NCBI GenBank assembly: GCA_043798985.1 | Contig: JAZDOE010000002.1 | Span: 22,500 to 86,499, forward strand | Source: Candidatus Falkowbacteria bacterium | GTDB taxonomy: Bacteria; Patescibacteriota; Patescibacteriia; UBA11705; JACRDX01 | DNA: 64,000 nucleotides | Direction: 5' to 3' | Part shown: in pieces, positions 1 to 64,000 of the stretch | Layout: each line of letters opens with the position of its first letter | How positions within the stretch are numbered: the stretch's first letter is position 1 | Notes under the pieces: model-generated | Seen by the model: only the letters and a program-made list of their open reading frames with translations | The model's database searches: none | What the model was told of the DNA's origin: nothing | Position numbers and translations under genes: made by a program

Positions 1-25
1 TTGGTCGGCGGTCACATCCACCGCA

Positions 26-190
26 CTGGCGCGGAATAAAGAGCGTGTCAAAAACCTATCTTGCGGGACTAGTCCTCCCGTCAGCAGAGAAACACTTTTC
101 ATCCAAATAGCGCCTGCAATCGCATGCCGTTTGCCTTATTGAACGGCATGTCCTGTCAAAATCCGCCAGTAATCGCTCTTTATTCCGCGC
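26..190 (+). ncRNA. candidate structured small RNA or rod-like element; 15-17 bp long-range helix (31-45 pairing 174-188) enclosing hairpins at 123-150 and 65-76; no ORF
   Basis: perfect inverted repeat GCGGAATAAAGAGCG / CGCTCTTTATTCCGC seen directly; followed by an intrinsic terminator on the + strand; stop codons in all + frames. Confidence 0.25.
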
Positions 191-202
191 GCCGCAACCA
201 CA

Positions 203-236
203 GCTTAGGACACAAACGCCCTAAGCTATTTTTTTC
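203..236 (+). terminator. Rho-independent terminator (stem GCTTAGG/CCTAAGC, loop 10 nt, T8 run) oriented for a + strand transcript convergent with miaB
   Basis: hairpin plus TATTTTTTT seen directly. Confidence 0.5.
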
Positions 237-1533
237 CATATAATCCCCAAGCAAGCGCTTTCGTTATTTCAATAACGACTTCTTGCCCTAATAAATTCTC
301 TTCCGCTACAACCGCAAATCGCACCTTTTTCTTCTCCCTGCTTTCCCCCTCCCAACAATCCCCCACTTTTTTCATTACTAAAACTTCAACATCTTTACCA
401 ACAAAACTTTCATTGCGCGCCTGAACAAAATTTTTGAACAACTCATGCAATTTATTCCATTGCCGCGACTTTTCTTCTTTTGAAACATCGTCGTCCAACA
501 ATGCTGCCGCTGAATTTGGTCGCGCGGAATATTTGGAAATATACGCATTATCAAACCCAACTTTTTCAAAAAATTTATATGTATTTTCAAATTGTTCAAT
601 GGTTTCGCCCGGAAATCCCACGATAATGTCCGTGCCAATGTGAACGCCCGGCTTTGCGGCACGAATTTTTTCAATCAACTTAAAATAATCTTCCGCAGTA
701 TATTTACGATTCATCGCCTTTAATATTTCATTATCACCGGCCTGCAAAGCAAGGTGCAAATAATTCATCATTTTCGGCAAAGCCAACAACGCAATAACTT
801 CGTCATGCAAGTCTTTGGGGTGAGCTGAAGAAAATTCCAAACGCGTGATGCCCTCAATTTTATTGACCTCCCACAACAACTTCGCAAAATCATGCGTGTA
901 TTTGTTATCCCTTGAACAAAAATTTTGTTCAGGCGCGCAATATGAATTAACATTTTGACCCAACAAAATGACATGCTTCCTGCCTTCGCGAACCAACTTT
1001 TCAATTTCAGCCAATATGTCTTGCGCTGGCCTGCTTCTTTCTCGTCCGCGAACATATGGAACAGCGCAATACGCGCAAAAATTATTACAGCCAGTCATAA
1101 TCGGAACTGACGCGATATACGGAGAACTGCCAATAGGCGCGCCGCTTAGCGGTTGAACATTAAAATAATCAGAATATTCCAAATCCGCGCCCAAAAACTT
1201 TGCAAATTTATCTAATTCCTTAATATTGAAAATAAAGTCAAAACGCTTGTTAAACGCTTCCATGTCAGCTGGCAAAACACAGCCGGTTAGAACAACTTTC
1301 AATGGTCGTTTCTTTTTCCACTTGTTCCAAAGTTTTAATTTGCCCCAAATTCTATCAATCGCAGTCTGCCGCACCGAACAAGCATTAACCACAATCAAAT
1401 CAGCGTCTTTTTCGTCGCCAGCATTCCAACCGACCCCGCCGATATCGGTGCAAGCCATATCCAAAACCGCGGCAATGCGTTCGCTGTCGCTTTTATTCAT
1501 CTGACACCCCAATGTAAAAATAAAATACCGCAT
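226..1533 (-). CDS. miaB: tRNA methylthiotransferase MiaB-like (radical SAM, TRAM domain)
   Basis: N-terminal MTTase motif FTLGCQMN, radical SAM CNNFCAYC, C-terminal TRAM; start set to first ATG (M7 of track ORF, whose M1 is GTG). Confidence 0.85.
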   Translation of the reverse strand: MRYFIFTLGCQMNKSDSERIAAVLDMACTDIGGVGWNAGDEKDADLIVVNACSVRQTAIDRIWGKLKLWNKWKKKRPLKVVLTGCVLPADMEAFNKRFDFIFNIKELDKFAKFLGADLEYSDYFNVQPLSGAPIGSSPYIASVPIMTGCNNFCAYCAVPYVRGRERSRPAQDILAEIEKLVREGRKHVILLGQNVNSYCAPEQNFCSRDNKYTHDFAKLLWEVNKIEGITRLEFSSAHPKDLHDEVIALLALPKMMNYLHLALQAGDNEILKAMNRKYTAEDYFKLIEKIRAAKPGVHIGTDIIVGFPGETIEQFENTYKFFEKVGFDNAYISKYSARPNSAAALLDDDVSKEEKSRQWNKLHELFKNFVQARNESFVGKDVEVLVMKKVGDCWEGESREKKKVRFAVVAEENLLGQEVVIEITKALAWGLYGKK

Positions 1534-1603
1534 AATTCGCAAGAATATCACAAAAACAGCATTTTTACAATCCTTTGATAATCCAATTTTTTATGCTACA
1601 ATC

Positions 1604-2029
1604 ATGAACAATAAACATCTCGCAAACGCTATGCCAACTATATTTTTACACAACTTCGTACAATCAATCAAAAACAGCCCGGCGCGAAAAAACAAAACAA
1701 TACTTGCGCTAAACATTTCAGCACTTATCTTCAATCTGGTCAGTTGGTTATTTTTATATTTCAAATTTAAACAAATTCTCGTGGACAAAAACAGTGACAT
1801 TGTGCCATTGCATTATAACATTTACCTTGGCATTGATCTTCAAGACAAATGGTGGAAAGCGTTTATCATGCCATTTTGGGGCGCGATTTTTTTCGTGTTC
1901 AATTATTTATTGACGCTTGCGATATTTCATAAAAAATCCCTAATCAGTTATTTTTTAAGCGCAACGAATTTATTTTTACAACTTATAATTTTGGCCGCGT
2001 GCATATTCACTTTACTTTTAAACATTTAA
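1604..2029 (+). CDS. hypothetical small membrane protein (about 4 predicted TM helices)
   Basis: ORF between divergent miaB and mraY, hydrophobic segments; no recognisable family. Confidence 0.4.
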   Translation: MNNKHLANAMPTIFLHNFVQSIKNSPARKNKTILALNISALIFNLVSWLFLYFKFKQILVDKNSDIVPLHYNIYLGIDLQDKWWKAFIMPFWGAIFFVFNYLLTLAIFHKKSLISYFLSATNLFLQLIILAACIFTLLLNI

Positions 2030-2036
2030 AATACCT

Positions 2037-3089
2037 ATGGAGACCGCGATTGTTTTTAAAATAGGATTGCTCACCATTTGTTCATTCGGACTGGCGCTCG
2101 CACTCACCCCGCTTTTGCTGTATTTTTTACGAAAGTATAAACTTGGCAAACAAATCCGTGACGCGAAATCAGCGCCGATTTTTGCCGGACTGCATGCCAA
2201 CAAAGCTGGCACGCCAACAATGGGCGGAATAATTATCTGGCTGTCAGTGACGCTCTTGGCGCTTGGAATTTTTGCGTTAAATTTACTGGCCGATGACGCA
2301 AATATATTCACGCGGTTAAATTTTTTAACACGTAGCCAAACGCTCTTGCCCTTCGGCGCCCTGCTTCTCGCGGCAGCTATCGGCTTTTTTGACGACCTGC
2401 TTGGCATCAAAAAACTTGGTTCCAAGGGCGGAGGTTTGGATATGAAAATTAAAATCGTGTCCTATTCGTTAATTGCCATAATTTGCGCGGCATGGTTTTA
2501 TTTTAAATTGGATTGGGACACTGTTTACGTTCCGTTCGTCGGCAATTTCGCGATTGGCTGGTGGTTTTTACCAGCGGCGTTTTTAGTAATTGTCGCGACA
2601 GCGTTCTCGGTCAATGAAACGGACGGATTGGACGGACTGGTTGGCGGAACATTGATTTGCGCGTACGCGGCAGTCGGCGCCATTGCCTTTACTCAAGGCA
2701 AATTTGATTTGGCAGCTTTTTGCGGAGCAATAATCGGAGCATCAATTGCTTTTTTGTGGTTCAATATTTTCCCGGCAAAATTTTTCATGGGCGACACAGG
2801 CGCAATGAGTTTGGGAATCGTGCTGGCTCTTATCGCACTTTATACCAACACAATTTTGCTTTTACCGATAATCGGATTTGTTTTCGTCGTTGAAGCGCTA
2901 AGTGTTTTGGTTCAAATTTTGTCAAAAAAAATACGCAAGAAAAAAATATTTTTATCCACGCCAATCCATCACCACTTACAAGCAATCGGCTGGGCAGAAC
3001 CAAAAATTGTGATGCGTTTCTGGCTAATATCTGGCATCGCGGCAGTCGCTGGCGTTATTATTTTCTTGATTGATAAAGGATGGTATTAA
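2037..3089 (+). CDS. mraY: phospho-N-acetylmuramoyl-pentapeptide transferase
   Basis: MraY motifs NETDGLDGL, multi-TM, followed by murD. Confidence 0.9.
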   Translation: METAIVFKIGLLTICSFGLALALTPLLLYFLRKYKLGKQIRDAKSAPIFAGLHANKAGTPTMGGIIIWLSVTLLALGIFALNLLADDANIFTRLNFLTRSQTLLPFGALLLAAAIGFFDDLLGIKKLGSKGGGLDMKIKIVSYSLIAIICAAWFYFKLDWDTVYVPFVGNFAIGWWFLPAAFLVIVATAFSVNETDGLDGLVGGTLICAYAAVGAIAFTQGKFDLAAFCGAIIGASIAFLWFNIFPAKFFMGDTGAMSLGIVLALIALYTNTILLLPIIGFVFVVEALSVLVQILSKKIRKKKIFLSTPIHHHLQAIGWAEPKIVMRFWLISGIAAVAGVIIFLIDKGWY

Positions 3090-3136
3090 AGCAGCTTGTA
3101 GCAAAGTAGCTTGTAGCAGGAATTTTAAAAATCCAA

Positions 3137-4477
3137 ATGATAAATTATACAAATAAAAAAATATTGATTTTGGGGCTTGGAATACTGGGCAAGGGCGTCG
3201 GAGATGCTATTTTTTTCGCAAAAAAGGGCGCGAAAGTTTTGGTGACTGATTTAAAAACGAAAAAACAACTCGCCTCATCCTTAAAAAAATTAGCAAAGTA
3301 CAACAATATAAAATATATTTTGGGAAAACATCGCGAACAAGATGTTTTGAACGCTGATTTGATAATTCGCAATCCTGATGTTCCGCTGAATTCCCCGTTT
3401 TTACAGCTCGCTTTCAAAAAAAATATTCCGGTTGAAATGGATGACTCGCTTTTTGCCAAACATTGTCCTTGCACTTTGATCGGTGTCACAGGAACGCGCG
3501 GTAAAACGACAACAACAACATTGATTGGCGAACTCGCGAAACTTACTGGCCGCAAAGTTTTTGTGGCAGGAAATATCAAGGGCACCGCAACATTGCCGCT
3601 GATTGATAAAGTAAAACCAAATGACATTGTCGTGTTGGAACTTTCAAGTTGGCAATTGCAAGGATTTAAATGGGACAAAATCAGTCCGCACATTTCGGTT
3701 TTTACAAATATTTATCCGGACCATTTGAATCGTTATGATTCAATGAAAAAATATATTGATGACAAAAAAAATATCTTTAAATTTCAAAAACCGACTGACT
3801 TTGTTATTTTGAACAAAGAAAATAGCTTTACCCGTGAAGCAAAAAAAGAATGCGGGGCGCAAGCCCTTTGGTTTGAAAAATCGCAAGTGCCAAAAACGTG
3901 GAAACTTAAAATGCTTGGCGCGCATAATTTGGAAAATGCTGCCGCGGCCATGCAAGTTGGAAAAATTCTTGGCTTAACAATGGAGCAAATGAAAAAAACA
4001 ATTTGCGATTTTCCGGGCGTTGAACATCGTTTGGAGCACGTGGCAACAATCAAAGGCGTGAACTTTATTAATGACACAACATCAACAACGCCGATCTCCG
4101 GACAAATCGCTTTAAAAACAGTGCGGAAACCAATAATTTTAATTGCCGGCGGCGCGACCAAAAAATTGAACCTTTCCAGTTTTGGTCGCGCCATTTCCAA
4201 AACAGTAAAAGCCGTAGCACTTTTAAATGGAACGGCCACCGCTGAATTGGAAAAAGCAATTATTAAAAGCGGTGGCCGCAAATTAATATTGGGAAAATTT
4301 GATAATCTCCTCCCTGCGGTCCGCGCTTGTATCAGCACAAGCAAAAAAGGCGACACAATTTTACTATCGCCCGGCTGCGCAAGTTTTGGCATTTTTAAAA
4401 ATGAATTTGACCGCGGCGAAAAATTTAAAAAAATAGTAAAAAAATATGCAAAAGCTGCGATCAGAATCCAAAATTGA
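3137..4477 (+). CDS. murD: UDP-N-acetylmuramoylalanine--D-glutamate ligase
   Basis: Mur ligase P-loop GVTGTRGKTTTTT, position after mraY. Confidence 0.9.
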   Translation: MINYTNKKILILGLGILGKGVGDAIFFAKKGAKVLVTDLKTKKQLASSLKKLAKYNNIKYILGKHREQDVLNADLIIRNPDVPLNSPFLQLAFKKNIPVEMDDSLFAKHCPCTLIGVTGTRGKTTTTTLIGELAKLTGRKVFVAGNIKGTATLPLIDKVKPNDIVVLELSSWQLQGFKWDKISPHISVFTNIYPDHLNRYDSMKKYIDDKKNIFKFQKPTDFVILNKENSFTREAKKECGAQALWFEKSQVPKTWKLKMLGAHNLENAAAAMQVGKILGLTMEQMKKTICDFPGVEHRLEHVATIKGVNFINDTTSTTPISGQIALKTVRKPIILIAGGATKKLNLSSFGRAISKTVKAVALLNGTATAELEKAIIKSGGRKLILGKFDNLLPAVRACISTSKKGDTILLSPGCASFGIFKNEFDRGEKFKKIVKKYAKAAIRIQN

Positions 4478-5552
4478 TTTTTGGCTGATTGCCAGTTTCG
4501 CGATGCTTTTGCTCATCGGCATATTTACTCTTGCGTCTGCTGGCACTGCCACTGGATTCCAAACGTTTGGCGACAGTTTTTACTTTTTAAAACACCAACT
4601 GCTCTTTGGACTTTTGCCCGGCATTGTTCTCTGCGTCGCGTTGTCAATAATCAACTATCAAATTTGGCAAAAAATTTCACCGATTTTTTTATTCATTTCA
4701 ATCGGATTATTGATCTTGGTATTTATTCCCGGGCTTGGCATGACGTTGAACAACGCCAAAAGCTGGGTGGACATTGGACCAATCCATTTTCAACCCGCGG
4801 AAATTGTTAAATTGCTTTTCATACTTTATTTAAGCGGCTGGCTGGCACGCCAATCTGACGCAAAAGTCAAAAGTTTTTCCTACGGTTTCTTGCCATTCAT
4901 TTTGTTAATAGGAATAATCGCCGCGCTTGTGATCGCGCAACCAGACATCGGAACTTTATCAATAATTCTTTTTGCCTCTTGCGCGATATATTTTGCGCGC
5001 GGCGCAAATTTAAAACACATTGGATTTTTATCTGCAATCGGCGCCGCGCTATTTTTCGCGCTCGTAAAACTCGCGCCATACAGAGCAGACCGTCTCATGA
5101 CATTTTTGCATCCAGAACTTGACCCGCAAGGCATTGGCTACCACATTAACCAAGCATTTTTGGCAATAGGCACTGGCGGATTTTTCGGTCTCGGAATCGG
5201 CAATTCCAGACAAAAATTTCAATATTTGCCAGAAGCAACCGGCGATTCAATTTTCGCGATATTCGCGGAAGAAATGGGATTTATTTGTTGCATCATACTT
5301 TTAGGGCTGTTCATTTTTCTGGCGCTACGAATCTACCGCCTGATACAAAAAACTGATGACCCTTTTGCAAAACTGGCCGCAACCGGCATTTTGAGCTGGT
5401 TTTTGTTCCAATCTTTTTACAACATCGCATCCATGATCGGACTTTTGCCAATGACCGGCGTCCCCTTGTTATTCATAAGTTTTGGCGGAACCGCGCTAAT
5501 AACGGCAATGGCAGCAATGGGTATTTTAATAAATATTTCCAAAAAAAATTAG
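4446..5552 (+). CDS. ftsW: peptidoglycan glycosyltransferase FtsW/RodA/SpoVE family
   Basis: SEDS family multi-TM protein; overlaps murD 3' end by 32 nt as in dcw clusters. Confidence 0.85.
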   Translation: MQKLRSESKIDFWLIASFAMLLLIGIFTLASAGTATGFQTFGDSFYFLKHQLLFGLLPGIVLCVALSIINYQIWQKISPIFLFISIGLLILVFIPGLGMTLNNAKSWVDIGPIHFQPAEIVKLLFILYLSGWLARQSDAKVKSFSYGFLPFILLIGIIAALVIAQPDIGTLSIILFASCAIYFARGANLKHIGFLSAIGAALFFALVKLAPYRADRLMTFLHPELDPQGIGYHINQAFLAIGTGGFFGLGIGNSRQKFQYLPEATGDSIFAIFAEEMGFICCIILLGLFIFLALRIYRLIQKTDDPFAKLAATGILSWFLFQSFYNIASMIGLLPMTGVPLLFISFGGTALITAMAAMGILINISKKN

Positions 5553-5578
5553 CCCCGCATCACGTGGAATACAGGGCA

Positions 5579-5986
5579 TTACCTTAAGTTCATATCTTTC
5601 AACTTCTTCCGCAGAAGTTGTTTTTCTTTTGCGCGCGCATCACGGCTGCGCAGACGTGACGTTTTGTGCCTCCTCTGCCAGCAGGTAATTACCACCAGCC
5701 TGTCCCGTATTTGACGATCCATCGCCACGATAAAGTCAAAGCATCCGCTCCTAAATCTCCATACGTTGTTTTGTTTATCTTGCGGGGTTCGACCAATGAT
5801 TTTTGCGGCACGCAATAATTTCTCTATCACTGCCGCAGGATTTTTTGGCAAAGTATTCACGTCTTTAATGAACTCCTGAATTGCGTGGGGTGTCACGAAT
5901 ATGGCAACATTGCCAAAAATATCTTGCCTGCGCTTTTTGGGCGGCGCTTGGCTACGCTCAAGCACCTCTTTTTCATGTTCATCCAT
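5579..5986 (-). CDS. RelE/ParE-family type II toxin (orphan; N-terminal extension of about 25 aa)
   Basis: C-terminal pattern VWRFRSGCFDFIVAMD...DRLVVITCWQRRHK resembles RelE/ParE fold signature; elevated GC; no antitoxin ORF upstream. Confidence 0.55.
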   Translation of the reverse strand: MDEHEKEVLERSQAPPKKRRQDIFGNVAIFVTPHAIQEFIKDVNTLPKNPAAVIEKLLRAAKIIGRTPQDKQNNVWRFRSGCFDFIVAMDRQIRDRLVVITCWQRRHKTSRLRSRDARAKEKQLLRKKLKDMNLR

Positions 5987-6120
5987 TGCAACCCTCCTAA
6001 AAAATCAAGAAAAGACCAACAATCCACCTTATTATAAGCGGAAATTGAATTTTAACAAACCATTTCAATTTGTCAATACTTGACTTATGCTTGTCAATAA
6101 AGTAGAATAAGGCATAGATA

Positions 6121-6232
6121 ATCAATAAATGACAAATATCAAATTTCAAATCAAATCCAAAGGTCAAATAACAAAAACATTTGACATTCAGATTTTGACA
6201 TTGAATTGACATTTGAAATTTGTAATTTGATA
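6121..6232 (+). repeat. AT-rich repeat element with three direct TTGACAT repeats (spacing 14 and 11 bp) and AAATGACAAATATCAAAT module; second copy at 62125-62217
   Basis: shared string TTTGACATTGAATTGACATTTGA at both loci. Confidence 0.6.
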
Positions 6233-6244
6233 TTTTCTATTAAT

Positions 6245-6529
6245 ATGGCCCATAAAAAAGCAGGCGGCAGTACAGTCCTTGGTAGAGATTCAAAAGCGCA
6301 ACGACTTGGAACAAAGCTCTATGGCGGGCAAATAGCAAAACCCGGCGATATTATTGTTCGCCAACGCGGCACAAAAATCAATCCGGGATTGAACGTAATG
6401 CGCGCGACAGACGACACTCTTTTCTCTACGGCAAACGGCATTGTCACTTTCACTGACAAGCGAAAAACCCGCTTTACCGGCAAAACTGAAAAAAGAAAAT
6501 TCGTGAGTGTCCTTCCATCAACAAAATAA
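6245..6529 (+). CDS. rpmA: 50S ribosomal protein L27
   Basis: [16 protein letters not shown]...IIVRQRGTK matches L27 signature; start moved to internal ATG. Confidence 0.9.
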
Positions 6530-6580
6530 TTTAATCGCTCTATAAAAAGTCCCCTGCTAATTTTTAGCAGGGGTGTTTTG

Positions 6581-8209
6581 TTACAATGACAGCGAAATGT
6601 CGTTGCCAAAATATGCGAGCTCCCCGTTCATTGTTGAGTACTGCACATGATATTGCCCCGCGGGAATATCACCAATCTCCACATGGTAATATTCATCCGC
6701 TGAAATTTCAACTTTTTGCGCGTTGGAAAAGTCATTGCCAACGCTATCCTGCTCAATATCAACCAGCGCAAAATCTGCCCTATACAAATAATACGCTGAC
6801 AACGCGATGCACTTGTTGCCGCACGATTTTGCAACAGCCGGCTTCCACTCGTAGCACACAAAATCTGTAAAAAACAGCTCGCCTTCACCGTTGAAATCAA
6901 TCACTCCGTTGTGATTCACAAACGAATGATCGCACTGAATCTGCGCCAACGTTGGATCAAATCCTGACCAATTTGGCGTCGCGCAATTGTAATCCACCCA
7001 CGGAAATCCGCGCTCGCATATCTGCTCCTTTGTCAGCGCGAATTTCAACGTTTCCAGCGCAGTCAATTCCCCGTTTGCGCCATACCACAACCATGCGTTC
7101 ATACCGCTTGGGCACACAATCTCGCATTTTACCCCACCATCGGCACGGTCAACATTATCAACCGCCTGCGCCAGCGTTATTTCATCAGCCTGCGACAACG
7201 ACTCAACATCTTCCTGCGTTTGCTTATCCGCCAACTTGTCCGCCGAAGCGTCAGCGAAGGCAGGATCAACCGTCGCATCCGGTTCAACACTGCCATACGC
7301 ATCATCGCCGACAACATCTGCTGGCTCATCCTGAAAAATTGACACATCAGGCGCGACAAACGGCTCTTCGTTTTCCTCGGGATCAATGCCTTGCGGCACT
7401 GCGCACATTGTCGCTGTTTCAAGCGAAATGGCTGTCCCGAATTTTACGAATGACGCGTAAAATTCATCATCATCTCCGCACGTATTCATCGGCGCGCTCG
7501 CATAGCCCATGGCCTGAAATACTTCGTAATTCAGGAATGGCCGCAAAACGCCATTGCCATCGGCAACAAAAATCACTCCCGCGCCAAAACCTTCAACGCT
7601 GAAAAGCGGTTTGACGAGCGCGCCGGCTCTCACAAACAACGGGTTGCTAAACTCACATTTGTGAAAATACTTTTGCTCTGCATCATAGCCTGACAAAACT
7701 TCTGCTTGCCCTGCCTCACATCCCCATGTTTTCAGCGCGAGCAGAGTTGGAATAGGATAGATCATACATCCGCTTTCTTCAGATTCTTTTTCAAGCATGT
7801 AAAAAGAATCATCGCCAAGCACTTGAAACAACTTCCGTTTTGGCTGCCAGTCAACGACCCAGCTTTCTTCGTAGCATGCCATTTCTTCTGGCGTAGCAGT
7901 GATCACCTGCTCCCATTTCCAGCCATGCGCATTGAAAACCGCCTCGTCCGCGATCCAATGCTTTTTCTCGCCATCAACAACATAGACATTTGCAGAAACA
8001 GAATCTTTCAACAAAGTTCCTGCCGGATGCCACGTGACGATTACGCTTGAACCATCGTCAATCCATTGCGCAACATCGCTGTTGTTTGCAGGCAAAAGCG
8101 CCTGCTCCTTTTCCGTGCCATACGGCTCATCCACCTGCATGCTACGAGTACAATTCAACACGCAGCACACAATAAACGCCCCAACAGTCACCAGCGCCAG
8201 CGTTTTCAT
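6581..8209 (-). CDS. secreted cysteine-rich acidic hypothetical protein (signal peptide), GC-elevated (about 55%)
   Basis: N-terminal signal peptide MKTLALVTVGAFIVCC, many Cys, acidic stretch; no recognisable domain. Confidence 0.6.
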   Translation of the reverse strand: MKTLALVTVGAFIVCCVLNCTRSMQVDEPYGTEKEQALLPANNSDVAQWIDDGSSVIVTWHPAGTLLKDSVSANVYVVDGEKKHWIADEAVFNAHGWKWEQVITATPEEMACYEESWVVDWQPKRKLFQVLGDDSFYMLEKESEESGCMIYPIPTLLALKTWGCEAGQAEVLSGYDAEQKYFHKCEFSNPLFVRAGALVKPLFSVEGFGAGVIFVADGNGVLRPFLNYEVFQAMGYASAPMNTCGDDDEFYASFVKFGTAISLETATMCAVPQGIDPEENEEPFVAPDVSIFQDEPADVVGDDAYGSVEPDATVDPAFADASADKLADKQTQEDVESLSQADEITLAQAVDNVDRADGGVKCEIVCPSGMNAWLWYGANGELTALETLKFALTKEQICERGFPWVDYNCATPNWSGFDPTLAQIQCDHSFVNHNGVIDFNGEGELFFTDFVCYEWKPAVAKSCGNKCIALSAYYLYRADFALVDIEQDSVGNDFSNAQKVEISADEYYHVEIGDIPAGQYHVQYSTMNGELAYFGNDISLSL

Positions 8210-8339
8210 GACAAACCTCCAACCAAGTTGTTAATGAACATTCCTTGTTTTTATCGTATCCAATTTGTGGCAACAACCCAATAAAAATGTTATGCACTTC
8301 TGACGCGTTAATAAAACTTTTAAAATTTAATCTATTTTT

Positions 8340-8860
8340 GCAACAAAAAACGCCCCAGCTTTGTTAGCCGAGGCTGACGGAAAAGAAAAAAGGAGCGTCA
8401 GGTGTAGACCGCTCCATTCATGTTCGCTCTTGAGACTACGACGGCCCAATCCTCCCACTTGGTTTTACGATGTTCATCTCCCACGCACCAGAGGCTCCAC
8501 AACGCTGTGACTTAATTCTCTGCGTTGTCATGTCTGGATTTACCATGTTTGATTACTTACCGATATTCCAAATTTCGGAACCGGGTAGAAGTGACACTCG
8601 TCCCATTGCTGGGACACCCTAAACGTATCGTACTCATCCCTTTCAGGACTTTCCGCTCCACTTAGGGTTCACTTCCTGCATGATCCGCCGGATAGGCTTT
8701 TTTGTTATCCGCGTTACGGGGCCATATCATCCCGCTCGCTTCGTTCTATTGGTCCATTCTTCCACCTCCCTTGTCAAAAAATGACAGAACTCTTGCCAGC
8801 TGATGAGTAGAGCAAAATGTCTCTCTTTCGAAGAGACTCGCCCAAGAGGCGGCTCACCCA
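8340..8860. ncRNA. ORF-free GC-elevated segment, candidate large structured RNA or decayed gene; identity unknown
   Basis: stops in all six frames over about 650 bp, multiple stable hairpins, GGAAAGUCC-like motif on minus strand but no complementary P4 strand. Confidence 0.2.
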
Positions 8861-8954
8861 TCAATAGATCCTACACAGAACATATACATTATAGCACGCC
8901 AACAAAAATATGTCAATAGCCCAAGCTAAATCACATAAAATCGCTCTAAATTTA

Positions 8955-8980
8955 CCACCACACCAGCAATGGTGTGGTGG
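8955..8980. terminator. perfect 11 bp stem hairpin with GCAA tetraloop (CCACCACACCA-GCAA-TGGTGTGGTGG), weak T-tract both sides
   Basis: seen directly. Confidence 0.3.
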
Positions 8981-9075
8981 TTTACGCGCACGCTTGACAT
9001 AAAAATCGAGATTTGCTAACGTAGAGACGTGATAGTATCGCGTCTCTACAACCAATCCAACCAAAGGAGGCGGCA

Positions 9076-9681
9076 ATGCGCAAATTCATGCTATTGTCCG
9101 CCCTGATCTTGGGCGGATGTTCATTTGTGGTGAATTGGGGCACAATAACAGATTCAAATGATGACGCGGCTGATTTTGCAGTCATTGCAGACATTGACGT
9201 TATTGAAGCCAATGATTTAATCAGCACGGACTGGGCAGTTGACACTGAAGAGTTAACAACTGAAGAAGTTGAATATACGGATGCGCAAAACTGCGCGGAA
9301 AACGAGTACTGGGAGCCGCACTTCAACAAATGCGCGTTTTACCCGTGTTGTGAAATCAAAGGCAATTGGACGTTTGTGTTCAATGACATGACGACTTTTC
9401 CGTGGAAACCAATCACCTACTCTGCCAAACTCACGCAGAACAAGGCGTATGTAAAGTTGGAAATCACCAGCGATGGTACCTTGCCATTGCCTGAAACCAT
9501 GAGCGGCACTTTGGAAAAAAGCGTCCTGCACTTGGACGGAGAAAATGACAGCGGCTTTTTGACACTTGATGCTGTGGATGTCAAAAAGCAACTTGAATCT
9601 GACAAAGTTGAAGGAGACTATGTCTGGCTCAAGGCTGACGGCGCGCAGATGGCAGGAACCTTCTACTTGCAACGTTTGTAA
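9076..9681 (+). CDS. hypothetical lipoprotein (lipobox LILGGC)
   Basis: signal peptide plus lipobox Cys; flanked by related palindromes ending CGTCTCTAC. Confidence 0.6.
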   Translation: MRKFMLLSALILGGCSFVVNWGTITDSNDDAADFAVIADIDVIEANDLISTDWAVDTEELTTEEVEYTDAQNCAENEYWEPHFNKCAFYPCCEIKGNWTFVFNDMTTFPWKPITYSAKLTQNKAYVKLEITSDGTLPLPETMSGTLEKSVLHLDGENDSGFLTLDAVDVKKQLESDKVEGDYVWLKADGAQMAGTFYLQRL

Positions 9682-9837
9682 AGACGAGATATATCTCGTC
9701 TCTACCTTAAACACCCACCCCCTGCCAAAACTTGGCAGGGGTATTTTTATTCAATTTACAACGAATAAAAAATATGAGACAATTAACATAAATCCGAAAC
9801 AATAGTTTAGGATTTCGCATTTCGGATTTATCTAATT

Positions 9838-11118
9838 ATGTCCAAACTCATAATCCAAGGCAATGCAAAATTAAGCGGAACATATTTGCCTCAAGGCAAT
9901 AAAAACGCTGCGCTCCCAATCATTAGCGCAACACTTTTAATTAAAGGCAAGGTTATTTTAAACAATGTCCCGGAGATTGAAGATGTTTTAACGTTAATAG
10001 AAATAATCAAAAAACTTGGCGTTAAAGTAGAAAAGCTTGGCGCTAATCGTTTTTCTTTTGATGCCAGCGAAGTGCCGAACAATATTCCAGATCCAGAACT
10101 TTCCAGAAAAATTCGCGGCATATTATTGCTAATCCCGGGCTTGATTTATCGCGCGGGCAAAACACAACTTTCGTTTTTTGGCGGTGATCCTATTGGCATC
10201 CGCCAAATAGATACGTTCGCGCAGGCAATCAAATCGCTCGGCGCAGACATTGAAAACAAAAACGATTCGCTGGTATTTCACGCTAAAAAAATCATTGGCA
10301 ATCAACTTTATCTGGACGAAGCCAGCGTTGTGGCGACTGAAAGCGCGATTATTTTGGCGAGCGTTGCCAATGGTATCACGGAAATTTTTAACGCGGCATG
10401 CGAACCGCACGTGGCTGACCTTTGCATTTTTTTGAACCAATGCGGCGCGAAAATCACTGGCATTGGCTCAAACCATCTCAAAATCCACGAGACAACAGAA
10501 CTGCGACCAGCCGAATATTCAATTTGCCCTGATCACATTGAAATCGGCAGCATCGCGGTTTTGGCAGCTGTGACTGGCAGTGAAATAACAATAAACAATG
10601 TAAATCCAACAACTTTTTATTGGATAAATCACGGCTTTGCCAAACTGGGCGTGAATTTAACATTTGAAAACAATCAACTGATAATCAAGAAAAAACAACC
10701 ACTAAAAGTCGCTGAAAGTTTGAACCGCCAGATACAAAAATTGGATGATGGTCCATGGCCGGCTTTTCCAACGGATTTGCTAAGTTTAATGATTGTTTTG
10801 GCAACACAAATAAAAGGCGAAGTTTTATTTTTTGAAAAAATGTTTGACAGCCGTTTGTTTTTCACTGACTCTTTGCGGAAAATGGGCGCGAAAATCACGC
10901 TATATGACCCGCACCGCGTCGTGGTCAATGGCCCAACAAAATTGCGCGGACAAAAATTAACATCCTACGATATCCGCGCGGGCATGGCATTGTTGGTTGC
11001 GTCACTGTGCGCCGATGGACAGAGTGAAATAGACAATGCTTATCAAATTTATCGCGGATACGAACGGATTGATGAACGTTTGAACGCGCTTGGGGCAAAT
11101 ATAAAAAAGCTTGATTAA
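9838..11118 (+). CDS. murA: UDP-N-acetylglucosamine 1-carboxyvinyltransferase
   Basis: N-terminus MSKLIIQGNAKLSGTY and overall EPSP-synthase-like fold pattern typical of MurA. Confidence 0.9.
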   Translation: MSKLIIQGNAKLSGTYLPQGNKNAALPIISATLLIKGKVILNNVPEIEDVLTLIEIIKKLGVKVEKLGANRFSFDASEVPNNIPDPELSRKIRGILLLIPGLIYRAGKTQLSFFGGDPIGIRQIDTFAQAIKSLGADIENKNDSLVFHAKKIIGNQLYLDEASVVATESAIILASVANGITEIFNAACEPHVADLCIFLNQCGAKITGIGSNHLKIHETTELRPAEYSICPDHIEIGSIAVLAAVTGSEITINNVNPTTFYWINHGFAKLGVNLTFENNQLIIKKKQPLKVAESLNRQIQKLDDGPWPAFPTDLLSLMIVLATQIKGEVLFFEKMFDSRLFFTDSLRKMGAKITLYDPHRVVVNGPTKLRGQKLTSYDIRAGMALLVASLCADGQSEIDNAYQIYRGYERIDERLNALGANIKKLD

Positions 11119-11266
11119 AAAATTCGAAATCCGAAATTCTAAACTCGAAACAAATTCCAAGTCCGACCACGCCTGCCGGCGGGCAGGAATCCGAATGTTT
11201 CAAACATTGAAAAATTCGTGCTTCGTGCTTGTTTAGGATTTCGTGCTTCGTATTTCGTATTTATAT
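11119..11266 (+). repeat. AT-rich palindromic intergenic repeat (modules AATCCGAAAT, AATGTTTCAAACATTG, TTCGTGCTTCGTGCTT) with embedded GC palindrome CCTGCCGGCGGGCAGG
   Basis: same modules recur at 28164-28208, 41516-41645, 51293-51425, 62815-63060, 9775-9837. Confidence 0.7.
11167..11187. repeat. GC-rich palindrome module GCCTGCC-GGCGG-GCAGG
   Basis: related copies at 17852-17875 and 62964-62984. Confidence 0.6.
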
Positions 11267-12754
11267 ATGAAAGATTTAAAAGTTCGGCAAGACAGAATAA
11301 AAAAATTGGAAGCGCTTATTGCCAGCGGCGTAATTCCTTACGCGGACCGCTTTGACCGCACTCACTCATTGGCGCAAATCTCGGATTTGCCAGCCAACGA
11401 AAAAGTCCGCGTCGCAGGCCGCTTAATGTTGATTCGCGACATGGGCAAATTAACATTCGCGCATTTGCAGGATTTTTCAGGTCGCAGGCAAATTGTTTTG
11501 CATGATACTGATTTGGGCAAAGAAAATTACAAAAACTTTTTGCAATTGATAAACGTCGGCGACTTCATCGGCGTTGACGGCGAAGTGTTTACCACGAAAA
11601 AAGGCGAGATTTCTATATTGACTACAAGCTACAAGCTACTCAGCAAATCTCTACGGCCATTGCCTGAAAAATGGCATGGTTTAAAAGATCAGGAGCTTTG
11701 CTATCGCCAAAGATATTTGGATTTGACAATGAATTCTGAAACAATGGAACGGTTCAAATTCCGTAGCGAATTTATCCGCGAACTGCGTGAATTTTATCAC
11801 CAAAACGGATTTGTGGAATTGGAAACTCCGATTTTGTGCAATGCCGCGTCAGGCGCTTTGGCAAAACCGTTTACCACGCGCCACAATGCTTTGGACTTGG
11901 ATGTTTATCTGCGAATCGCGCCGGAAATTTATTTGAAAGAAGCAATTGCCGGCGGTTTTGAAAAAGTTTTTGAAATCGGCCGCGTGTTTCGCAATGAAGG
12001 AATTGACCCGTCGCATTTGCAAGAATTCACAATGGTTGAGCATTATTGCGCGTACTGGGATTACAAAGACAACATGGCTTTTACCGAAAAAATGCTGACA
12101 ACCTTGATAAAAAAATTAAAAGGCACGCTAAAATTACCAATAATCAATCGCGACAATAAAGAAATTGAAATTGATTTTAACGCGCCATGGAAAGTTGTGT
12201 CATTCCGCGAACTTTTGAAAAAAGACTGCGGCATTGATATTGATAAATTTTCTGACGCGGAAAGTTTGCGCAAAGAAATCAAAAAGAAAAAGATAAACAT
12301 TAAAGACGCGGAAAAATTAGGACGCGGAAATTTAATTGACAGCCTTTACAAAGAAGTTTCGCGTGCGAGTATTATCAATCCAACATTTTTAATCAATCAT
12401 CCGATAGATCTTTCACCGCTCGCGCGCAAGAATGATGAAAATCCGGAAATCGTTGATCGGTTCCAATTGGTTGTGAATGGTTGGGAAATTATAAACGCGT
12501 ACAGCGAATTGATCGATCCGATTGATCAAGCGCAAAGATTTGAACAACAAATGACAGCGCGACAAGCTGGCGACGAAGAAGCAATGTTAAAAGACGACGA
12601 ATATATTGAGGCAATGGAATATGGAATGCCACCGATTTCCGGCTGGGGCATGGGAATGGAGCGGCTGCTCACGCTTTTGACAAAACAGCCAAATTTGAAA
12701 GATATTGTTCTCTTTCCGCTGATGAAACCGTTAGATGAGCAAAACGTATCCTAA
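11267..12754 (+). CDS. lysS: lysine--tRNA ligase (class II)
   Basis: OB-fold N-terminus plus class II core with conserved motifs; start set to first ATG (track ORF starts at GTG 11243). Confidence 0.9.
   Translation: MKDLKVRQDRIKKLEALIASGVIPYADRFDRTHSLAQISDLPANEKVRVAGRLMLIRDMGKLTFAHLQDFSGRRQIVLHDTDLGKENYKNFLQLINVGDFIGVDGEVFTTKKGEISILTTSYKLLSKSLRPLPEKWHGLKDQELCYRQRYLDLTMNSETMERFKFRSEFIRELREFYHQNGFVELETPILCNAASGALAKPFTTRHNALDLDVYLRIAPEIYLKEAIAGGFEKVFEIGRVFRNEGIDPSHLQEFTMVEHYCAYWDYKDNMAFTEKMLTTLIKKLKGTLKLPIINRDNKEIEIDFNAPWKVVSFRELLKKDCGIDIDKFSDAESLRKEIKKKKINIKDAEKLGRGNLIDSLYKEVSRASIINPTFLINHPIDLSPLARKNDENPEIVDRFQLVVNGWEIINAYSELIDPIDQAQRFEQQMTARQAGDEEAMLKDDEYIEAMEYGMPPISGWGMGMERLLTLLTKQPNLKDIVLFPLMKPLDEQNVS
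12412..12729 (+). repeat. direct repeat copy 1 (318 bp, lysS 3' end inside the intact gene); copy 2 at 15283-15600, about 94% identical
   Basis: base-by-base comparison of the two segments; differences mostly synonymous or conservative. Confidence 0.85.
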
Positions 12755-12873
12755 TTTAGTAAATTTTTACTTTGTTTGACAAAATTTACCTTTTGATATA
12801 TGTTGAAATGTTCGGTTTAAACCATTCCGCATCCGAACAACCGCCCCTTAACAACTAACAAGAGGTAAACAAA

Positions 12874-13815
12874 ATGGACGCTATCTGGAATCTGACGAGA
12901 GCCTGCCCTTGGGATTGCGAGATTTGTTGCGTTTCTGGTCTGCACGTCTGCACCACAACCAAGCACCTTGTCCAGTCTAATGCAAAAGAGAAAGGCGAAG
13001 AACTCACTTTAGCCGAAAAACTAACAGTGTTAAAAATGCTAGCCGACAAAGATTGCGAAATTGATTTTTCCGGTGGCGACCCATTATATTACGACGAGGA
13101 TTTCCGAGTGGTAGAGCAAGCAACTCGTTGGCTGCCATCTAGAAAAATTGGCGTTAGTATGACCGGCAGTAAAATCACTGACGCCAAACTGGAACTTTTG
13201 CAGAGAGTTGGTGTAACAGAATTCACATTAGATAATCTGCCGGAAACAGAAAATCCTTTCCGTCCTCGCGGCTATAATCCCGCGTCAATGGTTGCAATGA
13301 AGAAATGCATTGCCGCGGGAATAAAGACAAGAGCGGTTACCGTTCTCTACCCGGTGACAATGACCGAGAACAACCTTGCAAGCATATATCGCTGGCTATG
13401 CGAGAACGGCATCGCCGAATGGGAACTTCTGAGATTCTATCCGGTAGGCCGTGCAACCAAACTTGCAAAAATAGCCCCATCTAACCAGGAATATCTCAAG
13501 GCAATGCAATTTTTGCGGGGACTGCATGGATTTACAAGAATCTTTTTCCAGCACTCACTCAGAATGCTGGAAGGAACCGTGAAATGTCCTGCTGTGATAG
13601 ACTCAATCGGGATTCTCCCCGACGGGCAAGTAACGGCGTGCGCATGGGCGCTTGATGAATACTGCAAACATTTTAAGGGATTTCGCCTTGGCAAATTGCC
13701 GGAAGAAACGCTAGATCAAATTCTGGAAAGGGCAAGAAAAACCCCATGCTATGCCGACAGAACAAAATACTGCCGAACAATTGCCTATGTACAGAAAGAC
13801 AATGAAGGGCGGTGA
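12874..13815 (+). CDS. radical SAM protein with C-terminal SPASM/twitch-like Cys cluster
   Basis: CPWDCEIC (CxxxCxxC), GGDP SAM motif, C-terminal Cys cluster CPAV...CAWALDEYC...CYADRTKYC; own promoter TTGACA-17-TATGTT and RBS AAGAGG. Confidence 0.7.
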   Translation: MDAIWNLTRACPWDCEICCVSGLHVCTTTKHLVQSNAKEKGEELTLAEKLTVLKMLADKDCEIDFSGGDPLYYDEDFRVVEQATRWLPSRKIGVSMTGSKITDAKLELLQRVGVTEFTLDNLPETENPFRPRGYNPASMVAMKKCIAAGIKTRAVTVLYPVTMTENNLASIYRWLCENGIAEWELLRFYPVGRATKLAKIAPSNQEYLKAMQFLRGLHGFTRIFFQHSLRMLEGTVKCPAVIDSIGILPDGQVTACAWALDEYCKHFKGFRLGKLPEETLDQILERARKTPCYADRTKYCRTIAYVQKDNEGR

Positions 13816-13821
13816 AATACT

Positions 13822-14622
13822 ATGATAATCAATACGATACAATGCAAAACCGTCTTAACAAAAAGCAAACTACCAGAAGTAGCATATTGTATCAATCCGT
13901 ATGTTGGCTGTTTGCACGCGTGTGCATATTGTTACGCCCGCTTTATGCGCCGATTTACCGGCCACTTGGAGCCGTGGGGTTGTTTTCTTGATGTCAAACT
14001 AAATGCACCGGAAATCTTAGCAAAAGAATTGGCCAAAGAGCCAAAAAGAGGCGCGGTGCTTTTGGGCAGCGTCACGGATGCCTATCAACCAATTGAACAG
14101 AAATATCGTCTTACTAGAGCGATCCTGGAAATCTTGCTTCAGCACGATTTTCCGGTTTCTATTTTGACCAAGTCCGATCTTGTCGTCCGCGATATAGACC
14201 TCTTTAAACAATTCAATGAATGCGAAGTGGGTCTGACTCTGACGACAACGGACGCTGAAATTGCCAAAGACCTTGAGCCCGGGGCTGCTATTCCTCAAAA
14301 AAGAATAGCGGCGCTCGAAACTTTGCACAAAAACGGCATTAGCACGTACGCTTTCATCGGGCCAATTCTGCCAGGCCTTACCGATCTTGACGCCGTCTTT
14401 GGGAGCATTCGGGATAAGGTTAACTTTGTAATGGCAGAAAGCTTGAATACGAAATGTGGAAACTGGCAAAACATCCAAGCTGTTCTATCAAAAAGATACC
14501 CCCACCTCTTGCCGCTCTATCAGGTCGGTCTTGATAAAGCGTACTGGGATAGCATTGAAAATCAGGTAAAAGCCTTAAGCAAAAGATTCAACATTCCGCT
14601 GAAAGGCTTCTACCGGCACTAA
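13822..14622 (+). CDS. SplB-like radical SAM protein (COG1533 DNA repair photolyase family)
   Basis: motif NPYVGCLHACAYCYA typical of the spore-photoproduct-lyase-like family. Confidence 0.7.
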   Translation: MIINTIQCKTVLTKSKLPEVAYCINPYVGCLHACAYCYARFMRRFTGHLEPWGCFLDVKLNAPEILAKELAKEPKRGAVLLGSVTDAYQPIEQKYRLTRAILEILLQHDFPVSILTKSDLVVRDIDLFKQFNECEVGLTLTTTDAEIAKDLEPGAAIPQKRIAALETLHKNGISTYAFIGPILPGLTDLDAVFGSIRDKVNFVMAESLNTKCGNWQNIQAVLSKRYPHLLPLYQVGLDKAYWDSIENQVKALSKRFNIPLKGFYRH

Positions 14623-14642
14623 GAGTCGCGAAGTATACTTGC

Positions 14643-14677
14643 GCCGCTAACATCCAACGGGATAGCGGCTTTTTTCT
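14643..14677 (+). terminator. Rho-independent terminator (GCCGCTA...TAGCGGC plus T7)
   Basis: seen directly after the SplB-like gene. Confidence 0.55.
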
Positions 14678-14729
14678 TTACAATGTTGCCAATATTTTGT
14701 ATCCTTAAAACAAAACTAACTATATTATT

Positions 14730-15194
14730 ATGAACATGAAACAATTATGCAAATTTTTAATTAAAGCCAAGATAAACACATATGCGTCGCAGGGGGAAAA
14801 TGGAAAAATGATTTTGTCTGACGGAAGCAACGAGTTTAAATTTCAAGAAAAAACGTTTAGCTACCGAGACAGACATTTTGGATTCAATCCTTTTATTGGC
14901 GAAGAAATTGTTTGGCAAAGCAAAAAAGCAGCTTGGGGCATGAATTATTATGGGAAAATTATTGCAAAAATTATTCCCGCAAAAAATATTTACTCATTCC
15001 TTCAAGAAGCATTAAAGAAGCCGAATGCGGACAAGCCATTCCGCGGACCTGCTAATTTCAGAAATGGCGACCTTAGATATATTAACAAAATGCAAGGAAC
15101 AGTTAAAAACTTCACCGGGGCAGAAACAATTTTTTATAAAAAACAACAAATATACCAACTAATTTATCATGGCGGCTTGATAATAATAAAATAA
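14730..15194 (+). CDS. hypothetical protein (154 aa, AT-rich)
   Basis: clean ORF within the lysS-repeat-bounded islet; no recognisable family. Confidence 0.5.
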   Translation: MNMKQLCKFLIKAKINTYASQGENGKMILSDGSNEFKFQEKTFSYRDRHFGFNPFIGEEIVWQSKKAAWGMNYYGKIIAKIIPAKNIYSFLQEALKKPNADKPFRGPANFRNGDLRYINKMQGTVKNFTGAETIFYKKQQIYQLIYHGGLIIIK

Positions 15195-15283
15195 AAAAAC
15201 GACGAGAAACATTGTTCTCGCCAACATCCAAAAATCAACGCCCTCCCGCTAATCCTCCGACTTTCCGCGCAACCTGCGCTGCT

Positions 15284-15622
15284 TCACCGCTCGCGCGCAA
15301 GAATGATGAAAATCCGGAAATCGTTGTTCGGTTGCAATTGGTTGTGAATGGTTGGGAAATTATAAACGCGTACAGCGAATTGATCGATCCGATTGATCAA
15401 GCGCAAAGATTTGATCAACAAATGACTGCCCGCAAAGCCGGCGACGAAGAAGCGATGTTAAAAGATGACGAATATGTTGAGGCAATGGAATATGGAATGC
15501 CGCCGATTTCCGGCTGGGGCATGGGAATGGAGCGGCTACTCACGCTTTTGACAAAACAGCCGAATTTGAAAGATGTTGTGCTGTTCCCGCTGATGAAACC
15601 AACAGAACCGACAGATGAATAA
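15284..15622 (+). pseudogene. lysS 3' fragment (last about 110 codons, no 5' part), direct repeat copy 2
   Basis: protein-level match SPLARKNDENPEIV...LFPLMKP to LysS C-terminus; followed by terminator. Confidence 0.75.
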
Positions 15623-15634
15623 TATAAAAAAATC

Positions 15635-15675
15635 ACCCCTCACTAAGTTTTAGTGGGGGTTTTGTTTGCTTTTTT
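15635..15675. terminator. bidirectional hairpin plus T-tracts (likely native lysS terminator and terminator of the convergent minus-strand gene)
   Basis: ACCCCTCACTAA / TTAGTGGGGG stem followed by TTTGTTTGCTTTTTT. Confidence 0.45.
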
Positions 15676-16867
15676 AACCCGCGCCTGCGCAACGCAGGCG
15701 CTTTGCTTCCGCAAATACCAGCATCATCCATTCTGGCAGTTTCACGCCAAGCCGCAATCCCATTGGAGCCAATTTTTCCTTGACTTCTTTCAATGACTTG
15801 CGACCAAAGCCCCTTGTTTTCAGCAATTCAGCTTCTTCTTTAACAATCAAATCTCCAATGTACATGAGTCCTGCCTTTTTCAGGCAATTGGATGACCGCA
15901 CAGACAAACCCTCAAACGCAGAACGCGCATCGCGCAACATCAGCGTCAATGAAACCGAAACGCCATCAGGTGCAACGAATTTGTATTCGTCTAATGCTGT
16001 TTCGCCTTGCTTTTCCGCAACGGCTTTCAACCCTGCTTGCGTCTTCCAATCGGCAATCATGTCGCGCACTTCTTCATCGCTTCCGCGCAACAGCTTCTGG
16101 AATGTCTGTAGCGCACACTGCCGCAGCCTCTCCTTTGCCAAATATTCCAAACTGCGTACACGCGACTTGGTCATTTTCATCAACGTTGCTGCTTCGGCTT
16201 TCTTTACTTTGAGTCCTCTCAAGCCAAAGTGCAATTCCAACGCAGTTTTCCAATTTGGCAGTAGATGCTTTCGCAACAATGCGTCAATGAACTTTGCCGC
16301 GTCATCTGGCCACACAGACGACAATGTTAGCCGCGCCTTTTCGTCGCATAACTTTCGCACAATCAATTCCTGAAATTCCTGCTTTGACGCTGGCAAAGGC
16401 ACGCCCTGTTTGAACGTTGCCAAAACATCGTCAAATGAATCAGCTGACGCAGAGCTCTTGCCCAACACTGCAAAACACAGATCACGATATGGCTCGCACT
16501 CTGCTGAACAGAGCGGTTTGCTCAATGCGCGCATTGTTGCCTGCACTCCAGCGTAAAACTGCCGAAGCCCTTCAATGTCCAAGTAGCGGCCAAGAAGCAC
16601 AAACATCGCGGTCCGATGCTTTTTTATAATCAGCTCATGGGCATCGTGCGGCTCCATGTATCGTCGCAATGCCGCGCGATATTTTTCCTTTTGATCAACT
16701 GGTCCAAACAGCAATTGCCGCTTTTTCAGCCAAACAATATCATTTCTGACATTGTATTTGCTTGTTTTCAACAGTTCCGCGATTTCTTTTTCTCCCAAAC
16801 CAAGTAGCTTGAGCTCTTGAACAAAATCCAGCCGCTTTCGCCTTTCCGGTGTCGTTTTCAAAGACAT
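15674..16867 (-). CDS. hypothetical DNA-binding protein with C-terminal RNA polymerase alpha-subunit CTD-like domain; GC-rich
   Basis: C-terminus [21 protein letters not shown]...[19 protein letters not shown] matches the alphaCTD helix-hairpin-helix signature; start at ATG with SD GGAGG (track M15). Confidence 0.65.
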
Positions 16868-16968
16868 GGCATCCTCCTTCATCAAATTGCCAAAGATCAA
16901 AACTTTCAACTCCTTATCTTAATCTTTTCAATTTATTTTGTCAATAAACTCTTAAAATTACACGAAAT

Positions 16969-16996
16969 TTGACTTTTTATAAAAATGTAGTATGAT
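16969..16996 (+). promoter_or_regulatory. sigma70-like promoter TTGACT-16-TATGAT upstream of 17020 gene
   Basis: seen directly; RBS GGAGGTG before ATG. Confidence 0.45.
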
Positions 16997-17019
16997 GAAA
17001 ATAGAAATGGAGGTGCGCC

Positions 17020-17760
17020 ATGAAAAATGCGGAGTGGATGATTTTTGCCATCGCGTGCGCGATGGTCATTGGTTGCGACTCAACAGACGTTGACGCGACG
17101 GATACGGACACTTCTGATCCGTGCGCTCTGAAAGGTGACAGACCAACCTACTGCGACGAAGACGTCGCCACTGATGACGACAGCGAAGCGCCGCCAATCC
17201 ACTACTGCGGGGACAACGTGTGCCATACATGGGACATTCTGCATGCTGACCCGTATGTGTGGGAAAGCGGAACTGCCGAGGACTGCGGCAATTGCGCGGA
17301 AGACTGTCCGTGCAACACGTGGGGCTGGACGTGCAAGGCGATCGGAGCGTATCCTGACTCGTGGGAAGGCGAAAAATCCGAATGTCTGGACGACCCGTGG
17401 TATGAGTTCAAACTCGCGATCACGGGGACGTACGAGGACGAGTGGGGTGCGCAATTCATCTTCACCTACGATCAATTTGGCTACATCCCGGGCTGTTCTT
17501 GCGCATTCACAGCTGGCGATGGACCAGGCGGAGTATGCTTCACAGAACCAGAAGTGACTCCGTGCAGCCAGCCAACAACGCCGCCTTTTAGCACTTGGTT
17601 CACCTGCGACATTCTTGCCAATAGCATTGGCACACAAATGAGCCAATGGTGCGACAACCTTCCGCAAGACAACCACTGCGCTGACGACTGCGGAACGCTC
17701 GGCGTCAAAGTCAACATCTGCGGTAGCCAGCTTTGGAAGGTTTCGCACAAGGTTGAGTGA
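17020..17760 (+). CDS. acidic cysteine-rich lipoprotein, GC-rich (about 58%)
   Basis: signal peptide plus lipobox VIGC, many Cys and Asp; no recognisable domain. Confidence 0.65.
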   Translation: MKNAEWMIFAIACAMVIGCDSTDVDATDTDTSDPCALKGDRPTYCDEDVATDDDSEAPPIHYCGDNVCHTWDILHADPYVWESGTAEDCGNCAEDCPCNTWGWTCKAIGAYPDSWEGEKSECLDDPWYEFKLAITGTYEDEWGAQFIFTYDQFGYIPGCSCAFTAGDGPGGVCFTEPEVTPCSQPTTPPFSTWFTCDILANSIGTQMSQWCDNLPQDNHCADDCGTLGVKVNICGSQLWKVSHKVE

Positions 17761-17791
17761 GATCGCTGTCGCAACCCCTGTTTGCGACAAA

Positions 17792-17823
17792 CCCCCGAAC
17801 AAACTGTTCGGGGGAATTTTTTA
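17792..17823 (+). terminator. Rho-independent terminator (CCCCCGAAC...GTTCGGGGG plus T run)
   Basis: seen directly. Confidence 0.6.
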
Positions 17824-17829
17824 TCTGTC

Positions 17830-17935
17830 ATTCCGACCCCTTGTAAAGGGGGAGCCTGCCTGCCGGCAGGCAGGGAATCCCTTGCAGAGATTTTGCGAAG
17901 GGATTTCTCACCCGCCAAGGCAGGTTCGAAATGAC
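17830..17935. repeat. palindromic repeat (arms TGTCATTCCGA / TCGAAATGACA) with inserted GC palindrome CCTGCCTGCCGGCAGGCAGG; compact copy at 32268-32330
   Basis: shared strings GCGAAGGGATTTCTCACCC and GGTTCGAAATGACA. Confidence 0.6.
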
Positions 17936-18011
17936 AACAAAAGACGCCCTAACTTTATGTCAAAGCGCCTTCTTGTCCACTCCCTAGTTACCAGTTACCA
18001 GCCCCTGCTTT

Positions 18012-21000
18012 TCACGGCTTCACAATAATCTTTCCATTAAAATATGTCCAAGCTTTCGCAATAGAATCTTTACAATTCGCCGCTGAGTCATTCTTGACAG
18101 AGCCATAGCACCCTTTACCCGCGCCCTCACAACTTCCATTGCACCAATCCCAATTATCCAAAACCTGCACGCGCGGGAAATACACGCACGCGCCCTCTTC
18201 TCCAAAATCATGAATGTATGCCGGATCATAACACCCTTTCGCATAATCAGGATGAGCAACAACATAATCAGATGAAGCAGTCGTAGTTGTCGCTCCGTCA
18301 ACGCACGTTGGCAAAGTATCTATTTGCTTTTTCTTGCATTGATATAATCCAAAATAGCTAAAATATCCTTCCATGCACGCGCCAGAACTGTTTCCAAAAC
18401 TGCTTTCAACTACTTCGCACGCGGCCGCTGCTCCAGCCAGCTCGCAATCGCCCGCGTCCTTACACATCAATCCTTCGTAATCCTTACACTCTAACGTTCC
18501 GGCGCCAGCCTCATCACCGCACCATGGTTTGTGATTCTTATATCGCTGATTACTATTACCCGCGCCAATCACATCCGCGCCATTTCCAAAATCAACCATA
18601 ACCCTGCGCAAAGGCATGTGATCTCTGTCTGCCCACGCGTAAAACTCCAATTGCGCGGCCAGCACCTTATTCGCGCCCTTTTCCGGCACTGTGCCACTTA
18701 AGTATAAACCAACGTCAGTCTTAATGGCCAATGTATTCAAAATCGCTCGGTCAGTTCCATCTTCTGCTTTTATGTGCCCAGCCACCATCGGCGCAAATGT
18801 ATCAGTTCCTACCAAATCATCCGTTAAATTTGCGAATCCGACTGGTTCGTATGAAATATCCAAACCAAGCAAAGCATCGGTGATAGTCAAATTGCCTTGA
18901 ATTCCCGCACTATCCACAGTCTGCACAAATTGCTTTGCTCGTGGGGTATTATCTATTTTGACAGTATATTTATACGCCTGAAAAATATTCCTAAACAAAT
19001 TTCCCAATCTTAGTGTCACCGAATCTTTATTCAACAATCCTTTACCAACAAAACTAAAATCCGGCGCATCTTTTATTTTTATAGTATTTGCCGTCTCACC
19101 ACCTTTTACCACGCATTGATTCGCCGTTTTATCGCATTCAAACTGCTGACAATTAGAATCCGCATTGCACATCAAATTAAAATCCTTACACTCACCTAAT
19201 GAATACTCTTCCTCTAAAACTCCCGTTTGTGTGCAATAAGGAGTCAAAACCGAGCCACCCAAAGAATCATCAAACCAACTAGAGATAGTTTGGCTGGGAT
19301 AATATGGTTTACTATCAATCTCCTTTCCGTCTATATCCAGAATACTACCCTGCATTTTGTAACCCAAATCAACTTTTGCGGTATCTGCGTCAGCACAAAG
19401 AATAAAATGAAAACCCATGTTGCATTGATTTCCGGTATCATTTGGGGTTTTATTTTTCTTACACCCCAACGCAGGCTCAAACTCTATATACTCCGGATGA
19501 TCTAAGCTCTTTCCCTCTGGATACCCAATCTTTATCCATTGTTCCGGAGTCTCACAAAATATAAGCTTTGCGCCTTGAACCTGCACCTTATCACCTTGGT
19601 GCGCTCCACCGATCCGACACAGCACAATATTATCACATTGCCCGCCAAAAGGTTCTGCTTCTTCAAATATTGGTTTCTCACCTGGCATTCCATAATTTTC
19701 TGTTTTAGTATGTTTCCAATATTTGAATTCGTTATTAATAAACCCAAGATAGGAAACACTTTGTCCTCTCTCAGACTGCTGATAGTCTGAAATTGCTTTT
19801 GCTTGCTGTATAGTCGGACAAACTGATGTTATGTCACCTGCCAAGTCAGCGCATCCATCGCGCCATAACCAGTAAGCTTTGACGTCTGCTTCAATTAACG
19901 CGCCTGCGTCGTTTGTGGGGCACGCCTGACTTTTTATGTCTGTCCTATCACAAATCGGCTTTACGTCATTAAGATAACAATGGCTGTCCTCGGTACATGA
20001 ACTTGGTTTTGGCGCGATCGCTTCAAATTCAGCATAGCTCTTACCCCTACCCTCAGCGCCTTCTATGGCATCGCCCTCTTCGTCTGACACAGCAACACCA
20101 TAAAGCTGACCAGCACATTCCGCTGTCCCTGTAGCCGTATAAGAAGTTGGCAAGGTCAATGTATTGCCAGCCACGCAATAAGTTAATTCAATCAAATCCA
20201 TGACATCACTTTCTATTGTTGCTTTCTGCTTTGCATCCACCAACGCGTCAAGTTTCAGATTCATGCTTCCAAAATCTGATACCTGTGTTGCCTTATAAAA
20301 ACCAAATTGATCGCCGCCAATTACTACTGGCGCAACAATGTCTGTCAATTTCTTTTCGCTTTGAATCCTGTCTGTCCACGCCACCACCTGCGTCAATGGG
20401 TCATTGCCTTTGCCGCCCTCTGTCACTTGCGCCACTTCATAGCATCCCAAACCATAATCAAATTGGTTTACGTCCTCTAATTTCTTCATGACCTCGCTAA
20501 ACGGATAACCAGTATATTCAAATCCCGTTGACTGCACCGGATAACCCGGTCCTTCGCAATATCTATATGGAATGTATAAGGTGCTGAAAAACTTATCCGC
20601 GTCTGCTGTGCTGTCATTGTCAATCTGCACGCTCGACAAATCCCAAAGACTTGTCACACTGACTGGCGAATTATAATACATTCCCGGAAAACAAGTTTTG
20701 CCATTATGCTCTGCTATCTTATATGTCTCAAATTGTTCCCACATCTCGTCCGCATGTTCAGGATTTTCCAAGTCTTGAACCCGTTGTTGTGTAATATTCA
20801 ACTTTGACCCATACGGAACGCAGAACATTCCGCATTCAAATTTTGCTTCCTTATCCTGACCCTTTTTGCTTGATTTTTCATTCTGCTGTTCACATTTATA
20901 CTCCAACGAATCAGATTGCTTTGGGTCGGACGAATCCAATGTCGGTTCACCAGGTGGACCAAAAACAGGAAAATACCCGTTTGGACATTTCTCTTCATTA

Positions 21001-24000
21001 GGTGCTTTCACATACGCGTCAACACAACGCGTGCGCTCTGCTGTCGCTTCGTCTGGCTCACAATCATTACCCGCAAAATCTGTAAAATTATCTGGTATAT
21101 CTTTTTCTCCTTCTCCGTGTTTTTCTTCTCCCATCAATTGCCACAAACAATCTTCAAACTTTGGCTTAAATAATGCAATATCCTTGCACTCGTCTGTCCA
21201 GTCATCCTGCAAATGTGCCGCATAAGTCACTGACTCCTGTAATGCTCCAATCATCTTGAAATAGGTCTGTTGTCCACAAGCAGCCTCAACGTCTTTTACG
21301 ACTGGGCTGCACTCCTGCTTCGTTGCCATTGGATATTGAAACAACGCTGGCTCAATACAATAATAATTGCCAGAATCTGCTGGCGGAACATAGCCGGCAT
21401 CCGCAGAATAATTATTCAAATCCAATGTCCCTGACGGGACATCAACAGGATACCATGACAAACACGGATGCTGGTCTTTTTTGCCATAAACAATATTCGT
21501 AGAATCTTTTTCCAGACAATAACCATCCCAGCCCTTATAAACGCTTACAGTATCTTTGTCCTTCTTTAGACACTGCCCACAAGTTTCTGCTATGCCCGCA
21601 GTCGGTGGTTTTTCTGTAAGCTTATCAACATAAAAATACGGACCTTGTGGATCGCACATTTTTAAATTTTCAAGTCCTTTCATGCAGTTTTTCGTGCAAG
21701 TCATTGCTCTGCCATCATGATCATTTTCGCAAATCCATTCGGGCTTGCTTTCATTGCCCATCGCAAAATAAAGCTCGCGCGCCTTATTGCCATAAGTCAC
21801 TTTCTGATAGCCACACCCGCAATCAGCAGGATTAACGCAGATAAGAGCGCCGCCATAATCCTCTTTGTTTCCTTCACCTGATGATCCGCCCGTTAACTTC
21901 AAAACTGAACCCGGGAATGGTGAATTTTCCTCTGGATACGCGCGGCAACTCCCATAAGCCTTTGGTACTGGAGTATTCAATTTTGTGCCATCAACATTTT
22001 TCACACACACCTTATCTTTTTCAGCGCAAATAAAATCATTGGATGCAATATTATCATTATCAGCCGGGCACACCTTGCCAGCGCCGCACGATGGCCCGAC
22101 AAAAACCAATCCATAGCCATAGTTCTCTGCTCTTTCCGCGGCTTTCAACGTGTGCAAAGGATATTGTCCGGGCACAGTATAGCCCGCGTATTCTATTCCA
22201 TCAAAACCAGTATTGCGCTTTGTATATTGAGGGGGTGAAAATGCTGAAACATTTTTATAATCGTCTTCTGAAATGTACACCTCAATCTCTGAACAAGTTT
22301 CAGTTCCATCTGCCAGTTTTGTGCACAAACCCAAAACATCGCATTTCTTTTCATACTGATTCCTCTGCGAAATCCATTCCCAATGTCCGCCAACGCATGT
22401 GTACCATTCTTTGCACTGTCTTTCTCGTATAACTTTCAAAATCGTATTTGAATCATAGGCGTTTCTATATTGCAATGGCGCGCATAGCGTGTTATAAGCT
22501 CCAGTTGCATCTGGGGGCGTGGGTGTACATTTTGGTTCTTTCTGTATTTTCGACGTGCATAAGCATTCTTTTATTTCAAACGGATTAACAAATGTCGTCA
22601 AGCAATAACCGCTATTCGCTATAGTTTGCCCTTGCAAATCTGCTAAATCTTCAAGCATACATTGCTTGAATTCCGGGCACGCTGGCACTGGGCATTGGGT
22701 CAAAGCTGTGTCTATGTCTGCCTTGCCAACTGGCGCAATGACCGCGTAATTCTTTGCCGCGCTATTCAAATACGTTTGCGCTGACGCAAAACCAAGTTGA
22801 GGATTGCTTGTGTCATTAAACAGCACACAACCTTTAAGCTGGCTCACACCATTGCCGCAGGATTTTTTATCCAAAACTTCATCATTCAAATAATAATATG
22901 GCCGCCCAACAGGATTCTGCGACTTGTCACTCGGGTCAACGAATGCTGTGCATTTGTCATATTTATTTTGGCAAATACCGGCCCAGCCCGTAAAATCCGC
23001 GTCAGTGACACGCAACAAATTATTCACGCCATCTTGATAATATTGCTTGGCCTCGCATGAAATAGGCTTGCCCTTCACGTCTTTGTCGTATTTTGCAAAC
23101 CAACCAGTAACCGTGCTTACAGAACCATCGTCTGCTGTTTGCTCAACCTTTTTCCATTCGCAAACTTGCTCACCCGGGTCAAACAAGTACAGTGTTTTGT
23201 TGTCAGTTGTCGCAAAGCTTTCACACCCCAAACCGCTGTATTGGCACAAAGTTTCTACAAATTCGTCAGGATCAACTTTAAAATAAACTTCGTTCCAGCT
23301 TGTTTCCGGCGTCTGGTTGCCGCCATTAGTGTAACAAATGCCATCTGCTTCGCTCCAAATGCCATTAATCTTCGTGCATTTGGCTTTATCGGTAAGTGGC
23401 TTTAATTTGCCTTCTGAATTTAAACTCGGAGTTCCAAGCGCCGTGCAACCTTCGTTATCTTTTGAGCATTGCACGCTTTTGTCATTGACTAAATAAATCA
23501 ACTGGTCAGCTTTTATTGTTAAATAATTTCCTTCCCAACATTTATTGGTTTTCATATCCCAGACATCGCCGGCGAGTAAACAAAGCTCCTTGCTCGTCTT
23601 GCCAATGCCAGAACCTCCCGCGCACGGAAACGTCTGACAGTTACCCAAAACCCCAGCCGTACACCAATATAAGTTAGTCGCACTCGGAAGATCTTTTTTA
23701 AACGCATTAAAAATCAAAGGATTATTCTTGTCGCACAACGCTTGAAGGTTAGCTTGCGTGATTTCTTGCTGTTGCGGCGTTCCCTGCAAAAATTTTTCCG
23801 AGAACGGATTGTCAGAATTATGCTTGTCAATAAACGCCTCACAACCAACCGCGACAATCGGGCAAAGTTTTGTAAAACTCTTTAAGAAATGAGTGCCGCC
23901 AACGCGATCCTTGTATTCAGCACAGCCAATCATTGCCTGCGGCAAAATCTTATTGTCCAAAGTCTGATTGCAAATCGCTGGCACAGTGTTAATCGCTGTT

Positions 24001-27000
24001 TGTTTCAACAAATAATATGTATCAACGGTAGTGTAAAGTTTAATATCATCAAGCCACAACTTGGCGTCCGCGCCAAATTGCTTTTCTAATTTCAAAGTCA
24101 ATTTTTTAATATCCGCTAAAATATCAGCGCCCACAAAAAAGTCTTTTGTATTATAATAATGCCATTCATTGTTATTTTGCAAAGTGACAGCTGTATTATT
24201 CTGGAACGATTTGCCCGCATCGCCCAAAACCTTTACACCGACTATTGCCTGCGCGTCTTTTGCCAAAGTATGCTTCGCCCAAAAACTCAAGCGATAATGT
24301 GTGCCAGCGAAAATCTTGCCTGTCAAATCATTTTCAGTTGATTGAACGTTAATGTCCAGCAACAAAGAATGCCCGCCAGAATAAAGCGACTCTGAACTAA
24401 CAACACCCGGCTTCCAAGCTTGATAGGTTGCGCCAATTGGCTCAAATTCCAAACACTTTTTTGTGCTATTCTGCCAATAATATCCAGCGTAACTGCACAT
24501 CTCTGCTTTTGTTTTTTCTTGCGGAATATTGTGTTCAAGGAACTTACAAATTCCTTTCGCTGCGTCCCACGAGATTGGGTTCACAATAACAGAGTCAGCG
24601 TCAACATAATATGTTTTTGCTGGATTACATAAAGCATCTTGAACATTGATTTCTACTGGAACTTTAATGGCTTCTTGCTCAAACGTCGCGTTTAACACTG
24701 ACTCAACATTGCCGGCCTGCGAACCTTGATATTCGCGGCAACCCGCGTTCGTTTTGCTACACACCCTTCCTTCTTTTGGAATTGCCATATAGACGCAAGC
24801 TTCATCTTCCCAGCTTCCGCCAAAAGATTCGCAATCTGTTTTATTCCCAATTGTACGACGATATGGATGGCAATCTACTGAACAAGTGATTGTTTTTGTA
24901 TATAAATGGTATGATTTTTTACCAGTGTCAGAATAAAATTCACGGCAATCTGAAACTTTTTTGTTTGCCAAATTTTGATTATAAATTGTTTGGTTGCAGA
25001 ACGTGGAATCATCGTTCGTAGTAATATCTGGCTGACCATTTTTGTCCTCATCCCGCAAAGCATAGGTAAGCAACTGATAACCGCTTACATCAGACCCTGT
25101 CCATGTGTAAAATGGGCTGCACTTTGGATCGCTTTTTTCATCAGGAACTTCCGGGTTATTGTCCGGCACTGGCCTATAGCACAACCGCAATTCAGAATAA
25201 TATTCCTTGCCCTCGCCGCCTTTTTCCACAACCTCCAAATTCGTAAATTCGTCGCATCCTGCCTGTTCAGCCGAACAAGTCTGCGCTGTTTGCGGAATCA
25301 TGTAAAAAGGAAAAATATTAGCTTCAAAGTTTGACGCCATTTGCTCAAAAACATCATAGCCCGCGCAGGTTGACGGACAATAATCATAATAACTTGGCAC
25401 GCCAACAACTGACACGTTGGTTTGCTTATTTGTAAATTGCTCGCAACCAACCTCGTCAGCGCTGCACATTTTCGCGAATTTTCCGCAAGCATTCGCGTCA
25501 TCATCAATCTTAATATTTTTTCTCAAATACGGCGTTCCAACTACTCCCGCAATATCTTTGCCAGCGTCATCTATCATGTTATAGCATTGATAATAATCTG
25601 GCGCGCGTTTCAAAAACGCTGCGCCGCCTTCGCCATATGGTTTAAACTTTGACGCAGTATATCCGTACAAAAACGGATCTATTTCCTCAATCATTGCCGC
25701 GTCAACATTAATAGTGCCTGTGCCATCAGAAGTCGAGAACGCCAAACGCAAACTATTTACATAGGGCTTTGTTTCAATAACAATATATTTTCTAATCCAC
25801 TGATTTTTAGGAGTCGCATTATTCCAAACATTGTCGCTATCTTTCACCATTCCATCAAAAACCGTGCCATTATCCTTACTGCAACGCGCGTCCAATTTCC
25901 ACGTGCCTGTCAACTCTCCCGGAATAAGAACATACCCAGAAAAAGCAAAAAACCGCGGAATCGGCTGTGGCGCGATCTTTATTGTATCTACTGGGTTGTT
26001 TCCAACCTGCAACCCTGCCCCGTTTGGGTTTATGCTCAAAACCTGAACTTTTATTGCTTGCGAGCCAGAAAAGACCGTATCTTTTATTATTGTCAAAGTT
26101 GCTTTGTTTTGAACAGAATTCCAACCCGGCGTTACGGAACCAGCGCTCGTGTCTTCAAAATCAGCATTTGGCAAAATATTTAAACCAATGCCCGGCTTTT
26201 CTTCAATAAAATTGGAACAACCCTCGGCGCTTGGCGCGCAAGTTTTTTCCGTAAGCTTTGCGTTGGCTAACAATTTGTATTGCTCATCCTGCGACCAATT
26301 GTTTGCGTTTTTCCACGCGCTATACCATTTACAACCAACATTTTGTTCATTGCAAGTTAAACTGTCCTCAATCAAAGTATTTTTTAAATAATCAAAAGCT
26401 TTGTTGTCGCGCCTGACTAAACTCAAACAACTGTCATACTGGCCCAAACATTTCTCACCATCCAATTTCCAAACGTTTTCCTCGGCGCGGCAATAACCCC
26501 AGCCGCCAACGCATTTTCCATTTTCATCAACGCGCACGCAATCCTGCGTATCAACACAAACCTCTTGCCTCGAATCACCGCCTTTGGCGTACAACATATC
26601 ATTATATCCTTGCACGCGGCAGCGCTGAAGCGGGGCCATTAACAGCCAGTTCGGGTCAACCAAATGATACCAAGAACTATTTTGATCATAAAAACCTTTT
26701 ATTGCCTCGCCCAAAGTGACTGGCGTGCCTTTTTGCTCTGCTATTTTTGCTGCCATTTCCCAACCAACCGGCAAAATGCGAGCTTTGCGCAATTTCACCA
26801 AATTACCATAGCAATACCCCTGCATGTAGCACTCGCTATTGGTGTTTTTTTCAACATCCGCAGTAAGCGGCCAATCTGGATTCAAATCTTTTTGGTCAAT
26901 CGCTTGTTGAACTGTCAATGCCTTGCCAGAAGACGATTCTGCGACAGCATCATAAAAATTCTCATCTAACACGCAATTATTTATGCTCCGAATATTGTTT

Positions 27001-28163
27001 CCAGCTGCGCTGGCATTCGGACAAAACATGAATTCTTCAAGCAAATTGATTTCTTTATAAGAATACGCGACATTAACGGTCTTGAGCGCCAGAATCGCTT
27101 TTTCCGTGCCTTTTTCTATATCATAAACTTTTTCTTTTGGATTATACGACTCGCTTGCGCTGGCAAATCCGCGCATAATCGCTTTGCGGATCGCTTCCAT
27201 AATTCCTCTGGACATCAAAGTGTTCACAAAAGTTGAAAGCATTTGTTCAGGAATATCTTCTATCACACTTGTCGCAACATCATACGAACTTTCCGTAACT
27301 GATTCTGATCGCACAATATCTCTCTCTGCCATGCCACTTGTGACGCTTGCCGGAGCTACAACCTTGGTTCCGATCTGATTCTTTTGCACTTTCCATCCAC
27401 GCGCCTCCTGCCGTTCTTTTTCTTTCGCATCCTGCTCTTCCGCGGCTTGCGCCAAAATCTGGTCATTAAAAGTCAAATAAAGACCAAACGGATTTTTCGT
27501 TGGCGCGAATGCCAAAGCAACCGTATCAAGCGCTGTAAGCGAAGCCGCTTCTGGACTCTTAAATTTCTCCTTCCATTCATCAGCAAAATTTTCCCAATTA
27601 TCAAGTACATTGGTTGGAGTACAATATGGCTGCGGTCGCGGCATCAAATCGTGCATTTGTCCCAAATTGGTTGTAAGCCAAATTTTAAAATCAAGTTTTG
27701 GCGCGCAAATGTCAAAGCCAGTCGCGGCATAAATTCCTTCCGCGATATATTCAATCACATTGCCGGCGGCGTATTCATATTCGCTTTTCAACATTTCTTT
27801 CCATCCTTGCGTTTCAAACAATGGTCCCTTGCCCCAATCACCGGTCGCGATCATATCAACCGCTGACTCTGCCGCGCTCTTTGCTAAATACAACGCGACA
27901 TTGCGCAACGTCACAGACGCGGTCAAAACCATTGTTTTCCAAAGTTCATCTTCAACTCTTGTCTCAACTTTATCTTTTATTTTTTCAGCCTGATCGCCAG
28001 TATGATAAATCTGCCGCTGCGTAAAAGCGAATTGATCAAAAACAACTCCCCCAACCTGCGCCTTTGCCGGCATAACGGAAACAAAAATAGAAAGCAAAAA
28101 TATTGCCAAAACTCCAGTGATTATAACTTTGTATCTTGAACCCAATATCATATATTGAAACAT
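18012..28163 (-). CDS. giant secreted cysteine-rich protein (3383 aa)
   Basis: single uninterrupted ORF, N-terminal signal peptide, Cys-rich throughout; plus-strand ORFs inside are spurious. Confidence 0.8.
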   Translation of the reverse strand: MFQYMILGSRYKVIITGVLAIFLLSIFVSVMPAKAQVGGVVFDQFAFTQRQIYHTGDQAEKIKDKVETRVEDELWKTMVLTASVTLRNVALYLAKSAAESAVDMIATGDWGKGPLFETQGWKEMLKSEYEYAAGNVIEYIAEGIYAATGFDICAPKLDFKIWLTTNLGQMHDLMPRPQPYCTPTNVLDNWENFADEWKEKFKSPEAASLTALDTVALAFAPTKNPFGLYLTFNDQILAQAAEEQDAKEKERQEARGWKVQKNQIGTKVVAPASVTSGMAERDIVRSESVTESSYDVATSVIEDIPEQMLSTFVNTLMSRGIMEAIRKAIMRGFASASESYNPKEKVYDIEKGTEKAILALKTVNVAYSYKEINLLEEFMFCPNASAAGNNIRSINNCVLDENFYDAVAESSSGKALTVQQAIDQKDLNPDWPLTADVEKNTNSECYMQGYCYGNLVKLRKARILPVGWEMAAKIAEQKGTPVTLGEAIKGFYDQNSSWYHLVDPNWLLMAPLQRCRVQGYNDMLYAKGGDSRQEVCVDTQDCVRVDENGKCVGGWGYCRAEENVWKLDGEKCLGQYDSCLSLVRRDNKAFDYLKNTLIEDSLTCNEQNVGCKWYSAWKNANNWSQDEQYKLLANAKLTEKTCAPSAEGCSNFIEEKPGIGLNILPNADFEDTSAGSVTPGWNSVQNKATLTIIKDTVFSGSQAIKVQVLSINPNGAGLQVGNNPVDTIKIAPQPIPRFFAFSGYVLIPGELTGTWKLDARCSKDNGTVFDGMVKDSDNVWNNATPKNQWIRKYIVIETKPYVNSLRLAFSTSDGTGTINVDAAMIEEIDPFLYGYTASKFKPYGEGGAAFLKRAPDYYQCYNMIDDAGKDIAGVVGTPYLRKNIKIDDDANACGKFAKMCSADEVGCEQFTNKQTNVSVVGVPSYYDYCPSTCAGYDVFEQMASNFEANIFPFYMIPQTAQTCSAEQAGCDEFTNLEVVEKGGEGKEYYSELRLCYRPVPDNNPEVPDEKSDPKCSPFYTWTGSDVSGYQLLTYALRDEDKNGQPDITTNDDSTFCNQTIYNQNLANKKVSDCREFYSDTGKKSYHLYTKTITCSVDCHPYRRTIGNKTDCESFGGSWEDEACVYMAIPKEGRVCSKTNAGCREYQGSQAGNVESVLNATFEQEAIKVPVEINVQDALCNPAKTYYVDADSVIVNPISWDAAKGICKFLEHNIPQEKTKAEMCSYAGYYWQNSTKKCLEFEPIGATYQAWKPGVVSSESLYSGGHSLLLDINVQSTENDLTGKIFAGTHYRLSFWAKHTLAKDAQAIVGVKVLGDAGKSFQNNTAVTLQNNNEWHYYNTKDFFVGADILADIKKLTLKLEKQFGADAKLWLDDIKLYTTVDTYYLLKQTAINTVPAICNQTLDNKILPQAMIGCAEYKDRVGGTHFLKSFTKLCPIVAVGCEAFIDKHNSDNPFSEKFLQGTPQQQEITQANLQALCDKNNPLIFNAFKKDLPSATNLYWCTAGVLGNCQTFPCAGGSGIGKTSKELCLLAGDVWDMKTNKCWEGNYLTIKADQLIYLVNDKSVQCSKDNEGCTALGTPSLNSEGKLKPLTDKAKCTKINGIWSEADGICYTNGGNQTPETSWNEVYFKVDPDEFVETLCQYSGLGCESFATTDNKTLYLFDPGEQVCEWKKVEQTADDGSVSTVTGWFAKYDKDVKGKPISCEAKQYYQDGVNNLLRVTDADFTGWAGICQNKYDKCTAFVDPSDKSQNPVGRPYYYLNDEVLDKKSCGNGVSQLKGCVLFNDTSNPQLGFASAQTYLNSAAKNYAVIAPVGKADIDTALTQCPVPACPEFKQCMLEDLADLQGQTIANSGYCLTTFVNPFEIKECLCTSKIQKEPKCTPTPPDATGAYNTLCAPLQYRNAYDSNTILKVIRERQCKEWYTCVGGHWEWISQRNQYEKKCDVLGLCTKLADGTETCSEIEVYISEDDYKNVSAFSPPQYTKRNTGFDGIEYAGYTVPGQYPLHTLKAAERAENYGYGLVFVGPSCGAGKVCPADNDNIASNDFICAEKDKVCVKNVDGTKLNTPVPKAYGSCRAYPEENSPFPGSVLKLTGGSSGEGNKEDYGGALICVNPADCGCGYQKVTYGNKARELYFAMGNESKPEWICENDHDGRAMTCTKNCMKGLENLKMCDPQGPYFYVDKLTEKPPTAGIAETCGQCLKKDKDTVSVYKGWDGYCLEKDSTNIVYGKKDQHPCLSWYPVDVPSGTLDLNNYSADAGYVPPADSGNYYCIEPALFQYPMATKQECSPVVKDVEAACGQQTYFKMIGALQESVTYAAHLQDDWTDECKDIALFKPKFEDCLWQLMGEEKHGEGEKDIPDNFTDFAGNDCEPDEATAERTRCVDAYVKAPNEEKCPNGYFPVFGPPGEPTLDSSDPKQSDSLEYKCEQQNEKSSKKGQDKEAKFECGMFCVPYGSKLNITQQRVQDLENPEHADEMWEQFETYKIAEHNGKTCFPGMYYNSPVSVTSLWDLSSVQIDNDSTADADKFFSTLYIPYRYCEGPGYPVQSTGFEYTGYPFSEVMKKLEDVNQFDYGLGCYEVAQVTEGGKGNDPLTQVVAWTDRIQSEKKLTDIVAPVVIGGDQFGFYKATQVSDFGSMNLKLDALVDAKQKATIESDVMDLIELTYCVAGNTLTLPTSYTATGTAECAGQLYGVAVSDEEGDAIEGAEGRGKSYAEFEAIAPKPSSCTEDSHCYLNDVKPICDRTDIKSQACPTNDAGALIEADVKAYWLWRDGCADLAGDITSVCPTIQQAKAISDYQQSERGQSVSYLGFINNEFKYWKHTKTENYGMPGEKPIFEEAEPFGGQCDNIVLCRIGGAHQGDKVQVQGAKLIFCETPEQWIKIGYPEGKSLDHPEYIEFEPALGCKKNKTPNDTGNQCNMGFHFILCADADTAKVDLGYKMQGSILDIDGKEIDSKPYYPSQTISSWFDDSLGGSVLTPYCTQTGVLEEEYSLGECKDFNLMCNADSNCQQFECDKTANQCVVKGGETANTIKIKDAPDFSFVGKGLLNKDSVTLRLGNLFRNIFQAYKYTVKIDNTPRAKQFVQTVDSAGIQGNLTITDALLGLDISYEPVGFANLTDDLVGTDTFAPMVAGHIKAEDGTDRAILNTLAIKTDVGLYLSGTVPEKGANKVLAAQLEFYAWADRDHMPLRRVMVDFGNGADVIGAGNSNQRYKNHKPWCGDEAGAGTLECKDYEGLMCKDAGDCELAGAAAACEVVESSFGNSSGACMEGYFSYFGLYQCKKKQIDTLPTCVDGATTTTASSDYVVAHPDYAKGCYDPAYIHDFGEEGACVYFPRVQVLDNWDWCNGSCEGAGKGCYGSVKNDSAANCKDSIAKAWTYFNGKIIVKP

Positions 28164-28208
28164 TGTGATTTCGTGCTTCGTGCTTGTTTCGGATTTAGTG
28201 CTTCGTGC
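28164..28208. repeat. AT-rich repeat module (AATGTT.. / TTCGTGCTTCGTGCTT) between TSP3 protein gene and giant gene
   Basis: same motifs as 11119-11266. Confidence 0.6.
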
Positions 28209-28985
28209 TTATTTTCCTGCTGTTTGTTTCAACGCATCCTGATAAAGTTGCTGTAATGTCGCGTCATCAATTCCATTCAGCATTTCATCGCTCACTCCTT
28301 GCTGTTTTAACAATGCTTTTAATTCTGCTGTTGAATATTGCTTGCCCGCCGACGAGGCGGGCGTCGTTCCAGTTACCTGCCCCGCCAGCGGCGCAGTTTC
28401 GCCAGATCCAATGTTCAGCGCGTCCTGATAAACTTTCAACAATTCAGAATCGCTGATTTTTTGCAAATCAGCTTCTGTGAACGCGCCTGTCGCGACCAAT
28501 GCTTGGCGGATCTGGTCAGGCGTCGCGTTTGCCAAGTCAGTCAAGTCTGTCGCGCTAGAACCGGCCGTATTGGTTGTTGCCAACACTTCTGACGTAAAAC
28601 AATTTTGACCTTTTGGACAATTTGGATCATTGCCAGAATCTATTTCAGTTTTATCGTCAAAACTATCGCTGTCGCTATCTGCCAAATATGGGCTTGTGCC
28701 GTAAATACTCAATTCGTCATAATCGCTGATTTTGTCCTGATCAGTATCCATTGTTTTCAAATCCGCGTCAGAAGTTATCGCAGTATTGCTCGTGGTTTGC
28801 TGTGCTGTTTTTCCGGAGTTTGGCAACTCTAAACCAATAATGCTGCGAAATTCCCAGACGCTCAAACCAATCACCGCAATACCAATCACGCAGACAAAAA
28901 TCAACGAAAAAATTTGATGCCGCTCTAATCGCCGCGTCTGTGGTTGAAACGATTCCTGCCCCTCGGGAAGCGCCATGTCTTCCAT
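28209..28985 (-). CDS. membrane-anchored protein with thrombospondin type-3-like Ca-binding repeats (DxDxD)
   Basis: one TM helix, DSDSDSFDDKTEIDSGNDPNCP motif; immediately upstream of giant gene, same strand. Confidence 0.6.
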   Translation of the reverse strand: MEDMALPEGQESFQPQTRRLERHQIFSLIFVCVIGIAVIGLSVWEFRSIIGLELPNSGKTAQQTTSNTAITSDADLKTMDTDQDKISDYDELSIYGTSPYLADSDSDSFDDKTEIDSGNDPNCPKGQNCFTSEVLATTNTAGSSATDLTDLANATPDQIRQALVATGAFTEADLQKISDSELLKVYQDALNIGSGETAPLAGQVTGTTPASSAGKQYSTAELKALLKQQGVSDEMLNGIDDATLQQLYQDALKQTAGK

Positions 28986-29063
28986 ATAATGTGATTATAT
29001 TATAACACAAACATGGATAATAAAAAAACCACAATTTTGTGGATAAATACATACTTCGTAATT

Positions 29064-29910
29064 TTAAATTTTGAATTTCGAAATTCTTATCCAATTTTCC
29101 ACGCTTAAATCTTCAGCTCTCGCGGTTTCTTTCAAACCAGCGGTCAACAACATTTTTTTCGCTTCGTCTTTTGTAATTCCCAGTCCTGCGGACAAATTAT
29201 TTTGCAGTTGTTTTCTTTTTGCCGCGAATCCCATTCGCGCGAGTCTGAATAAATTCTTGGCCTTCAACTGTTCAGCGTTGTCCAATCGTTTAATGCCTGC
29301 TAATTTTATAATTGCTGAATCAACTTCTGGCGTTGGCAGGAAATTTCCAGCCGCGACATCAGCGACAATTTCTGGTCGCGAATAATACTGACAAGAAAGC
29401 CCTAGCAAATTCATGTCCCCGGGTTTTGCGACGATTCTTTGCGCAACTTCTTTTTGAACCAGCAAAACCATTGCGGTCAACGGTGTTTCAACTTCCAAAA
29501 ATCTGCGCAAAAAATGGCTGGTAATTTGATATGGAATGTTCGCGACAATTTTATATGGTTCACCCTGAAAAAAATCTTCAATGTCCTGTATCGGTAATTT
29601 TAAAATATCCGCCTCAACAAGTTTATATTCAACATTTTTGCGACCAACCAACAAAGATCTCATTTCCTGTTTCAAAACAAAAACCAGCGTCCGATCAATC
29701 TCAACTGCCAAAACTCGTTTCGCGCGTTGAATCAACTCTTTTGTCAAAACTCCCAGCCCCGCGCCAACTTCCAAAACATTGTCTGTCTTTTTCAAATCCG
29801 CGGCATCAACAATTTTTTCCAAAATCGCAGGATTAACCAAAAAATTCTGCCCCAAATTATGTTTTGGCTTTATTCCGTATTTTTTCATTATCAACCCGAT
29901 ATTTTGCATA
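29064..29910 (-). CDS. ksgA: 16S rRNA (adenine1518/1519-N6)-dimethyltransferase
   Basis: GQNFL motif, SAM-binding VLEVGAGLGVLT; start placed at M9 of track ORF, which coincides with the end of the duplicated segment and avoids overlap with hicA. Confidence 0.85.
29807..29910. repeat. direct repeat copy 1 (104 bp, ksgA 5' end); copy 2 at 32155-32256 with 1 mismatch
   Basis: direct comparison. Confidence 0.9.
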
Positions 29911-29913
29911 TAC

Positions 29914-30132
29914 TTAATCCTCAAAAAAATCACTTTCTCCCAGCCCCGATTGAAGCAAAATTGATTGAAATGTCCCGTACGGAATTTCCTTTTTTGTCAT
30001 TTTAAGGGTTACGTTTTTCGTCGGGTTTCCTATTTTACGAAATCGCGCATGCGATCCCTTTTGACGCACAAAAAAGAAGCCCTTTTCATTAAGGACTCTC
30101 AATATCAAACTGAGTAGAACTGGCTTAGGCAT
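29914..30132 (-). CDS. hicA: HicA-family toxin (mRNA interferase)
   Basis: FVRQKGSHARF...VTL...IPYGTFQSILLQSGL matches HicA pattern. Confidence 0.7.
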   Translation of the reverse strand: MPKPVLLSLILRVLNEKGFFFVRQKGSHARFRKIGNPTKNVTLKMTKKEIPYGTFQSILLQSGLGESDFFED

Positions 30133-30343
30133 ACTTTACTGCAAGCGACACCAAATCAGGTCTCTCCACCTTATTAATTTTGGAAACAGGAATATCTTCC
30201 AAATGTAATTCCAACGCTTCTTGCAAGCTATCCAGCGCTTCTTTCTTCGTATCACCAAAACTGGAAATTGCAGTATTCAGATTCCACGCAACGTAATTTT
30301 TCCCCTCTTTCCAAACAACATTTTTTAGCTCTATTTTATGCAT
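30125..30343 (-). CDS. hicB: HicB/UPF0150-family antitoxin
   Basis: SSFGDTKKEALDSLQEALELHLED pattern; 8 nt overlap with hicA. Confidence 0.6.
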   Translation of the reverse strand: MHKIELKNVVWKEGKNYVAWNLNTAISSFGDTKKEALDSLQEALELHLEDIPVSKINKVERPDLVSLAVKYA

Positions 30344-30531
30344 ATATTTTTCAATGCTTATATTTTAATGTTACCAAAACAGAAGAAACAAGTCAAATGA
30401 TTACTTAAACGCGATAATTTGATACCCAAATTTTTCATGTCAGAACAACGGCCGCGCCGGAAAAAGGCAAAGCCAACAAAGTGCTGATTAACTTGCTAAG
30501 CGAATATTTAGATGTGCCGAAATCATTGAAA

Positions 30532-31038
30532 TTATTTTAGCAAATCGCTATACGATCCATTAATTCTTTTATACTTTCCAAAATTCAATAAACCAATCGC
30601 TCCTTGATGCTCTTTTTGCGCTTGCTCTAAAGAAATATTTTTCACGACTGTTTCAAGCTCAAGAAAATTGCCCAATTTATTCACCCTGTCTAAATGGATC
30701 CTGGTGTTTTTATAAATCCACAACTCTCTTTTCTTTTTTACAACAACTTTCACTCCATAAGCTCGACCAAAAATCCGCTTCATAGTGTTAAGCTGGCACG
30801 GTTTAAGCCGAAACATTTCATAATCTGAAATCTTAGATCGCTTTTTATCAGAACGCTGATAAAAGAGTATTTCAAATTCTTTGTTATTTATTTCCCTGAT
30901 CTTCAATCTCCCTTTTTGACAAGTATAATATGTATCAATTTGCCGTAAAACACCAATGGGTTTTGCGCTATTTTTTTTTAACAATTTTTTTATTTCATTA
31001 AAATTTTTTACTGCAACTTTTAGTTCAATGTTTTTCAT
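30532..31038 (-). CDS. CYTH-domain protein (class IV adenylate cyclase / triphosphate tunnel metalloenzyme-like)
   Basis: IELKVAV...RLKIREI...ELETVV beta-strand pattern typical of CYTH. Confidence 0.55.
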   Translation of the reverse strand: MKNIELKVAVKNFNEIKKLLKKNSAKPIGVLRQIDTYYTCQKGRLKIREINNKEFEILFYQRSDKKRSKISDYEMFRLKPCQLNTMKRIFGRAYGVKVVVKKKRELWIYKNTRIHLDRVNKLGNFLELETVVKNISLEQAQKEHQGAIGLLNFGKYKRINGSYSDLLK

Positions 31039-31856
31039 ATGGTTTTAAGATATTTAATGCCTTCTGCGGCGCCCTCAAATAAGGGTTTATTATACCTTTG
31101 TAGAATTTGTTTTAATAACTCCATTTGGCCAGATTTTTCAATCCTATAGAAAATATTTCCTTGCGGCATCCAGTGTGGTTGCAATTTTTCAATTTTCAGC
31201 CCCGACAAATCAGTTAGCAAAGGATGCTCTAAACTTTTTAAATATAAAGGGCCAGAATAAAAGCCGAAACAGCAATCCTTAGTTTTGGCAACGACCTCTT
31301 CCAGCTCCTCATCTGACAATGTTGGCAAAAGAGGTCTTAAGGCAACAAGTGTCTTTATTCCGGCATCAAAAGCTCGCCTCAAGGTTTCAATCCTTTTTTC
31401 AGGATTAGGAACTTTTGGCTCCCATTTTCCCGCAGAATCAGTACATAAAATTGACACGGAAAAAGCTAATATATTTCCTTGCTCGCTTACTCTTTCTGCA
31501 ATCTCTTTCAGTCTCCTAATATACTCTTTTGATAAAGTCAATTTTGTAATTACTGAGATATCCCTTTTCTTTTGCGCTAATCTCTCAAGAATTGCCAATG
31601 CTTCTTTTTTATATTGTAAAAATTCCGTATCGCAACCAAGCATTATTAATTTTATTTCATCGGGTAGCCGATCAATTAGTTCAAACTGTTTTTCCGACAG
31701 ATATGCCACTCCCCTTTGCTGATTAAAATTAAGATCGTCAACAAAACAATATCGACAGTTTAGCGGACAACTTAGCTGGGAATAAGTTAAAACTCTATCT
31801 TTATCAAATTTTAAACCATGTTCTTCAAATTCACTTTTTTCAAATTTCATAATCAA
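31035..31856 (-). CDS. radical SAM protein, SplB-like family (paralog of 13822-14622)
   Basis: CPLNCRYCF motif; shared C-terminal pattern with 13822 protein (ETL..G......RP.LP.L.D). Confidence 0.7.
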   Translation of the reverse strand: MIMKFEKSEFEEHGLKFDKDRVLTYSQLSCPLNCRYCFVDDLNFNQQRGVAYLSEKQFELIDRLPDEIKLIMLGCDTEFLQYKKEALAILERLAQKKRDISVITKLTLSKEYIRRLKEIAERVSEQGNILAFSVSILCTDSAGKWEPKVPNPEKRIETLRRAFDAGIKTLVALRPLLPTLSDEELEEVVAKTKDCCFGFYSGPLYLKSLEHPLLTDLSGLKIEKLQPHWMPQGNIFYRIEKSGQMELLKQILQRYNKPLFEGAAEGIKYLKTI

Positions 31857-31958
31857 TAAAATTCAATTACTCTCCACTATACAGAATAACCTATTTTGAT
31901 TAATACGTAAAATCCTCTTAGCGCGAGAAACTTGAGGGTTAGACAATAAAACAAAAAA

Positions 31959-31985
31959 CCCGCTCAACAATGTGAGCGGGTTTTG
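31959..31985. terminator. bidirectional Rho-independent terminator (CCCGCTCA...TGAGCGGG flanked by A/T tracts)
   Basis: seen directly. Confidence 0.55.
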
Positions 31986-32154
31986 ATTATCAAACCGGAT
32001 AAACCGGCCACACGGAATTTAGCAATGTTTCTTTGCCCGGAAGCTCCGGCAAATACCTGACACTCATAAACTCTGAACGCGTCAGTCCCGACACTGAACC
32101 CTAATCAAGATTGCGAATGGCCGGAACCATTCCTTCTGCAGTAACAGTGTCTCA

Positions 32155-32256
32155 ACAATTTTTTCCAAAATCGCAGGATTAACCAAAAAATTCTGCCCCA
32201 AATTATGTTTTGGCTTTATTCCGTATTTTTTCATTATCAACCCGATATTCTGCATA
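32155..32256. repeat. direct repeat copy 2 of ksgA 5' end (encodes MQNIGLIMKKYGIKPKHNLGQNFLVNPAILEKIV then diverges)
   Basis: direct comparison with 29807-29910. Confidence 0.9.
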
Positions 32257-32267
32257 ATTACATAGCG

Positions 32268-32330
32268 CGCGAAGGAATGTCATTTCGAACCCTTAAAAAG
32301 GGTGAGAAATCCCTTCGCATAATTGCCTTA
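32268..32330. repeat. compact palindromic element GCGAAGGAATGTCATTTCGAACCC...GGGTGAGAAATCCCTTCGC
   Basis: related to 17830-17935. Confidence 0.55.
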
Positions 32331-32588
32331 CTTAAACGCGATGATCTGATATCCGTATTTTTCAACATCCTCCCTTGACCAAAATTTCATGTCTTTTGTC
32401 TTTGCGACATAAGTCACTTCTTTTTCAAGCGTCCTGCCGGTAAATTCTTTTGTTTCAGGATTCCACTCCTGCAAAACCAAAATGTCGCCCTCGTTGCATT
32501 CCCAATCTGCAAGTCGTAATTCGTAAGTTTTTTTGCCTTCCAGAATCTTTTGAAAATACTCTGGCCAAACCTTTTTTTCGTGTCGCAT
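32328..32588 (-). CDS. ASCH/DUF3850-like PUA-fold protein
   Basis: small beta-rich ORF with ASCH-like pattern; a degraded copy of its 3' end lies at 30403-30440. Confidence 0.55.
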   Translation of the reverse strand: MRHEKKVWPEYFQKILEGKKTYELRLADWECNEGDILVLQEWNPETKEFTGRTLEKEVTYVAKTKDMKFWSREDVEKYGYQIIAFK

Positions 32589-32648
32589 ATTGATCGCGCG
32601 CCATTCAGATAAAATCTGGATGGCATTTTTTATTCCATCTTCAAACTA

Positions 32649-32882
32649 TCAATAAACACATGTCGCAAACATTCCATTTCCAATCGGCAACTCAAACTTT
32701 CCAATACCTATCACGATTCTTTTGCTCTTGCATACCATCAAATTATTACCACTCGCGTCAGAAGTCACTGTTTCCAGTCTAAGTATTCCCAACAAACAAA
32801 GAAGAACGACAATCCCAATAATAATCAAGGCCACAATGCCTACTGTTTTTATTACTGAAAATTTTGAATTTTTCTTAATCAT
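32649..32882 (-). CDS. small hypothetical membrane protein
   Basis: one TM helix; low information. Confidence 0.35.
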   Translation of the reverse strand: MIKKNSKFSVIKTVGIVALIIIGIVVLLCLLGILRLETVTSDASGNNLMVCKSKRIVIGIGKFELPIGNGMFATCVY

Positions 32883-32884
32883 AT

Positions 32885-33730
32885 TTATTTTTTCTTTTTC
32901 CGTGGCTTACTCAATAATAAAAAATTCCGTCCCGTCACTACTCGCTTCCCTGTTTTTTGTTCAAGCGCGACTCGCGCGTCTTTTGCTATGTTCCCGCCCT
33001 TTTGCGCGGGAATTTTATTTTCTTCAAGCCCCTTTGTCTTCATTGTCTCGGCAATTTGTCTTGTGGAAAGTTCCGCCAACGCAGTGAATATCAATTCCGC
33101 GTCTGTCATGTGATCGCGCAAATTCTGCGTTTTAAGATTTTTAAAATTTTTATGTTCCTTAATTGATAAGCCGCTCCATTCTTCATGAATAATGTTTGTC
33201 AGGATTGCATATTCCGCTTGTCTCTTAACATCATGGTTTTGCCAATAATCAGTCAATTTATTCCGAACCTCTTGCCCCATCATCCGCTGTTGAATCCATT
33301 TTTTGTCTCGTCCTTGTTTTTGCCAATATTCTCGCGACCGATTCAGCGCTTTTTCCGGATCAGCCATTTCTTGCATTCGCTCGTAGCCAACCTTCGCGAG
33401 CCAAAGTTTAATCCGCTCCGCCTTTTTACTCGGAACAGACTGAACTAATCTCAGAATTGTCTCTACGTTGGCAATGTCTGTTTCGCGCATTTTCCCGTCT
33501 TGCGCTACCATTTTCAACCGGTGACATTTTGTCACCACTTCACTTCCCTCGTTTTTCAACCGTTCTGCCAGCTTGTTCCAATACTTTCTCGCCATCTGAA
33601 AATCTGTTTGTCCTATCAACGCCGCGACAATATCAATCACCGAAAAATACCACGTCTCGGTTTTTTCATCATAATGTCGACGAATTTTAAAATTCTCAAA
33701 AATCGCCAATGAACTTAAATTATCGCGCAT
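32885..33730 (-). CDS. Bro-N domain plus DinD-like (DNA-damage-inducible protein D) protein, phage-associated
   Basis: N-terminus FENFKIRRHYDEKTETWYFSVIDIVAAL (Bro-N pattern); C-terminal half similar to E. coli DinD. Confidence 0.7.
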   Translation of the reverse strand: MRDNLSSLAIFENFKIRRHYDEKTETWYFSVIDIVAALIGQTDFQMARKYWNKLAERLKNEGSEVVTKCHRLKMVAQDGKMRETDIANVETILRLVQSVPSKKAERIKLWLAKVGYERMQEMADPEKALNRSREYWQKQGRDKKWIQQRMMGQEVRNKLTDYWQNHDVKRQAEYAILTNIIHEEWSGLSIKEHKNFKNLKTQNLRDHMTDAELIFTALAELSTRQIAETMKTKGLEENKIPAQKGGNIAKDARVALEQKTGKRVVTGRNFLLLSKPRKKKK

Positions 33731-33741
33731 ATCCTAATTTT

Positions 33742-33948
33742 TTATTTTGTGCCAATTTTCTTGCGACATTTTTTACTGCCGCACATGCATTCAAACGGCA
33801 CATCTGATTCAGGCAATGCCTCGGCCTGTTCTCTCGTTAAAATCTTTTTGGGTCTCCATTTGATTACAATGTCGCCCTTTTTAAAATCCCGCGCAGCAAA
33901 AACTCCCTTGCCCTGAATTTTTGATTTTTTGATAATAATAGCTTGCAT
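33742..33948 (-). CDS. mini SET-domain protein or fragment (N-SET GKGVFA plus post-SET CxCxxxxC only)
   Basis: IQGKGVFAARDFKKGDIV and FECMCGSKKCRKK motifs; lacks NHSC core. Confidence 0.5.
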   Translation of the reverse strand: MQAIIIKKSKIQGKGVFAARDFKKGDIVIKWRPKKILTREQAEALPESDVPFECMCGSKKCRKKIGTK

Positions 33949-33969
33949 AATCAGCGTTTGAAAATAAAA

Positions 33970-34413
33970 TTATTCCGCCAGTATCCCCCCGCAAACAAGA
34001 TATTCTCTGCCATCTATAGAATCCCGACCTTCAAATATCTTCAATCTATCTTGTTTTATCCCTAAAGATTCCTCAATTAAAACCGCCTCAATATCCCCTG
34101 CAAATGCTCCATCTATACTATCTATCCCCAACATTGGCATCGATCTAAATGTACAAATAGATTTAGCAAATTGGTCGGGTTTATCATCAAAGACAACCTG
34201 CACAATATATGCTTTTGCAGATTCTGAATACCAAACAATCGTTTCTTTGTGACCGACGCACGAAGATTCAACTCTTTCAAACTCAACCTTATCCAAAGCA
34301 ATAAAATCATCCTTAGACAAACGCTCTGCCTTGGTAGGATTTAATACTTTATCTGGGATCGCACGATATCCAATTGGGCTCATATTTGAATACTTAAAGA
34401 GCCATTTTATCAT
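33970..34413 (-). CDS. hypothetical protein, paralogous domain with next gene
   Basis: shared segment IV.YSE..KAYIVQVVFDDKPDQF vs EIVRVIFRDKPDHIFEAWIYE. Confidence 0.5.
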   Translation of the reverse strand: MIKWLFKYSNMSPIGYRAIPDKVLNPTKAERLSKDDFIALDKVEFERVESSCVGHKETIVWYSESAKAYIVQVVFDDKPDQFAKSICTFRSMPMLGIDSIDGAFAGDIEAVLIEESLGIKQDRLKIFEGRDSIDGREYLVCGGILAE

Positions 34414-34996
34414 TTTTTAACAATTTACCAAAAGCTTTAATTATTGCCTTCTCCTCACTTTCTGGCATTATCGAGCTGCAAAAACTTCTTAAATCAAGCG
34501 TTCCGTCAGCTAATTCATAAATCCACGCCTCAAAAATGTGATCGGGCTTGTCTCTAAAAATAACGCGAACGATTTCCCCTCCATATTTTGCCAGTTCCAT
34601 TTGAAAAGCAACATATTTGCCTGATAAATATTCTTCAAATTTGGAAAAACCGCAATTCGGCAAACCTTCTGTCTGCGTATCTGTCCCGCTATTATTCAGA
34701 TAATTTTTTATTCCCTGCCGAATGTATTTAACAGAGGGTTCCAAGTTGATCCCGTCCAAATAGCTCAACTCCTGTTCCGTAAATTCTTCAACATCATCGA
34801 GATTAAACGCGCTCGAATTCGCGTCGGGCATAGGCGCAACAACAACCTCGGCAATTTTTTCGATTTCAGGCGATATTGTCGGCTTTTTTATTGAAACGCA
34901 CACGAAAACAGCGAGCGCAGCGATGAATATTAACAAAAAATAAAATCCGCGCGTTTTATAAAATTCTTTTTTAAAATATCGTGAGATGTTAGACAT
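34394..34996 (-). CDS. membrane-anchored hypothetical protein (N-terminal TM) sharing a C-terminal domain with 33970-34413
   Basis: TM helix FYFLLIFIAALAVFV; paralogy seen directly. Confidence 0.5.
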   Translation of the reverse strand: MSNISRYFKKEFYKTRGFYFLLIFIAALAVFVCVSIKKPTISPEIEKIAEVVVAPMPDANSSAFNLDDVEEFTEQELSYLDGINLEPSVKYIRQGIKNYLNNSGTDTQTEGLPNCGFSKFEEYLSGKYVAFQMELAKYGGEIVRVIFRDKPDHIFEAWIYELADGTLDLRSFCSSIMPESEEKAIIKAFGKLLKNDKMAL

Positions 34997-35069
34997 ATTG
35001 CGCGCAAGCGCCCTTTTTACAACCAGCTAATTGTCCCTCAATAAATTGTTCTTTTTCCATAGATCAAGT

Positions 35070-35912
35070 TTATTTATCCGCATTAAACATCTGTTTCGCC
35101 CAATTCTCCACCTTGTCATTATCCTCAATTACAAATTCCTGCCCGATAGCTGCCGACTGAAAATACCCACGCCTTGTCCAAGATTGTGCCGAATGATAAC
35201 TTATTTCTACTTTTTTAAATAAAGCTGGCAAATCCCATCTTGACTTTGACATCCCATCTTTTGTAAGAACTAAACTATTGTCAAAGCTAAATACGCCGGC
35301 GCCGGACTTATTTTCATCCCAACTCAACTTATCCCTTGCAATATATATGGTATTAGTAGGATTTTTCTTTCTATCCTCATTTTTCGCATGAGGATGCGGG
35401 CGCATCCATGCAGGAATTTTCGTTGTAGTATTCACTTGTAATGTTTGGCCAATTTGAAGGTAGCCCCAAATAATATGCAAATCTGGTGCAGATCTATCAA
35501 ATTGCAGAATCCCATTTTTAACGACCGTTTGCTTGAACCAACCAAAAAATAAAAACAAATCACCTTTTTTCACTCCCTCATTTTGCAAATGCACTTGCGC
35601 CTGATTAATTTGTCCGAAACAGGGTTTCCAATTTTTACTTCTTTTGATGCTCCCTCTGTATATATCTGGATCAAAGTGGCATTTCGTGTTTTTAGTCAGC
35701 CCACAGACACTTCCATTATGCCTTATTTTAATTTCCAGCTGCTTCATTAAATCAAAATAGGTTTGTCCATCATCTATTTTTAAATCAGAATACTTATCAC
35801 AATCTTGGTCAGACGGAATTGGCAGAGAAATCATTTTGCCATTCGGCAGAATTGGGCTTGGGTATCCGCCCCAGGCCGAATCAAATCCTTTGCGACTTAA
35901 TATGACTTTCAT
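35070..35912 (-). CDS. hypothetical protein (280 aa), conserved-looking N-terminus SRKGFDSAWGGYPSPI
   Basis: clean ORF; family not recognised. Confidence 0.55.
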   Translation of the reverse strand: MKVILSRKGFDSAWGGYPSPILPNGKMISLPIPSDQDCDKYSDLKIDDGQTYFDLMKQLEIKIRHNGSVCGLTKNTKCHFDPDIYRGSIKRSKNWKPCFGQINQAQVHLQNEGVKKGDLFLFFGWFKQTVVKNGILQFDRSAPDLHIIWGYLQIGQTLQVNTTTKIPAWMRPHPHAKNEDRKKNPTNTIYIARDKLSWDENKSGAGVFSFDNSLVLTKDGMSKSRWDLPALFKKVEISYHSAQSWTRRGYFQSAAIGQEFVIEDNDKVENWAKQMFNADK

Positions 35913-36044
35913 TTTATTAGTAATCTAATTTTTCAACCTCGCTTCAATGAACGCGGCAATGTCGCCACCGCAAAATTATCCACAATCCATTGACGTTAAA
36001 CCTTTTTATATGCTATACTTCTCTTGTAGGAGTAATCCTATTAA

Positions 36045-36749
36045 TCACGCGGTCCCGCCCAAAGCGGGATTTTCGCTTTTCAGATAAACCCTCTTACCAG
36101 TATACAATCTCCCAAAATCAATATATTTGTCCTTAATAACGTGCAATTCTTCTGCAACTTTTCCGCGAACGCCAACAACCCCAATTTTCTTTTCCTTAAT
36201 CTTCAAGCGCGCCAACGGCGCGCACATATCAGAATCACCAGAAAACAGCATAATCGCGGTAAATTTTTCCGCATCATCCAACATGTCTATGGCCATTTCA
36301 ACATCAAAATTACATTTGGGATTCTCTATAATGACGCCCGCTTTATGTAGCGCATTAATTAACTCTTGAATCTTATTTCTAATTGCTCCATCAAATAATG
36401 TTATTGTTTTGCGCTGGAAAAACAATCCCTCATTAATTTCTTTGGAAATGAATTTCATTGGTTTACACTTTAAAATTGCGCCGGTTCTTTTTATCCTATC
36501 ATGAAAGGCCTCGGAATTCTTTAAATCTCTGCCATTTTTTCCATAATAAACCTTGACCTCTTTAATGCTCGGAAATGCAAAAAGTTGTTCAATGACATCT
36601 TCTATTCTAAATCTCCAACCCAAAACATTTTGCCAATGAAACATATTCGTCAAGTCCAAATATGCAAAAATAGCGGTTTTCTCGTTTATCCAATCTAAAT
36701 AATCGTTTCTAACAATAAACTTATTTTTAATATCTTGCGGGATTTCCAT
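36045..36749 (-). CDS. NYN/LabA-like (PIN-like RNase fold) domain protein
   Basis: NFDVEMAIDMLDDAEKFTAIMLFSGDSDM pattern typical of NYN domains. Confidence 0.65.
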   Translation of the reverse strand: MEIPQDIKNKFIVRNDYLDWINEKTAIFAYLDLTNMFHWQNVLGWRFRIEDVIEQLFAFPSIKEVKVYYGKNGRDLKNSEAFHDRIKRTGAILKCKPMKFISKEINEGLFFQRKTITLFDGAIRNKIQELINALHKAGVIIENPKCNFDVEMAIDMLDDAEKFTAIMLFSGDSDMCAPLARLKIKEKKIGVVGVRGKVAEELHVIKDKYIDFGRLYTGKRVYLKSENPALGGTA

Positions 36750-36753
36750 AAAA

Positions 36754-37914
36754 TTATTTCACGGTATTTTTCAACCTCGCCTCAATGAAATTCTCAATAT
36801 CGCCATCCAATACGGAGTCAACATCTGAAGTTTCAATTTCTGTGCGATGATCTTTGACCATTTTGTACGGTTGCAAAACATACGAACGAATCTGATTACC
36901 CCAACTGGCCTCGGTATACTCGCCACGCAAAGCTTTTTTCTCCTCCTCTTTTTTTGCCTCATTATATTGCCGCACTTTTGATTGCAAAACCCGCATGGCA
37001 ATTTTTTTGTTTTGCGCCTGCGAACGCTCGTTTTGGCAAGTGACAACAATCCCAGTCGCCAAATGAGTAATGCGAACAGCCGAATCGGTTGTGTTCACGC
37101 TTTGCCCGCCATGCCCGCCAGAACGAAAAACATCAACCTTGATTTCATCGTCTTTAATCGCCAACTCCGCGGTTTCCGGAAAAATCGGCAAAACCTGCGC
37201 CAATGCAAACGATGTGTGCCGCATTTTTTCCGCGTCAAAAGGAGAAATACGCACCAACCGATGCACACCAGCCTCGCATTTCAAATAACCATAAGCAAAA
37301 TCACCATCAACTTCAACTTCAACGCTTTTGATTCCAGCTTCAGCGCCGCTGGATATCCACAAAATTTTTGTCTTCCAGCGGCGCTTTTCACAAAATCGCA
37401 AATACATTCGCAAAAGCATTTCCGCCCAATCCTGCGCGTCAGTGCCTCCGGCGCCGGAGTTAATTGAAAAAATCGCGCCATAAGAATCATATGGCGCAGA
37501 AAGCAACAATGATGTTTCCATCTTTTTAAAATCCGCTTCAATCTTTTGCGCCTCAATCACCCAATCTTCCGGCAGCTCGTCCTTATCACCAGCCCGCTTC
37601 GCAGGAGCTCCCGCTTCGACCGCGAAGCGAGGCGAGTCAGCCTGCCTCGCCGAGTCAAGGCGGGCGAGGCGAGCCAGTTCCAAAAACGCGGCCGTGCGTT
37701 CGCGCAATTCCAGCCACGCGCTAATTTCTTTTTCCAGCCGCGCCAGCTCTTGGTTCAGCGCGGCTGCTTTTTGCGCGTCTTTCCAAAAATCCGGCCGCGT
37801 CATTTTTTCATGTAATTCAACAATCCGCTTTTGCTTTTCATCCAATTTCAAAATCCCAATCGCTTGTTTGATTTTTTCAGCTATCTGCTCAATTGTTTTA
37901 TATAATTCAGTCAT
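36754..37914 (-). CDS. prfB: peptide chain release factor 2, single continuous frame (no programmed frameshift), with 26-aa in-frame GC-rich repeat insertion
   Basis: SPF and GGQ motifs; ORF continuous from ATG. Confidence 0.9.
   Translation of the reverse strand: MTELYKTIEQIAEKIKQAIGILKLDEKQKRIVELHEKMTRPDFWKDAQKAAALNQELARLEKEISAWLELRERTAAFLELARLARLDSARQADSPRFAVEAGAPAKRAGDKDELPEDWVIEAQKIEADFKKMETSLLLSAPYDSYGAIFSINSGAGGTDAQDWAEMLLRMYLRFCEKRRWKTKILWISSGAEAGIKSVEVEVDGDFAYGYLKCEAGVHRLVRISPFDAEKMRHTSFALAQVLPIFPETAELAIKDDEIKVDVFRSGGHGGQSVNTTDSAVRITHLATGIVVTCQNERSQAQNKKIAMRVLQSKVRQYNEAKKEEEKKALRGEYTEASWGNQIRSYVLQPYKMVKDHRTEIETSDVDSVLDGDIENFIEARLKNTVK
37591..37680. repeat. GC-rich (about 70%) repeat module inserted in-frame in prfB (encodes ARLARLDSARQADSPRFAVEAGAPAKRAGD)
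   Basis: 38-nt exact match GTCAGCCTGCCTCGCCGAGTCAAGGCGGGCGAGGCGAG to reverse complement at 41929-42007; related modules at 62861-63010. Confidence 0.8.
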
Positions 37915-37917
37915 AAA

Positions 37918-38979
37918 TTAACGCGACAATGCCAGCTCAATCAATTTTGTAATTAAATTTTGATATTTCAACCCGCTTGCTTCCCACATTTTAGGATACA
38001 TTGAAATTTGGGTAAATCCCGGGATAGTATTGATTTCATTCAAAAAAATGTTGCCCTGCGGATCAACTAAAAAATCTACGCGCGCGAAACCATGGCAACA
38101 AACCAAATCATAGGTTTCGCGCGCCAATTTCTGAATTCTCAAAATTACTTCTTCTGAAAGATCTGCCGGAGCAACCGTTTTTGATTTATCGCTTTTATAC
38201 TTGTCATCATAATCATAAAATTCCGCTCCCGGAATAATTTCGCCGGGCAATGAAACCCGCGTATCATCATATTTGTTTCCCAAAACAGAAACTTCAATTT
38301 CCCTCGCGCCCTCAATAGATTCTTCAATGATAATTCTATTATCAAAGGTTCTAGCATGCTCAACCGCAGCACCCAATTGTCTGGCGTCTTTAACCTTAAC
38401 AATACCGACTGATGAACCCAAATTACATGGCTTCACAAAAATAGGAAAACAAAAAGCGTTTTTGACGTTTGATAATTGTTCATTTATAACCTCCGCAGAC
38501 ATTTTATTAAAATCCAAAATTTCAAATTTAGTTTGCGGAATATTCTTTGCCCTTAGCAACGACTTGAAAATTCCCTTGTCCAAACAAACTGCTGACGCCA
38601 AAATATCTGCCCCAACAAATTTTTTATTGACCGAACGAATCAATCCCTGAATTTCGCCATCCTCGCCGCCAGCGCCATGCAATATCGGAAAAAACACATC
38701 CACATTCTTGCCATCAACAAAAAAATCAAATTGTTTCGCTCCCACTTGCTCCACGGTTACAGCATCAACAACTCCTTGCGAAATTTGCTTTAGAAAATTT
38801 TCCGCTGTCCAAAAATTTCCATGTTTATCTATCCCAATTTCAACGACGGCAAACTTTTTACGATCAATATTGTCAATAATTCCTTTTGCCGACATTATTG
38901 AAACCTCATGTTCCGGCGACTTTCCGCCGAAAATCAAACCAACAATTATTTTTTTACTTTTTGGTCCCATAAAGTTCAT
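37918..38979 (-). CDS. ddl: D-alanine--D-alanine ligase
   Basis: ATP-grasp Ddl pattern from MNFMGPKSKKIIVGLIFGGKSPEHEVS; first 78 aa of track ORF judged spurious (overlap real upstream gene). Confidence 0.85.
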   Translation of the reverse strand: MNFMGPKSKKIIVGLIFGGKSPEHEVSIMSAKGIIDNIDRKKFAVVEIGIDKHGNFWTAENFLKQISQGVVDAVTVEQVGAKQFDFFVDGKNVDVFFPILHGAGGEDGEIQGLIRSVNKKFVGADILASAVCLDKGIFKSLLRAKNIPQTKFEILDFNKMSAEVINEQLSNVKNAFCFPIFVKPCNLGSSVGIVKVKDARQLGAAVEHARTFDNRIIIEESIEGAREIEVSVLGNKYDDTRVSLPGEIIPGAEFYDYDDKYKSDKSKTVAPADLSEEVILRIQKLARETYDLVCCHGFARVDFLVDPQGNIFLNEINTIPGFTQISMYPKMWEASGLKYQNLITKLIELALSR

Positions 38980-39298
38980 AAAATTCCTCTTTTTGGTTTG
39001 CCAGCAAACGCTTACGTTCTTCCTCGTCCTTACAATCAAACAAACGGCATCTGGTATTCTTACAAATATCTGGTCTATTTTCATAATCTTTACATTTACC
39101 ACGTTGCTCGTCAAATTCCTTGCAAGAATAAAAATCCAACTTGTATCCGTCCGGGCAACTTTCACGCGCATATCGTCCCATGTGTGTAAATTTTTCTTTT
39201 GCTTTTTTATCAAGCTGCGTAAATGCCGGCACTTTTACAGGATTACAACAAAAACTACCGCACTTATTTTCAAAACAAGGATTTTCTTTTTTATTCAT
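38954..39298 (-). CDS. YkgJ/UPF0153-like Cys-rich metal-binding protein
   Basis: CFENKCGSFCCNP motif (CxxCxxCC). Confidence 0.45.
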   Translation of the reverse strand: MNKKENPCFENKCGSFCCNPVKVPAFTQLDKKAKEKFTHMGRYARESCPDGYKLDFYSCKEFDEQRGKCKDYENRPDICKNTRCRLFDCKDEEERKRLLANQKEEFYELYGTKK

Positions 39299-39302
39299 AA
39301 TC

Positions 39303-40496
39303 TTACTCTTTCCTTTCCTCCAACGTCACCTTGATTATTTTCGTCTCGCCATTTCGCAAAACTTTCAATATGACGACATCATTCGGAGCATATTTAGAAA
39401 TTTCTGTTGCCAAAGTTTTTTCATTCAGTTTAACACCATTGATTTCCAAAATTATGTCATCAACTTTCAGACCGGCTTTGGCCGCCGGACTATTTGGAAC
39501 GATTGCTTGCTCACCTGCTGTTTGTCCGGCGGCAATCAATGCTCCGTAATTCACCGGCAGTTTATTCGCGTCCGCGATTTTTTGATTCAAAACAACATAG
39601 CGAACGCCCAGCCACGGTCGAACAATCCTGCCATATTTTTTCACGCTGTCCAATGCTTTTTTGGCAACATTTATCGGAATGGCAAAACCAACTGACTCGC
39701 CCGAAAGATTCACCGCAGTATTAATGCCAATCGCCTTCCCACCCAAATCCAGCAATGGCCCACCGGAATTGCCCGGGTTTATCGCGGCGTCAGTCTGAAT
39801 CGCCTCATCAATCGTTGAAAAGGTGTTAGCCGCATAATCGCTGGCAGTCACCTTGCGATTTATTCCAGAAATCACGCCCTTTGTCACTGTGTTTTTGTAT
39901 TCAGCCAAACTAAAACCAATAGCAATCGCAGTCTGGCCGATTTGAATTTTGTCAGAATTGCCAAGATCAAGTACTGCCAAATTTTTTGCTTCAATTTTAA
40001 GAATGGCAATATCATTTGCCGGATCTTTACCAAAAATTTTCGCTTTAAACTCGCGGCCGTCATTCAAACTTACCGTGTATTCAGCCGCGTCGTCAAAAAC
40101 AACGTGTTTGTTAGTTAAAATCAATCCGTCAGGCGACACAATAAAACCAGAACCATTGCCGATTGTCTGCTTGATTTTACTAAATCCATCAAGCGGACCG
40201 GTCAAATTATAATATTGGTCAAGCTCTTTTGTGATGACAATGCTGACAACTGCTGGACTGGCTTTTTTCACAACATCAATTGTGTTTGATTCTTCTTCAA
40301 CTTTTACAACTTTCGGAGAAGTTGAATCAGAGGCGGGCGCGTTTGGCGTCGCGTCTCCCAAAAATGATTTGCCCCAATTTTTTTTTTGCATTTTGGTCAA
40401 AAGAAAAAAAGAACCCATTGCGCCGCCAAACGCGCCCGCGACAAAGCTGGTAATAATTACCGCGCACAAAATTGTTTTAAATTGCCCCTTTGACAT
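39303..40496 (-). CDS. htrA: HtrA/DegP-family serine protease with PDZ domain
   Basis: GNSGGPLL, catalytic His/Asp context, C-terminal PDZ. Confidence 0.85.
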   Translation of the reverse strand: MSKGQFKTILCAVIITSFVAGAFGGAMGSFFLLTKMQKKNWGKSFLGDATPNAPASDSTSPKVVKVEEESNTIDVVKKASPAVVSIVITKELDQYYNLTGPLDGFSKIKQTIGNGSGFIVSPDGLILTNKHVVFDDAAEYTVSLNDGREFKAKIFGKDPANDIAILKIEAKNLAVLDLGNSDKIQIGQTAIAIGFSLAEYKNTVTKGVISGINRKVTASDYAANTFSTIDEAIQTDAAINPGNSGGPLLDLGGKAIGINTAVNLSGESVGFAIPINVAKKALDSVKKYGRIVRPWLGVRYVVLNQKIADANKLPVNYGALIAAGQTAGEQAIVPNSPAAKAGLKVDDIILEINGVKLNEKTLATEISKYAPNDVVILKVLRNGETKIIKVTLEERKE

Positions 40497-40500
40497 ATAA

Positions 40501-40773
40501 TTATTTTCCTAACATATTCAACAAACCGCTCGGCATTGCGCCGGATTTTACGCCGCCGATCAAACCAGAATACTGCCCCAGCGCATTTTTAATCATCGGC
40601 GGCAAATAAATAAGCGCCAATGCGAGAGGAATTACCACTATCAGAATTTTTATAACACCCGCGACTTTTTGCCAAAATAAATAATTTTTTATTTTGCGCA
40701 CATCAACTTCCAAATCATGCAAAAGCTCCAAATTCTGCTTCATTAAATTTTTCAATTGTTCTAAGTCCTCCAT
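40501..40773 (-). CDS. small hypothetical membrane protein
   Basis: one TM helix. Confidence 0.4.
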   Translation of the reverse strand: MEDLEQLKNLMKQNLELLHDLEVDVRKIKNYLFWQKVAGVIKILIVVIPLALALIYLPPMIKNALGQYSGLIGGVKSGAMPSGLLNMLGK

Positions 40774-40822
40774 ATAATTGTGAAATTATCAATTACCAAT
40801 TTCTAATTTTCAATTTTTGTAG

Positions 40823-41515
40823 TTATCTGATCCCACATGTTTTAAACCACCCCTTAATCTGCGCCTTAATATCATTTAACTCTTTTAACGTTAATCGCGG
40901 CGTGTTCAACAACGAAGGGTCAATAATTCTATCAGTCGGTTTAAACCGCTGAATAAAAAATTTATTCGCGCCTTTCACCTGTTTGGCCATTTCAACAATA
41001 TCATTTGAACTGTGCAGTTCTGATAAAACGGTCGCGCGAAATTCATGTTCAACGCCACTATTTAATATTATTATAGCACTTTTTTTAACCGCAGACATAT
41101 CAACCGTTGCGCCAATGATCTTTGAATATTTTTGCCACGGCGCCTTTATATCCATTGCAAAATAATCAACCGCTTTTTCAGCCAGCAACTGTTCAAGTAC
41201 ACCCGGATTTGTTCCGTTTGTGTCCAACTTGACCAACAAACCGCGCTCTTTTATTTTTTTTATAAATTTCAACAAATCTTTTTGCAAAGTTGGCTCGCCG
41301 CCGGTAATGCAAACCGCATCAATCAAATGCTGACGCGCTTTGATCAAATCCCAAATGTCGCTTTCACTGATTGTTTTAACGTATTGCGCTGGAATAACTA
41401 ACTCTGGATTATAACAAAAACGGCAACGAAATCCGCATCCCTTGGTAAAAATAGTCATTGCCACTTTTCCAGGATAATCCAGCAATGTAAGCGGTTGTAC
41501 GCCACCAATCAACAT
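40823..41515 (-). CDS. nrdG: anaerobic ribonucleoside-triphosphate reductase activating protein (radical SAM)
   Basis: CGFRCRFCYN motif, size, position downstream of nrdD. Confidence 0.85.
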   Translation of the reverse strand: MLIGGVQPLTLLDYPGKVAMTIFTKGCGFRCRFCYNPELVIPAQYVKTISESDIWDLIKARQHLIDAVCITGGEPTLQKDLLKFIKKIKERGLLVKLDTNGTNPGVLEQLLAEKAVDYFAMDIKAPWQKYSKIIGATVDMSAVKKSAIIILNSGVEHEFRATVLSELHSSNDIVEMAKQVKGANKFFIQRFKPTDRIIDPSLLNTPRLTLKELNDIKAQIKGWFKTCGIR

Positions 41516-41645
41516 AAAATAAAAAACACGAAATCCGAAGCACTAAATCCTAAACAAATTCGAAATCTGAATGTTTCAAAATTGGAAAATTCAAGTTTCG
41601 TGCTTGTTTCGTATTTCGATATTCTAATTTCGTGCTTTCTTTTTG
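41516..41645. repeat. AT-rich palindromic repeat (CACGAAATCCGAAGCAC ... GTGCTTGTTTCGTATTTCG arms, AATGTTTCAAAATTGG core)
   Basis: family member, see 11119-11266. Confidence 0.65.
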
Positions 41646-41846
41646 TTATTGTAAAAGCGCATCACTTTTATGCATTACCTGATCATATGTCCTGCGATCT
41701 CCAAACTCCGAGCGCTTTCCCTCATTCCACCGGTTCACTGGACTCAAATATCCCACAACTCGAGAATAAATCTCGCATTTTTGTCTTGGTTTTTGTATTG
41801 GTGTCATAACTGCTACGGCTAACATATTTGTTTTTATATTATACAA
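41646..41846 (-). CDS. small ORF carrying the NrdD-type glycyl-radical motif (SRVVGYLSPVNRWNEGKRSEFGDRR), separated from the nrdD frame
   Basis: matches C-terminus of E. coli NrdD (RRVCGYLGSPDARPFNAGKQEEVKRR); track start is TTG, first ATG at 41825; different frame from nrdD with stops between. Confidence 0.5.
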   Translation of the reverse strand: MYNIKTNMLAVAVMTPIQKPRQKCEIYSRVVGYLSPVNRWNEGKRSEFGDRRTYDQVMHKSDALLQ

Positions 41847-41875
41847 CTAAACTAACAATCAACCAAGTGTCTAAA

Positions 41876-44800
41876 TTAACCATTTTTCGGAGCTTGCGCT
41901 GTGTTATCCACAGCATTGGAATTTGGGACTTGCCCGCCTGCTCGCCTCGCCCGCCTTGACTCGGCGAGGCAGGCTGACGCTTCGTCGAAGCGGGCCGACG
42001 AGGCAGGGTCATTAAGTTTCAACGCTTCCCGCCCTTGATCAACATACCCAGACTGCTCGTCGCACAAAGGGCAATATTCTTGCTCACCGGATAAATAGCC
42101 GTGAATCGGACAAATGCTGAATGTCGGCGTAATTGTAAAATATGGCAACCGAAAATTGTTGGCAATTTTCTTAACAAGTTCTTTCGTGGCTTCTGGCGAA
42201 GGCATTTTTTCGCCGAGAAAGCCGTGGAACACGGTGCCGCCAGTGTAGCGAATCTGCAAATCATCCTGCAATCGCAAGGCCGTGAAAATATCGTCAGTAT
42301 AGCCAACGGGCAAATGCGTGGAATTTGTATAATATGGAGCGGCATTGCGCGCGCGGCAGGCAACTTCATTGGCGACAATAATATCGGGAAATTTCTTTTT
42401 ATCAATTTTGGCAAAACGGTATGACGCGCCTTCTGCCGGAGTCGCTTCCAAATTGTACAAATGGTTGGTCGCGTTTTGGTAATCCATAATCCGTTCTCTC
42501 ATAAAATCCAAAACCTGCCGCGCGAATTTATGGCCTTCAACTGTCGTAATATCTTGCCCCAACAAATTCAACGCTGATTCATTAACACCATTCAAACCGA
42601 TTGTATTAAAATGATTTTGCCAATATCCGCCAAACCGTTCTTTTATTAAGCCAAGAAAATGCTTTGAATATGGATAAAGTCCGCCGTCCGTGAGATTTTC
42701 TAGAACGGTTCGCTTAACTTCCAAACTTTCTTTTGCCAAATCCATCAATTTTCCAAGCTTGTCAAAAAATTCTTCTTTGCTATTAGACAAATATCCCAAA
42801 CGCGACATGTGGATCGTCACCACGCCAATACTGCCAGTTAGCGGGTTAGCGCCAAATAAACCGCCCCCGCGCTTGCGCAATTCTCTATTGTCCAAACGCA
42901 AACGGCAACACATGCTCCGCGCGTCCTCTGGCTTCATATCGGAAAATATGAAATTCGCAAAATATGGAATGCCGTACTTTGATGTCATTTCCATGATTTT
43001 TTGAATAATCGGCGCGTCCCAATTCCAGTCTTTTGTCACATTATACGTTGGAATGGGCCAGCTCAAAACCCTGCCTTTTCTATCACCCTCTGTCATCACC
43101 TCAATAAATGCCTGATTAAACATGTCCATTTCTTTTTGGAACTCGCCGTAGGTTTCTTTTTGCGGCTGACCTCCGATTATTATTGACTCTTTCGCCAAAA
43201 TTCCGGCTGGAAACAAATCAAATGTCACGTTTGTAAATGGCGTGTTGCCTGTTATAAATATTTTGCCATTGCGCCGCGCAATAACGGTTTCATTATCCGT
43301 ATTTGGACACCAAATAATCCCCTCATAATCAACTTTTGTCACCTTATTAATATATGTATCTACATGCTTAATCAACCTAATAATATACCGATCTTTTTTA
43401 GACAATTTGTTGTCTGGCTTTCGCGTCAGCACAGTGGCGCCATATCCGGCATTTACCGCCACCTGCAAAAGTCCATCTGCGATCTTTTTTGATGTCGTCG
43501 TAATTTTGCATCCATCGTGACCATCTCCTTTTATATACGTCTCTAAAAACAATCTGGACGTTTCAACGTCAGCTTGCAAAATACTCTGTGGAATCAATTT
43601 AATACCCTGCTGCTTATCGGACTTAAAATAATTCAATATTTTTCTGGTGCTAAACGCGTCAAAACGCAAAACATTACAATCCTGACCCAATCCGCACTGC
43701 ATTCTTTCTGTATATTTCAATCCCAAATTATCGCAAATTGAAACTATCTCATCATAATTGTCAGCAGACACTGCACGCGATTGATAAATGCTTATGCGGC
43801 CAGTACCCCGTTCGCCCTTATCTATGGTTCCTTCTGCCACTATCCACGCAATCAACTTTACAATTTCTTCATTCAACGAACCATTGCCACGCGTATTTCC
43901 ATCGCTACCGACTGGCACGATAAATGGCGATTTCAATGCTATAACATCTTCTATTTTTTCCAAAACATATTCACTGCCATTGAACTTTTTCCGCACGACA
44001 CGATGTTCTGGCGAAATAAGCTGGTCGCTAATTCTGTTTTTCAAATTATACATTTTACCGGAATATTTTCGCGCAAAAACTTTATTAACCGGCAGATACT
44101 CAATATACCCCCCTTCAACATTAAACGTTGCAATTATATCGCCACTTTTTATTTGATTATATTGAGCCCAGCCATTTTTACCCAAAATTTCCGTGTCCTC
44201 TGACATGCATTGAAACCCTACTCGCGTAGGCACGTTCATATTAAACAAAAAAATCTGCATCTGTTGTTTAACCTGATCCTGCGTCAGACTGTCGTATCTG
44301 ATAAATGGCGCCAAATACGTGTCCAAACTGGAAACCGCTTGCGCGCCAGCTGAATTTCCACACCAGCAAGCCCGACCCTTTCTTCTTACATATAAAGTAT
44401 GATTTGGCACTTCCAAACAATAAACCGTTCCATAATAATGCACCTTTTTTATATTTTGTTCTTTGCTCCTGAATTTAAAATGTCTTGACCGAGAAACGCA
44501 AACTTTATACCATTTAAAATTCTTTTTGTGTTTTTCGTAAATATTAGCGCTAAATCCTAATTTTAATATTATCTCCTGAACATCGTCTGCCAATTTTTTG
44601 CTTTTTGTATAATATTCAATATTACCACCACCAATATACCCATCACCAGCCATCATCCAGTGCAATAAAATATCCAATTCTGCTTTTGCCAAGTTCTTAA
44701 TTTCTTTAGGAATAAACTTACTGTCCGCTTTTCCAAACTGTTTCAGATATAAAAATAATTGCTTATTGCCAATATAAAATTCCAGTTTTTTATTATTAAC

Positions 44801-46099
44801 TTTTTTATTATATTTAAATGGAAGTTTTCTCAAAATTTGTTCAAATTCATCGGCAATTTTTCCTTGATTTTGACTGATGCGCACTAAATACTCATAATAT
44901 GCTTTCTTGCGACCTTTTCTTTTTCTTTCCCGCAAAGAAACACAACCTTCTGCTATCCAAAAACCAAAAAATGCCAACCAATCTTTCATCATTATTTTTT
45001 TCGCTAAGCATTTTTTAATTACATATTTTTTACCATAATGCTGGTACTGCCTAATGTCTATTTCCGGCAAAATAAATTCTTTTTTTGATACGCCGTTCCA
45101 TGCTCCATTCTTAGGAATAAAATGCTCACTAGGATTAAACGCCGCTGCTTTGACAAACTTTCGACGATATGGTCCGCCCTTACAGTTCGGGCAATATTGG
45201 TCAACAACCATGTTATGATTTGGAGTGACTAAAATATCTATTTTTTTGGATTTAAAATTATATAATTCTCCGTTGTAAATATATTTGTAAAACTTAATCG
45301 GCTTTTTCAATTCAATTCTATTCGTTTGATTATTTAGTGTAAAAACTTTATTTTGCTTATCTACTTCATAAAAATATTTCCACCCTGAATCAGTTAAAAC
45401 TTCGGTATCCTCTGAATAACATTCTCCCTGCAAAGTATAAAAAAAATTCACCAGCTGTCCCAATGCCGTGGCAAAATGTTTCGGCGGCTTGCTTTCCACC
45501 TTGCCGGAAATTCCGCCAAAGCCGCGCGAAATTAAGTCGTGCAAATCCCAGCCGCAACAATAGGTAGATAAAATTTGTAAATCATGAATGTGAAAATCAC
45601 CATTCACGTGCGCGTCTTTTACTTTTGGCGGATAAATTTTATTCAGCCAATAGTTCGCGCTAATAGTTGAAGAAACGTAATTATTCAAACCTTGCAACGA
45701 AAAATCCATGTTGCTATTTTCTTTGACGCGCCAATCCAGCTTTTGCAAATATCCTTCAATCAGATCATTTGGATCAATCAAATTACTCATTTCACGAATT
45801 TTCGCGTGCTGATCGCGATAAATCACGTACGCTTTGACGGTTTTACGAAGTTTATTATCAATTAAAACATCCTCAACAATATCCTGAATTTCTTCAATCG
45901 CGGGAATTGTCCTTTCGTGAAATTTTTTGTTAAGCCGCTCAACAACTTCATCGGATGCTTTTTCAGCCTGCTCTTTTGCGCCTTCTTCCGCGGCTTGCAT
46001 TGCTTTAAAAATCGCAGTCGTGATTTTATTTTGGTCAAAATCAACAATCCTGCCATCGCGCTTGCAAATCTGAATAATCTTATTGCCAGAATAAGACAT
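41876..46099 (-). CDS. nrdD: anaerobic ribonucleoside-triphosphate reductase (class III) with ATP-cone and two inteins; C-terminus altered by repeat insertion
   Basis: ATP-cone N-terminus, HIHDL motif, PYFTITP...CPIH...CPLC Zn ribbon; extein about 729 aa. Confidence 0.9.
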   Translation of the reverse strand: MSYSGNKIIQICKRDGRIVDFDQNKITTAIFKAMQAAEEGAKEQAEKASDEVVERLNKKFHERTIPAIEEIQDIVEDVLIDNKLRKTVKAYVIYRDQHAKIREMSNLIDPNDLIEGYLQKLDWRVKENSNMDFSLQGLNNYVSSTISANYWLNKIYPPKVKDAHVNGDFHIHDLQILSTYCCGWDLHDLISRGFGGISGKVESKPPKHFATALGQLVNFFYTLQGECYSEDTEVLTDSGWKYFYEVDKQNKVFTLNNQTNRIELKKPIKFYKYIYNGELYNFKSKKIDILVTPNHNMVVDQYCPNCKGGPYRRKFVKAAAFNPSEHFIPKNGAWNGVSKKEFILPEIDIRQYQHYGKKYVIKKCLAKKIMMKDWLAFFGFWIAEGCVSLRERKRKGRKKAYYEYLVRISQNQGKIADEFEQILRKLPFKYNKKVNNKKLEFYIGNKQLFLYLKQFGKADSKFIPKEIKNLAKAELDILLHWMMAGDGYIGGGNIEYYTKSKKLADDVQEIILKLGFSANIYEKHKKNFKWYKVCVSRSRHFKFRSKEQNIKKVHYYGTVYCLEVPNHTLYVRRKGRACWCGNSAGAQAVSSLDTYLAPFIRYDSLTQDQVKQQMQIFLFNMNVPTRVGFQCMSEDTEILGKNGWAQYNQIKSGDIIATFNVEGGYIEYLPVNKVFARKYSGKMYNLKNRISDQLISPEHRVVRKKFNGSEYVLEKIEDVIALKSPFIVPVGSDGNTRGNGSLNEEIVKLIAWIVAEGTIDKGERGTGRISIYQSRAVSADNYDEIVSICDNLGLKYTERMQCGLGQDCNVLRFDAFSTRKILNYFKSDKQQGIKLIPQSILQADVETSRLFLETYIKGDGHDGCKITTTSKKIADGLLQVAVNAGYGATVLTRKPDNKLSKKDRYIIRLIKHVDTYINKVTKVDYEGIIWCPNTDNETVIARRNGKIFITGNTPFTNVTFDLFPAGILAKESIIIGGQPQKETYGEFQKEMDMFNQAFIEVMTEGDRKGRVLSWPIPTYNVTKDWNWDAPIIQKIMEMTSKYGIPYFANFIFSDMKPEDARSMCCRLRLDNRELRKRGGGLFGANPLTGSIGVVTIHMSRLGYLSNSKEEFFDKLGKLMDLAKESLEVKRTVLENLTDGGLYPYSKHFLGLIKERFGGYWQNHFNTIGLNGVNESALNLLGQDITTVEGHKFARQVLDFMRERIMDYQNATNHLYNLEATPAEGASYRFAKIDKKKFPDIIVANEVACRARNAAPYYTNSTHLPVGYTDDIFTALRLQDDLQIRYTGGTVFHGFLGEKMPSPEATKELVKKIANNFRLPYFTITPTFSICPIHGYLSGEQEYCPLCDEQSGYVDQGREALKLNDPASSARFDEASACLAESRRARRAGGQVPNSNAVDNTAQAPKNG
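41929..42007. repeat. GC-rich repeat module inside nrdD 3' end (opposite orientation to prfB copy)
   Basis: exact 38-nt match with prfB copy. Confidence 0.8.
43244..44209 (-). mobile_element. intein 2 in nrdD (322 aa) with LAGLIDADG homing endonuclease motifs
   Basis: starts CMSEDTEILGKNG after extein VGFQ, ends KIFITGN before Thr; LIAWIVAEGT and FLETYIKGDGH motifs; flanking extein aligns with NrdD (GQTPFVTFGF region). Confidence 0.75.
44354..45421 (-). mobile_element. intein 1 in nrdD (356 aa) with LAGLIDADG homing endonuclease motifs
   Basis: starts CYSEDTEVLTDSG after extein TLQGE, block F VYCLEVPNHTLYV, ends ACWCGN before Ser; FFGFWIAEGC and LLHWMMAGDGYIG motifs. Confidence 0.75.
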
Positions 46100-46135
46100 A
46101 AATAAAAAATCAAAATTAAAAATTCCGAAGGACCG

Positions 46136-47335
46136 TCACATCATCTTTTTACGGATGAACGCCGGAATTTCAAAATCGTCATTATCGTCATCTGTTTCTT
46201 TTACTTTTTCTCGCGCAGACTCTTTTGTTTTTTCGCGAGTCAAGGTTGATGCCTCTTCTTTATTGTCAAAATTCGGAGTTGAACCGGCGGTGAACAAATG
46301 ACTTGGCTTTGATTCAGTTTTTTTGACCTGCTGACCAAAGTACGTCACAGATGACGCTTGCGGCAAGCGCATTAAATTATCTTTTTTCTCAAAACCGGTC
46401 GCGACAACGGTCACCTTCAAAGTATCTTTGATTTTTTCATCCACAACAGCGCCGAAAATAATACGCGCGTCAGAATCAACTTTTTCGGTGATTATTTTTG
46501 CAACATCATTAACCTCGTGCATGGACAAATTTGAACCTGAAATAACCGTAAACAAGACGCCTTTCGCGCCCTCAATGGATGTTTCAAGCAATGGGCTGGA
46601 AATCGCGGCTTTTGCCGCCTCAATGGCGCGGTTGTCGCCAGTTGCCTCGCCAACGCCCATAAGCGCAGAGCCAGCATTAAACATAATTGTTTTCACATCC
46701 GCGAAATCAACATTAATCAAGCCGGGCAAAGTAATCAGCTCTGAAATCCCTTGCACACCTTGCCGCAAAACCTCATCAACCATGGCAAACGCCTCAACGA
46801 TCGGTGTTTTTTTATCAATAATCTGCCAAATTTTATCGTTTGGAATAACAATCAATGTATCAACTTTATTTTCAATTTGCCGCAAAGCTTCGTCAGCGAT
46901 TTTTTTACGCGGCCCGCCTTCAAAAGCAAACGGCTTCGTCACGACGGCGATTGTCAATGCCCCAAGTTCCTTTGCCAATTCAGCGATCACCGGGGCCGCG
47001 CCAGATCCGGTCCCGCCTCCAAGCCCGCAAGTAATAAAAACCATGTCCGAACCTTTGAGCATTTCTCTAATTTCATTTTGCGATTCTTCAGCGGCTTTTC
47101 GACCCAAGTCAGGATTCATTCCCGCGCCAAGTCCGCGCGTTGTCGCTTTTCCGATGTGCAATTTATTACCCGCACAGCTTACTTGCAGTGCCTGCAAATC
47201 CGTGTTCACGGCAATGAATTCCACTCCCTGAACTTTTGACGCAATCATTCTGTTCACCGCTGACCCTCCGCTACCCCCTACTCCTATTACCTTGATTTTG
47301 GCTATTGTCTCAATTGGTGGTTTGACTTCTGGCAT
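46136..47335 (-). CDS. ftsZ: cell division protein FtsZ
   Basis: GGGTGSGAAPVIAE tubulin signature. Confidence 0.95.
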   Translation of the reverse strand: MPEVKPPIETIAKIKVIGVGGSGGSAVNRMIASKVQGVEFIAVNTDLQALQVSCAGNKLHIGKATTRGLGAGMNPDLGRKAAEESQNEIREMLKGSDMVFITCGLGGGTGSGAAPVIAELAKELGALTIAVVTKPFAFEGGPRKKIADEALRQIENKVDTLIVIPNDKIWQIIDKKTPIVEAFAMVDEVLRQGVQGISELITLPGLINVDFADVKTIMFNAGSALMGVGEATGDNRAIEAAKAAISSPLLETSIEGAKGVLFTVISGSNLSMHEVNDVAKIITEKVDSDARIIFGAVVDEKIKDTLKVTVVATGFEKKDNLMRLPQASSVTYFGQQVKKTESKPSHLFTAGSTPNFDNKEEASTLTREKTKESAREKVKETDDDNDDFEIPAFIRKKMM

Positions 47336-47418
47336 AAAATTTAAATTTTATTCAATTATCTTATCTCATTGTAAATAAAAAAGCAAAAATCCCCCTGATT
47401 TTTGTTTTTGTTTTTTGT

Positions 47419-48669
47419 TTACGACATCAATGCCTTAATCCAATCCTTCACTTTTGCGGCGGCATCTTTTATTCTTTGAACTTTATTTCCAAATCCGTAA
47501 CGCTTATTCAGCTTTTGATTATGCGACTGATAACCCCACATCACCAAACCAAGCGCCGTGGCAAAAGATACGTCGCCAACGCGGTCAACCGCTGTATTGA
47601 ACTTTGGCAATGTGCCAATGCTCACTGGCAACATTGTCTTTCGTTTGCCAACCTCAACAATACCGGGCAGTTTCGCGCCGCCACCAACAAGCATAATACC
47701 GGCTGGCAACAATCCGCTTCTGTGTATTTTTTGCAATTCTTCATCAACTTTTTGAAAAATTTCCTCTGTGCGCGCTTCAACGATTTCCGCGACAAACTTT
47801 TTGGAAAACGCTTGATCGTCGCCGCCAAAATCCTGCAAATTTATTTCTTCCTTCTTCTCAAAGTTCTTAGACAAACAATGGCCAGCGTCAATTTTCACGC
47901 GTTCAGCCACTTCCAGCGCCGTGCGCAACCCAATGGCAAGATCAGACGTAATGTGATTTGAACCAATCGCTAAAATACTAGCGTAATAAAGCTCCCCATC
48001 TTCAAAAACCACTAAGTTTGTTGTGGTGGCGCCAATATCAATCACCGCGACGCCAACTTCTTTTTGCCTGTCAGTCAAAACAGCTTCCGCGGCGGCCAGA
48101 TTGGAAAGTATCAAATCATTTATGTCAACGCCGACGCGGTGGATGCATCTGGTTAAATTTTTAATCTGCGGCGAAAGCCCGCGAATTACCTGCGTTGAAA
48201 CTTCCAATTTAATGCCCGACATACCAACCGGGTCCTTGATATCCGTCTGATTATCAACTGAAAATGAACGCGGGATTATGTGAATTATTTCGTAATTAAC
48301 CGGCACAGCAGTTGACCGCGCCTGATCTATTACTCTTTCAACATCACCATCCTGAATTTCACCTGTTGCGCGAGAAATCGCGACAACGCCCAAACTTTCC
48401 TGCGATTTTATATGTGTTCCGGAAATCGCGACCCACAAATCTTTTATTGGCAAACCAATCATTCTCTCTGCTTTTTCAATCGCGGCTGATAAACTTGAAA
48501 CAGCGTCTTCAATGCTGACAACCGAACCTTTGCTCACGCCTTGCGATGGCACCTCAACAACTCCAATAATATTCAACTGCGAAACATTGTCCTTTTGCAC
48601 GGCTTGCCCAACAACAAGACGGATCATGCTAGAACCAATATCCAATCCAGTTAAAATCACTTCGTTCAT
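47419..48669 (-). CDS. ftsA: cell division protein FtsA
   Basis: actin-like ATPase pattern, upstream of ftsZ; start at first ATG (track M1 is GTG). Confidence 0.9.
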   Translation of the reverse strand: MNEVILTGLDIGSSMIRLVVGQAVQKDNVSQLNIIGVVEVPSQGVSKGSVVSIEDAVSSLSAAIEKAERMIGLPIKDLWVAISGTHIKSQESLGVVAISRATGEIQDGDVERVIDQARSTAVPVNYEIIHIIPRSFSVDNQTDIKDPVGMSGIKLEVSTQVIRGLSPQIKNLTRCIHRVGVDINDLILSNLAAAEAVLTDRQKEVGVAVIDIGATTTNLVVFEDGELYYASILAIGSNHITSDLAIGLRTALEVAERVKIDAGHCLSKNFEKKEEINLQDFGGDDQAFSKKFVAEIVEARTEEIFQKVDEELQKIHRSGLLPAGIMLVGGGAKLPGIVEVGKRKTMLPVSIGTLPKFNTAVDRVGDVSFATALGLVMWGYQSHNQKLNKRYGFGNKVQRIKDAAAKVKDWIKALMS

Positions 48670-48741
48670 AGTATAAAAATATCTTTGTCCCGCCACAGCA
48701 GAACCGTTCTACCTTTAATTATACAATAAATAAAAGGCTTT

Positions 48742-49119
48742 TCAAAATTTGCCTGCGAAAAACGCAATCAAATGCGGTCCAAATATTAACCACGCGATGA
48801 TTACCGAACCAATTGCCGCTATCAGCACCATTGCTGACATCATGTTTTTAATTTCTCCTGCGTACAAATGCACGCGCGGCTGCAACATATCCACCATTCG
48901 CTCAAACGCAGTGTTCACGATTTCCAGCAAAAAAATCAGCAATATCATTGAAATCAGCAAACACCATTGCCAAATCGCGACTTTAAAAAAAATTCCAGCG
49001 GCAATTACAACAATGCTTGCCAAAATATGAATTCTAAAATTTTGTTCGTCCTTAAAAACCAATCCCAGCCCTTTAATCGCGAATCCAAAACTCCTGATTA
49101 ATTTTTTAATGCTAAACAT
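48742..49119 (-). CDS. dgkA: diacylglycerol kinase / undecaprenol kinase family
   Basis: EIVNTAFE motif, 3 TM, about 125 aa. Confidence 0.8.
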   Translation of the reverse strand: MFSIKKLIRSFGFAIKGLGLVFKDEQNFRIHILASIVVIAAGIFFKVAIWQWCLLISMILLIFLLEIVNTAFERMVDMLQPRVHLYAGEIKNMMSAMVLIAAIGSVIIAWLIFGPHLIAFFAGKF

Positions 49120-49154
49120 AGCGTATAAAATTTTGAATTTTGAATTTCAAATTT

Positions 49155-49613
49155 TTAATGAATTTTTAAATCTGAATTTTGAAACATTATGCGACGTTCA
49201 AGTTGCTCCATGGTCCGTGCGTCTGACAATGTCTTGTGATCATGCCCAAGCAAATGCAAATATCCATGGATCAACAATTTCGCTACTTCGCTTTTCATTG
49301 CCCGGTCGGATTGTTTAGCCTGCCCGCGGACGCGGGACGCGGCCAGGGCCTGTTGCTTCGCGCGAGCAAGACAAATTATAATTTCACCCAACGTGCTGTT
49401 GTTTTCCCCGGCAAAAGACAGCACATCAGTCACTTCGTTTTTGCCGCGATACGCCAGATTCATTTTTTTAATAACCGCTGGTGTCACAAAAGCCAGGGAT
49501 ATTTCCTGGTTTTTGCGAATTTTCAAAACTTTTTGACAAATCTGAATAATGCCCTCCAACAATTTTTTATCCACCTTTATCTGCGTTTGATTATTAACTT
49601 CTAGAACGAACAT
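49155..49613 (-). CDS. ybeY: rRNA maturation endoribonuclease YbeY
   Basis: HGYLHLLGHDH metal-binding motif. Confidence 0.85.
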   Translation of the reverse strand: MFVLEVNNQTQIKVDKKLLEGIIQICQKVLKIRKNQEISLAFVTPAVIKKMNLAYRGKNEVTDVLSFAGENNSTLGEIIICLARAKQQALAASRVRGQAKQSDRAMKSEVAKLLIHGYLHLLGHDHKTLSDARTMEQLERRIMFQNSDLKIH

Positions 49614-49616
49614 GTC

Positions 49617-50594
49617 TTAAAATCCCAAATTAAAACTATTTACAATCAATCTCAAAACGGTTGGATAATTAACGATCAAGTCTTTGCCAACATTATAATG
49701 AACGATATATACCAAATCATTCTGCGCAAAGTAGTAAGTATAACCATCAGGGCTCATGATTCCCTCAAGTTTGTTTTTGTTGCTGCTAATTTTTTCAATT
49801 TTATCCGCTGTCAACGTCGGCACCATTGCCAAATACCAATCTTGCAAATTTTGAGTCACGTCTTTTTTAACGGTAAAAACATTTATAAACTCATCATTAC
49901 CAGAGCTCAAAATCACCTCATTTTCATTAACCATGCTTGGCTCTATTATCCATTCTTCGGGATAAAAGAAAGAATATTTTGCAGAATCATTTGTATAAAC
50001 CTTAACAAAATTAGTAAATTCCAATTTTACCGGCGCAGTTCCTTGCGGATTGTATAAATTCAATACTTCCGTACCATCAATATATCCATCTTTGTCAGAG
50101 TCTTCTTTATTTTTGTTTGTGCCAAACAATGCTTCTTCTCCGTCTGTTAATCCATCTTTATCACTATCAGCGCCAGCAATATCTGCCAAAACCGTGTCAG
50201 CCAGTTTTTCCGGCTTAAATAACTCAACAACCGGTTTTTCTTCAGGTTTAACTTCTGGAGTTGGCGCAACGGTTGGCTCAACCGCTGGTCCCGCCGTTGG
50301 CCCCGCCACCGGCGGGGGCGCGGGTTGTTCAACTACTGGCAACAATGTTGGCGCAGGGGCAACAGGCTGGGTACTTAAATAAAGCAAATAAACCGAACCG
50401 CCCAGCATACCAACCAAAAGGACGGCAATCACAACATAAACCGGCTTTATTTTCCTCCCAGCCTTCGTCCCGCCGACTGGCGGGACTGCGGCGGGCAAGC
50501 TCGATATTTTTTTAACATTCCTAAAAAATTCAGGCATTACATGGATCTTGCCCTCACTGGTTATTTCGTGCGGCTTATTTTTTTCTTCAGCCAT
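49617..50594 (-). CDS. Pro-rich membrane-anchored protein with TSP3-like Ca-binding repeats
   Basis: TM helix, DSDKDGLTDGEE and DSDKDGYIDGTE motifs. Confidence 0.55.
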   Translation of the reverse strand: MAEEKNKPHEITSEGKIHVMPEFFRNVKKISSLPAAVPPVGGTKAGRKIKPVYVVIAVLLVGMLGGSVYLLYLSTQPVAPAPTLLPVVEQPAPPPVAGPTAGPAVEPTVAPTPEVKPEEKPVVELFKPEKLADTVLADIAGADSDKDGLTDGEEALFGTNKNKEDSDKDGYIDGTEVLNLYNPQGTAPVKLEFTNFVKVYTNDSAKYSFFYPEEWIIEPSMVNENEVILSSGNDEFINVFTVKKDVTQNLQDWYLAMVPTLTADKIEKISSNKNKLEGIMSPDGYTYYFAQNDLVYIVHYNVGKDLIVNYPTVLRLIVNSFNLGF

Positions 50595-50599
50595 AAAAT

Positions 50600-51292
50600 T
50601 TATTCAACGCCCTGCAATGCTTTTTTCGCTTTTTCAAAATCTAATAATTTACCGGCGCCGTTTGGATTATATCCATTTTTCACTTCTTCTCCATCAGGAT
50701 ATTTATCGCCATCAGTATCCGCATTCAATGGATCTGTCTGGTAAATTTTTACTTCTTCTTTGTCAGTCAGACCATCATCATCAGAATCAGCTTTTTGCGG
50801 ATTTGTGCCATATGTAAGTTCTTCGCTATCAACCAATCCATCTGCGTCGCTATCTACAACTGTCGGTTCCGGCTCAACAACAGGAAGCACCGCTGGCACT
50901 GGAGTAGGAACTGCTTGCTTGGGCGTTTCTGTTGGAATTTGTTTCAATGTTTCAATTCCTTTGTTAATAGATTTGCCAGTGATAATCATGTCATATACAA
51001 ACCAGCCGGCCGCGCCCAAAATCGCCATAATAACAATGATTGCCAGCGCGATAAAAATTCCTTTTTTGCTTGCAACTGGCGCTGGCAATGGCGCTTTTGT
51101 CATTGCCGATGGCGCAGCCATCGGCAATGCAGCAGCCTTTGGCTGCTGCGCGGCCGGCTGCGCGCTTGAAGTCGCTCGCCCCGCCAACGGCGGGGCAAAA
51201 ATATCTTCTACGTTTGGAACATTTGCCGAAGGTCCCACGAGTTTAGCTGGCCCCGCCGCTGGTTGTTTTTGTAATTTTGGATCATCAAACAT
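50600..51292 (-). CDS. membrane-anchored protein with TSP3-like Ca-binding repeats (paralog of previous)
   Basis: DSDADGLVDSEE, DSDDDGLTDKEE, DTDGDKYPDGEE motifs. Confidence 0.55.
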   Translation of the reverse strand: MFDDPKLQKQPAAGPAKLVGPSANVPNVEDIFAPPLAGRATSSAQPAAQQPKAAALPMAAPSAMTKAPLPAPVASKKGIFIALAIIVIMAILGAAGWFVYDMIITGKSINKGIETLKQIPTETPKQAVPTPVPAVLPVVEPEPTVVDSDADGLVDSEELTYGTNPQKADSDDDGLTDKEEVKIYQTDPLNADTDGDKYPDGEEVKNGYNPNGAGKLLDFEKAKKALQGVE

Positions 51293-51425
51293 AATATTAA
51301 ATATTAAATTCGAAACACGAAATCCTAAATTCTAAACAAATTCCAAATACGAAATTCAAATGTTTCAAACATTGGAAAATTGTAATTTCGAGCTTGTTTC
51401 GGATTTCGATATTCGTGCTTCGTGC
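51293..51425. repeat. AT-rich palindromic repeat (CACGAAATCC ... GGATTTCG arms, AATGTTTCAAACATTGG core, TTCGTGCTTCGTGCTT tail)
   Basis: family member. Confidence 0.65.
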
Positions 51426-54400
51426 TTATTCACAAACGTTTGGTTTAAAATTAAATTGATAGCCAGTCAACAATGCGTCTATTTCCAGATAATAACTGAA
51501 TTTGCACGTTTGGCTCGCTGGAAAATATTGATATGAATAAATCGGCTGATACTTTTGAGTTTGCGCGCTGAACTTTTTGTTTAATGAATCATAGCATGTA
51601 TTCATGTCATAACCAATCGGACATAATCTGCAAAAACTTCCGGCCGGCGAACATTGTGAAGTTGTTTTTTCACAATAACCTTGATCCTTGCCGCACGATT
51701 CATATTTATTTGTATCAACAACTCCATTCACCTTTACAGCGTTTTCGCCAAGCTGCGCAACATCAGCAAAATGGTTCAATGGATCTTCTGGCACAGAATT
51801 CTGCAAATCCGCGCTAAATTCTTCTTGCCACGATGGCCACACACTATAAGTGACATTTTTCACGTATGAGCCAGCATCCAAATGCGGATAATCCTCATAA
51901 ATCTTAAAATACGAACCAGAATTTTTTGGATCATTTAACAAATATTTTACAAATGCCGCGTCATTCACACGTTTGGTATCGCGTTGAATCATTTGCTTTT
52001 TCAAAACTTCAACATTAGTATTAAATTTCCAATGACTTAATAATTGGTTAACAATTGACAGTGTGTTTGCGTTTGCTTTGTCAGTATAGCTAAAAATATA
52101 AACATTATTAAAAATCTTTTTGTCATCAGAAACATTGGCTCCGGAAACATAAACGGTCCTGCCATCTTTTATCGCGTGATAACCATCAATGTCTGCTGAT
52201 TGCGGCCCGCCCGGATTTGGCACGTATTGTTTGTACCAAAGTTCCAGCGGCCAAGAGCCCGGATTTTCAGCCACGCGCAATGAAATCGCGTCAGAAACAT
52301 AATCATAATCTGTCAGCGGCGCGCCATATGGACCTGTTTCGCGCACAAAAAACACTTCGTAAAAAATCTCTGGCGGCTGCGATGCATTCGCGCTGCCTAG
52401 CACATCTTTAATCAATGGCAAATCATCTATTAAACTTCCTCTATCCTTTCCGTCTCTGCAATAAAATGTCTTCAAATTAAATTTATCAACGTTCCATATC
52501 CATGGTTTGTCACAAAATATTACATCAATATCTGCCGCGGCTTCAAACATTTTGCCAGCTTCTGTCCCGCCAAACAATGTGTCTGCTGTGACATTCAAAA
52601 TCGCGAAAAGCAAATTATTTAATCCTTCTTTATCTTTTGCAAAAGCTATTTCAACATTTTCGCTGGGAGTTTTTGAAGATGCTTTAATTCCCACTATATC
52701 AACTGAATTGTCTGCCAATTTCCACGTCACTGTCCAATCATACTGGCCAACAACTTCGTGAATATAACCTTTTTCTGACTGCGCTATCGCAACAAATTCT
52801 TGCGCTTCTGCTGGTTTTGTGAAAAGTTTTGTGGCTGGCTCAATGGCCAAAGTGGAAATTTTGCACGCGCCACCAACGGTAAAACCAAAAATCAAACCGG
52901 TCTTCATTGGATTTCCGCAAGAATCAATAACTCCATTTTCTACATTCACTAAATATGTCTTGTTACTGCTTAACAACCCAATCGGCTCAACTAGCACCAT
53001 TTTTGTGTTTCCATTGCCAGCATCATCCAAACTTGTAATTACCATGTTGACCGGCGGCATTTGCACTCCAATTATGCCGATTGATATGTGCTTTTTCAAA
53101 CTCTCCAAATTTAAAGGCTGATTAAATTCCAATAAAATGCTTACATTTTGGCACACGTTCGTTTCATTCGCGGCAGGCAAGGTTTTTACAAACGCCACTG
53201 CGCCATAGCCTTTACAACCTGTTGGGTCATCACCGTTGTCACCGTTTGGCCCATCAATCGGACCATTTTCATAATTTAGTGTTGTATAAACTAATTCTGC
53301 CGCATTTATATCTTTTTCCTGCAAAATCTTGGCGATTGCTTTCATGTCCCATGGATACGCCAAAATATTTGTTTTATCAACAAAAACTTTTTCAGGTAAA
53401 TCGCCAATCACGGTTGCCAGCTGATAAAAATTTCCGGGCGCGCTGCCAACGATTGCTGGCTCGCATTTCTCGTCTTCGCCCGGCTCAACTTTTCCATTTC
53501 CACAAACCGCGCCCCACGAATAATCCGCGCCTTTTTTCAAACAATTTAGCGCGCACCAAGCAGAAGAAACTTCGCATTCTTCGCCAGCGTCAATTTTCGC
53601 GTTTCCACAGCAGTTCAGCTCGCCGGCTTTTGAACATTTTAATGTTCCTTGCCACAGACAGTTTTTCGCGCAACCAGCATCCGTTGATTCACATTCCTCG
53701 CCCTGCTCTAATTTTCCATTTCCGCAAATAGCCGGCTCGCTACCAAAAACATATTGCGCGCCCTCAAACAAACATTGGCTATTACAACCGTCTTTTGCCA
53801 CAACATTTCCATCATCGCAATCTTCGCCATATTCAACTTTTGCGTTGCCGCAAACAAATCCGGCAATTGCAGAGCCTTCATTTAAACACTTTGAACTGCA
53901 ACCATCAGCGCCTTTCGCGTTTTTATCGTCGCAATCTTCTGCTTTATCTTTTGCGCCATTGCCGCAGCAATTCGCATCGCCAACCTGCAAACAAGCAACC
54001 ATACCCTCGTTCAAACATTGCGCGCCGCATCCATCGCCTTCCAATTTATTGCTGTCATCGCACTCTTCGCCATATTCAATTTTTCCATTTCCGCAAACCG
54101 CGGCTTTGTCTTTTGGCACACTGCCGCTTAGCTGGCATTTTGCGTTGCAATATTTTGGCAAATTCAAATTGCGCTGATCATTTGAAATGGTCGCGACTGA
54201 CGGCTTTGTTGAATCCCAGCTCCATGAATAGAGGTTTGGCGCTAAAATTTCGCCAATGCCATCGCAACCCAATGGATCGCCAATTGGATTTGCTTGATAT
54301 AGAATTTTTTGATCTTTATCATAACTTATCATTTCTTGCGGAACAACATCAACTTTTTGCGGCTTGCAAATAGCAGAATCATTTTTTATTTTAAAAATCC

Positions 54401-57400
54401 ACGAATAAGAATCTAATTTAGCATCATCATTTTTATCGTAGTTTAATTCTGTAAGCGCTTTGTTAGCCGCGCTTTTTGTGTTACCGTCAATTATTACGCG
54501 ATAATATGTGTTTGACACAAAAAGCGCGCCCGGTTGCAACATAAAGTTCACGGTCTTTGTTTCACTATTATAACTTGCGTTGCCAGCAATCTGGCCAGCC
54601 GCGATAAATGTTGTGCACGCCTGCGACAAACACGGCAAAACAATCACATTGTTTTGCCAATCGTTTTCAACCAGCATGCTGGTGTTAAATTTCGCGTACA
54701 CTAACGAGTTCGGACAAGCTGTAAAGCACGCAGGATAAGAATCAACAACCTGCGGCGCAGCGAATTTTATCTGCAAATCAGCCGTATCGCCATATTCGCC
54801 GGGTAGTTTTGGATCTAACGACGTGAACACCGAATATATTTCAATGTCTTTATCCAAATTAGTTTCTGCCAATGCCTTCGCGACACTAAAATTTTTCGCG
54901 GCATCCCAATCCAACTCTGCTCGCGGTCCTGCGTAAGCATCATCAGAAAATCCCCATTTCCACCCGCTTTCAGCTGGACAAGTAATTATATTGCAATTTT
55001 TTGCCACGCATTGCGCAGAATATTTTGTTTCTTTGCCAATGTCATCTATCAACGCGTTGCTTGGACTAACCAAAATGTGGTCAACACTGCAACTGGTGTC
55101 ACCTGTTGTGAACTCCCAAAAATACGGCGCCATCATTGCCAAACCGCTTTTTGCTTTTATGCCCTTTTCACCTGACAACAATGTCACTCTATATTTTAAA
55201 TTTGTTTGCAATTTTGTTTTTAATACTAATTGCGTTCTGTCATCGCCAAAATATTTTACAACGCGAAATTCAAATGGCGGATTGTCAAAGTCTTTAAACG
55301 CCAAATTATGACAGTTCGCGCCTGCTTTTGAACAATTGCTCAAATCGCAATCATCTTTTTGCGAATTGCATGCTGAAACAACAACATTGTTAACAAAACT
55401 GGTTGTATCCATCAACGTGTTAAAAACAGCGCTGGTTTCAGCATTTGGACATGCGTTCTTCAACCCGATAAATGGCGACGGGCTTTCCGGATAATCTTTT
55501 GAACAAACTGGAATTTCCAGAACTTCCGGATAAATCGGCAACAAACCAGTGCTAAATATCCACGCATATTCGCAAGATTGCAAACCAGCGGCCTTGCATT
55601 CGTCAGTTGGCAAACACAATCCATTACAGCAGGTTTCGCCAGCAGAACAACTATTAGCAGTACACAAACCAACCGAGAAATTTACCTCATTGCTTTTCAA
55701 CCCAGCAGAATTTAAAACATAAACAGGTCCGCTTTTTGCTGTTTGCGGGACAATAATATTTGAAATTTTTCCATTTGTCCAAGTTAATCCGTCCTTAACT
55801 TCTGCGGCGCTATAAAAAATAACCCTCCCTGTGTTTCCCTGTGATGCGCCAAATTCTTCACCGCCAATTTCAATTTTCGTGCCAGCTGGTCCGTTCGCTG
55901 GTTTAACATAACAAATTCCAGGTGTCACTGCTTTGCTGTTCGCCTCAAACATCACTTGATTACTTTTTACCTCACCCTTAACAATTTGAATTGTGTATTT
56001 GCCAATATTGGCAGTTGGAATTTTTGACGGAACTTTTACCACAACCTGCGCATTATTCCACGCGCCCTGACTGCAACCAAATTCTGCCACGTACATTTTA
56101 GTAGCGTCATCTTCTTTTACAAATTGCACCTGCCCAATGCTGTCTCCAAAATTTGAACCGGCAATCGTCACATACTGACCCTTGCCGCCGTTATTGGGAC
56201 TTATGCCAGTAATTATTGGCAATTCAGCAGCTTCCAAAACCACAAAAGCAACGGCATTGCTCAAAACATTGTTATTTGAAACTTTCACATTAACTTTCCC
56301 GGACTGCAAATTGGGAACTTTTATGCCTGATATTTTTTTATCAACCCAAGTTCCGCTGATGTCAGCGCTGAATTCGCCAAAGTAAACATTATCGCCATCG
56401 CCCCGCGAATCGCCAAAACCACTGCCCTCGGCAATTACCAAATCCAAGTATTTGCCAGTTGCCTGACCGAGCGCGTTCGCAACAGAACACAAACCCGGCC
56501 ATTTGACATTCGCGTCATAAATAAAGTCGCCCTTCCAACCGCGATCATCATCAGTCGCGTCAGTATATGCTTTTTTCGTAGTAAGTTTTATCGCACCGGT
56601 TGAAACAGTAGCTGGAACAACCACAACAACCTGATTATTTGTCCATGATTTTACAGCGCAACCTAACTCTGCTTTTATCCACGCGCCTTTGGCATCTTTA
56701 AACTCAACTTTGCTCGCTGGTCCAAAATCGTCAAAATATTTTCCGGAAATCGTGACAAAATTTCCTGCGGCGCCTTTTGACGGCGACACGCTGGAAATAA
56801 TCGGCACATCAACGCAAACGTTTTTTGTTTTATCGCACGTGCCTGTTGCGCATTGCGAATCATTATCGCACTTACCGCCATCGCACAAACCGCACTCTGG
56901 TTTTCCGCAAATTATTTCGTCTTTGGCATTAAAACAACTTTCGTCTTTAATATAAAAACCAATTTCCGCGGCATTGCCAAAATTCGCACCCAAATCAAAC
57001 GCTCTGGCGCTGACAAAATGTTTGCCTAAAGCGGCGCCGGTCAAATCAAAATCAAACGCAGCGTCAAATTCTTTTAGCGCCGCGATTTTTGGTTGGTCAG
57101 CGCCAATTTTTTTCTGGTCAAAGAAAAAATCAACGGACGAAACTCCAAAATTATCCGTTGCTTTTGCCTGCATCAATAAAATGCTATTTGCTTTTACGCT
57201 TTGTCCGCTTACAGGATAGCTAACAAAAACCACCGGCAAAGAACCATCAAAATTTTCTCCCGTTGAAAATTTTGCTGAACACGCGAACACTGCGCTGCAC
57301 GTAATCTTAGAATCAGTAATACTGCGCAATCCTTGTTTCACAACAATTTCGTATTGAGTATTTTTATTAAAACAAAACTGCGTTTCATAGTCCGCGCATT

Positions 57401-58046
57401 TTTGAGCTGGCGTAAAAATAATTTTCGCGCCATCAACTTCAATGTCACCATCAACTTCTTTCCCGTCTAGCGCCTGCCTCACGATAAAATTTCCGGATAC
57501 GGAATTTTCTTTTACTTCTTTATTGAATAAAACTCGGACTTTAACATTATATATTTCGGATTTTCCGTTTGGCATGAAAGATTTAGCGTAAAAATTCGCT
57601 CCGCCAGCGCCTCCGCCATCTCCGCCTACGCCACCGTCTCCATTGCCACTTGGCAACCCTCCGACAATCTCAACGCCAGTCGCCTCGCCCAACCGACTGA
57701 TTACAAACGTTGTTATCGCGTAAGCGCTTAATACAATAATCAAACCTATTACAGCTGACGTTAATGCTTTGCGCGCTTTGTCGTGCTTTGGATCGCTACC
57801 GCCGGCTATCATCCACAAAAATCCTCCGTAAAGAATCAAAGCAAGAAAAACGATTCCCAAAAAGCTCAAAATAATTTTTATGATTTTCGCAACAATCAAT
57901 CTGGGATCTTCCTGCGACAATCCAGTGCTTTCCAAAGGCTGTAAACCAACATCAACCTGCGCAAAAGCAATCTTCGCGACAAAAATACCCAGCGCCATTA
58001 TAATGATGCTGCCGACTAACAACCATTTTTTGCGTCGCAAAGACAT
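51426..58046 (-). CDS. giant surface protein (2206 aa): N-terminal double-TM pilin-like module, Gly-rich linker, Cys-rich EGF/Myxococcus-type repeats (CGNGKxExGEECDD...C)
   Basis: single ORF; six tandem CGNG...GEECD...C repeats seen directly; N-terminus shared with 58101-59942 protein. Confidence 0.8.
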   Translation of the reverse strand: MSLRRKKWLLVGSIIIMALGIFVAKIAFAQVDVGLQPLESTGLSQEDPRLIVAKIIKIILSFLGIVFLALILYGGFLWMIAGGSDPKHDKARKALTSAVIGLIIVLSAYAITTFVISRLGEATGVEIVGGLPSGNGDGGVGGDGGGAGGANFYAKSFMPNGKSEIYNVKVRVLFNKEVKENSVSGNFIVRQALDGKEVDGDIEVDGAKIIFTPAQKCADYETQFCFNKNTQYEIVVKQGLRSITDSKITCSAVFACSAKFSTGENFDGSLPVVFVSYPVSGQSVKANSILLMQAKATDNFGVSSVDFFFDQKKIGADQPKIAALKEFDAAFDFDLTGAALGKHFVSARAFDLGANFGNAAEIGFYIKDESCFNAKDEIICGKPECGLCDGGKCDNDSQCATGTCDKTKNVCVDVPIISSVSPSKGAAGNFVTISGKYFDDFGPASKVEFKDAKGAWIKAELGCAVKSWTNNQVVVVVPATVSTGAIKLTTKKAYTDATDDDRGWKGDFIYDANVKWPGLCSVANALGQATGKYLDLVIAEGSGFGDSRGDGDNVYFGEFSADISGTWVDKKISGIKVPNLQSGKVNVKVSNNNVLSNAVAFVVLEAAELPIITGISPNNGGKGQYVTIAGSNFGDSIGQVQFVKEDDATKMYVAEFGCSQGAWNNAQVVVKVPSKIPTANIGKYTIQIVKGEVKSNQVMFEANSKAVTPGICYVKPANGPAGTKIEIGGEEFGASQGNTGRVIFYSAAEVKDGLTWTNGKISNIIVPQTAKSGPVYVLNSAGLKSNEVNFSVGLCTANSCSAGETCCNGLCLPTDECKAAGLQSCEYAWIFSTGLLPIYPEVLEIPVCSKDYPESPSPFIGLKNACPNAETSAVFNTLMDTTSFVNNVVVSACNSQKDDCDLSNCSKAGANCHNLAFKDFDNPPFEFRVVKYFGDDRTQLVLKTKLQTNLKYRVTLLSGEKGIKAKSGLAMMAPYFWEFTTGDTSCSVDHILVSPSNALIDDIGKETKYSAQCVAKNCNIITCPAESGWKWGFSDDAYAGPRAELDWDAAKNFSVAKALAETNLDKDIEIYSVFTSLDPKLPGEYGDTADLQIKFAAPQVVDSYPACFTACPNSLVYAKFNTSMLVENDWQNNVIVLPCLSQACTTFIAAGQIAGNASYNSETKTVNFMLQPGALFVSNTYYRVIIDGNTKSAANKALTELNYDKNDDAKLDSYSWIFKIKNDSAICKPQKVDVVPQEMISYDKDQKILYQANPIGDPLGCDGIGEILAPNLYSWSWDSTKPSVATISNDQRNLNLPKYCNAKCQLSGSVPKDKAAVCGNGKIEYGEECDDSNKLEGDGCGAQCLNEGMVACLQVGDANCCGNGAKDKAEDCDDKNAKGADGCSSKCLNEGSAIAGFVCGNAKVEYGEDCDDGNVVAKDGCNSQCLFEGAQYVFGSEPAICGNGKLEQGEECESTDAGCAKNCLWQGTLKCSKAGELNCCGNAKIDAGEECEVSSAWCALNCLKKGADYSWGAVCGNGKVEPGEDEKCEPAIVGSAPGNFYQLATVIGDLPEKVFVDKTNILAYPWDMKAIAKILQEKDINAAELVYTTLNYENGPIDGPNGDNGDDPTGCKGYGAVAFVKTLPAANETNVCQNVSILLEFNQPLNLESLKKHISIGIIGVQMPPVNMVITSLDDAGNGNTKMVLVEPIGLLSSNKTYLVNVENGVIDSCGNPMKTGLIFGFTVGGACKISTLAIEPATKLFTKPAEAQEFVAIAQSEKGYIHEVVGQYDWTVTWKLADNSVDIVGIKASSKTPSENVEIAFAKDKEGLNNLLFAILNVTADTLFGGTEAGKMFEAAADIDVIFCDKPWIWNVDKFNLKTFYCRDGKDRGSLIDDLPLIKDVLGSANASQPPEIFYEVFFVRETGPYGAPLTDYDYVSDAISLRVAENPGSWPLELWYKQYVPNPGGPQSADIDGYHAIKDGRTVYVSGANVSDDKKIFNNVYIFSYTDKANANTLSIVNQLLSHWKFNTNVEVLKKQMIQRDTKRVNDAAFVKYLLNDPKNSGSYFKIYEDYPHLDAGSYVKNVTYSVWPSWQEEFSADLQNSVPEDPLNHFADVAQLGENAVKVNGVVDTNKYESCGKDQGYCEKTTSQCSPAGSFCRLCPIGYDMNTCYDSLNKKFSAQTQKYQPIYSYQYFPASQTCKFSYYLEIDALLTGYQFNFKPNVCE

Positions 58047-58059
58047 ATCTTACTATAAT

Positions 58060-58098
58060 TTCAAATATCAAATGACAAATGACAAATGACAAATTACA
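58060..58098. repeat. tandem heptamer repeat (ATGACAA x3, ATTACAA x2)
   Basis: seen directly between the two paralogous surface-protein genes. Confidence 0.7.
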
Positions 58099-58100
58099 AA

Positions 58101-59942
58101 TTACAAACCGCAACCAGCAACTAACTCTGGTTTGCAAATACCGGTTTTTGGATCAGGACAGCATGATGCCGTAGTGTTCAAGCAGTTCGGACCTTTACAC
58201 GGCCGATAACAATTTTGCAATAAATCGCGCACTCCACTTGTGACGATAGAATAATATTTAAATGCCGGCGTTTTTTCCGGAGCTTTATCAAAGTCTCCGT
58301 GCTGAATGTTAATCCTCGCGCTTGAAAGAACCTTATCTTGCTTTTCTCTATCTTCAATCTTCATTGAATACCACTTTTCCCACTTGTCACCTTTTAATAT
58401 TACATTGCCAAACAAACTGTCAGCGCTCATCGGTGAATCAAAGAAAATTGAAACAATGGCAGTCAAATCAACATTGCCCGCGTTAAGATTTGGAAAAACC
58501 TCGTCTATTATCGGCGGAAAGACATCAATTTCTCCGCTTGTGCTGAACAACCAATTATAATTATCAGCGGGCGGTCCTTCGCTCACGCCATTATGATTGC
58601 CATCCAAAGAATTTCCAGCGCCATCAACAATGCCCTTTGGTGGAAAAAGCGCCATTGGCGGCTCACTGGACAATTGGCCTGCCTTTATTGTCACGCCAAT
58701 TGTCGCGTCAGCTGGCAGACAATAAATTTTTTCGCCGCACGAATTTACTTTCACGCCCTCGCATTCTTTGTCCGTGATAAATTCAACGGTGCGAAATCCA
58801 TTTAACCCAACTTTAAAATTTCCAGAAATATATCCATTGTTGGTTTTCAAATAAATCTCATTATCAGCATCAGCGCCAGTGCCTCCGGCTGTCTGATGGA
58901 ACGGCGGAATAATCGCCTCGCTAAAATTCATCTGAATAATATGGTTGCGCGCCACTTTGTCCGGCCCAAGCGGGATAACGGATTTAACGTATGGCGGCGT
59001 CTGGTCAATGGTAGTTCCTGTTGTGAACATCCACGCGTAATCAGGCGATTTGCCCTCAAAAATTGTTTTTTTACTGCCATCTCTCAAAATGTTTTGCGTC
59101 AAATAAACAACATACGAAACATCTTCCGTAGAAGAACCAAGATATTTTTTCGGATCTTCCGGATTATATGGATTAAAAACAAAAATCTTGTGATCTTCGC
59201 TCACTGTCATAATACCGTCTTTTATCAATTTCTCATCGTCCTGCGGCCACTGATTTTTTTCCTGATCTTTAAGCAAATAAATCTTTATATTGTTGGAATT
59301 TAACCGACCGCAAATTGTTTTTTCCTCGCACTTTAAATTCGCGTCAGTTGTTAAAACAGAATTCGGATCAAATGCCGCGCCAAATCGCACCATAATATTC
59401 GTGTTCCGCGCAACGTCAGTCGCGTTGCGTCCGGGCCAATGATCAGCAACCACTTTTCCAAGCGCGCCGCCGCCCAATCCGCCGCCGCCAACATCCACCA
59501 CTGAACCTTCGATTGAAGAAACAATAGGAATGCCGTGCGTAATAGCCAGCAAACGACTCAAAATAAAACTCACGATTGAATACGAAAAGAAAATAATCAG
59601 TAAACCAATTACTCCGTTTGTCAGCCATTTTTTCGCCTTGCCAACTTTAGTCGGATCACCGCCAGATGTCATCCACAAATAGCCCGCGTACAAAACAATA
59701 CAAAGCGCGATCAGCCCGATAAAACCCAACGCAATGCGAATAAGTTTCGCGATAATCACACGAATGTCTCCGGTTGGCAAACCTGTTTGCTCCTGAATCG
59801 GCTGAATATCTGTTGTCATGTCAATTTGCGCGGCAGCAATGAAAGGTATTAAAAAAACAGCTGCCGCGCCAAAAACAAACAACGCTGAGACAGCTGTCTT
59901 TTTATTAAAAAACCTTTTGATTGTTTTTTGTTTGGGAAGCAT
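58101..59942 (-). CDS. surface protein (613 aa) with the same N-terminal double-TM pilin-like module and Gly-rich linker
   Basis: alignment of residues about 60-140 with the 2206-aa protein N-terminus (IIAKLIRIALGFIGL...LYAGYLWM..GGDP..K..KAKK.LT..VIGL). Confidence 0.7.
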   Translation of the reverse strand: MLPKQKTIKRFFNKKTAVSALFVFGAAAVFLIPFIAAAQIDMTTDIQPIQEQTGLPTGDIRVIIAKLIRIALGFIGLIALCIVLYAGYLWMTSGGDPTKVGKAKKWLTNGVIGLLIIFFSYSIVSFILSRLLAITHGIPIVSSIEGSVVDVGGGGLGGGALGKVVADHWPGRNATDVARNTNIMVRFGAAFDPNSVLTTDANLKCEEKTICGRLNSNNIKIYLLKDQEKNQWPQDDEKLIKDGIMTVSEDHKIFVFNPYNPEDPKKYLGSSTEDVSYVVYLTQNILRDGSKKTIFEGKSPDYAWMFTTGTTIDQTPPYVKSVIPLGPDKVARNHIIQMNFSEAIIPPFHQTAGGTGADADNEIYLKTNNGYISGNFKVGLNGFRTVEFITDKECEGVKVNSCGEKIYCLPADATIGVTIKAGQLSSEPPMALFPPKGIVDGAGNSLDGNHNGVSEGPPADNYNWLFSTSGEIDVFPPIIDEVFPNLNAGNVDLTAIVSIFFDSPMSADSLFGNVILKGDKWEKWYSMKIEDREKQDKVLSSARINIQHGDFDKAPEKTPAFKYYSIVTSGVRDLLQNCYRPCKGPNCLNTTASCCPDPKTGICKPELVAGCGL

Positions 59943-59986
59943 GGGAACCCAACTTAAAAACTACCCTCAACCTACCCTGCTACAAG

Positions 59987-60436
59987 CTACAAGCTTTCTT
60001 TTATAATACCGCCGGCAACTTTGCCGTCAATTTGCCCGGGATATTTTAGCATTACTGTTTTCATGATAGCGCCGAAATTTTTGCGATCTTTTTCAGGCAT
60101 TTTAGCAATTGTCTCTACAATCTTTGCTTTCAATTCTTCCGCGCTGATTTGGCGCGGCAAATATTTTTCAATGATTGTTAATTCTGCTTTTTCCTTATCC
60201 GCCAAATCAGCGCGGTTATTTTGTTCAAAAATCTCAATTGATTCTTTGCGCTTTTTTGATTCGGTTTTAAAAACGGCCACAACTTCTTCGTCGCTCAATT
60301 GTTCCAGCGGTTTGATCATTTCAACCGCTTTGTTTTTCAGAGATGTTTTTAACATTCGCAAAACGCCAAGTTTCATTTCATCTTTAGCAATCATCGCGGC
60401 TTTCAAATCAATGTCTATTTGTTGTATTAGAGACAT
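59987..60436 (-). CDS. yqeY: GatB/YqeY domain protein
   Basis: YqeY pattern; conserved rpsU-yqeY gene pair. Confidence 0.8.
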   Translation of the reverse strand: MSLIQQIDIDLKAAMIAKDEMKLGVLRMLKTSLKNKAVEMIKPLEQLSDEEVVAVFKTESKKRKESIEIFEQNNRADLADKEKAELTIIEKYLPRQISAEELKAKIVETIAKMPEKDRKNFGAIMKTVMLKYPGQIDGKVAGGIIKESL

Positions 60437-60440
60437 AAAA

Positions 60441-60689
60441 TTATCTGCGTCTCTTTTTCTTTTTATCGTCCTCTTTCAAAAGACCCATTTTTTGCAGATG
60501 TTCTCTTTGCCCGGTAATCTTCATGCGATAAAGCGCGCTGGCGCGCCGCGCGTTGCGATTTTCACCCTTGCGCAAAAAGCGCACTTTTTTAAACTGCAAC
60601 AAAACGCCGCTCTGCATTATTCTTTTATTAAACCTGCGCAATAAAGATTCAAAGGTTTCGCTCCTTTTTTTCTTAACTTCCACTGGCAT
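60441..60689 (-). CDS. rpsU: 30S ribosomal protein S21
   Basis: S21-like pattern SLLRRFNKR..., basic tail. Confidence 0.75.
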   Translation of the reverse strand: MPVEVKKKRSETFESLLRRFNKRIMQSGVLLQFKKVRFLRKGENRNARRASALYRMKITGQREHLQKMGLLKEDDKKKKRRR

Positions 60690-60751
60690 ATTTTCTATCC
60701 CCTTTCTATATTTAAATTATAGCGAAAGTATACAAGAATCGCAACTATAAA

Positions 60752-62122
60752 TCAATATCTGGATTTTGAGCGCCGCGTATTTATCTCATGCAACTTTTTT
60801 CTAATGTCTATTTTCACTTTATCAAAATTAACAACTTCCTGCGCTCCGCTTTCAGCGTCGCGCAAAATAATCGTGTTTTCCATCATTTCTTTATGCGCCA
60901 AAATCAGAATTAATTTTGCTTCAACTTTTTTCGCGTGTTCAAGCTGGCTCTTTAAACTATTTCGCGTAAAATTCGCTTTGACCGAATAACCTTCTTTTCG
61001 CAAATCTTCAAAAAACACCATTGCTTTGCGTTTTGCTGTTTCTGCCAATTGCGCCAGATAAACATCTGTTCCCGGACGTTCTGGCGCCACAATTTTATTT
61101 TCGCGTAGCAAACGGATTACTTTTTCCGCGACCAAACTGATGCCAACAGCTGGAATAGACTCGCCGCCAAGCATTTGCACCAAATTGTCATGCCGCGATC
61201 CTTTTGCAAGCAACAAACTTTTTTTTGCGCCAGTCGCGCCAACGGCGGGACCAGCTTCATTGAATCTCATTTCAAAAATCGTGCGATTTTGATAATCAAA
61301 ATCTCTGATCAGCCAAGGGTTCAGTTGATACGGCACTTTCAAATCATCAAGCGCTTCAACAACTTTAAAATAGTGATCCTTGCATTCTTGGCACAGCCAA
61401 TCAACAACCTGCGGCGCGTCTTCTCTGATTTTTTGGCAACGCACGTTTTCGCATTCCAAAACATCAAAAATTCTGCGACCCAAATTATTTTTGCATTTCA
61501 CGCACAAGCCGGCTTTTTTCGGCCGATAATACGCTTGTAGCGCTTTTTCATAATTTTCAATACAATTCAGACAACCGCAACTGTTCAAAATAACGGTTGG
61601 TTCAGCGTTAATCCGCTTGAACAAATTGTAAAAAATAAAAATCAATTCAGCTTCCGTTGACCCTGCTTTATTGCCAAAAACTTCCAACGTAAATTCGTTT
61701 GCCTGACGCAAATTTCCAATATACTCATCCTCAACTCCGCGAAAAATCTTGCCAAAAGAAAAAACTTTCAAAATTGAATTCTGGTTTCCCAAATTATGTT
61801 CAATAAACGCGCGCGCCAATGCCGGAATGGTGTCTGGCTTCAAAATGAATTTTTCATTTTTTTGCAAAAAACTGGCGATTCCATTTGGCACCAATTTGTT
61901 GCCGCGCCCTAAAGTGTGTCCAAAAAGTTCAGGCCGCTCCATCATTGGCGTGTCAATATATTGAAACGTGTAGTCTTGCGCGATATCAAAAATATTGCGC
62001 AACAAGCCCATCCAAAATTTGTCTTCTGTTGGTAGCGCGTCCTTTGTCCCCTGAAACAATGCGGGCGTTTTAATTTGTTTAACGTGTTTTATTTCCAGTT
62101 CACTTTTTTTACGTCGAGGCAT
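60752..62122 (-). CDS. hisS: histidine--tRNA ligase (class II) with Cys-rich insertion
   Basis: class II motifs, KIFRGVE..Y.GNLRQ, GSRHDNL (GGRYD-like), C-terminal anticodon-binding domain. Confidence 0.75.
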   Translation of the reverse strand: MPRRKKSELEIKHVKQIKTPALFQGTKDALPTEDKFWMGLLRNIFDIAQDYTFQYIDTPMMERPELFGHTLGRGNKLVPNGIASFLQKNEKFILKPDTIPALARAFIEHNLGNQNSILKVFSFGKIFRGVEDEYIGNLRQANEFTLEVFGNKAGSTEAELIFIFYNLFKRINAEPTVILNSCGCLNCIENYEKALQAYYRPKKAGLCVKCKNNLGRRIFDVLECENVRCQKIREDAPQVVDWLCQECKDHYFKVVEALDDLKVPYQLNPWLIRDFDYQNRTIFEMRFNEAGPAVGATGAKKSLLLAKGSRHDNLVQMLGGESIPAVGISLVAEKVIRLLRENKIVAPERPGTDVYLAQLAETAKRKAMVFFEDLRKEGYSVKANFTRNSLKSQLEHAKKVEAKLILILAHKEMMENTIILRDAESGAQEVVNFDKVKIDIRKKLHEINTRRSKSRY

Positions 62123-62124
62123 AG

Positions 62125-62217
62125 ATTTGAAATTTCAAATGACAAATATCAAATAACAAATTTTGGATTTTGAACTTTGACATTGAATTGACATTTGACC
62201 TTTGGTATTTGACATTC
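62125..62217 (+). repeat. second copy of the TTGACAT direct-repeat element (see 6121-6232)
   Basis: shared TTTGACATTGAATTGACATTTGA and AAATGACAAATATCAAAT. Confidence 0.6.
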
Positions 62218-62814
62218 TTAAAAATTGTAATCAATTGTCCCAAATGTTGCCACTCTGTTGAACGGCCATCCGCGCACCCACGCTTTGCCGATTATAAGTT
62301 TTTGGTCAACCGGGCCGAACGAGCGCGAATCCAGCGAAAACTCACGGTTATCGCCCAAAACATAATATTCGTTTTCAGCCAACTGCCAACCATAATCGCC
62401 GTTTGTCCTGACGTCCGTTGGCAAATATTGCGTTTCATCCAATAAATATTTTTTCTCATCTTTATAAATATAAACATGCCCGTCTTTCACTTCAATTTTT
62501 TCGCCGGGCAAACCAACAATTCTTTTTATAAAATATTGTGACTGGTCCTTTGGATATTTGAAAACAACAATGTCGCCTCTCTGCGGATCATCAATGCGAT
62601 AACCTATTTCATTAATAATAAGGTACTCGTGGTCAAAAAAATTCGGTTCCATTGACGCGCCCTTAACGTAAAATGGCTGTATTAAAAAATAACGGACAGG
62701 AATAATTATTGCCAGCGAAATGCAGACAACTTTTACCATGTCCCAAACATTTATCAATATTTTTTTACGAACGCTGACGCTATTGTTTTGCGGATTTCCT
62801 GTATTCAATAACAT
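62218..62814 (-). CDS. lepB: signal peptidase I
   Basis: GASMEPNF and GDNREFSLDSR motifs; start moved to M43 of track ORF because the upstream extension reads through the GC-rich repeat. Confidence 0.85.
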   Translation of the reverse strand: MLLNTGNPQNNSVSVRKKILINVWDMVKVVCISLAIIIPVRYFLIQPFYVKGASMEPNFFDHEYLIINEIGYRIDDPQRGDIVVFKYPKDQSQYFIKRIVGLPGEKIEVKDGHVYIYKDEKKYLLDETQYLPTDVRTNGDYGWQLAENEYYVLGDNREFSLDSRSFGPVDQKLIIGKAWVRGWPFNRVATFGTIDYNF

Positions 62815-63060
62815 AAAAAAGTAAATTCTAAATAAGAAATCCGAAATACTAAACCCTCCATAGGCGGGCAGGCAAGCGCGAAGCACCCCGGCCTCGCCTC
62901 GGCTCGGCCGAGGGCGGGCGAAATCACAATGTTTCAACATTGGGACATTCTGATTTCTAATTTGCCTGCCTGCCGGTAGGCAGGTTTCGGATTTCGACTC
63001 GCCTCGCTGAAGCTATGGCGAAGCGGGTATTCGGATTTCGAATTTTTATTATCATAACAA
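62815..63060. repeat. composite repeat: AT-rich palindromic element (AAATCCGAAAT, AATGTTTCAACATTGG, TTTCGGATTTCG) carrying GC-rich modules related to the prfB/nrdD inserts and the GCCTGCCTGCCGGTAGGCAGG palindrome
   Basis: module-by-module comparison. Confidence 0.7.
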
Positions 63061-63675
63061 AATTTTTCAGAACAATCAAACATTCAACCTGTGCGCTAAA
63101 AATAATTCCGCCCATTTGTAGTCTATGGACGGAATTATCCAAATGAAGAGAGACTTCGCCGCGAACCCCGAAACCGAGCCGTAGTTATCATTAGCATTAT
63201 CAATCTCATTAGCGTCAAAGTTGACCTTGTTATCATTGAAGTTGAAATACGGCGCGCACGACCAAACACCAGCGGATCCGCAATAAATTGTCTTTGTCCA
63301 TCTATAATCACCAAACCGCGAGAATTAATTTCATCAAAGATAAACTATGCGCTCTTGGTTTTGAATTTTATCCGGCGGCACGCCACTAAATGGCGACCCG
63401 CGCCAGACAAAGACAAGCAGTATCTCTTCAAGAACAGCACGCTCTTGAAAGCCTCGCCCACTGCTGTGGCAATCTTAGCCGTCAAGACTCTGGCTGCATT
63501 TCTCTTGAACGAGAAGCTTCGGCGATTCCAATCGCGTGGACGGGAATGCATTAGCCTAAGCGGTATAATTTTAACATGCCATAAAAAAAGAGGCAATTCG
63601 CGTTGCGAATTGCCTGAAAAAAAGCAAAGATCAAGGAGTCAAAAGCACCAAGGGTTCAAGATGTCAAGGTGCAAA

Positions 63676-63987
63676 TTACTGCGCCGCGAACCCCGAAACC
63701 GAGCCGTAGTAAACATTAGCAGCATCAAGCCCATCAGCGCCAAAGTCGACCTCGCGACCATGGAAGTAGAAAGCCGGCGCGCACGACCAAACACCAGCGG
63801 AATTCGGATCAAACTCGTCGCCCGCGCAATCAATCCACAAGTCATTGCAATCCTGCAATCTCTCTGGATGCGTCAGCAGCATGATTCCCGTTGCGAACGC
63901 TCCCAGCCCGAACTCGTTGCAAGAAAACACTTCTCTTGCTCTGCGGACAGATTTGCCCCGATGCTGAATTCCGAACTGTGCCGCCAC
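63676..63987 (-). CDS. partial GC-rich ORF (may continue beyond the window); a degenerate duplicate of its 3' coding end lies at 63150-63300
   Basis: shared coding string SAGVWSCAP...YGSVSGFAA in two copies about 520 bp apart; first copy lacks a start. Confidence 0.3.
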   Translation of the reverse strand: MAAQFGIQHRGKSVRRAREVFSCNEFGLGAFATGIMLLTHPERLQDCNDLWIDCAGDEFDPNSAGVWSCAPAFYFHGREVDFGADGLDAANVYYGSVSGFAAQ

Positions 63988-64000
63988 AATCAGGATATCC

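What the first reader, a model, noticed from the sequence alone, without database searches (positions are those of the whole stretch)
41646..42060. nrdD 3' end is interrupted: the glycyl-radical motif sits in a separate downstream ORF in another frame, after a GC-rich repeat insertion
The main nrdD frame runs through the Zn-ribbon region (CPIH...CPLC) and then reads into a GC-rich repeat (41929-42007). It terminates at 41876 without the essential RxxGY glycyl-radical motif. That motif (SRVVGYLSPVNRWNEGKRSEFGDRR) aligns well with the C-terminus of E. coli NrdD, but it lies in the small ORF 41646-41846 in a different frame, with stop codons between. Either the only visible RNR has been pseudogenised at its radical site, or the glycyl-radical domain is supplied as a separate polypeptide, or a programmed or assembly frameshift is involved. 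nrdG and both inteins are intact, which argues against long-standing decay.
Basis: partly seen in the sequence, partly recalled or inferred. Interest (0 to 1): 0.7.

Follow-up and report, generated by a model that had tools for sequence, protein, structure and literature searches.

The report
Split anaerobic RNR, separate radical subunit
The anaerobic ribonucleotide reductase gene here is not broken: in this bacterium and many other ultra-small bacteria and archaea, the short piece that carries the enzyme's glycyl radical is a separate ~50-residue protein with its own gene, an arrangement I could not find described for this enzyme.

Summary
The 1407-aa nrdD ORF (41876-46099, minus strand, two inteins) ends after the Zn ribbon without an RVVGY motif. 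That motif lies in a small ORF (41646-41807/41825) in another frame.

It is not a pseudogene, an assembly error, an intron or a frameshift. Among 163 related loci, 70 have a contiguous nrdD and about 80 are interrupted at exactly this site. The interrupted loci come from Patescibacteria, DPANN archaea and Bipolaricaulota.

- In the 66 split loci examined for starts, the small ORF has an in-frame start codon, often behind a textbook GGAGGTG ribosome-binding site.
- In about 18 loci the activase gene nrdG lies between the two pieces (12 checked ORF by ORF).
- The small ORF is under purifying selection: 19 synonymous versus 3 non-synonymous codon differences from a relative.
- A profile search returned only 45-149-aa proteins among the top 150 cluster representatives.

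The GC-rich repeat is a separate matter. It is a 93-nt in-frame insertion (41920-42012) in the dispensable tail. It is absent from close relatives that are equally split, and a second copy sits in-frame inside prfB.

Best reading: a class III RNR made of a large subunit, a separate ~50-aa glycyl-radical subunit and NrdG. I found no description in the searchable literature. A 2026 review says stand-alone radical proteins are known only for formate lyases.

The parts
41876..46099 (-). nrdD large subunit ORF (1407 aa including two inteins; 729 aa of extein). It has an ATP-cone, the catalytic barrel with finger-loop SMCCR (42902-42916), a Zn ribbon and a free tail. It has no glycyl-radical motif.
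   Evidence: ORF list. Pfam ATP-cone plus NRDD profile positions up to 531/562. tblastn pieces. Coordinates.
44354..45421 (-). Intein 1 (356 aa, CYSEDTEV...ACWCGN|S) with a LAGLIDADG homing-endonuclease domain.
   Evidence: Pfam LAGLIDADG_3 and Intein_splicing. Absent from relatives P0001/L081 and L162. Coordinates.
43244..44209 (-). Intein 2 (322 aa, CMSEDTEILG...IFITGN|T).
   Evidence: Gap between the collinear tblastn pieces. Junction residues and coordinates. No Pfam domain reached E 0.001.
42062..42112 (-). Zn-ribbon motif CPIHGYLSGEQEYCPLC, the last conserved element of the large subunit.
   Evidence: Aligned to the T. maritima NrdD Zn site region.
41879..42061 (-). Non-conserved acidic C-terminal tail of the large subunit (61 aa here; 4-68 aa in relatives). 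It begins DEQSGY, matching the clade consensus DEEMGY.
   Evidence: Tails of 120 homologues. Tails in loci. Mean net charge about -3.
41920..42012 (-). GC-rich (68% GC) imperfect palindromic element. It is a 93-nt in-frame insertion in the tail and is not the cause of the split.
   Evidence: Alignment with L162 and L081. Fold -43.5 kcal/mol, z -1.9. Second copy in prfB.
41904..41912 (-). TGTGGATAA, the reverse complement of the DnaA-box consensus TTATCCACA. It is conserved about 105-118 nt upstream of the small-ORF ATG in five related loci, whether or not it lies in coding sequence.
41838..41866 (-). Candidate promoter for the small gene: TTGGTT (41861-41866), 17 nt, TATAAT (41838-41843). The -10 hexamer is invariant in WIN, L162 and L081. 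This is an inference.
   Evidence: Three-way alignment. Not reported by the consensus scan because the -35 matches only 3 of 6.
41646..41825 (-). nrdD small subunit (glycyl-radical subunit). It is 53 aa from ATG 41807-41805, the clade-conserved start 14 codons before SRVVGY, or 59 aa from ATG 41825-41823. The radical Gly codon is 41751-41753. TAA stop at 41646-41648.
   Evidence: Pfam NRDD positions 531-562. 19 synonymous versus 3 non-synonymous differences from L081. Identical 59-aa protein annotated in NCBI.
41510..41651 (-). Long imperfect hairpin (70-nt arms built from ~32-nt repeats) between the small ORF and nrdG. It ends in a U-run just before the nrdG ATG. Possible terminator or attenuator; role unknown.
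   Evidence: Inverted repeat. RNA fold -41.8 kcal/mol, z -4.3.
40823..41515 (-). nrdG, the radical-SAM activase (230 aa).
   Evidence: Pfam Radical_SAM and Fer4_12. Same position in L081 and L162.

Best explanation
The class III ribonucleotide reductase of this Candidatus Falkowbacteria-type genome is encoded as three adjacent genes.

1. A large subunit: ATP-cone, ten-stranded barrel with the finger-loop cysteines, and Zn ribbon. It also carries two inteins that must splice out.
2. A separately translated 53-59-aa subunit that is only the glycyl-radical loop (KCEIYSRVVGYLSPVNRWNEGK...).
3. The activase NrdG.

The fission point lies in the linker between the Zn ribbon and the radical loop.

Inferred mechanism:
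- The small protein docks non-covalently into the barrel where the covalent C-terminal domain normally sits.
- NrdG abstracts the Gly hydrogen, either on the free peptide or on the complex.
- The radical is passed in trans to the finger-loop cysteine.
- Because O2 cleaves glycyl-radical proteins at the radical glycine, an untethered radical subunit can be discarded and replaced without remaking the large, twice-spliced subunit. This is an obligate version of the GrcA/YfiD 'spare part' principle.

What is shown: the two-gene architecture, its wide conservation, independent translation signals, and purifying selection. What is inferred: non-covalent assembly, activation in trans, the repair advantage, and the small gene's own promoter and DnaA-box control.
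For: **Same site in all close relatives.** All ~55 closest NrdD homologues (70-91% identity; Falkowbacteria, Kuenenbacteria, Uhrbacteria and others) end '...CPxCDEEMGY + 8-25 variable residues'. More distant homologues run on into CEVYSRVVGY.

**Frequency.** Of 163 loci, 70 are contiguous, 62 are split with adjacent pieces and 19 are split with a gap over 650 nt. One of the 19 (L015) is a tandem-nrdD artefact.

**nrdG in the gap.** In 12 loci checked ORF by ORF, a ~235-aa nrdG occupies the gap.

**Independent translation signals.** Each of the 66 split loci checked has an in-frame start 8-31 codons (mostly 8-20) before SR..GY. DPANN, Bipolaricaulota and some CPR loci have GGAGGTG 3-9 nt upstream, and some starts overlap the upstream stop. 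In the window's clade an ATG lies exactly 14 codons upstream.

**No fixed frame relation.** Gaps are 72-1463 nt in all three frame offsets.

**Selection.** Window versus L081 small ORF: 19 synonymous and 3 non-synonymous codon differences in 43 codons.

**Synteny.** The relatives L081 and L162 lack inteins and the GC-rich element but have the same split. L162 also shows the full ftsZ-nrdD-small-nrdG-ddl order seen in the window.

**Size of the family.** A profile of small subunits against 1.84 billion representatives gave 5048 hits, and all of the best 150 are 45-149 aa. A direct search gave 26 stand-alone 39-80-aa proteins, one identical to the window's.

**Large subunit still looks functional.** It keeps SMCCR, the Zn ribbon and the ATP-cone.

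**Sequence signature of autonomy.** GY.RP is present in 69 of 69 contiguous forms. Of 81 split forms, 43 have S, T or A in place of R, and 12 have F or W after the Gly.

**Structure.** In an AlphaFold model of an intact relative, the fission site is a coil linker (pLDDT ~69, against 82-86 on either side).
Against: - There is no expression, proteomic or biochemical evidence. Assembly and activation in trans are inferred only by analogy.
- In the window's own clade the small ORF has no Shine-Dalgarno sequence. Its promoter rests on three aligned sequences and was not picked up by the consensus scan.
- Only 64 kb of this genome was visible, so another RNR elsewhere cannot be excluded.
- The loci were chosen by similarity to this protein, so the split-to-contiguous ratio is not a prevalence estimate.
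- Some small database proteins could be fragments from contig ends.
- The fitness rationale (cheap replacement after O2 damage) could be wrong. The fission may be neutral in lineages prone to gene fission.
Confidence: 0.85

Rival explanations
1. Pseudogene: the only visible RNR has been inactivated at its radical site and the small ORF is a decaying remnant.
For: In this window the main frame ends without the essential motif and reads into a repeat element.
Against: - The same break point occurs in about 80 loci from several phyla.
- The small ORF is under purifying selection, 19 synonymous to 3 non-synonymous differences.
- Start codons and ribosome-binding sites are conserved.
- The catalytic motifs, both inteins and nrdG are intact.
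- Relatives without the repeat are split in the same way.
Confidence: 0.03
2. One protein from two ORFs: an intron (group I or other), a programmed frameshift or a gene-60-like translational bypass removes the spacer, so a normal full-length NrdD is made.
For: - The spacer in the window contains stable GC-rich hairpins.
- T4 nrdD is known to carry a group I intron (my own knowledge).
- Group I introns are common in Patescibacteria (PMC13011429).
Against: - No Rfam family matched 41300-42500, even at E up to 10.
- The fold z-score is only -1.8.
- Spacers share no length (72-1463 nt), sequence or frame relation.
- Some pieces overlap, with a ribosome-binding site inside the upstream ORF.
- nrdG is encoded in the spacer in about 18 loci.
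- A start codon is present in each of the 66 split loci examined.
- The GC-rich hairpins are missing from L162 and L081.
Confidence: 0.04
3. Assembly or sequencing artefact: an indel or chimera created the break in this one contig.
For: Metagenome assemblies can carry indels. The GC-rich repeat is a plausible place for a mis-assembly.
Against: - Independent assemblies from ENA, NCBI and JGI show the same architecture.
- No single indel joins the frames, because several stops intervene.
- The 93-nt insertion is in-frame.
Confidence: 0.01
4. The two polypeptides are joined after translation by a split intein (protein trans-splicing).
For: The gene already hosts two cis-inteins, so splicing chemistry is at work at this locus.
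Against: - The tail of the large subunit (4-68 aa, variable) and the leader of the small one (about 7-13 aa before the Cys) are too short and too variable to be intein halves. They match no intein family.
- Tails differ completely between clades, for example DEEMGY... versus AAEE.
Confidence: 0.02
5. The split is real and both pieces are made, but it is a neutral gene fission with no repair or regulatory benefit, typical of reduced CPR and DPANN genomes.
For: - Split and contiguous forms are interspersed in a rough NJ tree.
- Split genes are a known feature of Nanoarchaeota (PMC3655853).
- The fission lies in a permissive coil linker.
Against: - It persists across very deep divergences.
- Arg is lost from GY.RP only in split forms.
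- The gene order was rearranged with nrdG in between.
- A DnaA-box motif is conserved upstream in one clade.

Together these hint at adaptation, but none is decisive. This rival concerns why the split exists, not what it is.
Confidence: 0.3

Closest known systems
Canonical class III RNR, NrdD + NrdG (T4, E. coli, T. maritima; PF13597, TIGR02487)
   Same: All the elements are present: ATP-cone, barrel, finger-loop cysteines, Zn ribbon, RVVGY radical loop and an adjacent radical-SAM activase. The exteins are 57-68% identical to intact NrdDs.
   Different: The radical loop is on a separate ~50-aa polypeptide with its own start codon. In many split forms the Arg of GY.RP is replaced.
GrcA/YfiD of E. 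coli and Y06I of phage T4: autonomous glycyl-radical 'spare part' proteins for pyruvate formate-lyase
   Same: A small stand-alone protein that carries only a glycyl-radical loop. It is presumably activated by the cognate activase and inserted into a large catalytic subunit (PMC13450708, PMC8683613).
   Different: - GrcA is homologous to the PFL C-terminus (Gly_radical, PF01228). This protein matches only NRDD.
- GrcA backs up a PFL that has its own radical domain. Here the large subunit has none, so the small subunit is obligate.
- GrcA is 127 aa with a disordered N-terminal region. This protein is ~46-59 aa.
- The 2026 review says such proteins are known only for formate lyases.
Split class II RNR NrdJa/NrdJb (Pseudomonas aeruginosa)
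   Same: An RNR catalytic chain split into two genes near the C-terminus. The downstream piece carries a C-terminal functional module (PMC9669993, citing Crona et al. 2015).
   Different: It belongs to a different RNR class and uses different chemistry (AdoCbl). NrdJb is a large folded protein with IscU-like and Zn-finger domains, not a ~50-aa radical loop.
Genes-in-pieces NrdA of Aeromonas phage Aeh1 (split by the homing endonuclease mobE; from my own knowledge, Friedrich et al. 2007)
   Same: An RNR large subunit split into two polypeptides that reassemble into an active enzyme.
   Different: That split was caused by an inserted endonuclease gene and occurs in class I. Here the gap holds no mobile gene; it is either a plain spacer or nrdG.
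Rickettsia palindromic elements (RPE; from my own knowledge, Ogata et al. 2000). This comparison is for the GC-rich element only.
   Same: A short repeated palindromic element found in-frame inside protein-coding genes and translated as extra residues. Copies lie in the nrdD tail and in prfB.
   Different: Only two copies were seen, in one 64-kb window. There is no sequence relationship to RPEs. It is GC-rich in an AT-rich genome. Mobility is not shown.

Membership tests
Class III RNR catalytic protein NrdD (PF13597 / TIGR02487) | Homology over the catalytic barrel, including the finger-loop cysteine(s) | tested here: met
   Pfam NRDD E 3e-164. SMCCR at 42902-42916. 68% identity to intact P0066 over residues 269-661.
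Class III RNR catalytic protein NrdD (PF13597 / TIGR02487) | C-terminal Zn-binding ribbon | tested here: met
   CPIH...CPLC at 42062-42112, aligned with the T. maritima site. Metal binding itself is not testable here.
Class III RNR catalytic protein NrdD (PF13597 / TIGR02487) | Glycyl-radical motif RVxGY on the same polypeptide as the barrel | tested here: not met
   The large ORF stops at profile position 531/562. The motif is in a separate ORF in another frame. The same holds in about 80 related loci.
Class III RNR catalytic protein NrdD (PF13597 / TIGR02487) | Cognate radical-SAM activase NrdG encoded nearby | tested here: met
   40823-41515, Radical_SAM plus Fer4_12.
GrcA/YfiD autonomous glycyl-radical cofactor | Small stand-alone protein consisting essentially of a glycyl-radical loop | tested here: met
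   53-59 aa here; median 46 aa over 66 loci.
GrcA/YfiD autonomous glycyl-radical cofactor | Homology to the PFL-type Gly_radical domain (PF01228) | tested here: not met
   The only Pfam hit at E up to 1 is NRDD positions 531-562. NCBIfam hits are all NrdD models.
GrcA/YfiD autonomous glycyl-radical cofactor | Acts as a spare for a partner enzyme that has its own radical domain | tested here: not met
   The partner large subunit lacks the domain. There is no second nrdD in the window. One related locus (L015) does pair an intact nrdD with a split one.
GrcA/YfiD autonomous glycyl-radical cofactor | Restores activity of the O2-cleaved enzyme | not testable with these tools
   Needs biochemistry.
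Group I (or II) self-splicing intron | Conserved ribozyme core detectable by covariance model, with conserved structure across homologous insertions | tested here: not met
   No Rfam match at E up to 10 over 41300-42500. Spacers of 72-1463 nt have no shared sequence, and nrdG lies inside some.
Gene-60-type translational bypass / programmed frameshift | Fixed short coding gap with matched take-off and landing codons, no independent start for the downstream part | tested here: not met
   Gap length and frame offset vary. The downstream ORF has its own start and often a ribosome-binding site in each of the 66 split loci examined. Take-off and landing codons were not examined locus by locus.
Split intein (protein trans-splicing) | N- and C-intein fragments flanking the break, with a nucleophile at +1 | tested here: not met
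   The tails (4-68 aa) and leaders (~7-13 aa) are variable and give no intein hits.
In-frame palindromic repeat elements (RPE-like) - GC-rich element only | Repeated palindromic element inserted in-frame in unrelated coding genes | tested here: inconclusive
   Two copies were found: nrdD tail 41920-42012 and prfB ~37581-37684. Both are in-frame and in opposite orientations relative to their genes. Two copies are too few to define a family.

The most novel reading that the evidence does not exclude
Class III RNRs of many Patescibacteria, DPANN archaea and some other anaerobes are obligate heteromers. The glycyl radical is carried by a free, exchangeable ~50-residue 'radical cartridge' that NrdG charges and the barrel subunit borrows. 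This would be the first autonomous glycyl-radical protein outside the formate lyases. It would let oxygen-damaged enzyme be repaired by subunit swapping. In the Falkowbacteria-like clade it could also let the radical subunit be expressed from its own DnaA-box-associated promoter, tying dNTP synthesis to replication initiation.
Probability: 0.5. Interest if true: 0.8.

Novelty: new variant of a known kind. Interest (0 to 1): 0.68.

Why it matters
- **An open question in the field.** Glycyl-radical enzymes are thought to carry their radical on the catalytic chain itself. The only known exception is the GrcA/YfiD spare part for pyruvate formate-lyase. A June 2026 review states that it is still undetermined whether such proteins exist for other glycyl-radical enzymes (PMC13450708). 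A natural, widespread and apparently obligate two-chain NrdD would answer that question.
- **An experimental system.** It gives a minimal ~50-aa substrate for studying how an activase recognises and charges a radical loop. It also allows radical transfer in trans and oxygen-damage repair to be tested.
- **Annotation.** Hundreds of CPR and DPANN NrdD entries that look truncated should not be scored as pseudogenes or as lack of dNTP synthesis. The 40-80-aa 'anaerobic ribonucleoside-triphosphate reductase' ORFs are real subunits.

Tried and rejected
- **Rfam.** A scan at E up to 10 over 41300-42500 gave only chance miRNA and snoRNA matches.
- **Folding the spacer.** The 306-nt spacer region folds with z -1.8, which is not remarkable. 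The intron idea was dropped once relatives showed spacers of 72-1463 nt with their own ribosome-binding sites and with nrdG inside.
- **Promoter scan.** The consensus scan did not report the candidate promoter, because its -35 matches only 3 of 6. The promoter therefore rests only on three-way conservation.
- **24-mer search.** A search for the GC-rich core with up to 3 mismatches found no second copy. A later blastn with short words found the prfB copy.
- **First motif regex.** It required GY and missed split loci with GW or GF. An HMM of the small subunits recovered them.
- **Source record.** An exact look-up of the window's own 59-aa protein found no contig on record, so the source record was not retrieved.
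- **Literature.** Seven searches found no description of a split NrdD. Subscription-only papers are not covered.
- **Split intein and assembly error.** Both were considered and rejected; see the rival explanations.
- **Not attempted.** Structure prediction of a fused or two-chain complex. The tool takes single chains and only sequences as found. An intact relative was modelled instead.
Full report
**Observation**

On the minus strand, ORF 41876-46099 (1407 aa) encodes an anaerobic (class III) ribonucleotide reductase. It has an ATP-cone, three NRDD segments and a LAGLIDADG intein domain.
- Two in-frame inteins interrupt it: aa 227-582 (44354-45421) and aa 631-952 (43244-44209).
- After the Zn ribbon CPIHGYLSGEQEYCPLC (42062-42112), the frame continues for 61 non-conserved residues and stops at 41876-41878 without the RVxGY motif.
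- The motif lies in a small ORF ending at 41646, offset by 2 nt, with stops between.
- tblastn with an intact NrdD (P0066) finds four collinear pieces in the window: three exteins plus the small ORF. There is no second copy.
- Pfam maps the large ORF to NRDD profile positions up to 531 and the small ORF to 531-562.
- A conceptual join aligns across the junction with T. maritima NrdD.
- No other RNR is among the window's ORFs of at least 400 aa.

**The interruption is conserved, not an accident**

The ~55 closest homologues (70-91% identity; Falkowbacteria, Kuenenbacteria, Uhrbacteria and other Patescibacteria) all end '...CPxCDEEMGY' plus 8-25 variable residues. More distant homologues continue directly into '...CEVYSRVVGYLRPVxQWNxGK'.

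I fetched 162 related loci from genome and metagenome collections. Classifying them together with the window, using a profile of the small ORF, gave:
- 70 contiguous genes;
- 62 split with adjacent pieces;
- 19 split with a gap over 650 nt (one of them, L015, is an artefact of a tandem nrdD);
- 12 undecidable, mostly short contigs.

Split loci carry labels of Patescibacteria, DPANN archaea (Pace-, Woese-, Micr- and Nanoarchaeota) and Bipolaricaulota/Acetothermia. The loci were selected by similarity to this protein, so these numbers are not prevalences.

**It is a two-gene arrangement**

- The distance from the last Zn-ribbon Cys to SR..GY is 21-60 nt in contiguous genes. In split genes it is 72-1463 nt, in all three frame offsets.
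- Each of the 66 split loci first examined has an in-frame start codon 8-31 codons (mostly 8-20) upstream of SR..GY.
- In DPANN, Bipolaricaulota and several CPR loci, that start is preceded at 3-9 nt by GGAGGTG-type ribosome-binding sites. These sometimes lie inside or overlap the end of the upstream ORF.
- Most decisively, in 12 loci checked ORF by ORF the gap contains the ~235-aa radical-SAM activase gene nrdG. The order there is nrdD(truncated)-nrdG-small ORF. The profile-based classification raises this to about 18 loci.
- No intron, frameshift or ribosomal hop can account for that arrangement.
- Rfam finds nothing in the window's spacer even at E 10.

**The small ORF is a real gene**

- Against the 91%-identical relative L081, it differs at 19 synonymous and 3 non-synonymous codons out of 43.
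- Across 66 loci it is 39-65 aa (median 46), with consensus RQKCEVYSRVVGYLRPVxQWNxGKxAEFxDRKTF.
- A direct search found 26 stand-alone proteins of 39-80 aa. One is 59 aa, identical to the window's, and annotated in NCBI as 'anaerobic ribonucleoside-triphosphate reductase [Candidatus Falkowbacteria bacterium]'.
- A profile search of 1.84 billion 50%-identity representatives gave 5048 hits. All of the best 150 are proteins of 45-149 aa.
- Split small subunits have diverged in a way contiguous ones have not. GY.RP is present in 69 of 69 contiguous sequences. Of 81 split sequences, 43 carry S, T or A instead of Arg, and 12 have F or W after the radical Gly.
- The window's protein has the GYLSP form.
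- The large-subunit tails are acidic (mean charge about -3) and the small-subunit leaders are basic (about +1.2).

**The fission point**

It lies between the Zn ribbon and the radical loop. An AlphaFold model of an intact relative whose linker resembles both halves (P0110...CKEEHGY|KKQKCEVYSRVVGY) shows a coil there. The pLDDT is about 69, between better-defined hairpins at 82-86. This is only supportive evidence.

A rough neighbour-joining tree intersperses split and contiguous forms. The nrdG-in-between type forms one clade. That suggests either several fissions or fission with re-fusion and transfer. The tree is too crude to decide.

**The window's own clade**

- The syntenic Falkowbacteria contig L162 (ftsZ-nrdD-small ORF-nrdG-x-ddl) and L081 have intein-free nrdD genes of 698 and 686 aa with the same split.
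- In this clade an ATG sits exactly 14 codons before SR..GY in nearly every locus. In the window it is at 41807-41805. There is no Shine-Dalgarno sequence.
- A three-way alignment shows conserved DNA blocks upstream:
  - CTGTGGATAA;
  - AAAAATGGTTA;
  - TTGG, 17 nt, then an invariant TATAAT (41838-41843);
  - ATATG.
- I read this as a dedicated promoter with a short leader, but that is inference. The consensus scan did not call it.
- TGTGGATAA is the reverse complement of the DnaA-box consensus. It occurs at -105 to -118 from the ATG in five loci (WIN, L162, L081, L086, L087), whether it falls in coding tail or in spacer.
- Three perfect boxes were found in about 9 kb of other split spacers, where roughly 0.07 is expected.

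**The GC-rich repeat**

- Relative to L162, the window has a 93-nt in-frame insertion (41920-42012, 68% GC against 42% for the window). It lies within the non-conserved tail. Both tails end at the same TAA.
- It folds into GC-rich hairpins (-43.5 kcal/mol, z -1.9).
- It is therefore a secondary event, unrelated to the split.
- A second copy exists at ~37581-37684, with a 39-nt perfect core and about 100 nt alignable.
- That copy lies inside prfB (release factor 2, 36754-37914), in the opposite orientation relative to the gene, and is also in-frame. RF2 carries about 25 extra residues there compared with solved RF2 structures.
- This behaviour resembles Rickettsia palindromic elements. Two copies are too few to say more.

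**Mechanism**

Shown:
- three genes: large subunit, ~50-aa radical subunit and activase;
- independent translation signals;
- selection on the small ORF;
- catalytic motifs retained in the large subunit.

Inferred from established NrdD and pyruvate formate-lyase biochemistry:
- the small protein docks where the covalent C-terminal domain normally sits;
- NrdG generates the radical on its Gly (codon 41751-41753);
- the radical is passed to the finger-loop cysteine (SMCCR, 42902-42916).

O2 cleaves glycyl-radical proteins at the radical glycine. A detachable radical subunit could therefore be replaced without remaking a 729-aa subunit that here also needs two intein excisions. This is the GrcA/YfiD principle made obligate. 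A neutral fission in lineages prone to split genes remains a serious alternative for why the split exists.

**Comparison with what is known**

- It is a class III RNR by homology but fails one defining feature: the radical motif is not on the catalytic chain.
- It works like GrcA/YfiD but is not a member of that family. It matches NRDD rather than the PFL Gly_radical domain, and its partner lacks its own radical domain.
- Split RNRs are known for class II (NrdJa/NrdJb; PMC9669993) and, from my own knowledge, for phage Aeh1 NrdA.
- Seven full-text searches found no description of a split NrdD.
- A June 2026 review says spare-part proteins are known only for formate lyases, and that it is 'yet to be determined' whether they exist for other glycyl-radical enzymes (PMC13450708).
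- Subscription journals are not covered. The small ORFs are already called in public annotations.
- I therefore rate this a new variant of a known kind, not categorically new.

**Verdict**

Pseudogene, frameshift and a causal role for the GC-rich insertion are wrong.
- Confidence in a genuine, functional two-chain NrdD is 0.85.
- Interest is 0.68.

Noticed in passing
window 41920-42012 and 37581-37684 (inside prfB, ORF 36754-37914, minus strand): The same GC-rich imperfect palindrome occurs twice, with a 39-nt perfect core and about 100 nt alignable. Both copies are in-frame insertions in coding sequence: the nrdD tail and RF2 domain 1, which gains about 25 extra residues compared with solved RF2. 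They lie in opposite orientations relative to the host gene. This resembles Rickettsia palindromic elements.
   Followed up: partly
window 41904-41912 (-); also L162 ~3396, L081 ~2522, L086, L087: A perfect DnaA-box sequence (TGTGGATAA = reverse complement of TTATCCACA) is conserved about 105-118 nt upstream of the small-subunit ATG in five related loci, whether coding or intergenic. The window has 3 such boxes against 0.53 expected (the others are at 29038 and 35976). It may couple expression of the radical subunit to DnaA.
   Followed up: partly
window 41510-41651: A long imperfect hairpin with 70-nt arms built from ~32-nt direct repeats fills the spacer between the small ORF and nrdG (RNA MFE -41.8 kcal/mol, z -4.3). 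It ends in a U-run immediately before the nrdG start. Similar hairpins built from tandem repeats sit just upstream of the small-ORF ATG in relatives (L006, L010, L089, L095, L101). Their function is unknown; a terminator, attenuator or processing site is possible.
   Followed up: partly
L015 302-4471: One MAG contig carries an intact nrdD (720 aa, with its own radical motif). It is followed directly by a split nrdD (581 aa) and a 45-aa radical ORF, so intact and split paralogues occur in tandem.
   Followed up: partly
L055 ~4182-4440: In a Micrarchaeota contig, about 40 nt of the small-ORF 5' end (GAAAACCTGGAAAACAAGCGAACGAAATGCGAAGTCTACAG) is duplicated on both sides of a GC-rich insertion. 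It looks like a target duplication around an inserted element.
   Followed up: no
window 44354-45421 and 43244-44209: This nrdD carries two inteins that its close relatives L081 and L162 lack. With the split, the enzyme's catalytic chain is assembled from three exteins plus a separate polypeptide. Only intein 1 gave a homing-endonuclease (LAGLIDADG) hit.
   Followed up: partly
P0147 (66 aa): The top-scoring stand-alone small protein matched the profile in two stretches, which may mean a duplicated radical motif. It was not inspected.
   Followed up: no

Follow-up and report, generated by a model that had tools for sequence, protein, structure and literature searches.

Two neighbouring genes of a Candidatus Falkowbacteria bacterium each encode what, judged by sequence, is a whole small pilin continued into a large extracellular body: the N-terminal ~125-135 residues of either product correspond to a unit that is found free-standing in Patescibacteria as proteins of ~130 aa. 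Within the 64-kb stretch of DNA that was analysed (the window), only these two ORFs carry the module, one encoding a 613-aa protein that we call MED (58101-59942) and the other a 2206-aa protein that we call GIANT (51426-58046), both on the minus strand. We put it at an even chance that the pair are bimodular VirB2-class pilins which display adhesive or structural ectodomains and take sparse or terminal positions in a pilin polymer. Much of bacterial diversity belongs to the Patescibacteria, which are thought to live attached to other cells, and the pair is a strong candidate for the means by which these ultra-small cells make a surface attachment structure or its tip.

Results

The initial annotation of this DNA, made from the sequence, had reported that both ORFs open with a signal or transmembrane segment followed by a conserved module, and both ORFs and the common module were found as described; the motif quoted there is the MED sequence at about residues 63-131. 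BLASTP comparison of GIANT with MED returned one significant similarity (residues 22-131 against 31-144, 45% identity over 114 aa, E 1e-24) and none below E 0.01 beyond the N-terminal module, and since this is the single significant match and its E-value is so low, the likeness of the two modules is far beyond chance. Hydropathy analysis gave exactly three hydrophobic segments in the first 130 residues of each protein, namely a signal peptide and two helices, and no convincing hydrophobic segment past residue 130 in either. That the two helices flank a short basic loop, as had been proposed, was seen in both proteins by hydropathy and sequence and, for MED, in AF2 models. All parts of the two genes given below lie on the minus strand. 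The signal peptide of MED (aa 1-38; 59829-59942) has a basic n-region, a hydrophobic core and an AAA|Q site at which cleavage is predicted from sequence and hydropathy, and the A-x-A/Q position is kept in the family consensus of the module. The helical hairpin of MED (aa 58-135; 59538-59771) contains the PF18895 match (aa 62-127), and the AF2 models comprise the signal-peptide helix, a helix at residues 60-92, a GGDP turn at 93-96 and a second helix at 97-135, with G87, G95, A103, G113, L114, I116, I123 and F126 being conserved across the family. In GIANT, the signal peptide (aa 1-29; 57960-58046) would likewise be cleaved, at AFA|Q, according to sequence and hydropathy, and is followed by the pilin hairpin (aa 47-123; 57678-57908; PF18895 at aa 54-115).

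Gly-rich linkers were located after the module where the initial annotation had placed them, at aa 136-161 of MED (59460-59537), where AF2 pLDDT falls below 50 at residues 136-154 and 157-161, and, by sequence, at aa 124-152 of GIANT (57591-57677). A disordered linker immediately past helix 2 would also suit released ectodomains, with the hairpin serving for export and as a temporary tether and the bodies being cut in the linker and then secreted or wall-bound; a serine-protease/PDZ (HtrA-like) gene at 39303-40496 of the window is circumstantial support. We regard this as improbable, as a conserved cleavage motif was not identified and the constrained two-helix hairpin would be left unexplained, because secretion would need no more than a plain signal peptide, such as that of a 3383-aa giant encoded in the same window.

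The topology of the module had been compared to that of VirB2/TrbC-type pilins, and profile searches upheld this assignment. PF18895 (T4SS_pilin; gathering score 26.6 bits) was matched by whole GIANT (28.8 bits) and whole MED (31.4 bits), by the modules alone (33.7 and 34.9 bits for the two proteins) and by all 88 aligned module relatives. PF04956 (TrbC/VirB2) stayed below its cutoff of 27.9 bits, scoring 18.1 bits for whole MED and 23.3-23.7 bits for the MED module alone, and found no match in GIANT in the Pfam profile search; 35 of the 88 relatives matched PF04956 at E<0.01 (best 1.9e-7). Using hhalign, the alignment with canonical VirB2 was in register, including the W-M motif at the end of helix 1, at weak probabilities of 15.6% and 3.3%, and neither Foldseek against the PDB nor a profile search of PDB sequences returned a pilin among the matches. 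As an outcome that would speak against it, the initial annotation had named the assignment of the N-terminal module to an unrelated well-known family; no such family matched, and that objection therefore falls away.

The module aligns end to end and colinearly with the ~130-aa free-standing pilins of Patescibacteria, which stop ~10 residues past helix 2, and the consensus motif is identical in fused and free forms. GIANT's module matches 24,520 representative proteins and shares 40-68% identity with ~106 free-standing pilins of 102-234 aa, mostly ~130 aa. The module family is one already known in Patescibacteria, as small pilins, a point that the initial annotation had missed. The small size of free-standing PF18895 pilins (~100-160 aa) is a feature absent from the 613- and 2206-aa proteins. 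The topology comprises a K/R-rich loop of the form GGDPxKxxKAKK between the helices, and every cysteine but one falls past the hairpin. A type IV pilin identity was rejected, as Pfam gave neither an N_methyl nor a type IV pilin match and a SPase I AxA signal peptide is followed by a two-helix hairpin. We also considered the hairpin as a generic transmembrane anchor. Across genomes, however, the fused hairpin helices show an identity of 0.52 with 13-15 columns at least 60% conserved (free pilins, 0.45-0.63), whereas the single transmembrane segment of the adjacent TSP3 protein, compared in the same genomes, shows an identity of 0.22 with 0 of 23 columns conserved to that degree, which rules against this interpretation.

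Large adhesin-like bodies had been predicted behind the module, and Ig-like profiles above cutoff in the pair (Big_5 at 85.6 and 49.1 bits, TIG at 70.3, Big_7 at 29.3), Cys-rich repeats and tandem Ig-like domains by Foldseek agree with this. The MED ectodomain (58104-59459) consists of tandem Ig-like domains, with Big_5 in three stretches (E 1e-12), and a C-terminal Cys-rich tail, and holds all 12 ectodomain cysteines. AF2 models it as a beta-rich body with pLDDT mostly >85, for which Foldseek matches include the LdtMt2 BIg domains (5e-7), titin and IL-1R, and in an 87-sequence alignment this ectodomain holds 18 invariant columns, four of which are Cys. More than 150 full-length MED homologs carry PF13205 together with PF18895; the protein itself is recorded at NCBI as MFH0814604.1, 'hypothetical protein V1902_00710', Ca. 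Falkowbacteria (exact cluster look-up). GIANT (MFH0814603.1, 'Ig-like domain-containing protein', by exact look-up) contains four TIG stretches in the aa ~420-800 region, the best-scoring being a TIG/IPT domain at aa 610-696 (55959-56219; E 1.4e-19), and four Big_5 stretches in all, the best-scoring at aa 1617-1723 (52878-53198; E 4.5e-24), as well as Big_7. It also carries the six Cys-rich acidic repeats of Myxococcus type that the initial annotation had listed (aa 1316-1530; 53457-54101), present as CGN[GA]...EEC...C at aa 1318-1528 by regex on the translation and matching TIGR02232 (myxo_disulf_rpt) at 69.4 bits (cutoff 20.8), with DUF4215 at 20.7 bits below its cutoff of 27. In 46-53 of 70 orthologous giants, BLASTP HSPs cover a conserved C-terminal region at aa ~1750-2100 (51747-52799), which has no Pfam or PDB sequence match. 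GIANT is conserved over nearly its full length in 70 loci, unlike many adhesins, which diversify, and this is a point against the reading of the pair as pilus subunits with adhesive bodies.

A spacer of 54 nt (58047-58100) separates the two genes and contains (ATTTGTC)x3 and a weak promoter-like site, TTGTCA-17-GATATT at 58092-58064, recognised by its letters; no terminator-like site was found on the minus strand of this spacer. On the same strand, Pfam identifies lepB (62218-62940), hisS (60752-62122) and yqeY (59987-60436) upstream (59987-62940), in an order shared by most of the 85 loci. Downstream lie a single-pass membrane protein with bacterial TSP3 (Ca-binding) repeats (50600-51292; TSP3_bac E 1.3e-16), which comes after GIANT wherever the locus reaches far enough, and a second single-pass membrane protein with weak TSP3-like motifs (49617-50594; TSP3_bac only at E 0.025), which is syntenic in relatives. 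The recurrent order in about 85 loci is lepB-hisS-yqeY-[~600 aa fusion]-[1500 to >3500 aa fusion]-TSP3-TSP3-ybeY-dagK-ftsA-ftsZ; the fusion pair is present in about 85 of the 85 loci examined, is flanked by housekeeping genes in most, and is single-copy with both proteins conserved along their full length. A relative is encoded in at least 580 species-level genomes, and the seven assemblies for which a class was obtained all belong to GTDB class ABY1. The pair belongs to the core genome and not to a mobile element, and this wider conservation and the synteny go beyond what the initial annotation had seen. The same data refute an artefact, in the form of a mis-called ORF or a mis-assembly that joined a small pilin gene to a surface-protein gene: nothing but the unusual architecture speaks for it, about 85 independent assemblies, at 30-90% identity, show this fusion in the same gene order, and 87 of the best 150 module representatives are at least 400 aa long, so that we give it virtually no credence.

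The housekeeping and cell-division setting suits a constitutive envelope component equally well as an attachment apparatus. The pilin hairpin may have been recruited to anchor the proteins in the membrane or to let them oligomerise laterally, in which case the pair and the two TSP3 Ca-binding membrane proteins would form a constitutive S-layer-like layer or fibrils at the cell surface, independent of any T4SS or pilus. We take such a scaffold to be a serious possibility, if short of an even one. In its favour are the position of the single-copy, full-length conserved pair in the core block, and the Big_5 and TIG domains, which are typical of S-layer and surface-stalk proteins. So is the lack of T4SS genes nearby: VirB3, VirB4, VirB6, TrsD or other T4SS machinery was not found in the 64-kb window, nor was T4SS machinery found within 10 kb of the pair in five annotated relatives (L001-L005). 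Polypeptides of the same family with 7-8 concatenated hairpins exist (PF04956 TrbC at 51-55 bits, cutoff 27.9); they suggest that hairpins can work as membrane-embedded bundles, and are hard to reconcile with the extraction of single subunits into a filament.

On the other side, the hairpin is far more constrained than the transmembrane anchor next door and keeps the free-pilin motif, and oligomerisation via pilin-type contacts would blur the boundary between such a scaffold and the pilin-subunit reading. Moreover, a genuine pilin gene of 125-136 aa lies between or after the two fusions at three loci (L041, L071 and L084), and VirB4 is present in six of seven named cassette-bearing ABY1 assemblies (Table S1 of PMC12102498), with both TrsD and VirB4 in GCA_000990355.1, the assembly of locus L080 (same table). 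The one cassette-bearing MAG listed without VirB4, a point for the scaffold, is an assembly of 619 kb at scaffold level. Likewise, the nearest free-standing pilins are found at a distance from VirB4, in arrays of the form NTP_transferase-SBP-[pilin x6-10]-YebC-RuvC, and the link to a T4SS therefore rests on family-level homology.

Discussion

For the pair as sparse or terminal pilin subunits, we propose a mechanism in which both proteins would be inserted by Sec and cut by signal peptidase I after AAA or AFA, leaving a hairpin with its N-terminus outside, the basic loop in the cytoplasm and its C-terminus outside. In this orientation helix 2 would be the signal anchor and the Cys-rich body would lie outside the cell on a flexible tether. 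Because their conserved residues are the same as those of free pilins, the fused hairpins would be expected to make the same contacts, be it with other pilin hairpins, with T4SS pilin-handling machinery whose genes lie elsewhere in the genome, or with both. A body of 50-220 kDa cannot fit on every subunit of a helical pilin lattice, so the fusions would be sparse or terminal (tip or priming) subunits, by analogy with the modular minor pilins of type IV pili, and the Ig-like stalks and Cys-rich modules may act as spacers and adhesins directed towards a host cell or surface. A bolder version, in which these are the first known modular VirB2-class pilins, with giant subunits that carry adhesins, cap or decorate a T4SS-type pilus and form the organelle by which ABY1 cells attach to hosts or surfaces, seems to us rather doubtful. 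The attachment apparatus of the initial annotation stands as to its parts, a pilin module and adhesin-like bodies, while its function is still inferred, with no T4SS genes nearby.

Canonical VirB2/TrbC/TraA pilins (PF04956) likewise have a leader peptide and two hydrophobic helices with a short basic loop between them. In the structures of the F and T pili, the hairpin has both ends directed outwards, which would leave a C-terminal graft exposed. The window proteins differ from the canonical ones in scoring below the PF04956 threshold, in being 5-20 times longer, in retrieving no structural match, and in being without an outer membrane, VirB5 or cyclisation context. Ig-rich S-layer proteins and giant adhesins (Big_5/SbsA-type, TIG, SiiE-like) also have extracellular strings of Big_5, TIG and Big_7 domains, with Cys-rich and Ca-associated partners in common with the pair, but are attached through SLH domains, through retention by type I secretion or through one transmembrane segment. 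To our knowledge, none carries a VirB2-type hairpin.

Also close, and from the same phylum, are the VirB2-like pilins of Patescibacteria T4SS and their arrays (Wang et al. 2023, PMC10633639; Quinonero-Coronel et al. 2025, PMC12102498), with which the pair shares PF18895, a weak PF04956 match, the layout of signal peptide, helix, basic loop and helix, the conserved residues and the occurrence of divergent paralogs in tandem. Where this has been tested, in a single system, the T4SS of Patescibacteria requires its pilins as essential components (PMC10633639). The pilins described in the two papers are small and free-standing, and many lie near virB4 and in arrays of 2-11 (PMC10633639, PMC12102498), whereas the window pair has an ectodomain of 480 or 2080 aa on each hairpin and is located in a block of housekeeping and cell-division genes, apart from any T4SS; pilin-ectodomain fusions are not mentioned in either paper. 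In design, the pair resembles the modular type IV pilins PilB and PilC of Streptococcus sanguinis, which have an adhesive module C-terminal to a pilin module that enters the filament and are used as minor subunits (PMC8179133, PMC9934059); the boundaries between pilin module and distinct C-terminal module are given here by the free-pilin alignment and the disordered linker in AF2. Type IV pilins are an unrelated class, in which the signal peptide is of class III, one N-terminal helix is present and T4P machinery carries out assembly, and the resemblance is one of analogy, not homology. The proposed role, contact between a T4SS-bearing cell and its target, is that of the PrgB-type adhesins of Gram-positive T4SS and of the VirB5 tip adhesin, which bear no sequence relationship to the pair and have an LPXTG wall anchor or form a soluble tip pentamer instead of using a hairpin. 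A survey of 3,035 genomes detected no adhesins in Patescibacteria, PrgB-like ones included (PMC12102498).

If the reading as an adhesin-bearing pilus is true, the pair would provide the adhesins missing from published surveys of Patescibacteria T4SS, and an attachment organelle would be hard-wired beside the cell-division genes in the ABY1 core genome. Should the hairpin enter a filament, the modular-pilin principle of type IV pili would extend to the unrelated class of conjugative pilins; should it stay out, a pilin fold would have been recruited as the sequence-constrained anchor of a core envelope structure. Either outcome would be something new on the CPR cell surface, and the breadth of its occurrence makes this pilin-headed Ig-domain pair a concrete candidate for labelling, proteomics and cryo-ET.

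A further surface-protein locus noted in the initial annotation, the 3383-aa ORF at 18012-28163, is present. Its proposed TSP3-repeat partner was recovered in part, as a 258-aa neighbour in which D-rich TSP3-like motifs can be seen by eye but which has no TSP3 Pfam match at E<=1. The 3383-aa protein has a plain signal peptide and no pilin hairpin.

Two adjacent genes share a pilin-like N-terminal module

The initial annotation had described tandem genes for a 613-aa and a 2206-aa protein with a common N-terminal module, and both were confirmed as adjacent ORFs on the minus strand, at 58101..59942 (613 aa, hereafter MED) and 51426..58046 (2206 aa, hereafter GIANT), with a gap of 54 nt between them. 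When the two proteins were compared by BLASTP, the sole significant similarity was N-terminal and covered 114 residues (45% identity, E 1e-24), with no further significant similarity between their bodies. Three hydrophobic segments are found at the N-terminus of MED and of GIANT alike. The signal peptide, which has a basic n-region and ends in a putative cleavage site (AAA↓Q or AFA↓Q), is followed by a long helix, a short basic loop (GGDPTKVGKAKK / GGSDPKHDKARK) and a second long helix, and a Gly-rich linker separates this hairpin from the body. All cysteines but one lie past the C-terminal side of the hairpin, with 12 in the MED ectodomain and 81 in that of GIANT, a distribution that fits a predicted extracytoplasmic body. 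A two-sequence HMM of the module, searched against all six-frame ORFs of the window, found no further copies. Both proteins are in NCBI, from a Candidatus Falkowbacteria MAG contig of 94.8 kb, as MFH0814604.1 (MED, 'hypothetical protein') and MFH0814603.1 (GIANT, 'Ig-like domain-containing protein'), and a MED ortholog at 90% identity carries the annotation 'TrbC/VirB2 family protein'. In the 54-nt spacer (58047-58100), three tandem copies of the heptamer ATTTGTC overlap a weak promoter-like match.

The module is colinear with complete small pilins of the PF18895 family

The likeness to VirB2/TrbC-type pilins proposed earlier was supported, since both N-termini matched Pfam PF18895 (T4SS_pilin) above the gathering score and aligned colinearly with free-standing pilins. 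Matches of MED to PF04956 (TrbC/VirB2) and to the NCBIfam Mycoplasma-ICE 'pilin-like conjugal transfer protein' were below threshold, so that the suggested profile check held for PF18895 and not for PF04956. With GIANT residues 1-135 as query, we recovered ~106 free-standing proteins, 102-234 aa long (most of them ~130 aa), that share 33-68% identity (mostly 40-68%) with the GIANT module; nearly all belong to PF18895, and several, of Patescibacteria origin, are named 'pilin'. That this word-indexed search gave only short proteins reflects retrieval bias, as most top relatives in an exhaustive representative search are long fusions. When aligned together with free pilins, the window modules run colinear with the whole proteins from the signal peptide to ~10 residues beyond helix 2, which shows that the module is an entire small pilin and all downstream sequence a C-terminal graft. 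PF18895 was matched by 88 of 88 aligned sequences and TrbC/VirB2 also by 35 of them (best 1.9e-7).

AlphaFold2, run on the module alignment, predicted the expected pair of helices (residues 60-92 and 97-135) around a four-residue turn at a pLDDT of ~85-93. Using hhalign, helix 1, the W-M motif, the loop and helix 2 came into register with Ti-plasmid VirB2 (sequence confirmed at 99.2% by tblastn) at a probability of only 15.6%, and of 3.3% against a three-sequence VirB2 profile. Because this alignment to Agrobacterium-type VirB2 is statistically weak, we do not claim PF04956 membership and assign the module to PF18895. A Foldseek search of the PDB with the module model returned only generic helical hairpins and no pilin (best E 0.42), and a profile of the module alignment had no match among PDB sequences. 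Type IV pilin identity, which had also been put forward for checking, was rejected for lack of matching motifs and profile matches, as was a sortase/LPXTG pilin.

The bodies are strings of Ig-like domains

The MED body contains three stretches of Big_5, and that of GIANT contains four Big_5 and four TIG domains, one Big_7, Cys-rich repeats and, at aa ~1750-2100, a conserved region without family assignment. The six Cys-rich repeats noted previously in GIANT were recovered at aa 1318-1528, with TIGR02232 scoring well above cutoff. In an AlphaFold2 model of whole MED (pLDDT 82, pTM 0.72), aa 136-161 form a disordered linker and the body is beta-rich; Foldseek matched the model to tandem Ig-like domains, namely those of LdtMt2 (BIg domains), titin and the IL-1 receptor, and neither method revealed a catalytic fold in it. 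Release of the bodies through cleavage of the linker is a minor alternative that we consider improbable.

The pair is part of the core genome of a large Patescibacteria lineage

A survey of the module in other small-genome bacteria, as had been suggested, found it to be widespread. More than 150 full-length MED homologs have an identical PF13205+PF18895 architecture, at least 580 genomes encode a relative when one genome per species is scanned, and seven of seven named cassette-bearing assemblies belong to GTDB class ABY1 (Table S1 of PMC12102498). Across 85 fetched loci, the next gene after a fusion of ~540-900 aa is in nearly all cases a second hairpin-headed ORF, 1550 to more than 3500 aa in length, these lengths being partial where, as often, the ORF ends at the 10-kb flank. 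Wherever the contig allows, the order lepB-hisS-yqeY-[MED]-[GIANT]-TSP3-TSP3-ybeY-dagK-ftsA-ftsZ is repeated, the two TSP3 partners being membrane proteins. In 70 loci, conservation of GIANT spans almost the entire protein, and the MED family has 22 invariant columns. From the spread of homologs, the synteny and the ABY1 placement, we conclude that the pair is a core-genome feature of a large Patescibacteria lineage and not a strain-specific adhesin locus. Mis-assembly was rejected, the same architecture being present in ~85 assemblies, and that the pair is an artefact of some kind is scarcely conceivable.

The signal peptidase I gene lepB (62218-62940, minus strand) is the third gene upstream of the pair in the majority of loci examined, and the first or second where yqeY is absent or inverted. 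Conjugative propilins are processed by LepB-type peptidases in known systems; with hisS and yqeY intervening, the proximity of lepB to the pair may be plain housekeeping synteny.

Gene conversion contributes to hairpin similarity within genomes

MED and GIANT hairpins are more similar within one genome than between genomes (0.60 vs 0.48, p 3e-18), and they do not form separate clades. Codon analysis revealed an excess of identical codons within genomes (0.48 vs 0.34), reaching 0.80-0.84 at residues shared by both hairpins in three relatives' loci (L022, L065 and L038), where the cross-genome mean is 34%. Such values indicate that the two neighbouring genes underwent recent gene conversion in some lineages, which accounts for at least part of the within-genome similarity. 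We therefore dropped hairpin co-adaptation as a reading of the higher same-genome similarity, and do not use that similarity as evidence for physical interaction.

The fused hairpins are constrained like free pilins

Whether the hairpin is no more than an anchor was addressed in three ways. The consensus of the fused hairpins, ..lY.Gf.wMTagG...k...Ak..l.na.IGL.Ii.s..aI..fv, is that of free pilins. Hairpin helices of both fusions have a mean pairwise identity of 0.52 and 13-15 columns per helix that are at least 60% conserved, and free-pilin helices have identities of 0.45-0.63, whereas the lone TM segment that anchors the neighbouring TSP3 protein, in the same genomes as the fusions, has an identity of 0.22 and no conserved column. 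This difference shows that the fused hairpin is under sequence-specific constraint. Three loci carry a genuine pilin gene of 125-136 aa inside the cassette (L041, 11725-12123; L071, 7065-7439; L084, 11857-12264), with 38-53% identity to both fused neighbours. The extra gene, placed between MED and GIANT, is a feature of a sub-lineage; by eye, those of L041 and L071 are near-identical over the hairpin, with up to 95% within this group.

Possible role of the fusions and relation to type IV secretion

Taken together, the pair combines a complete pilin module, a flexible linker and an Ig-like Cys-rich body with deep conservation and synteny and a pilin-like constraint on the hairpin. MED and GIANT would be cut by signal peptidase I and, judging by the positive-inside rule and by what is known of VirB2-type pilin topology, would adopt an N-out/loop-in/C-out arrangement that would display the body on the surface. 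The fused hairpin would enter pilin-type contacts, and the bulk of the body would, as in the analogous modular type IV pilins (PMC8179133, PMC9934059), restrict the fusions to sparse or terminal positions of a pilin polymer. We rate the odds that MED and GIANT are such subunits as about even. Judged from sequence, the attachment apparatus suggested for the pair is plausible.

The main rival holds that the hairpin is only a constrained anchor or oligomerisation device and that the proteins build a constitutive envelope layer with the TSP3 partners. The core-genome context of the pair speaks for this reading, as does the lack of T4SS genes in its neighbourhood: no component of the machinery turned up among window ORFs of at least 110 aa judged the likely gene at their position (overlapping antisense ORFs excluded), nor was there any in the 10-kb flanks of the pair in five annotated relatives. 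Poly-hairpin proteins in the PF18895 family speak for it too. An exhaustive search with the GIANT module gave 24,520 representative proteins at E<=1e-3, of which 7,644 reached E<=1e-10, and the best 150 divide into 26 of <200 aa, 37 of 200-400 aa, mostly with two tandem hairpins, and 87 of at least 400 aa (up to 4806 aa). Many PF18895 proteins of 220-280 aa are two-hairpin proteins, P0240 (606 aa) and P0260 (820 aa), two representatives from this search, concatenate 7-8 pilin hairpins per polypeptide without internal signal peptides, and sampled mid-size members again carry Big_5, TIG and Big_7. Such poly-hairpin proteins sit uneasily with a pilus built by extracting one subunit at a time, and some PF18895 members may be membrane-embedded bundles or pre-linked protofilaments. 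We regard the envelope-layer reading as a serious, if tentative, possibility.

T4SS machinery is usually available in trans, as VirB4 is present in six of seven cassette-bearing assemblies (tables of PMC12102498); one of them, GCA_000990355.1 (locus L080), has an adjacent TrsD-VirB4 pair. The closest free-standing pilins form arrays of 6-10 PF18895 genes in the context NTP_transferase-SBP_bac_1 (solute-binding protein)-[pilins]-YebC-RuvC, and no VirB4 was found within 10 kb of the nearest arrays (L086, 8713-13058; L087, 8981-12207; L088, 9076-13482). VirB2-like pilins (PF04956/PF18895) are widespread and often arrayed in Patescibacteria (PMC10633639, PMC12102498), and in Southlakia epibionticum they lie inside an essential T4SS cluster (PMC10633639). 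Both papers treat these pilins as small proteins and do not mention fusions to large ectodomains, and adhesins were reported as undetected (PMC12102498). Both the module family and its occurrence among Patescibacteria are already known, and databases tag some members as TrbC/VirB2 or pilin/Big-like; what is new with respect to the cited papers is that the architecture is bimodular, that the pair is obligate, that it holds a fixed place in the ABY1 core genome and that the fused hairpins are under pilin-grade constraint.

Other features of the window

A second giant of 3383 aa (18012-28163, minus strand) has a plain signal peptide and one CBM_4_9 match and lacks the pilin hairpin. Of its proposed TSP3-repeat partner, a 258-aa membrane protein encoded upstream (28209-28985, minus strand), the D-rich TSP3-like motifs are discernible by eye, but there is no Pfam TSP3 match. 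A GC peak at 16001-18000 (0.50 vs 0.40-0.44 around it) covers a 411-aa ORF, whose sole match is to the RNA polymerase alpha C-terminal domain, and a 246-aa ORF without assignment. The region 30000-36800 (minus strand) is low in GC (0.35 at 30-32 kb), encodes a Bro-N protein, Nmad3 (nucleotide-modification associated), an NYN nuclease, a CYTH protein and a radical-SAM gene, and looks like a phage- or defence-related islet. The anaerobic ribonucleotide reductase NrdD (1407 aa; 41876-46099, minus strand) contains an inserted intein that bears LAGLIDADG homing-endonuclease domains. Finally, the plus strand at 11243-15622 encodes a full-length class II aminoacyl-tRNA synthetase (503 aa) and, ~2.5 kb downstream of it, a 136-aa ORF whose match to that family covers no more than the last ~100 residues, with two radical-SAM/SPASM genes and a DUF5680 gene in between, a pattern that would fit an insertion with a duplicated 3' end of the synthetase gene.
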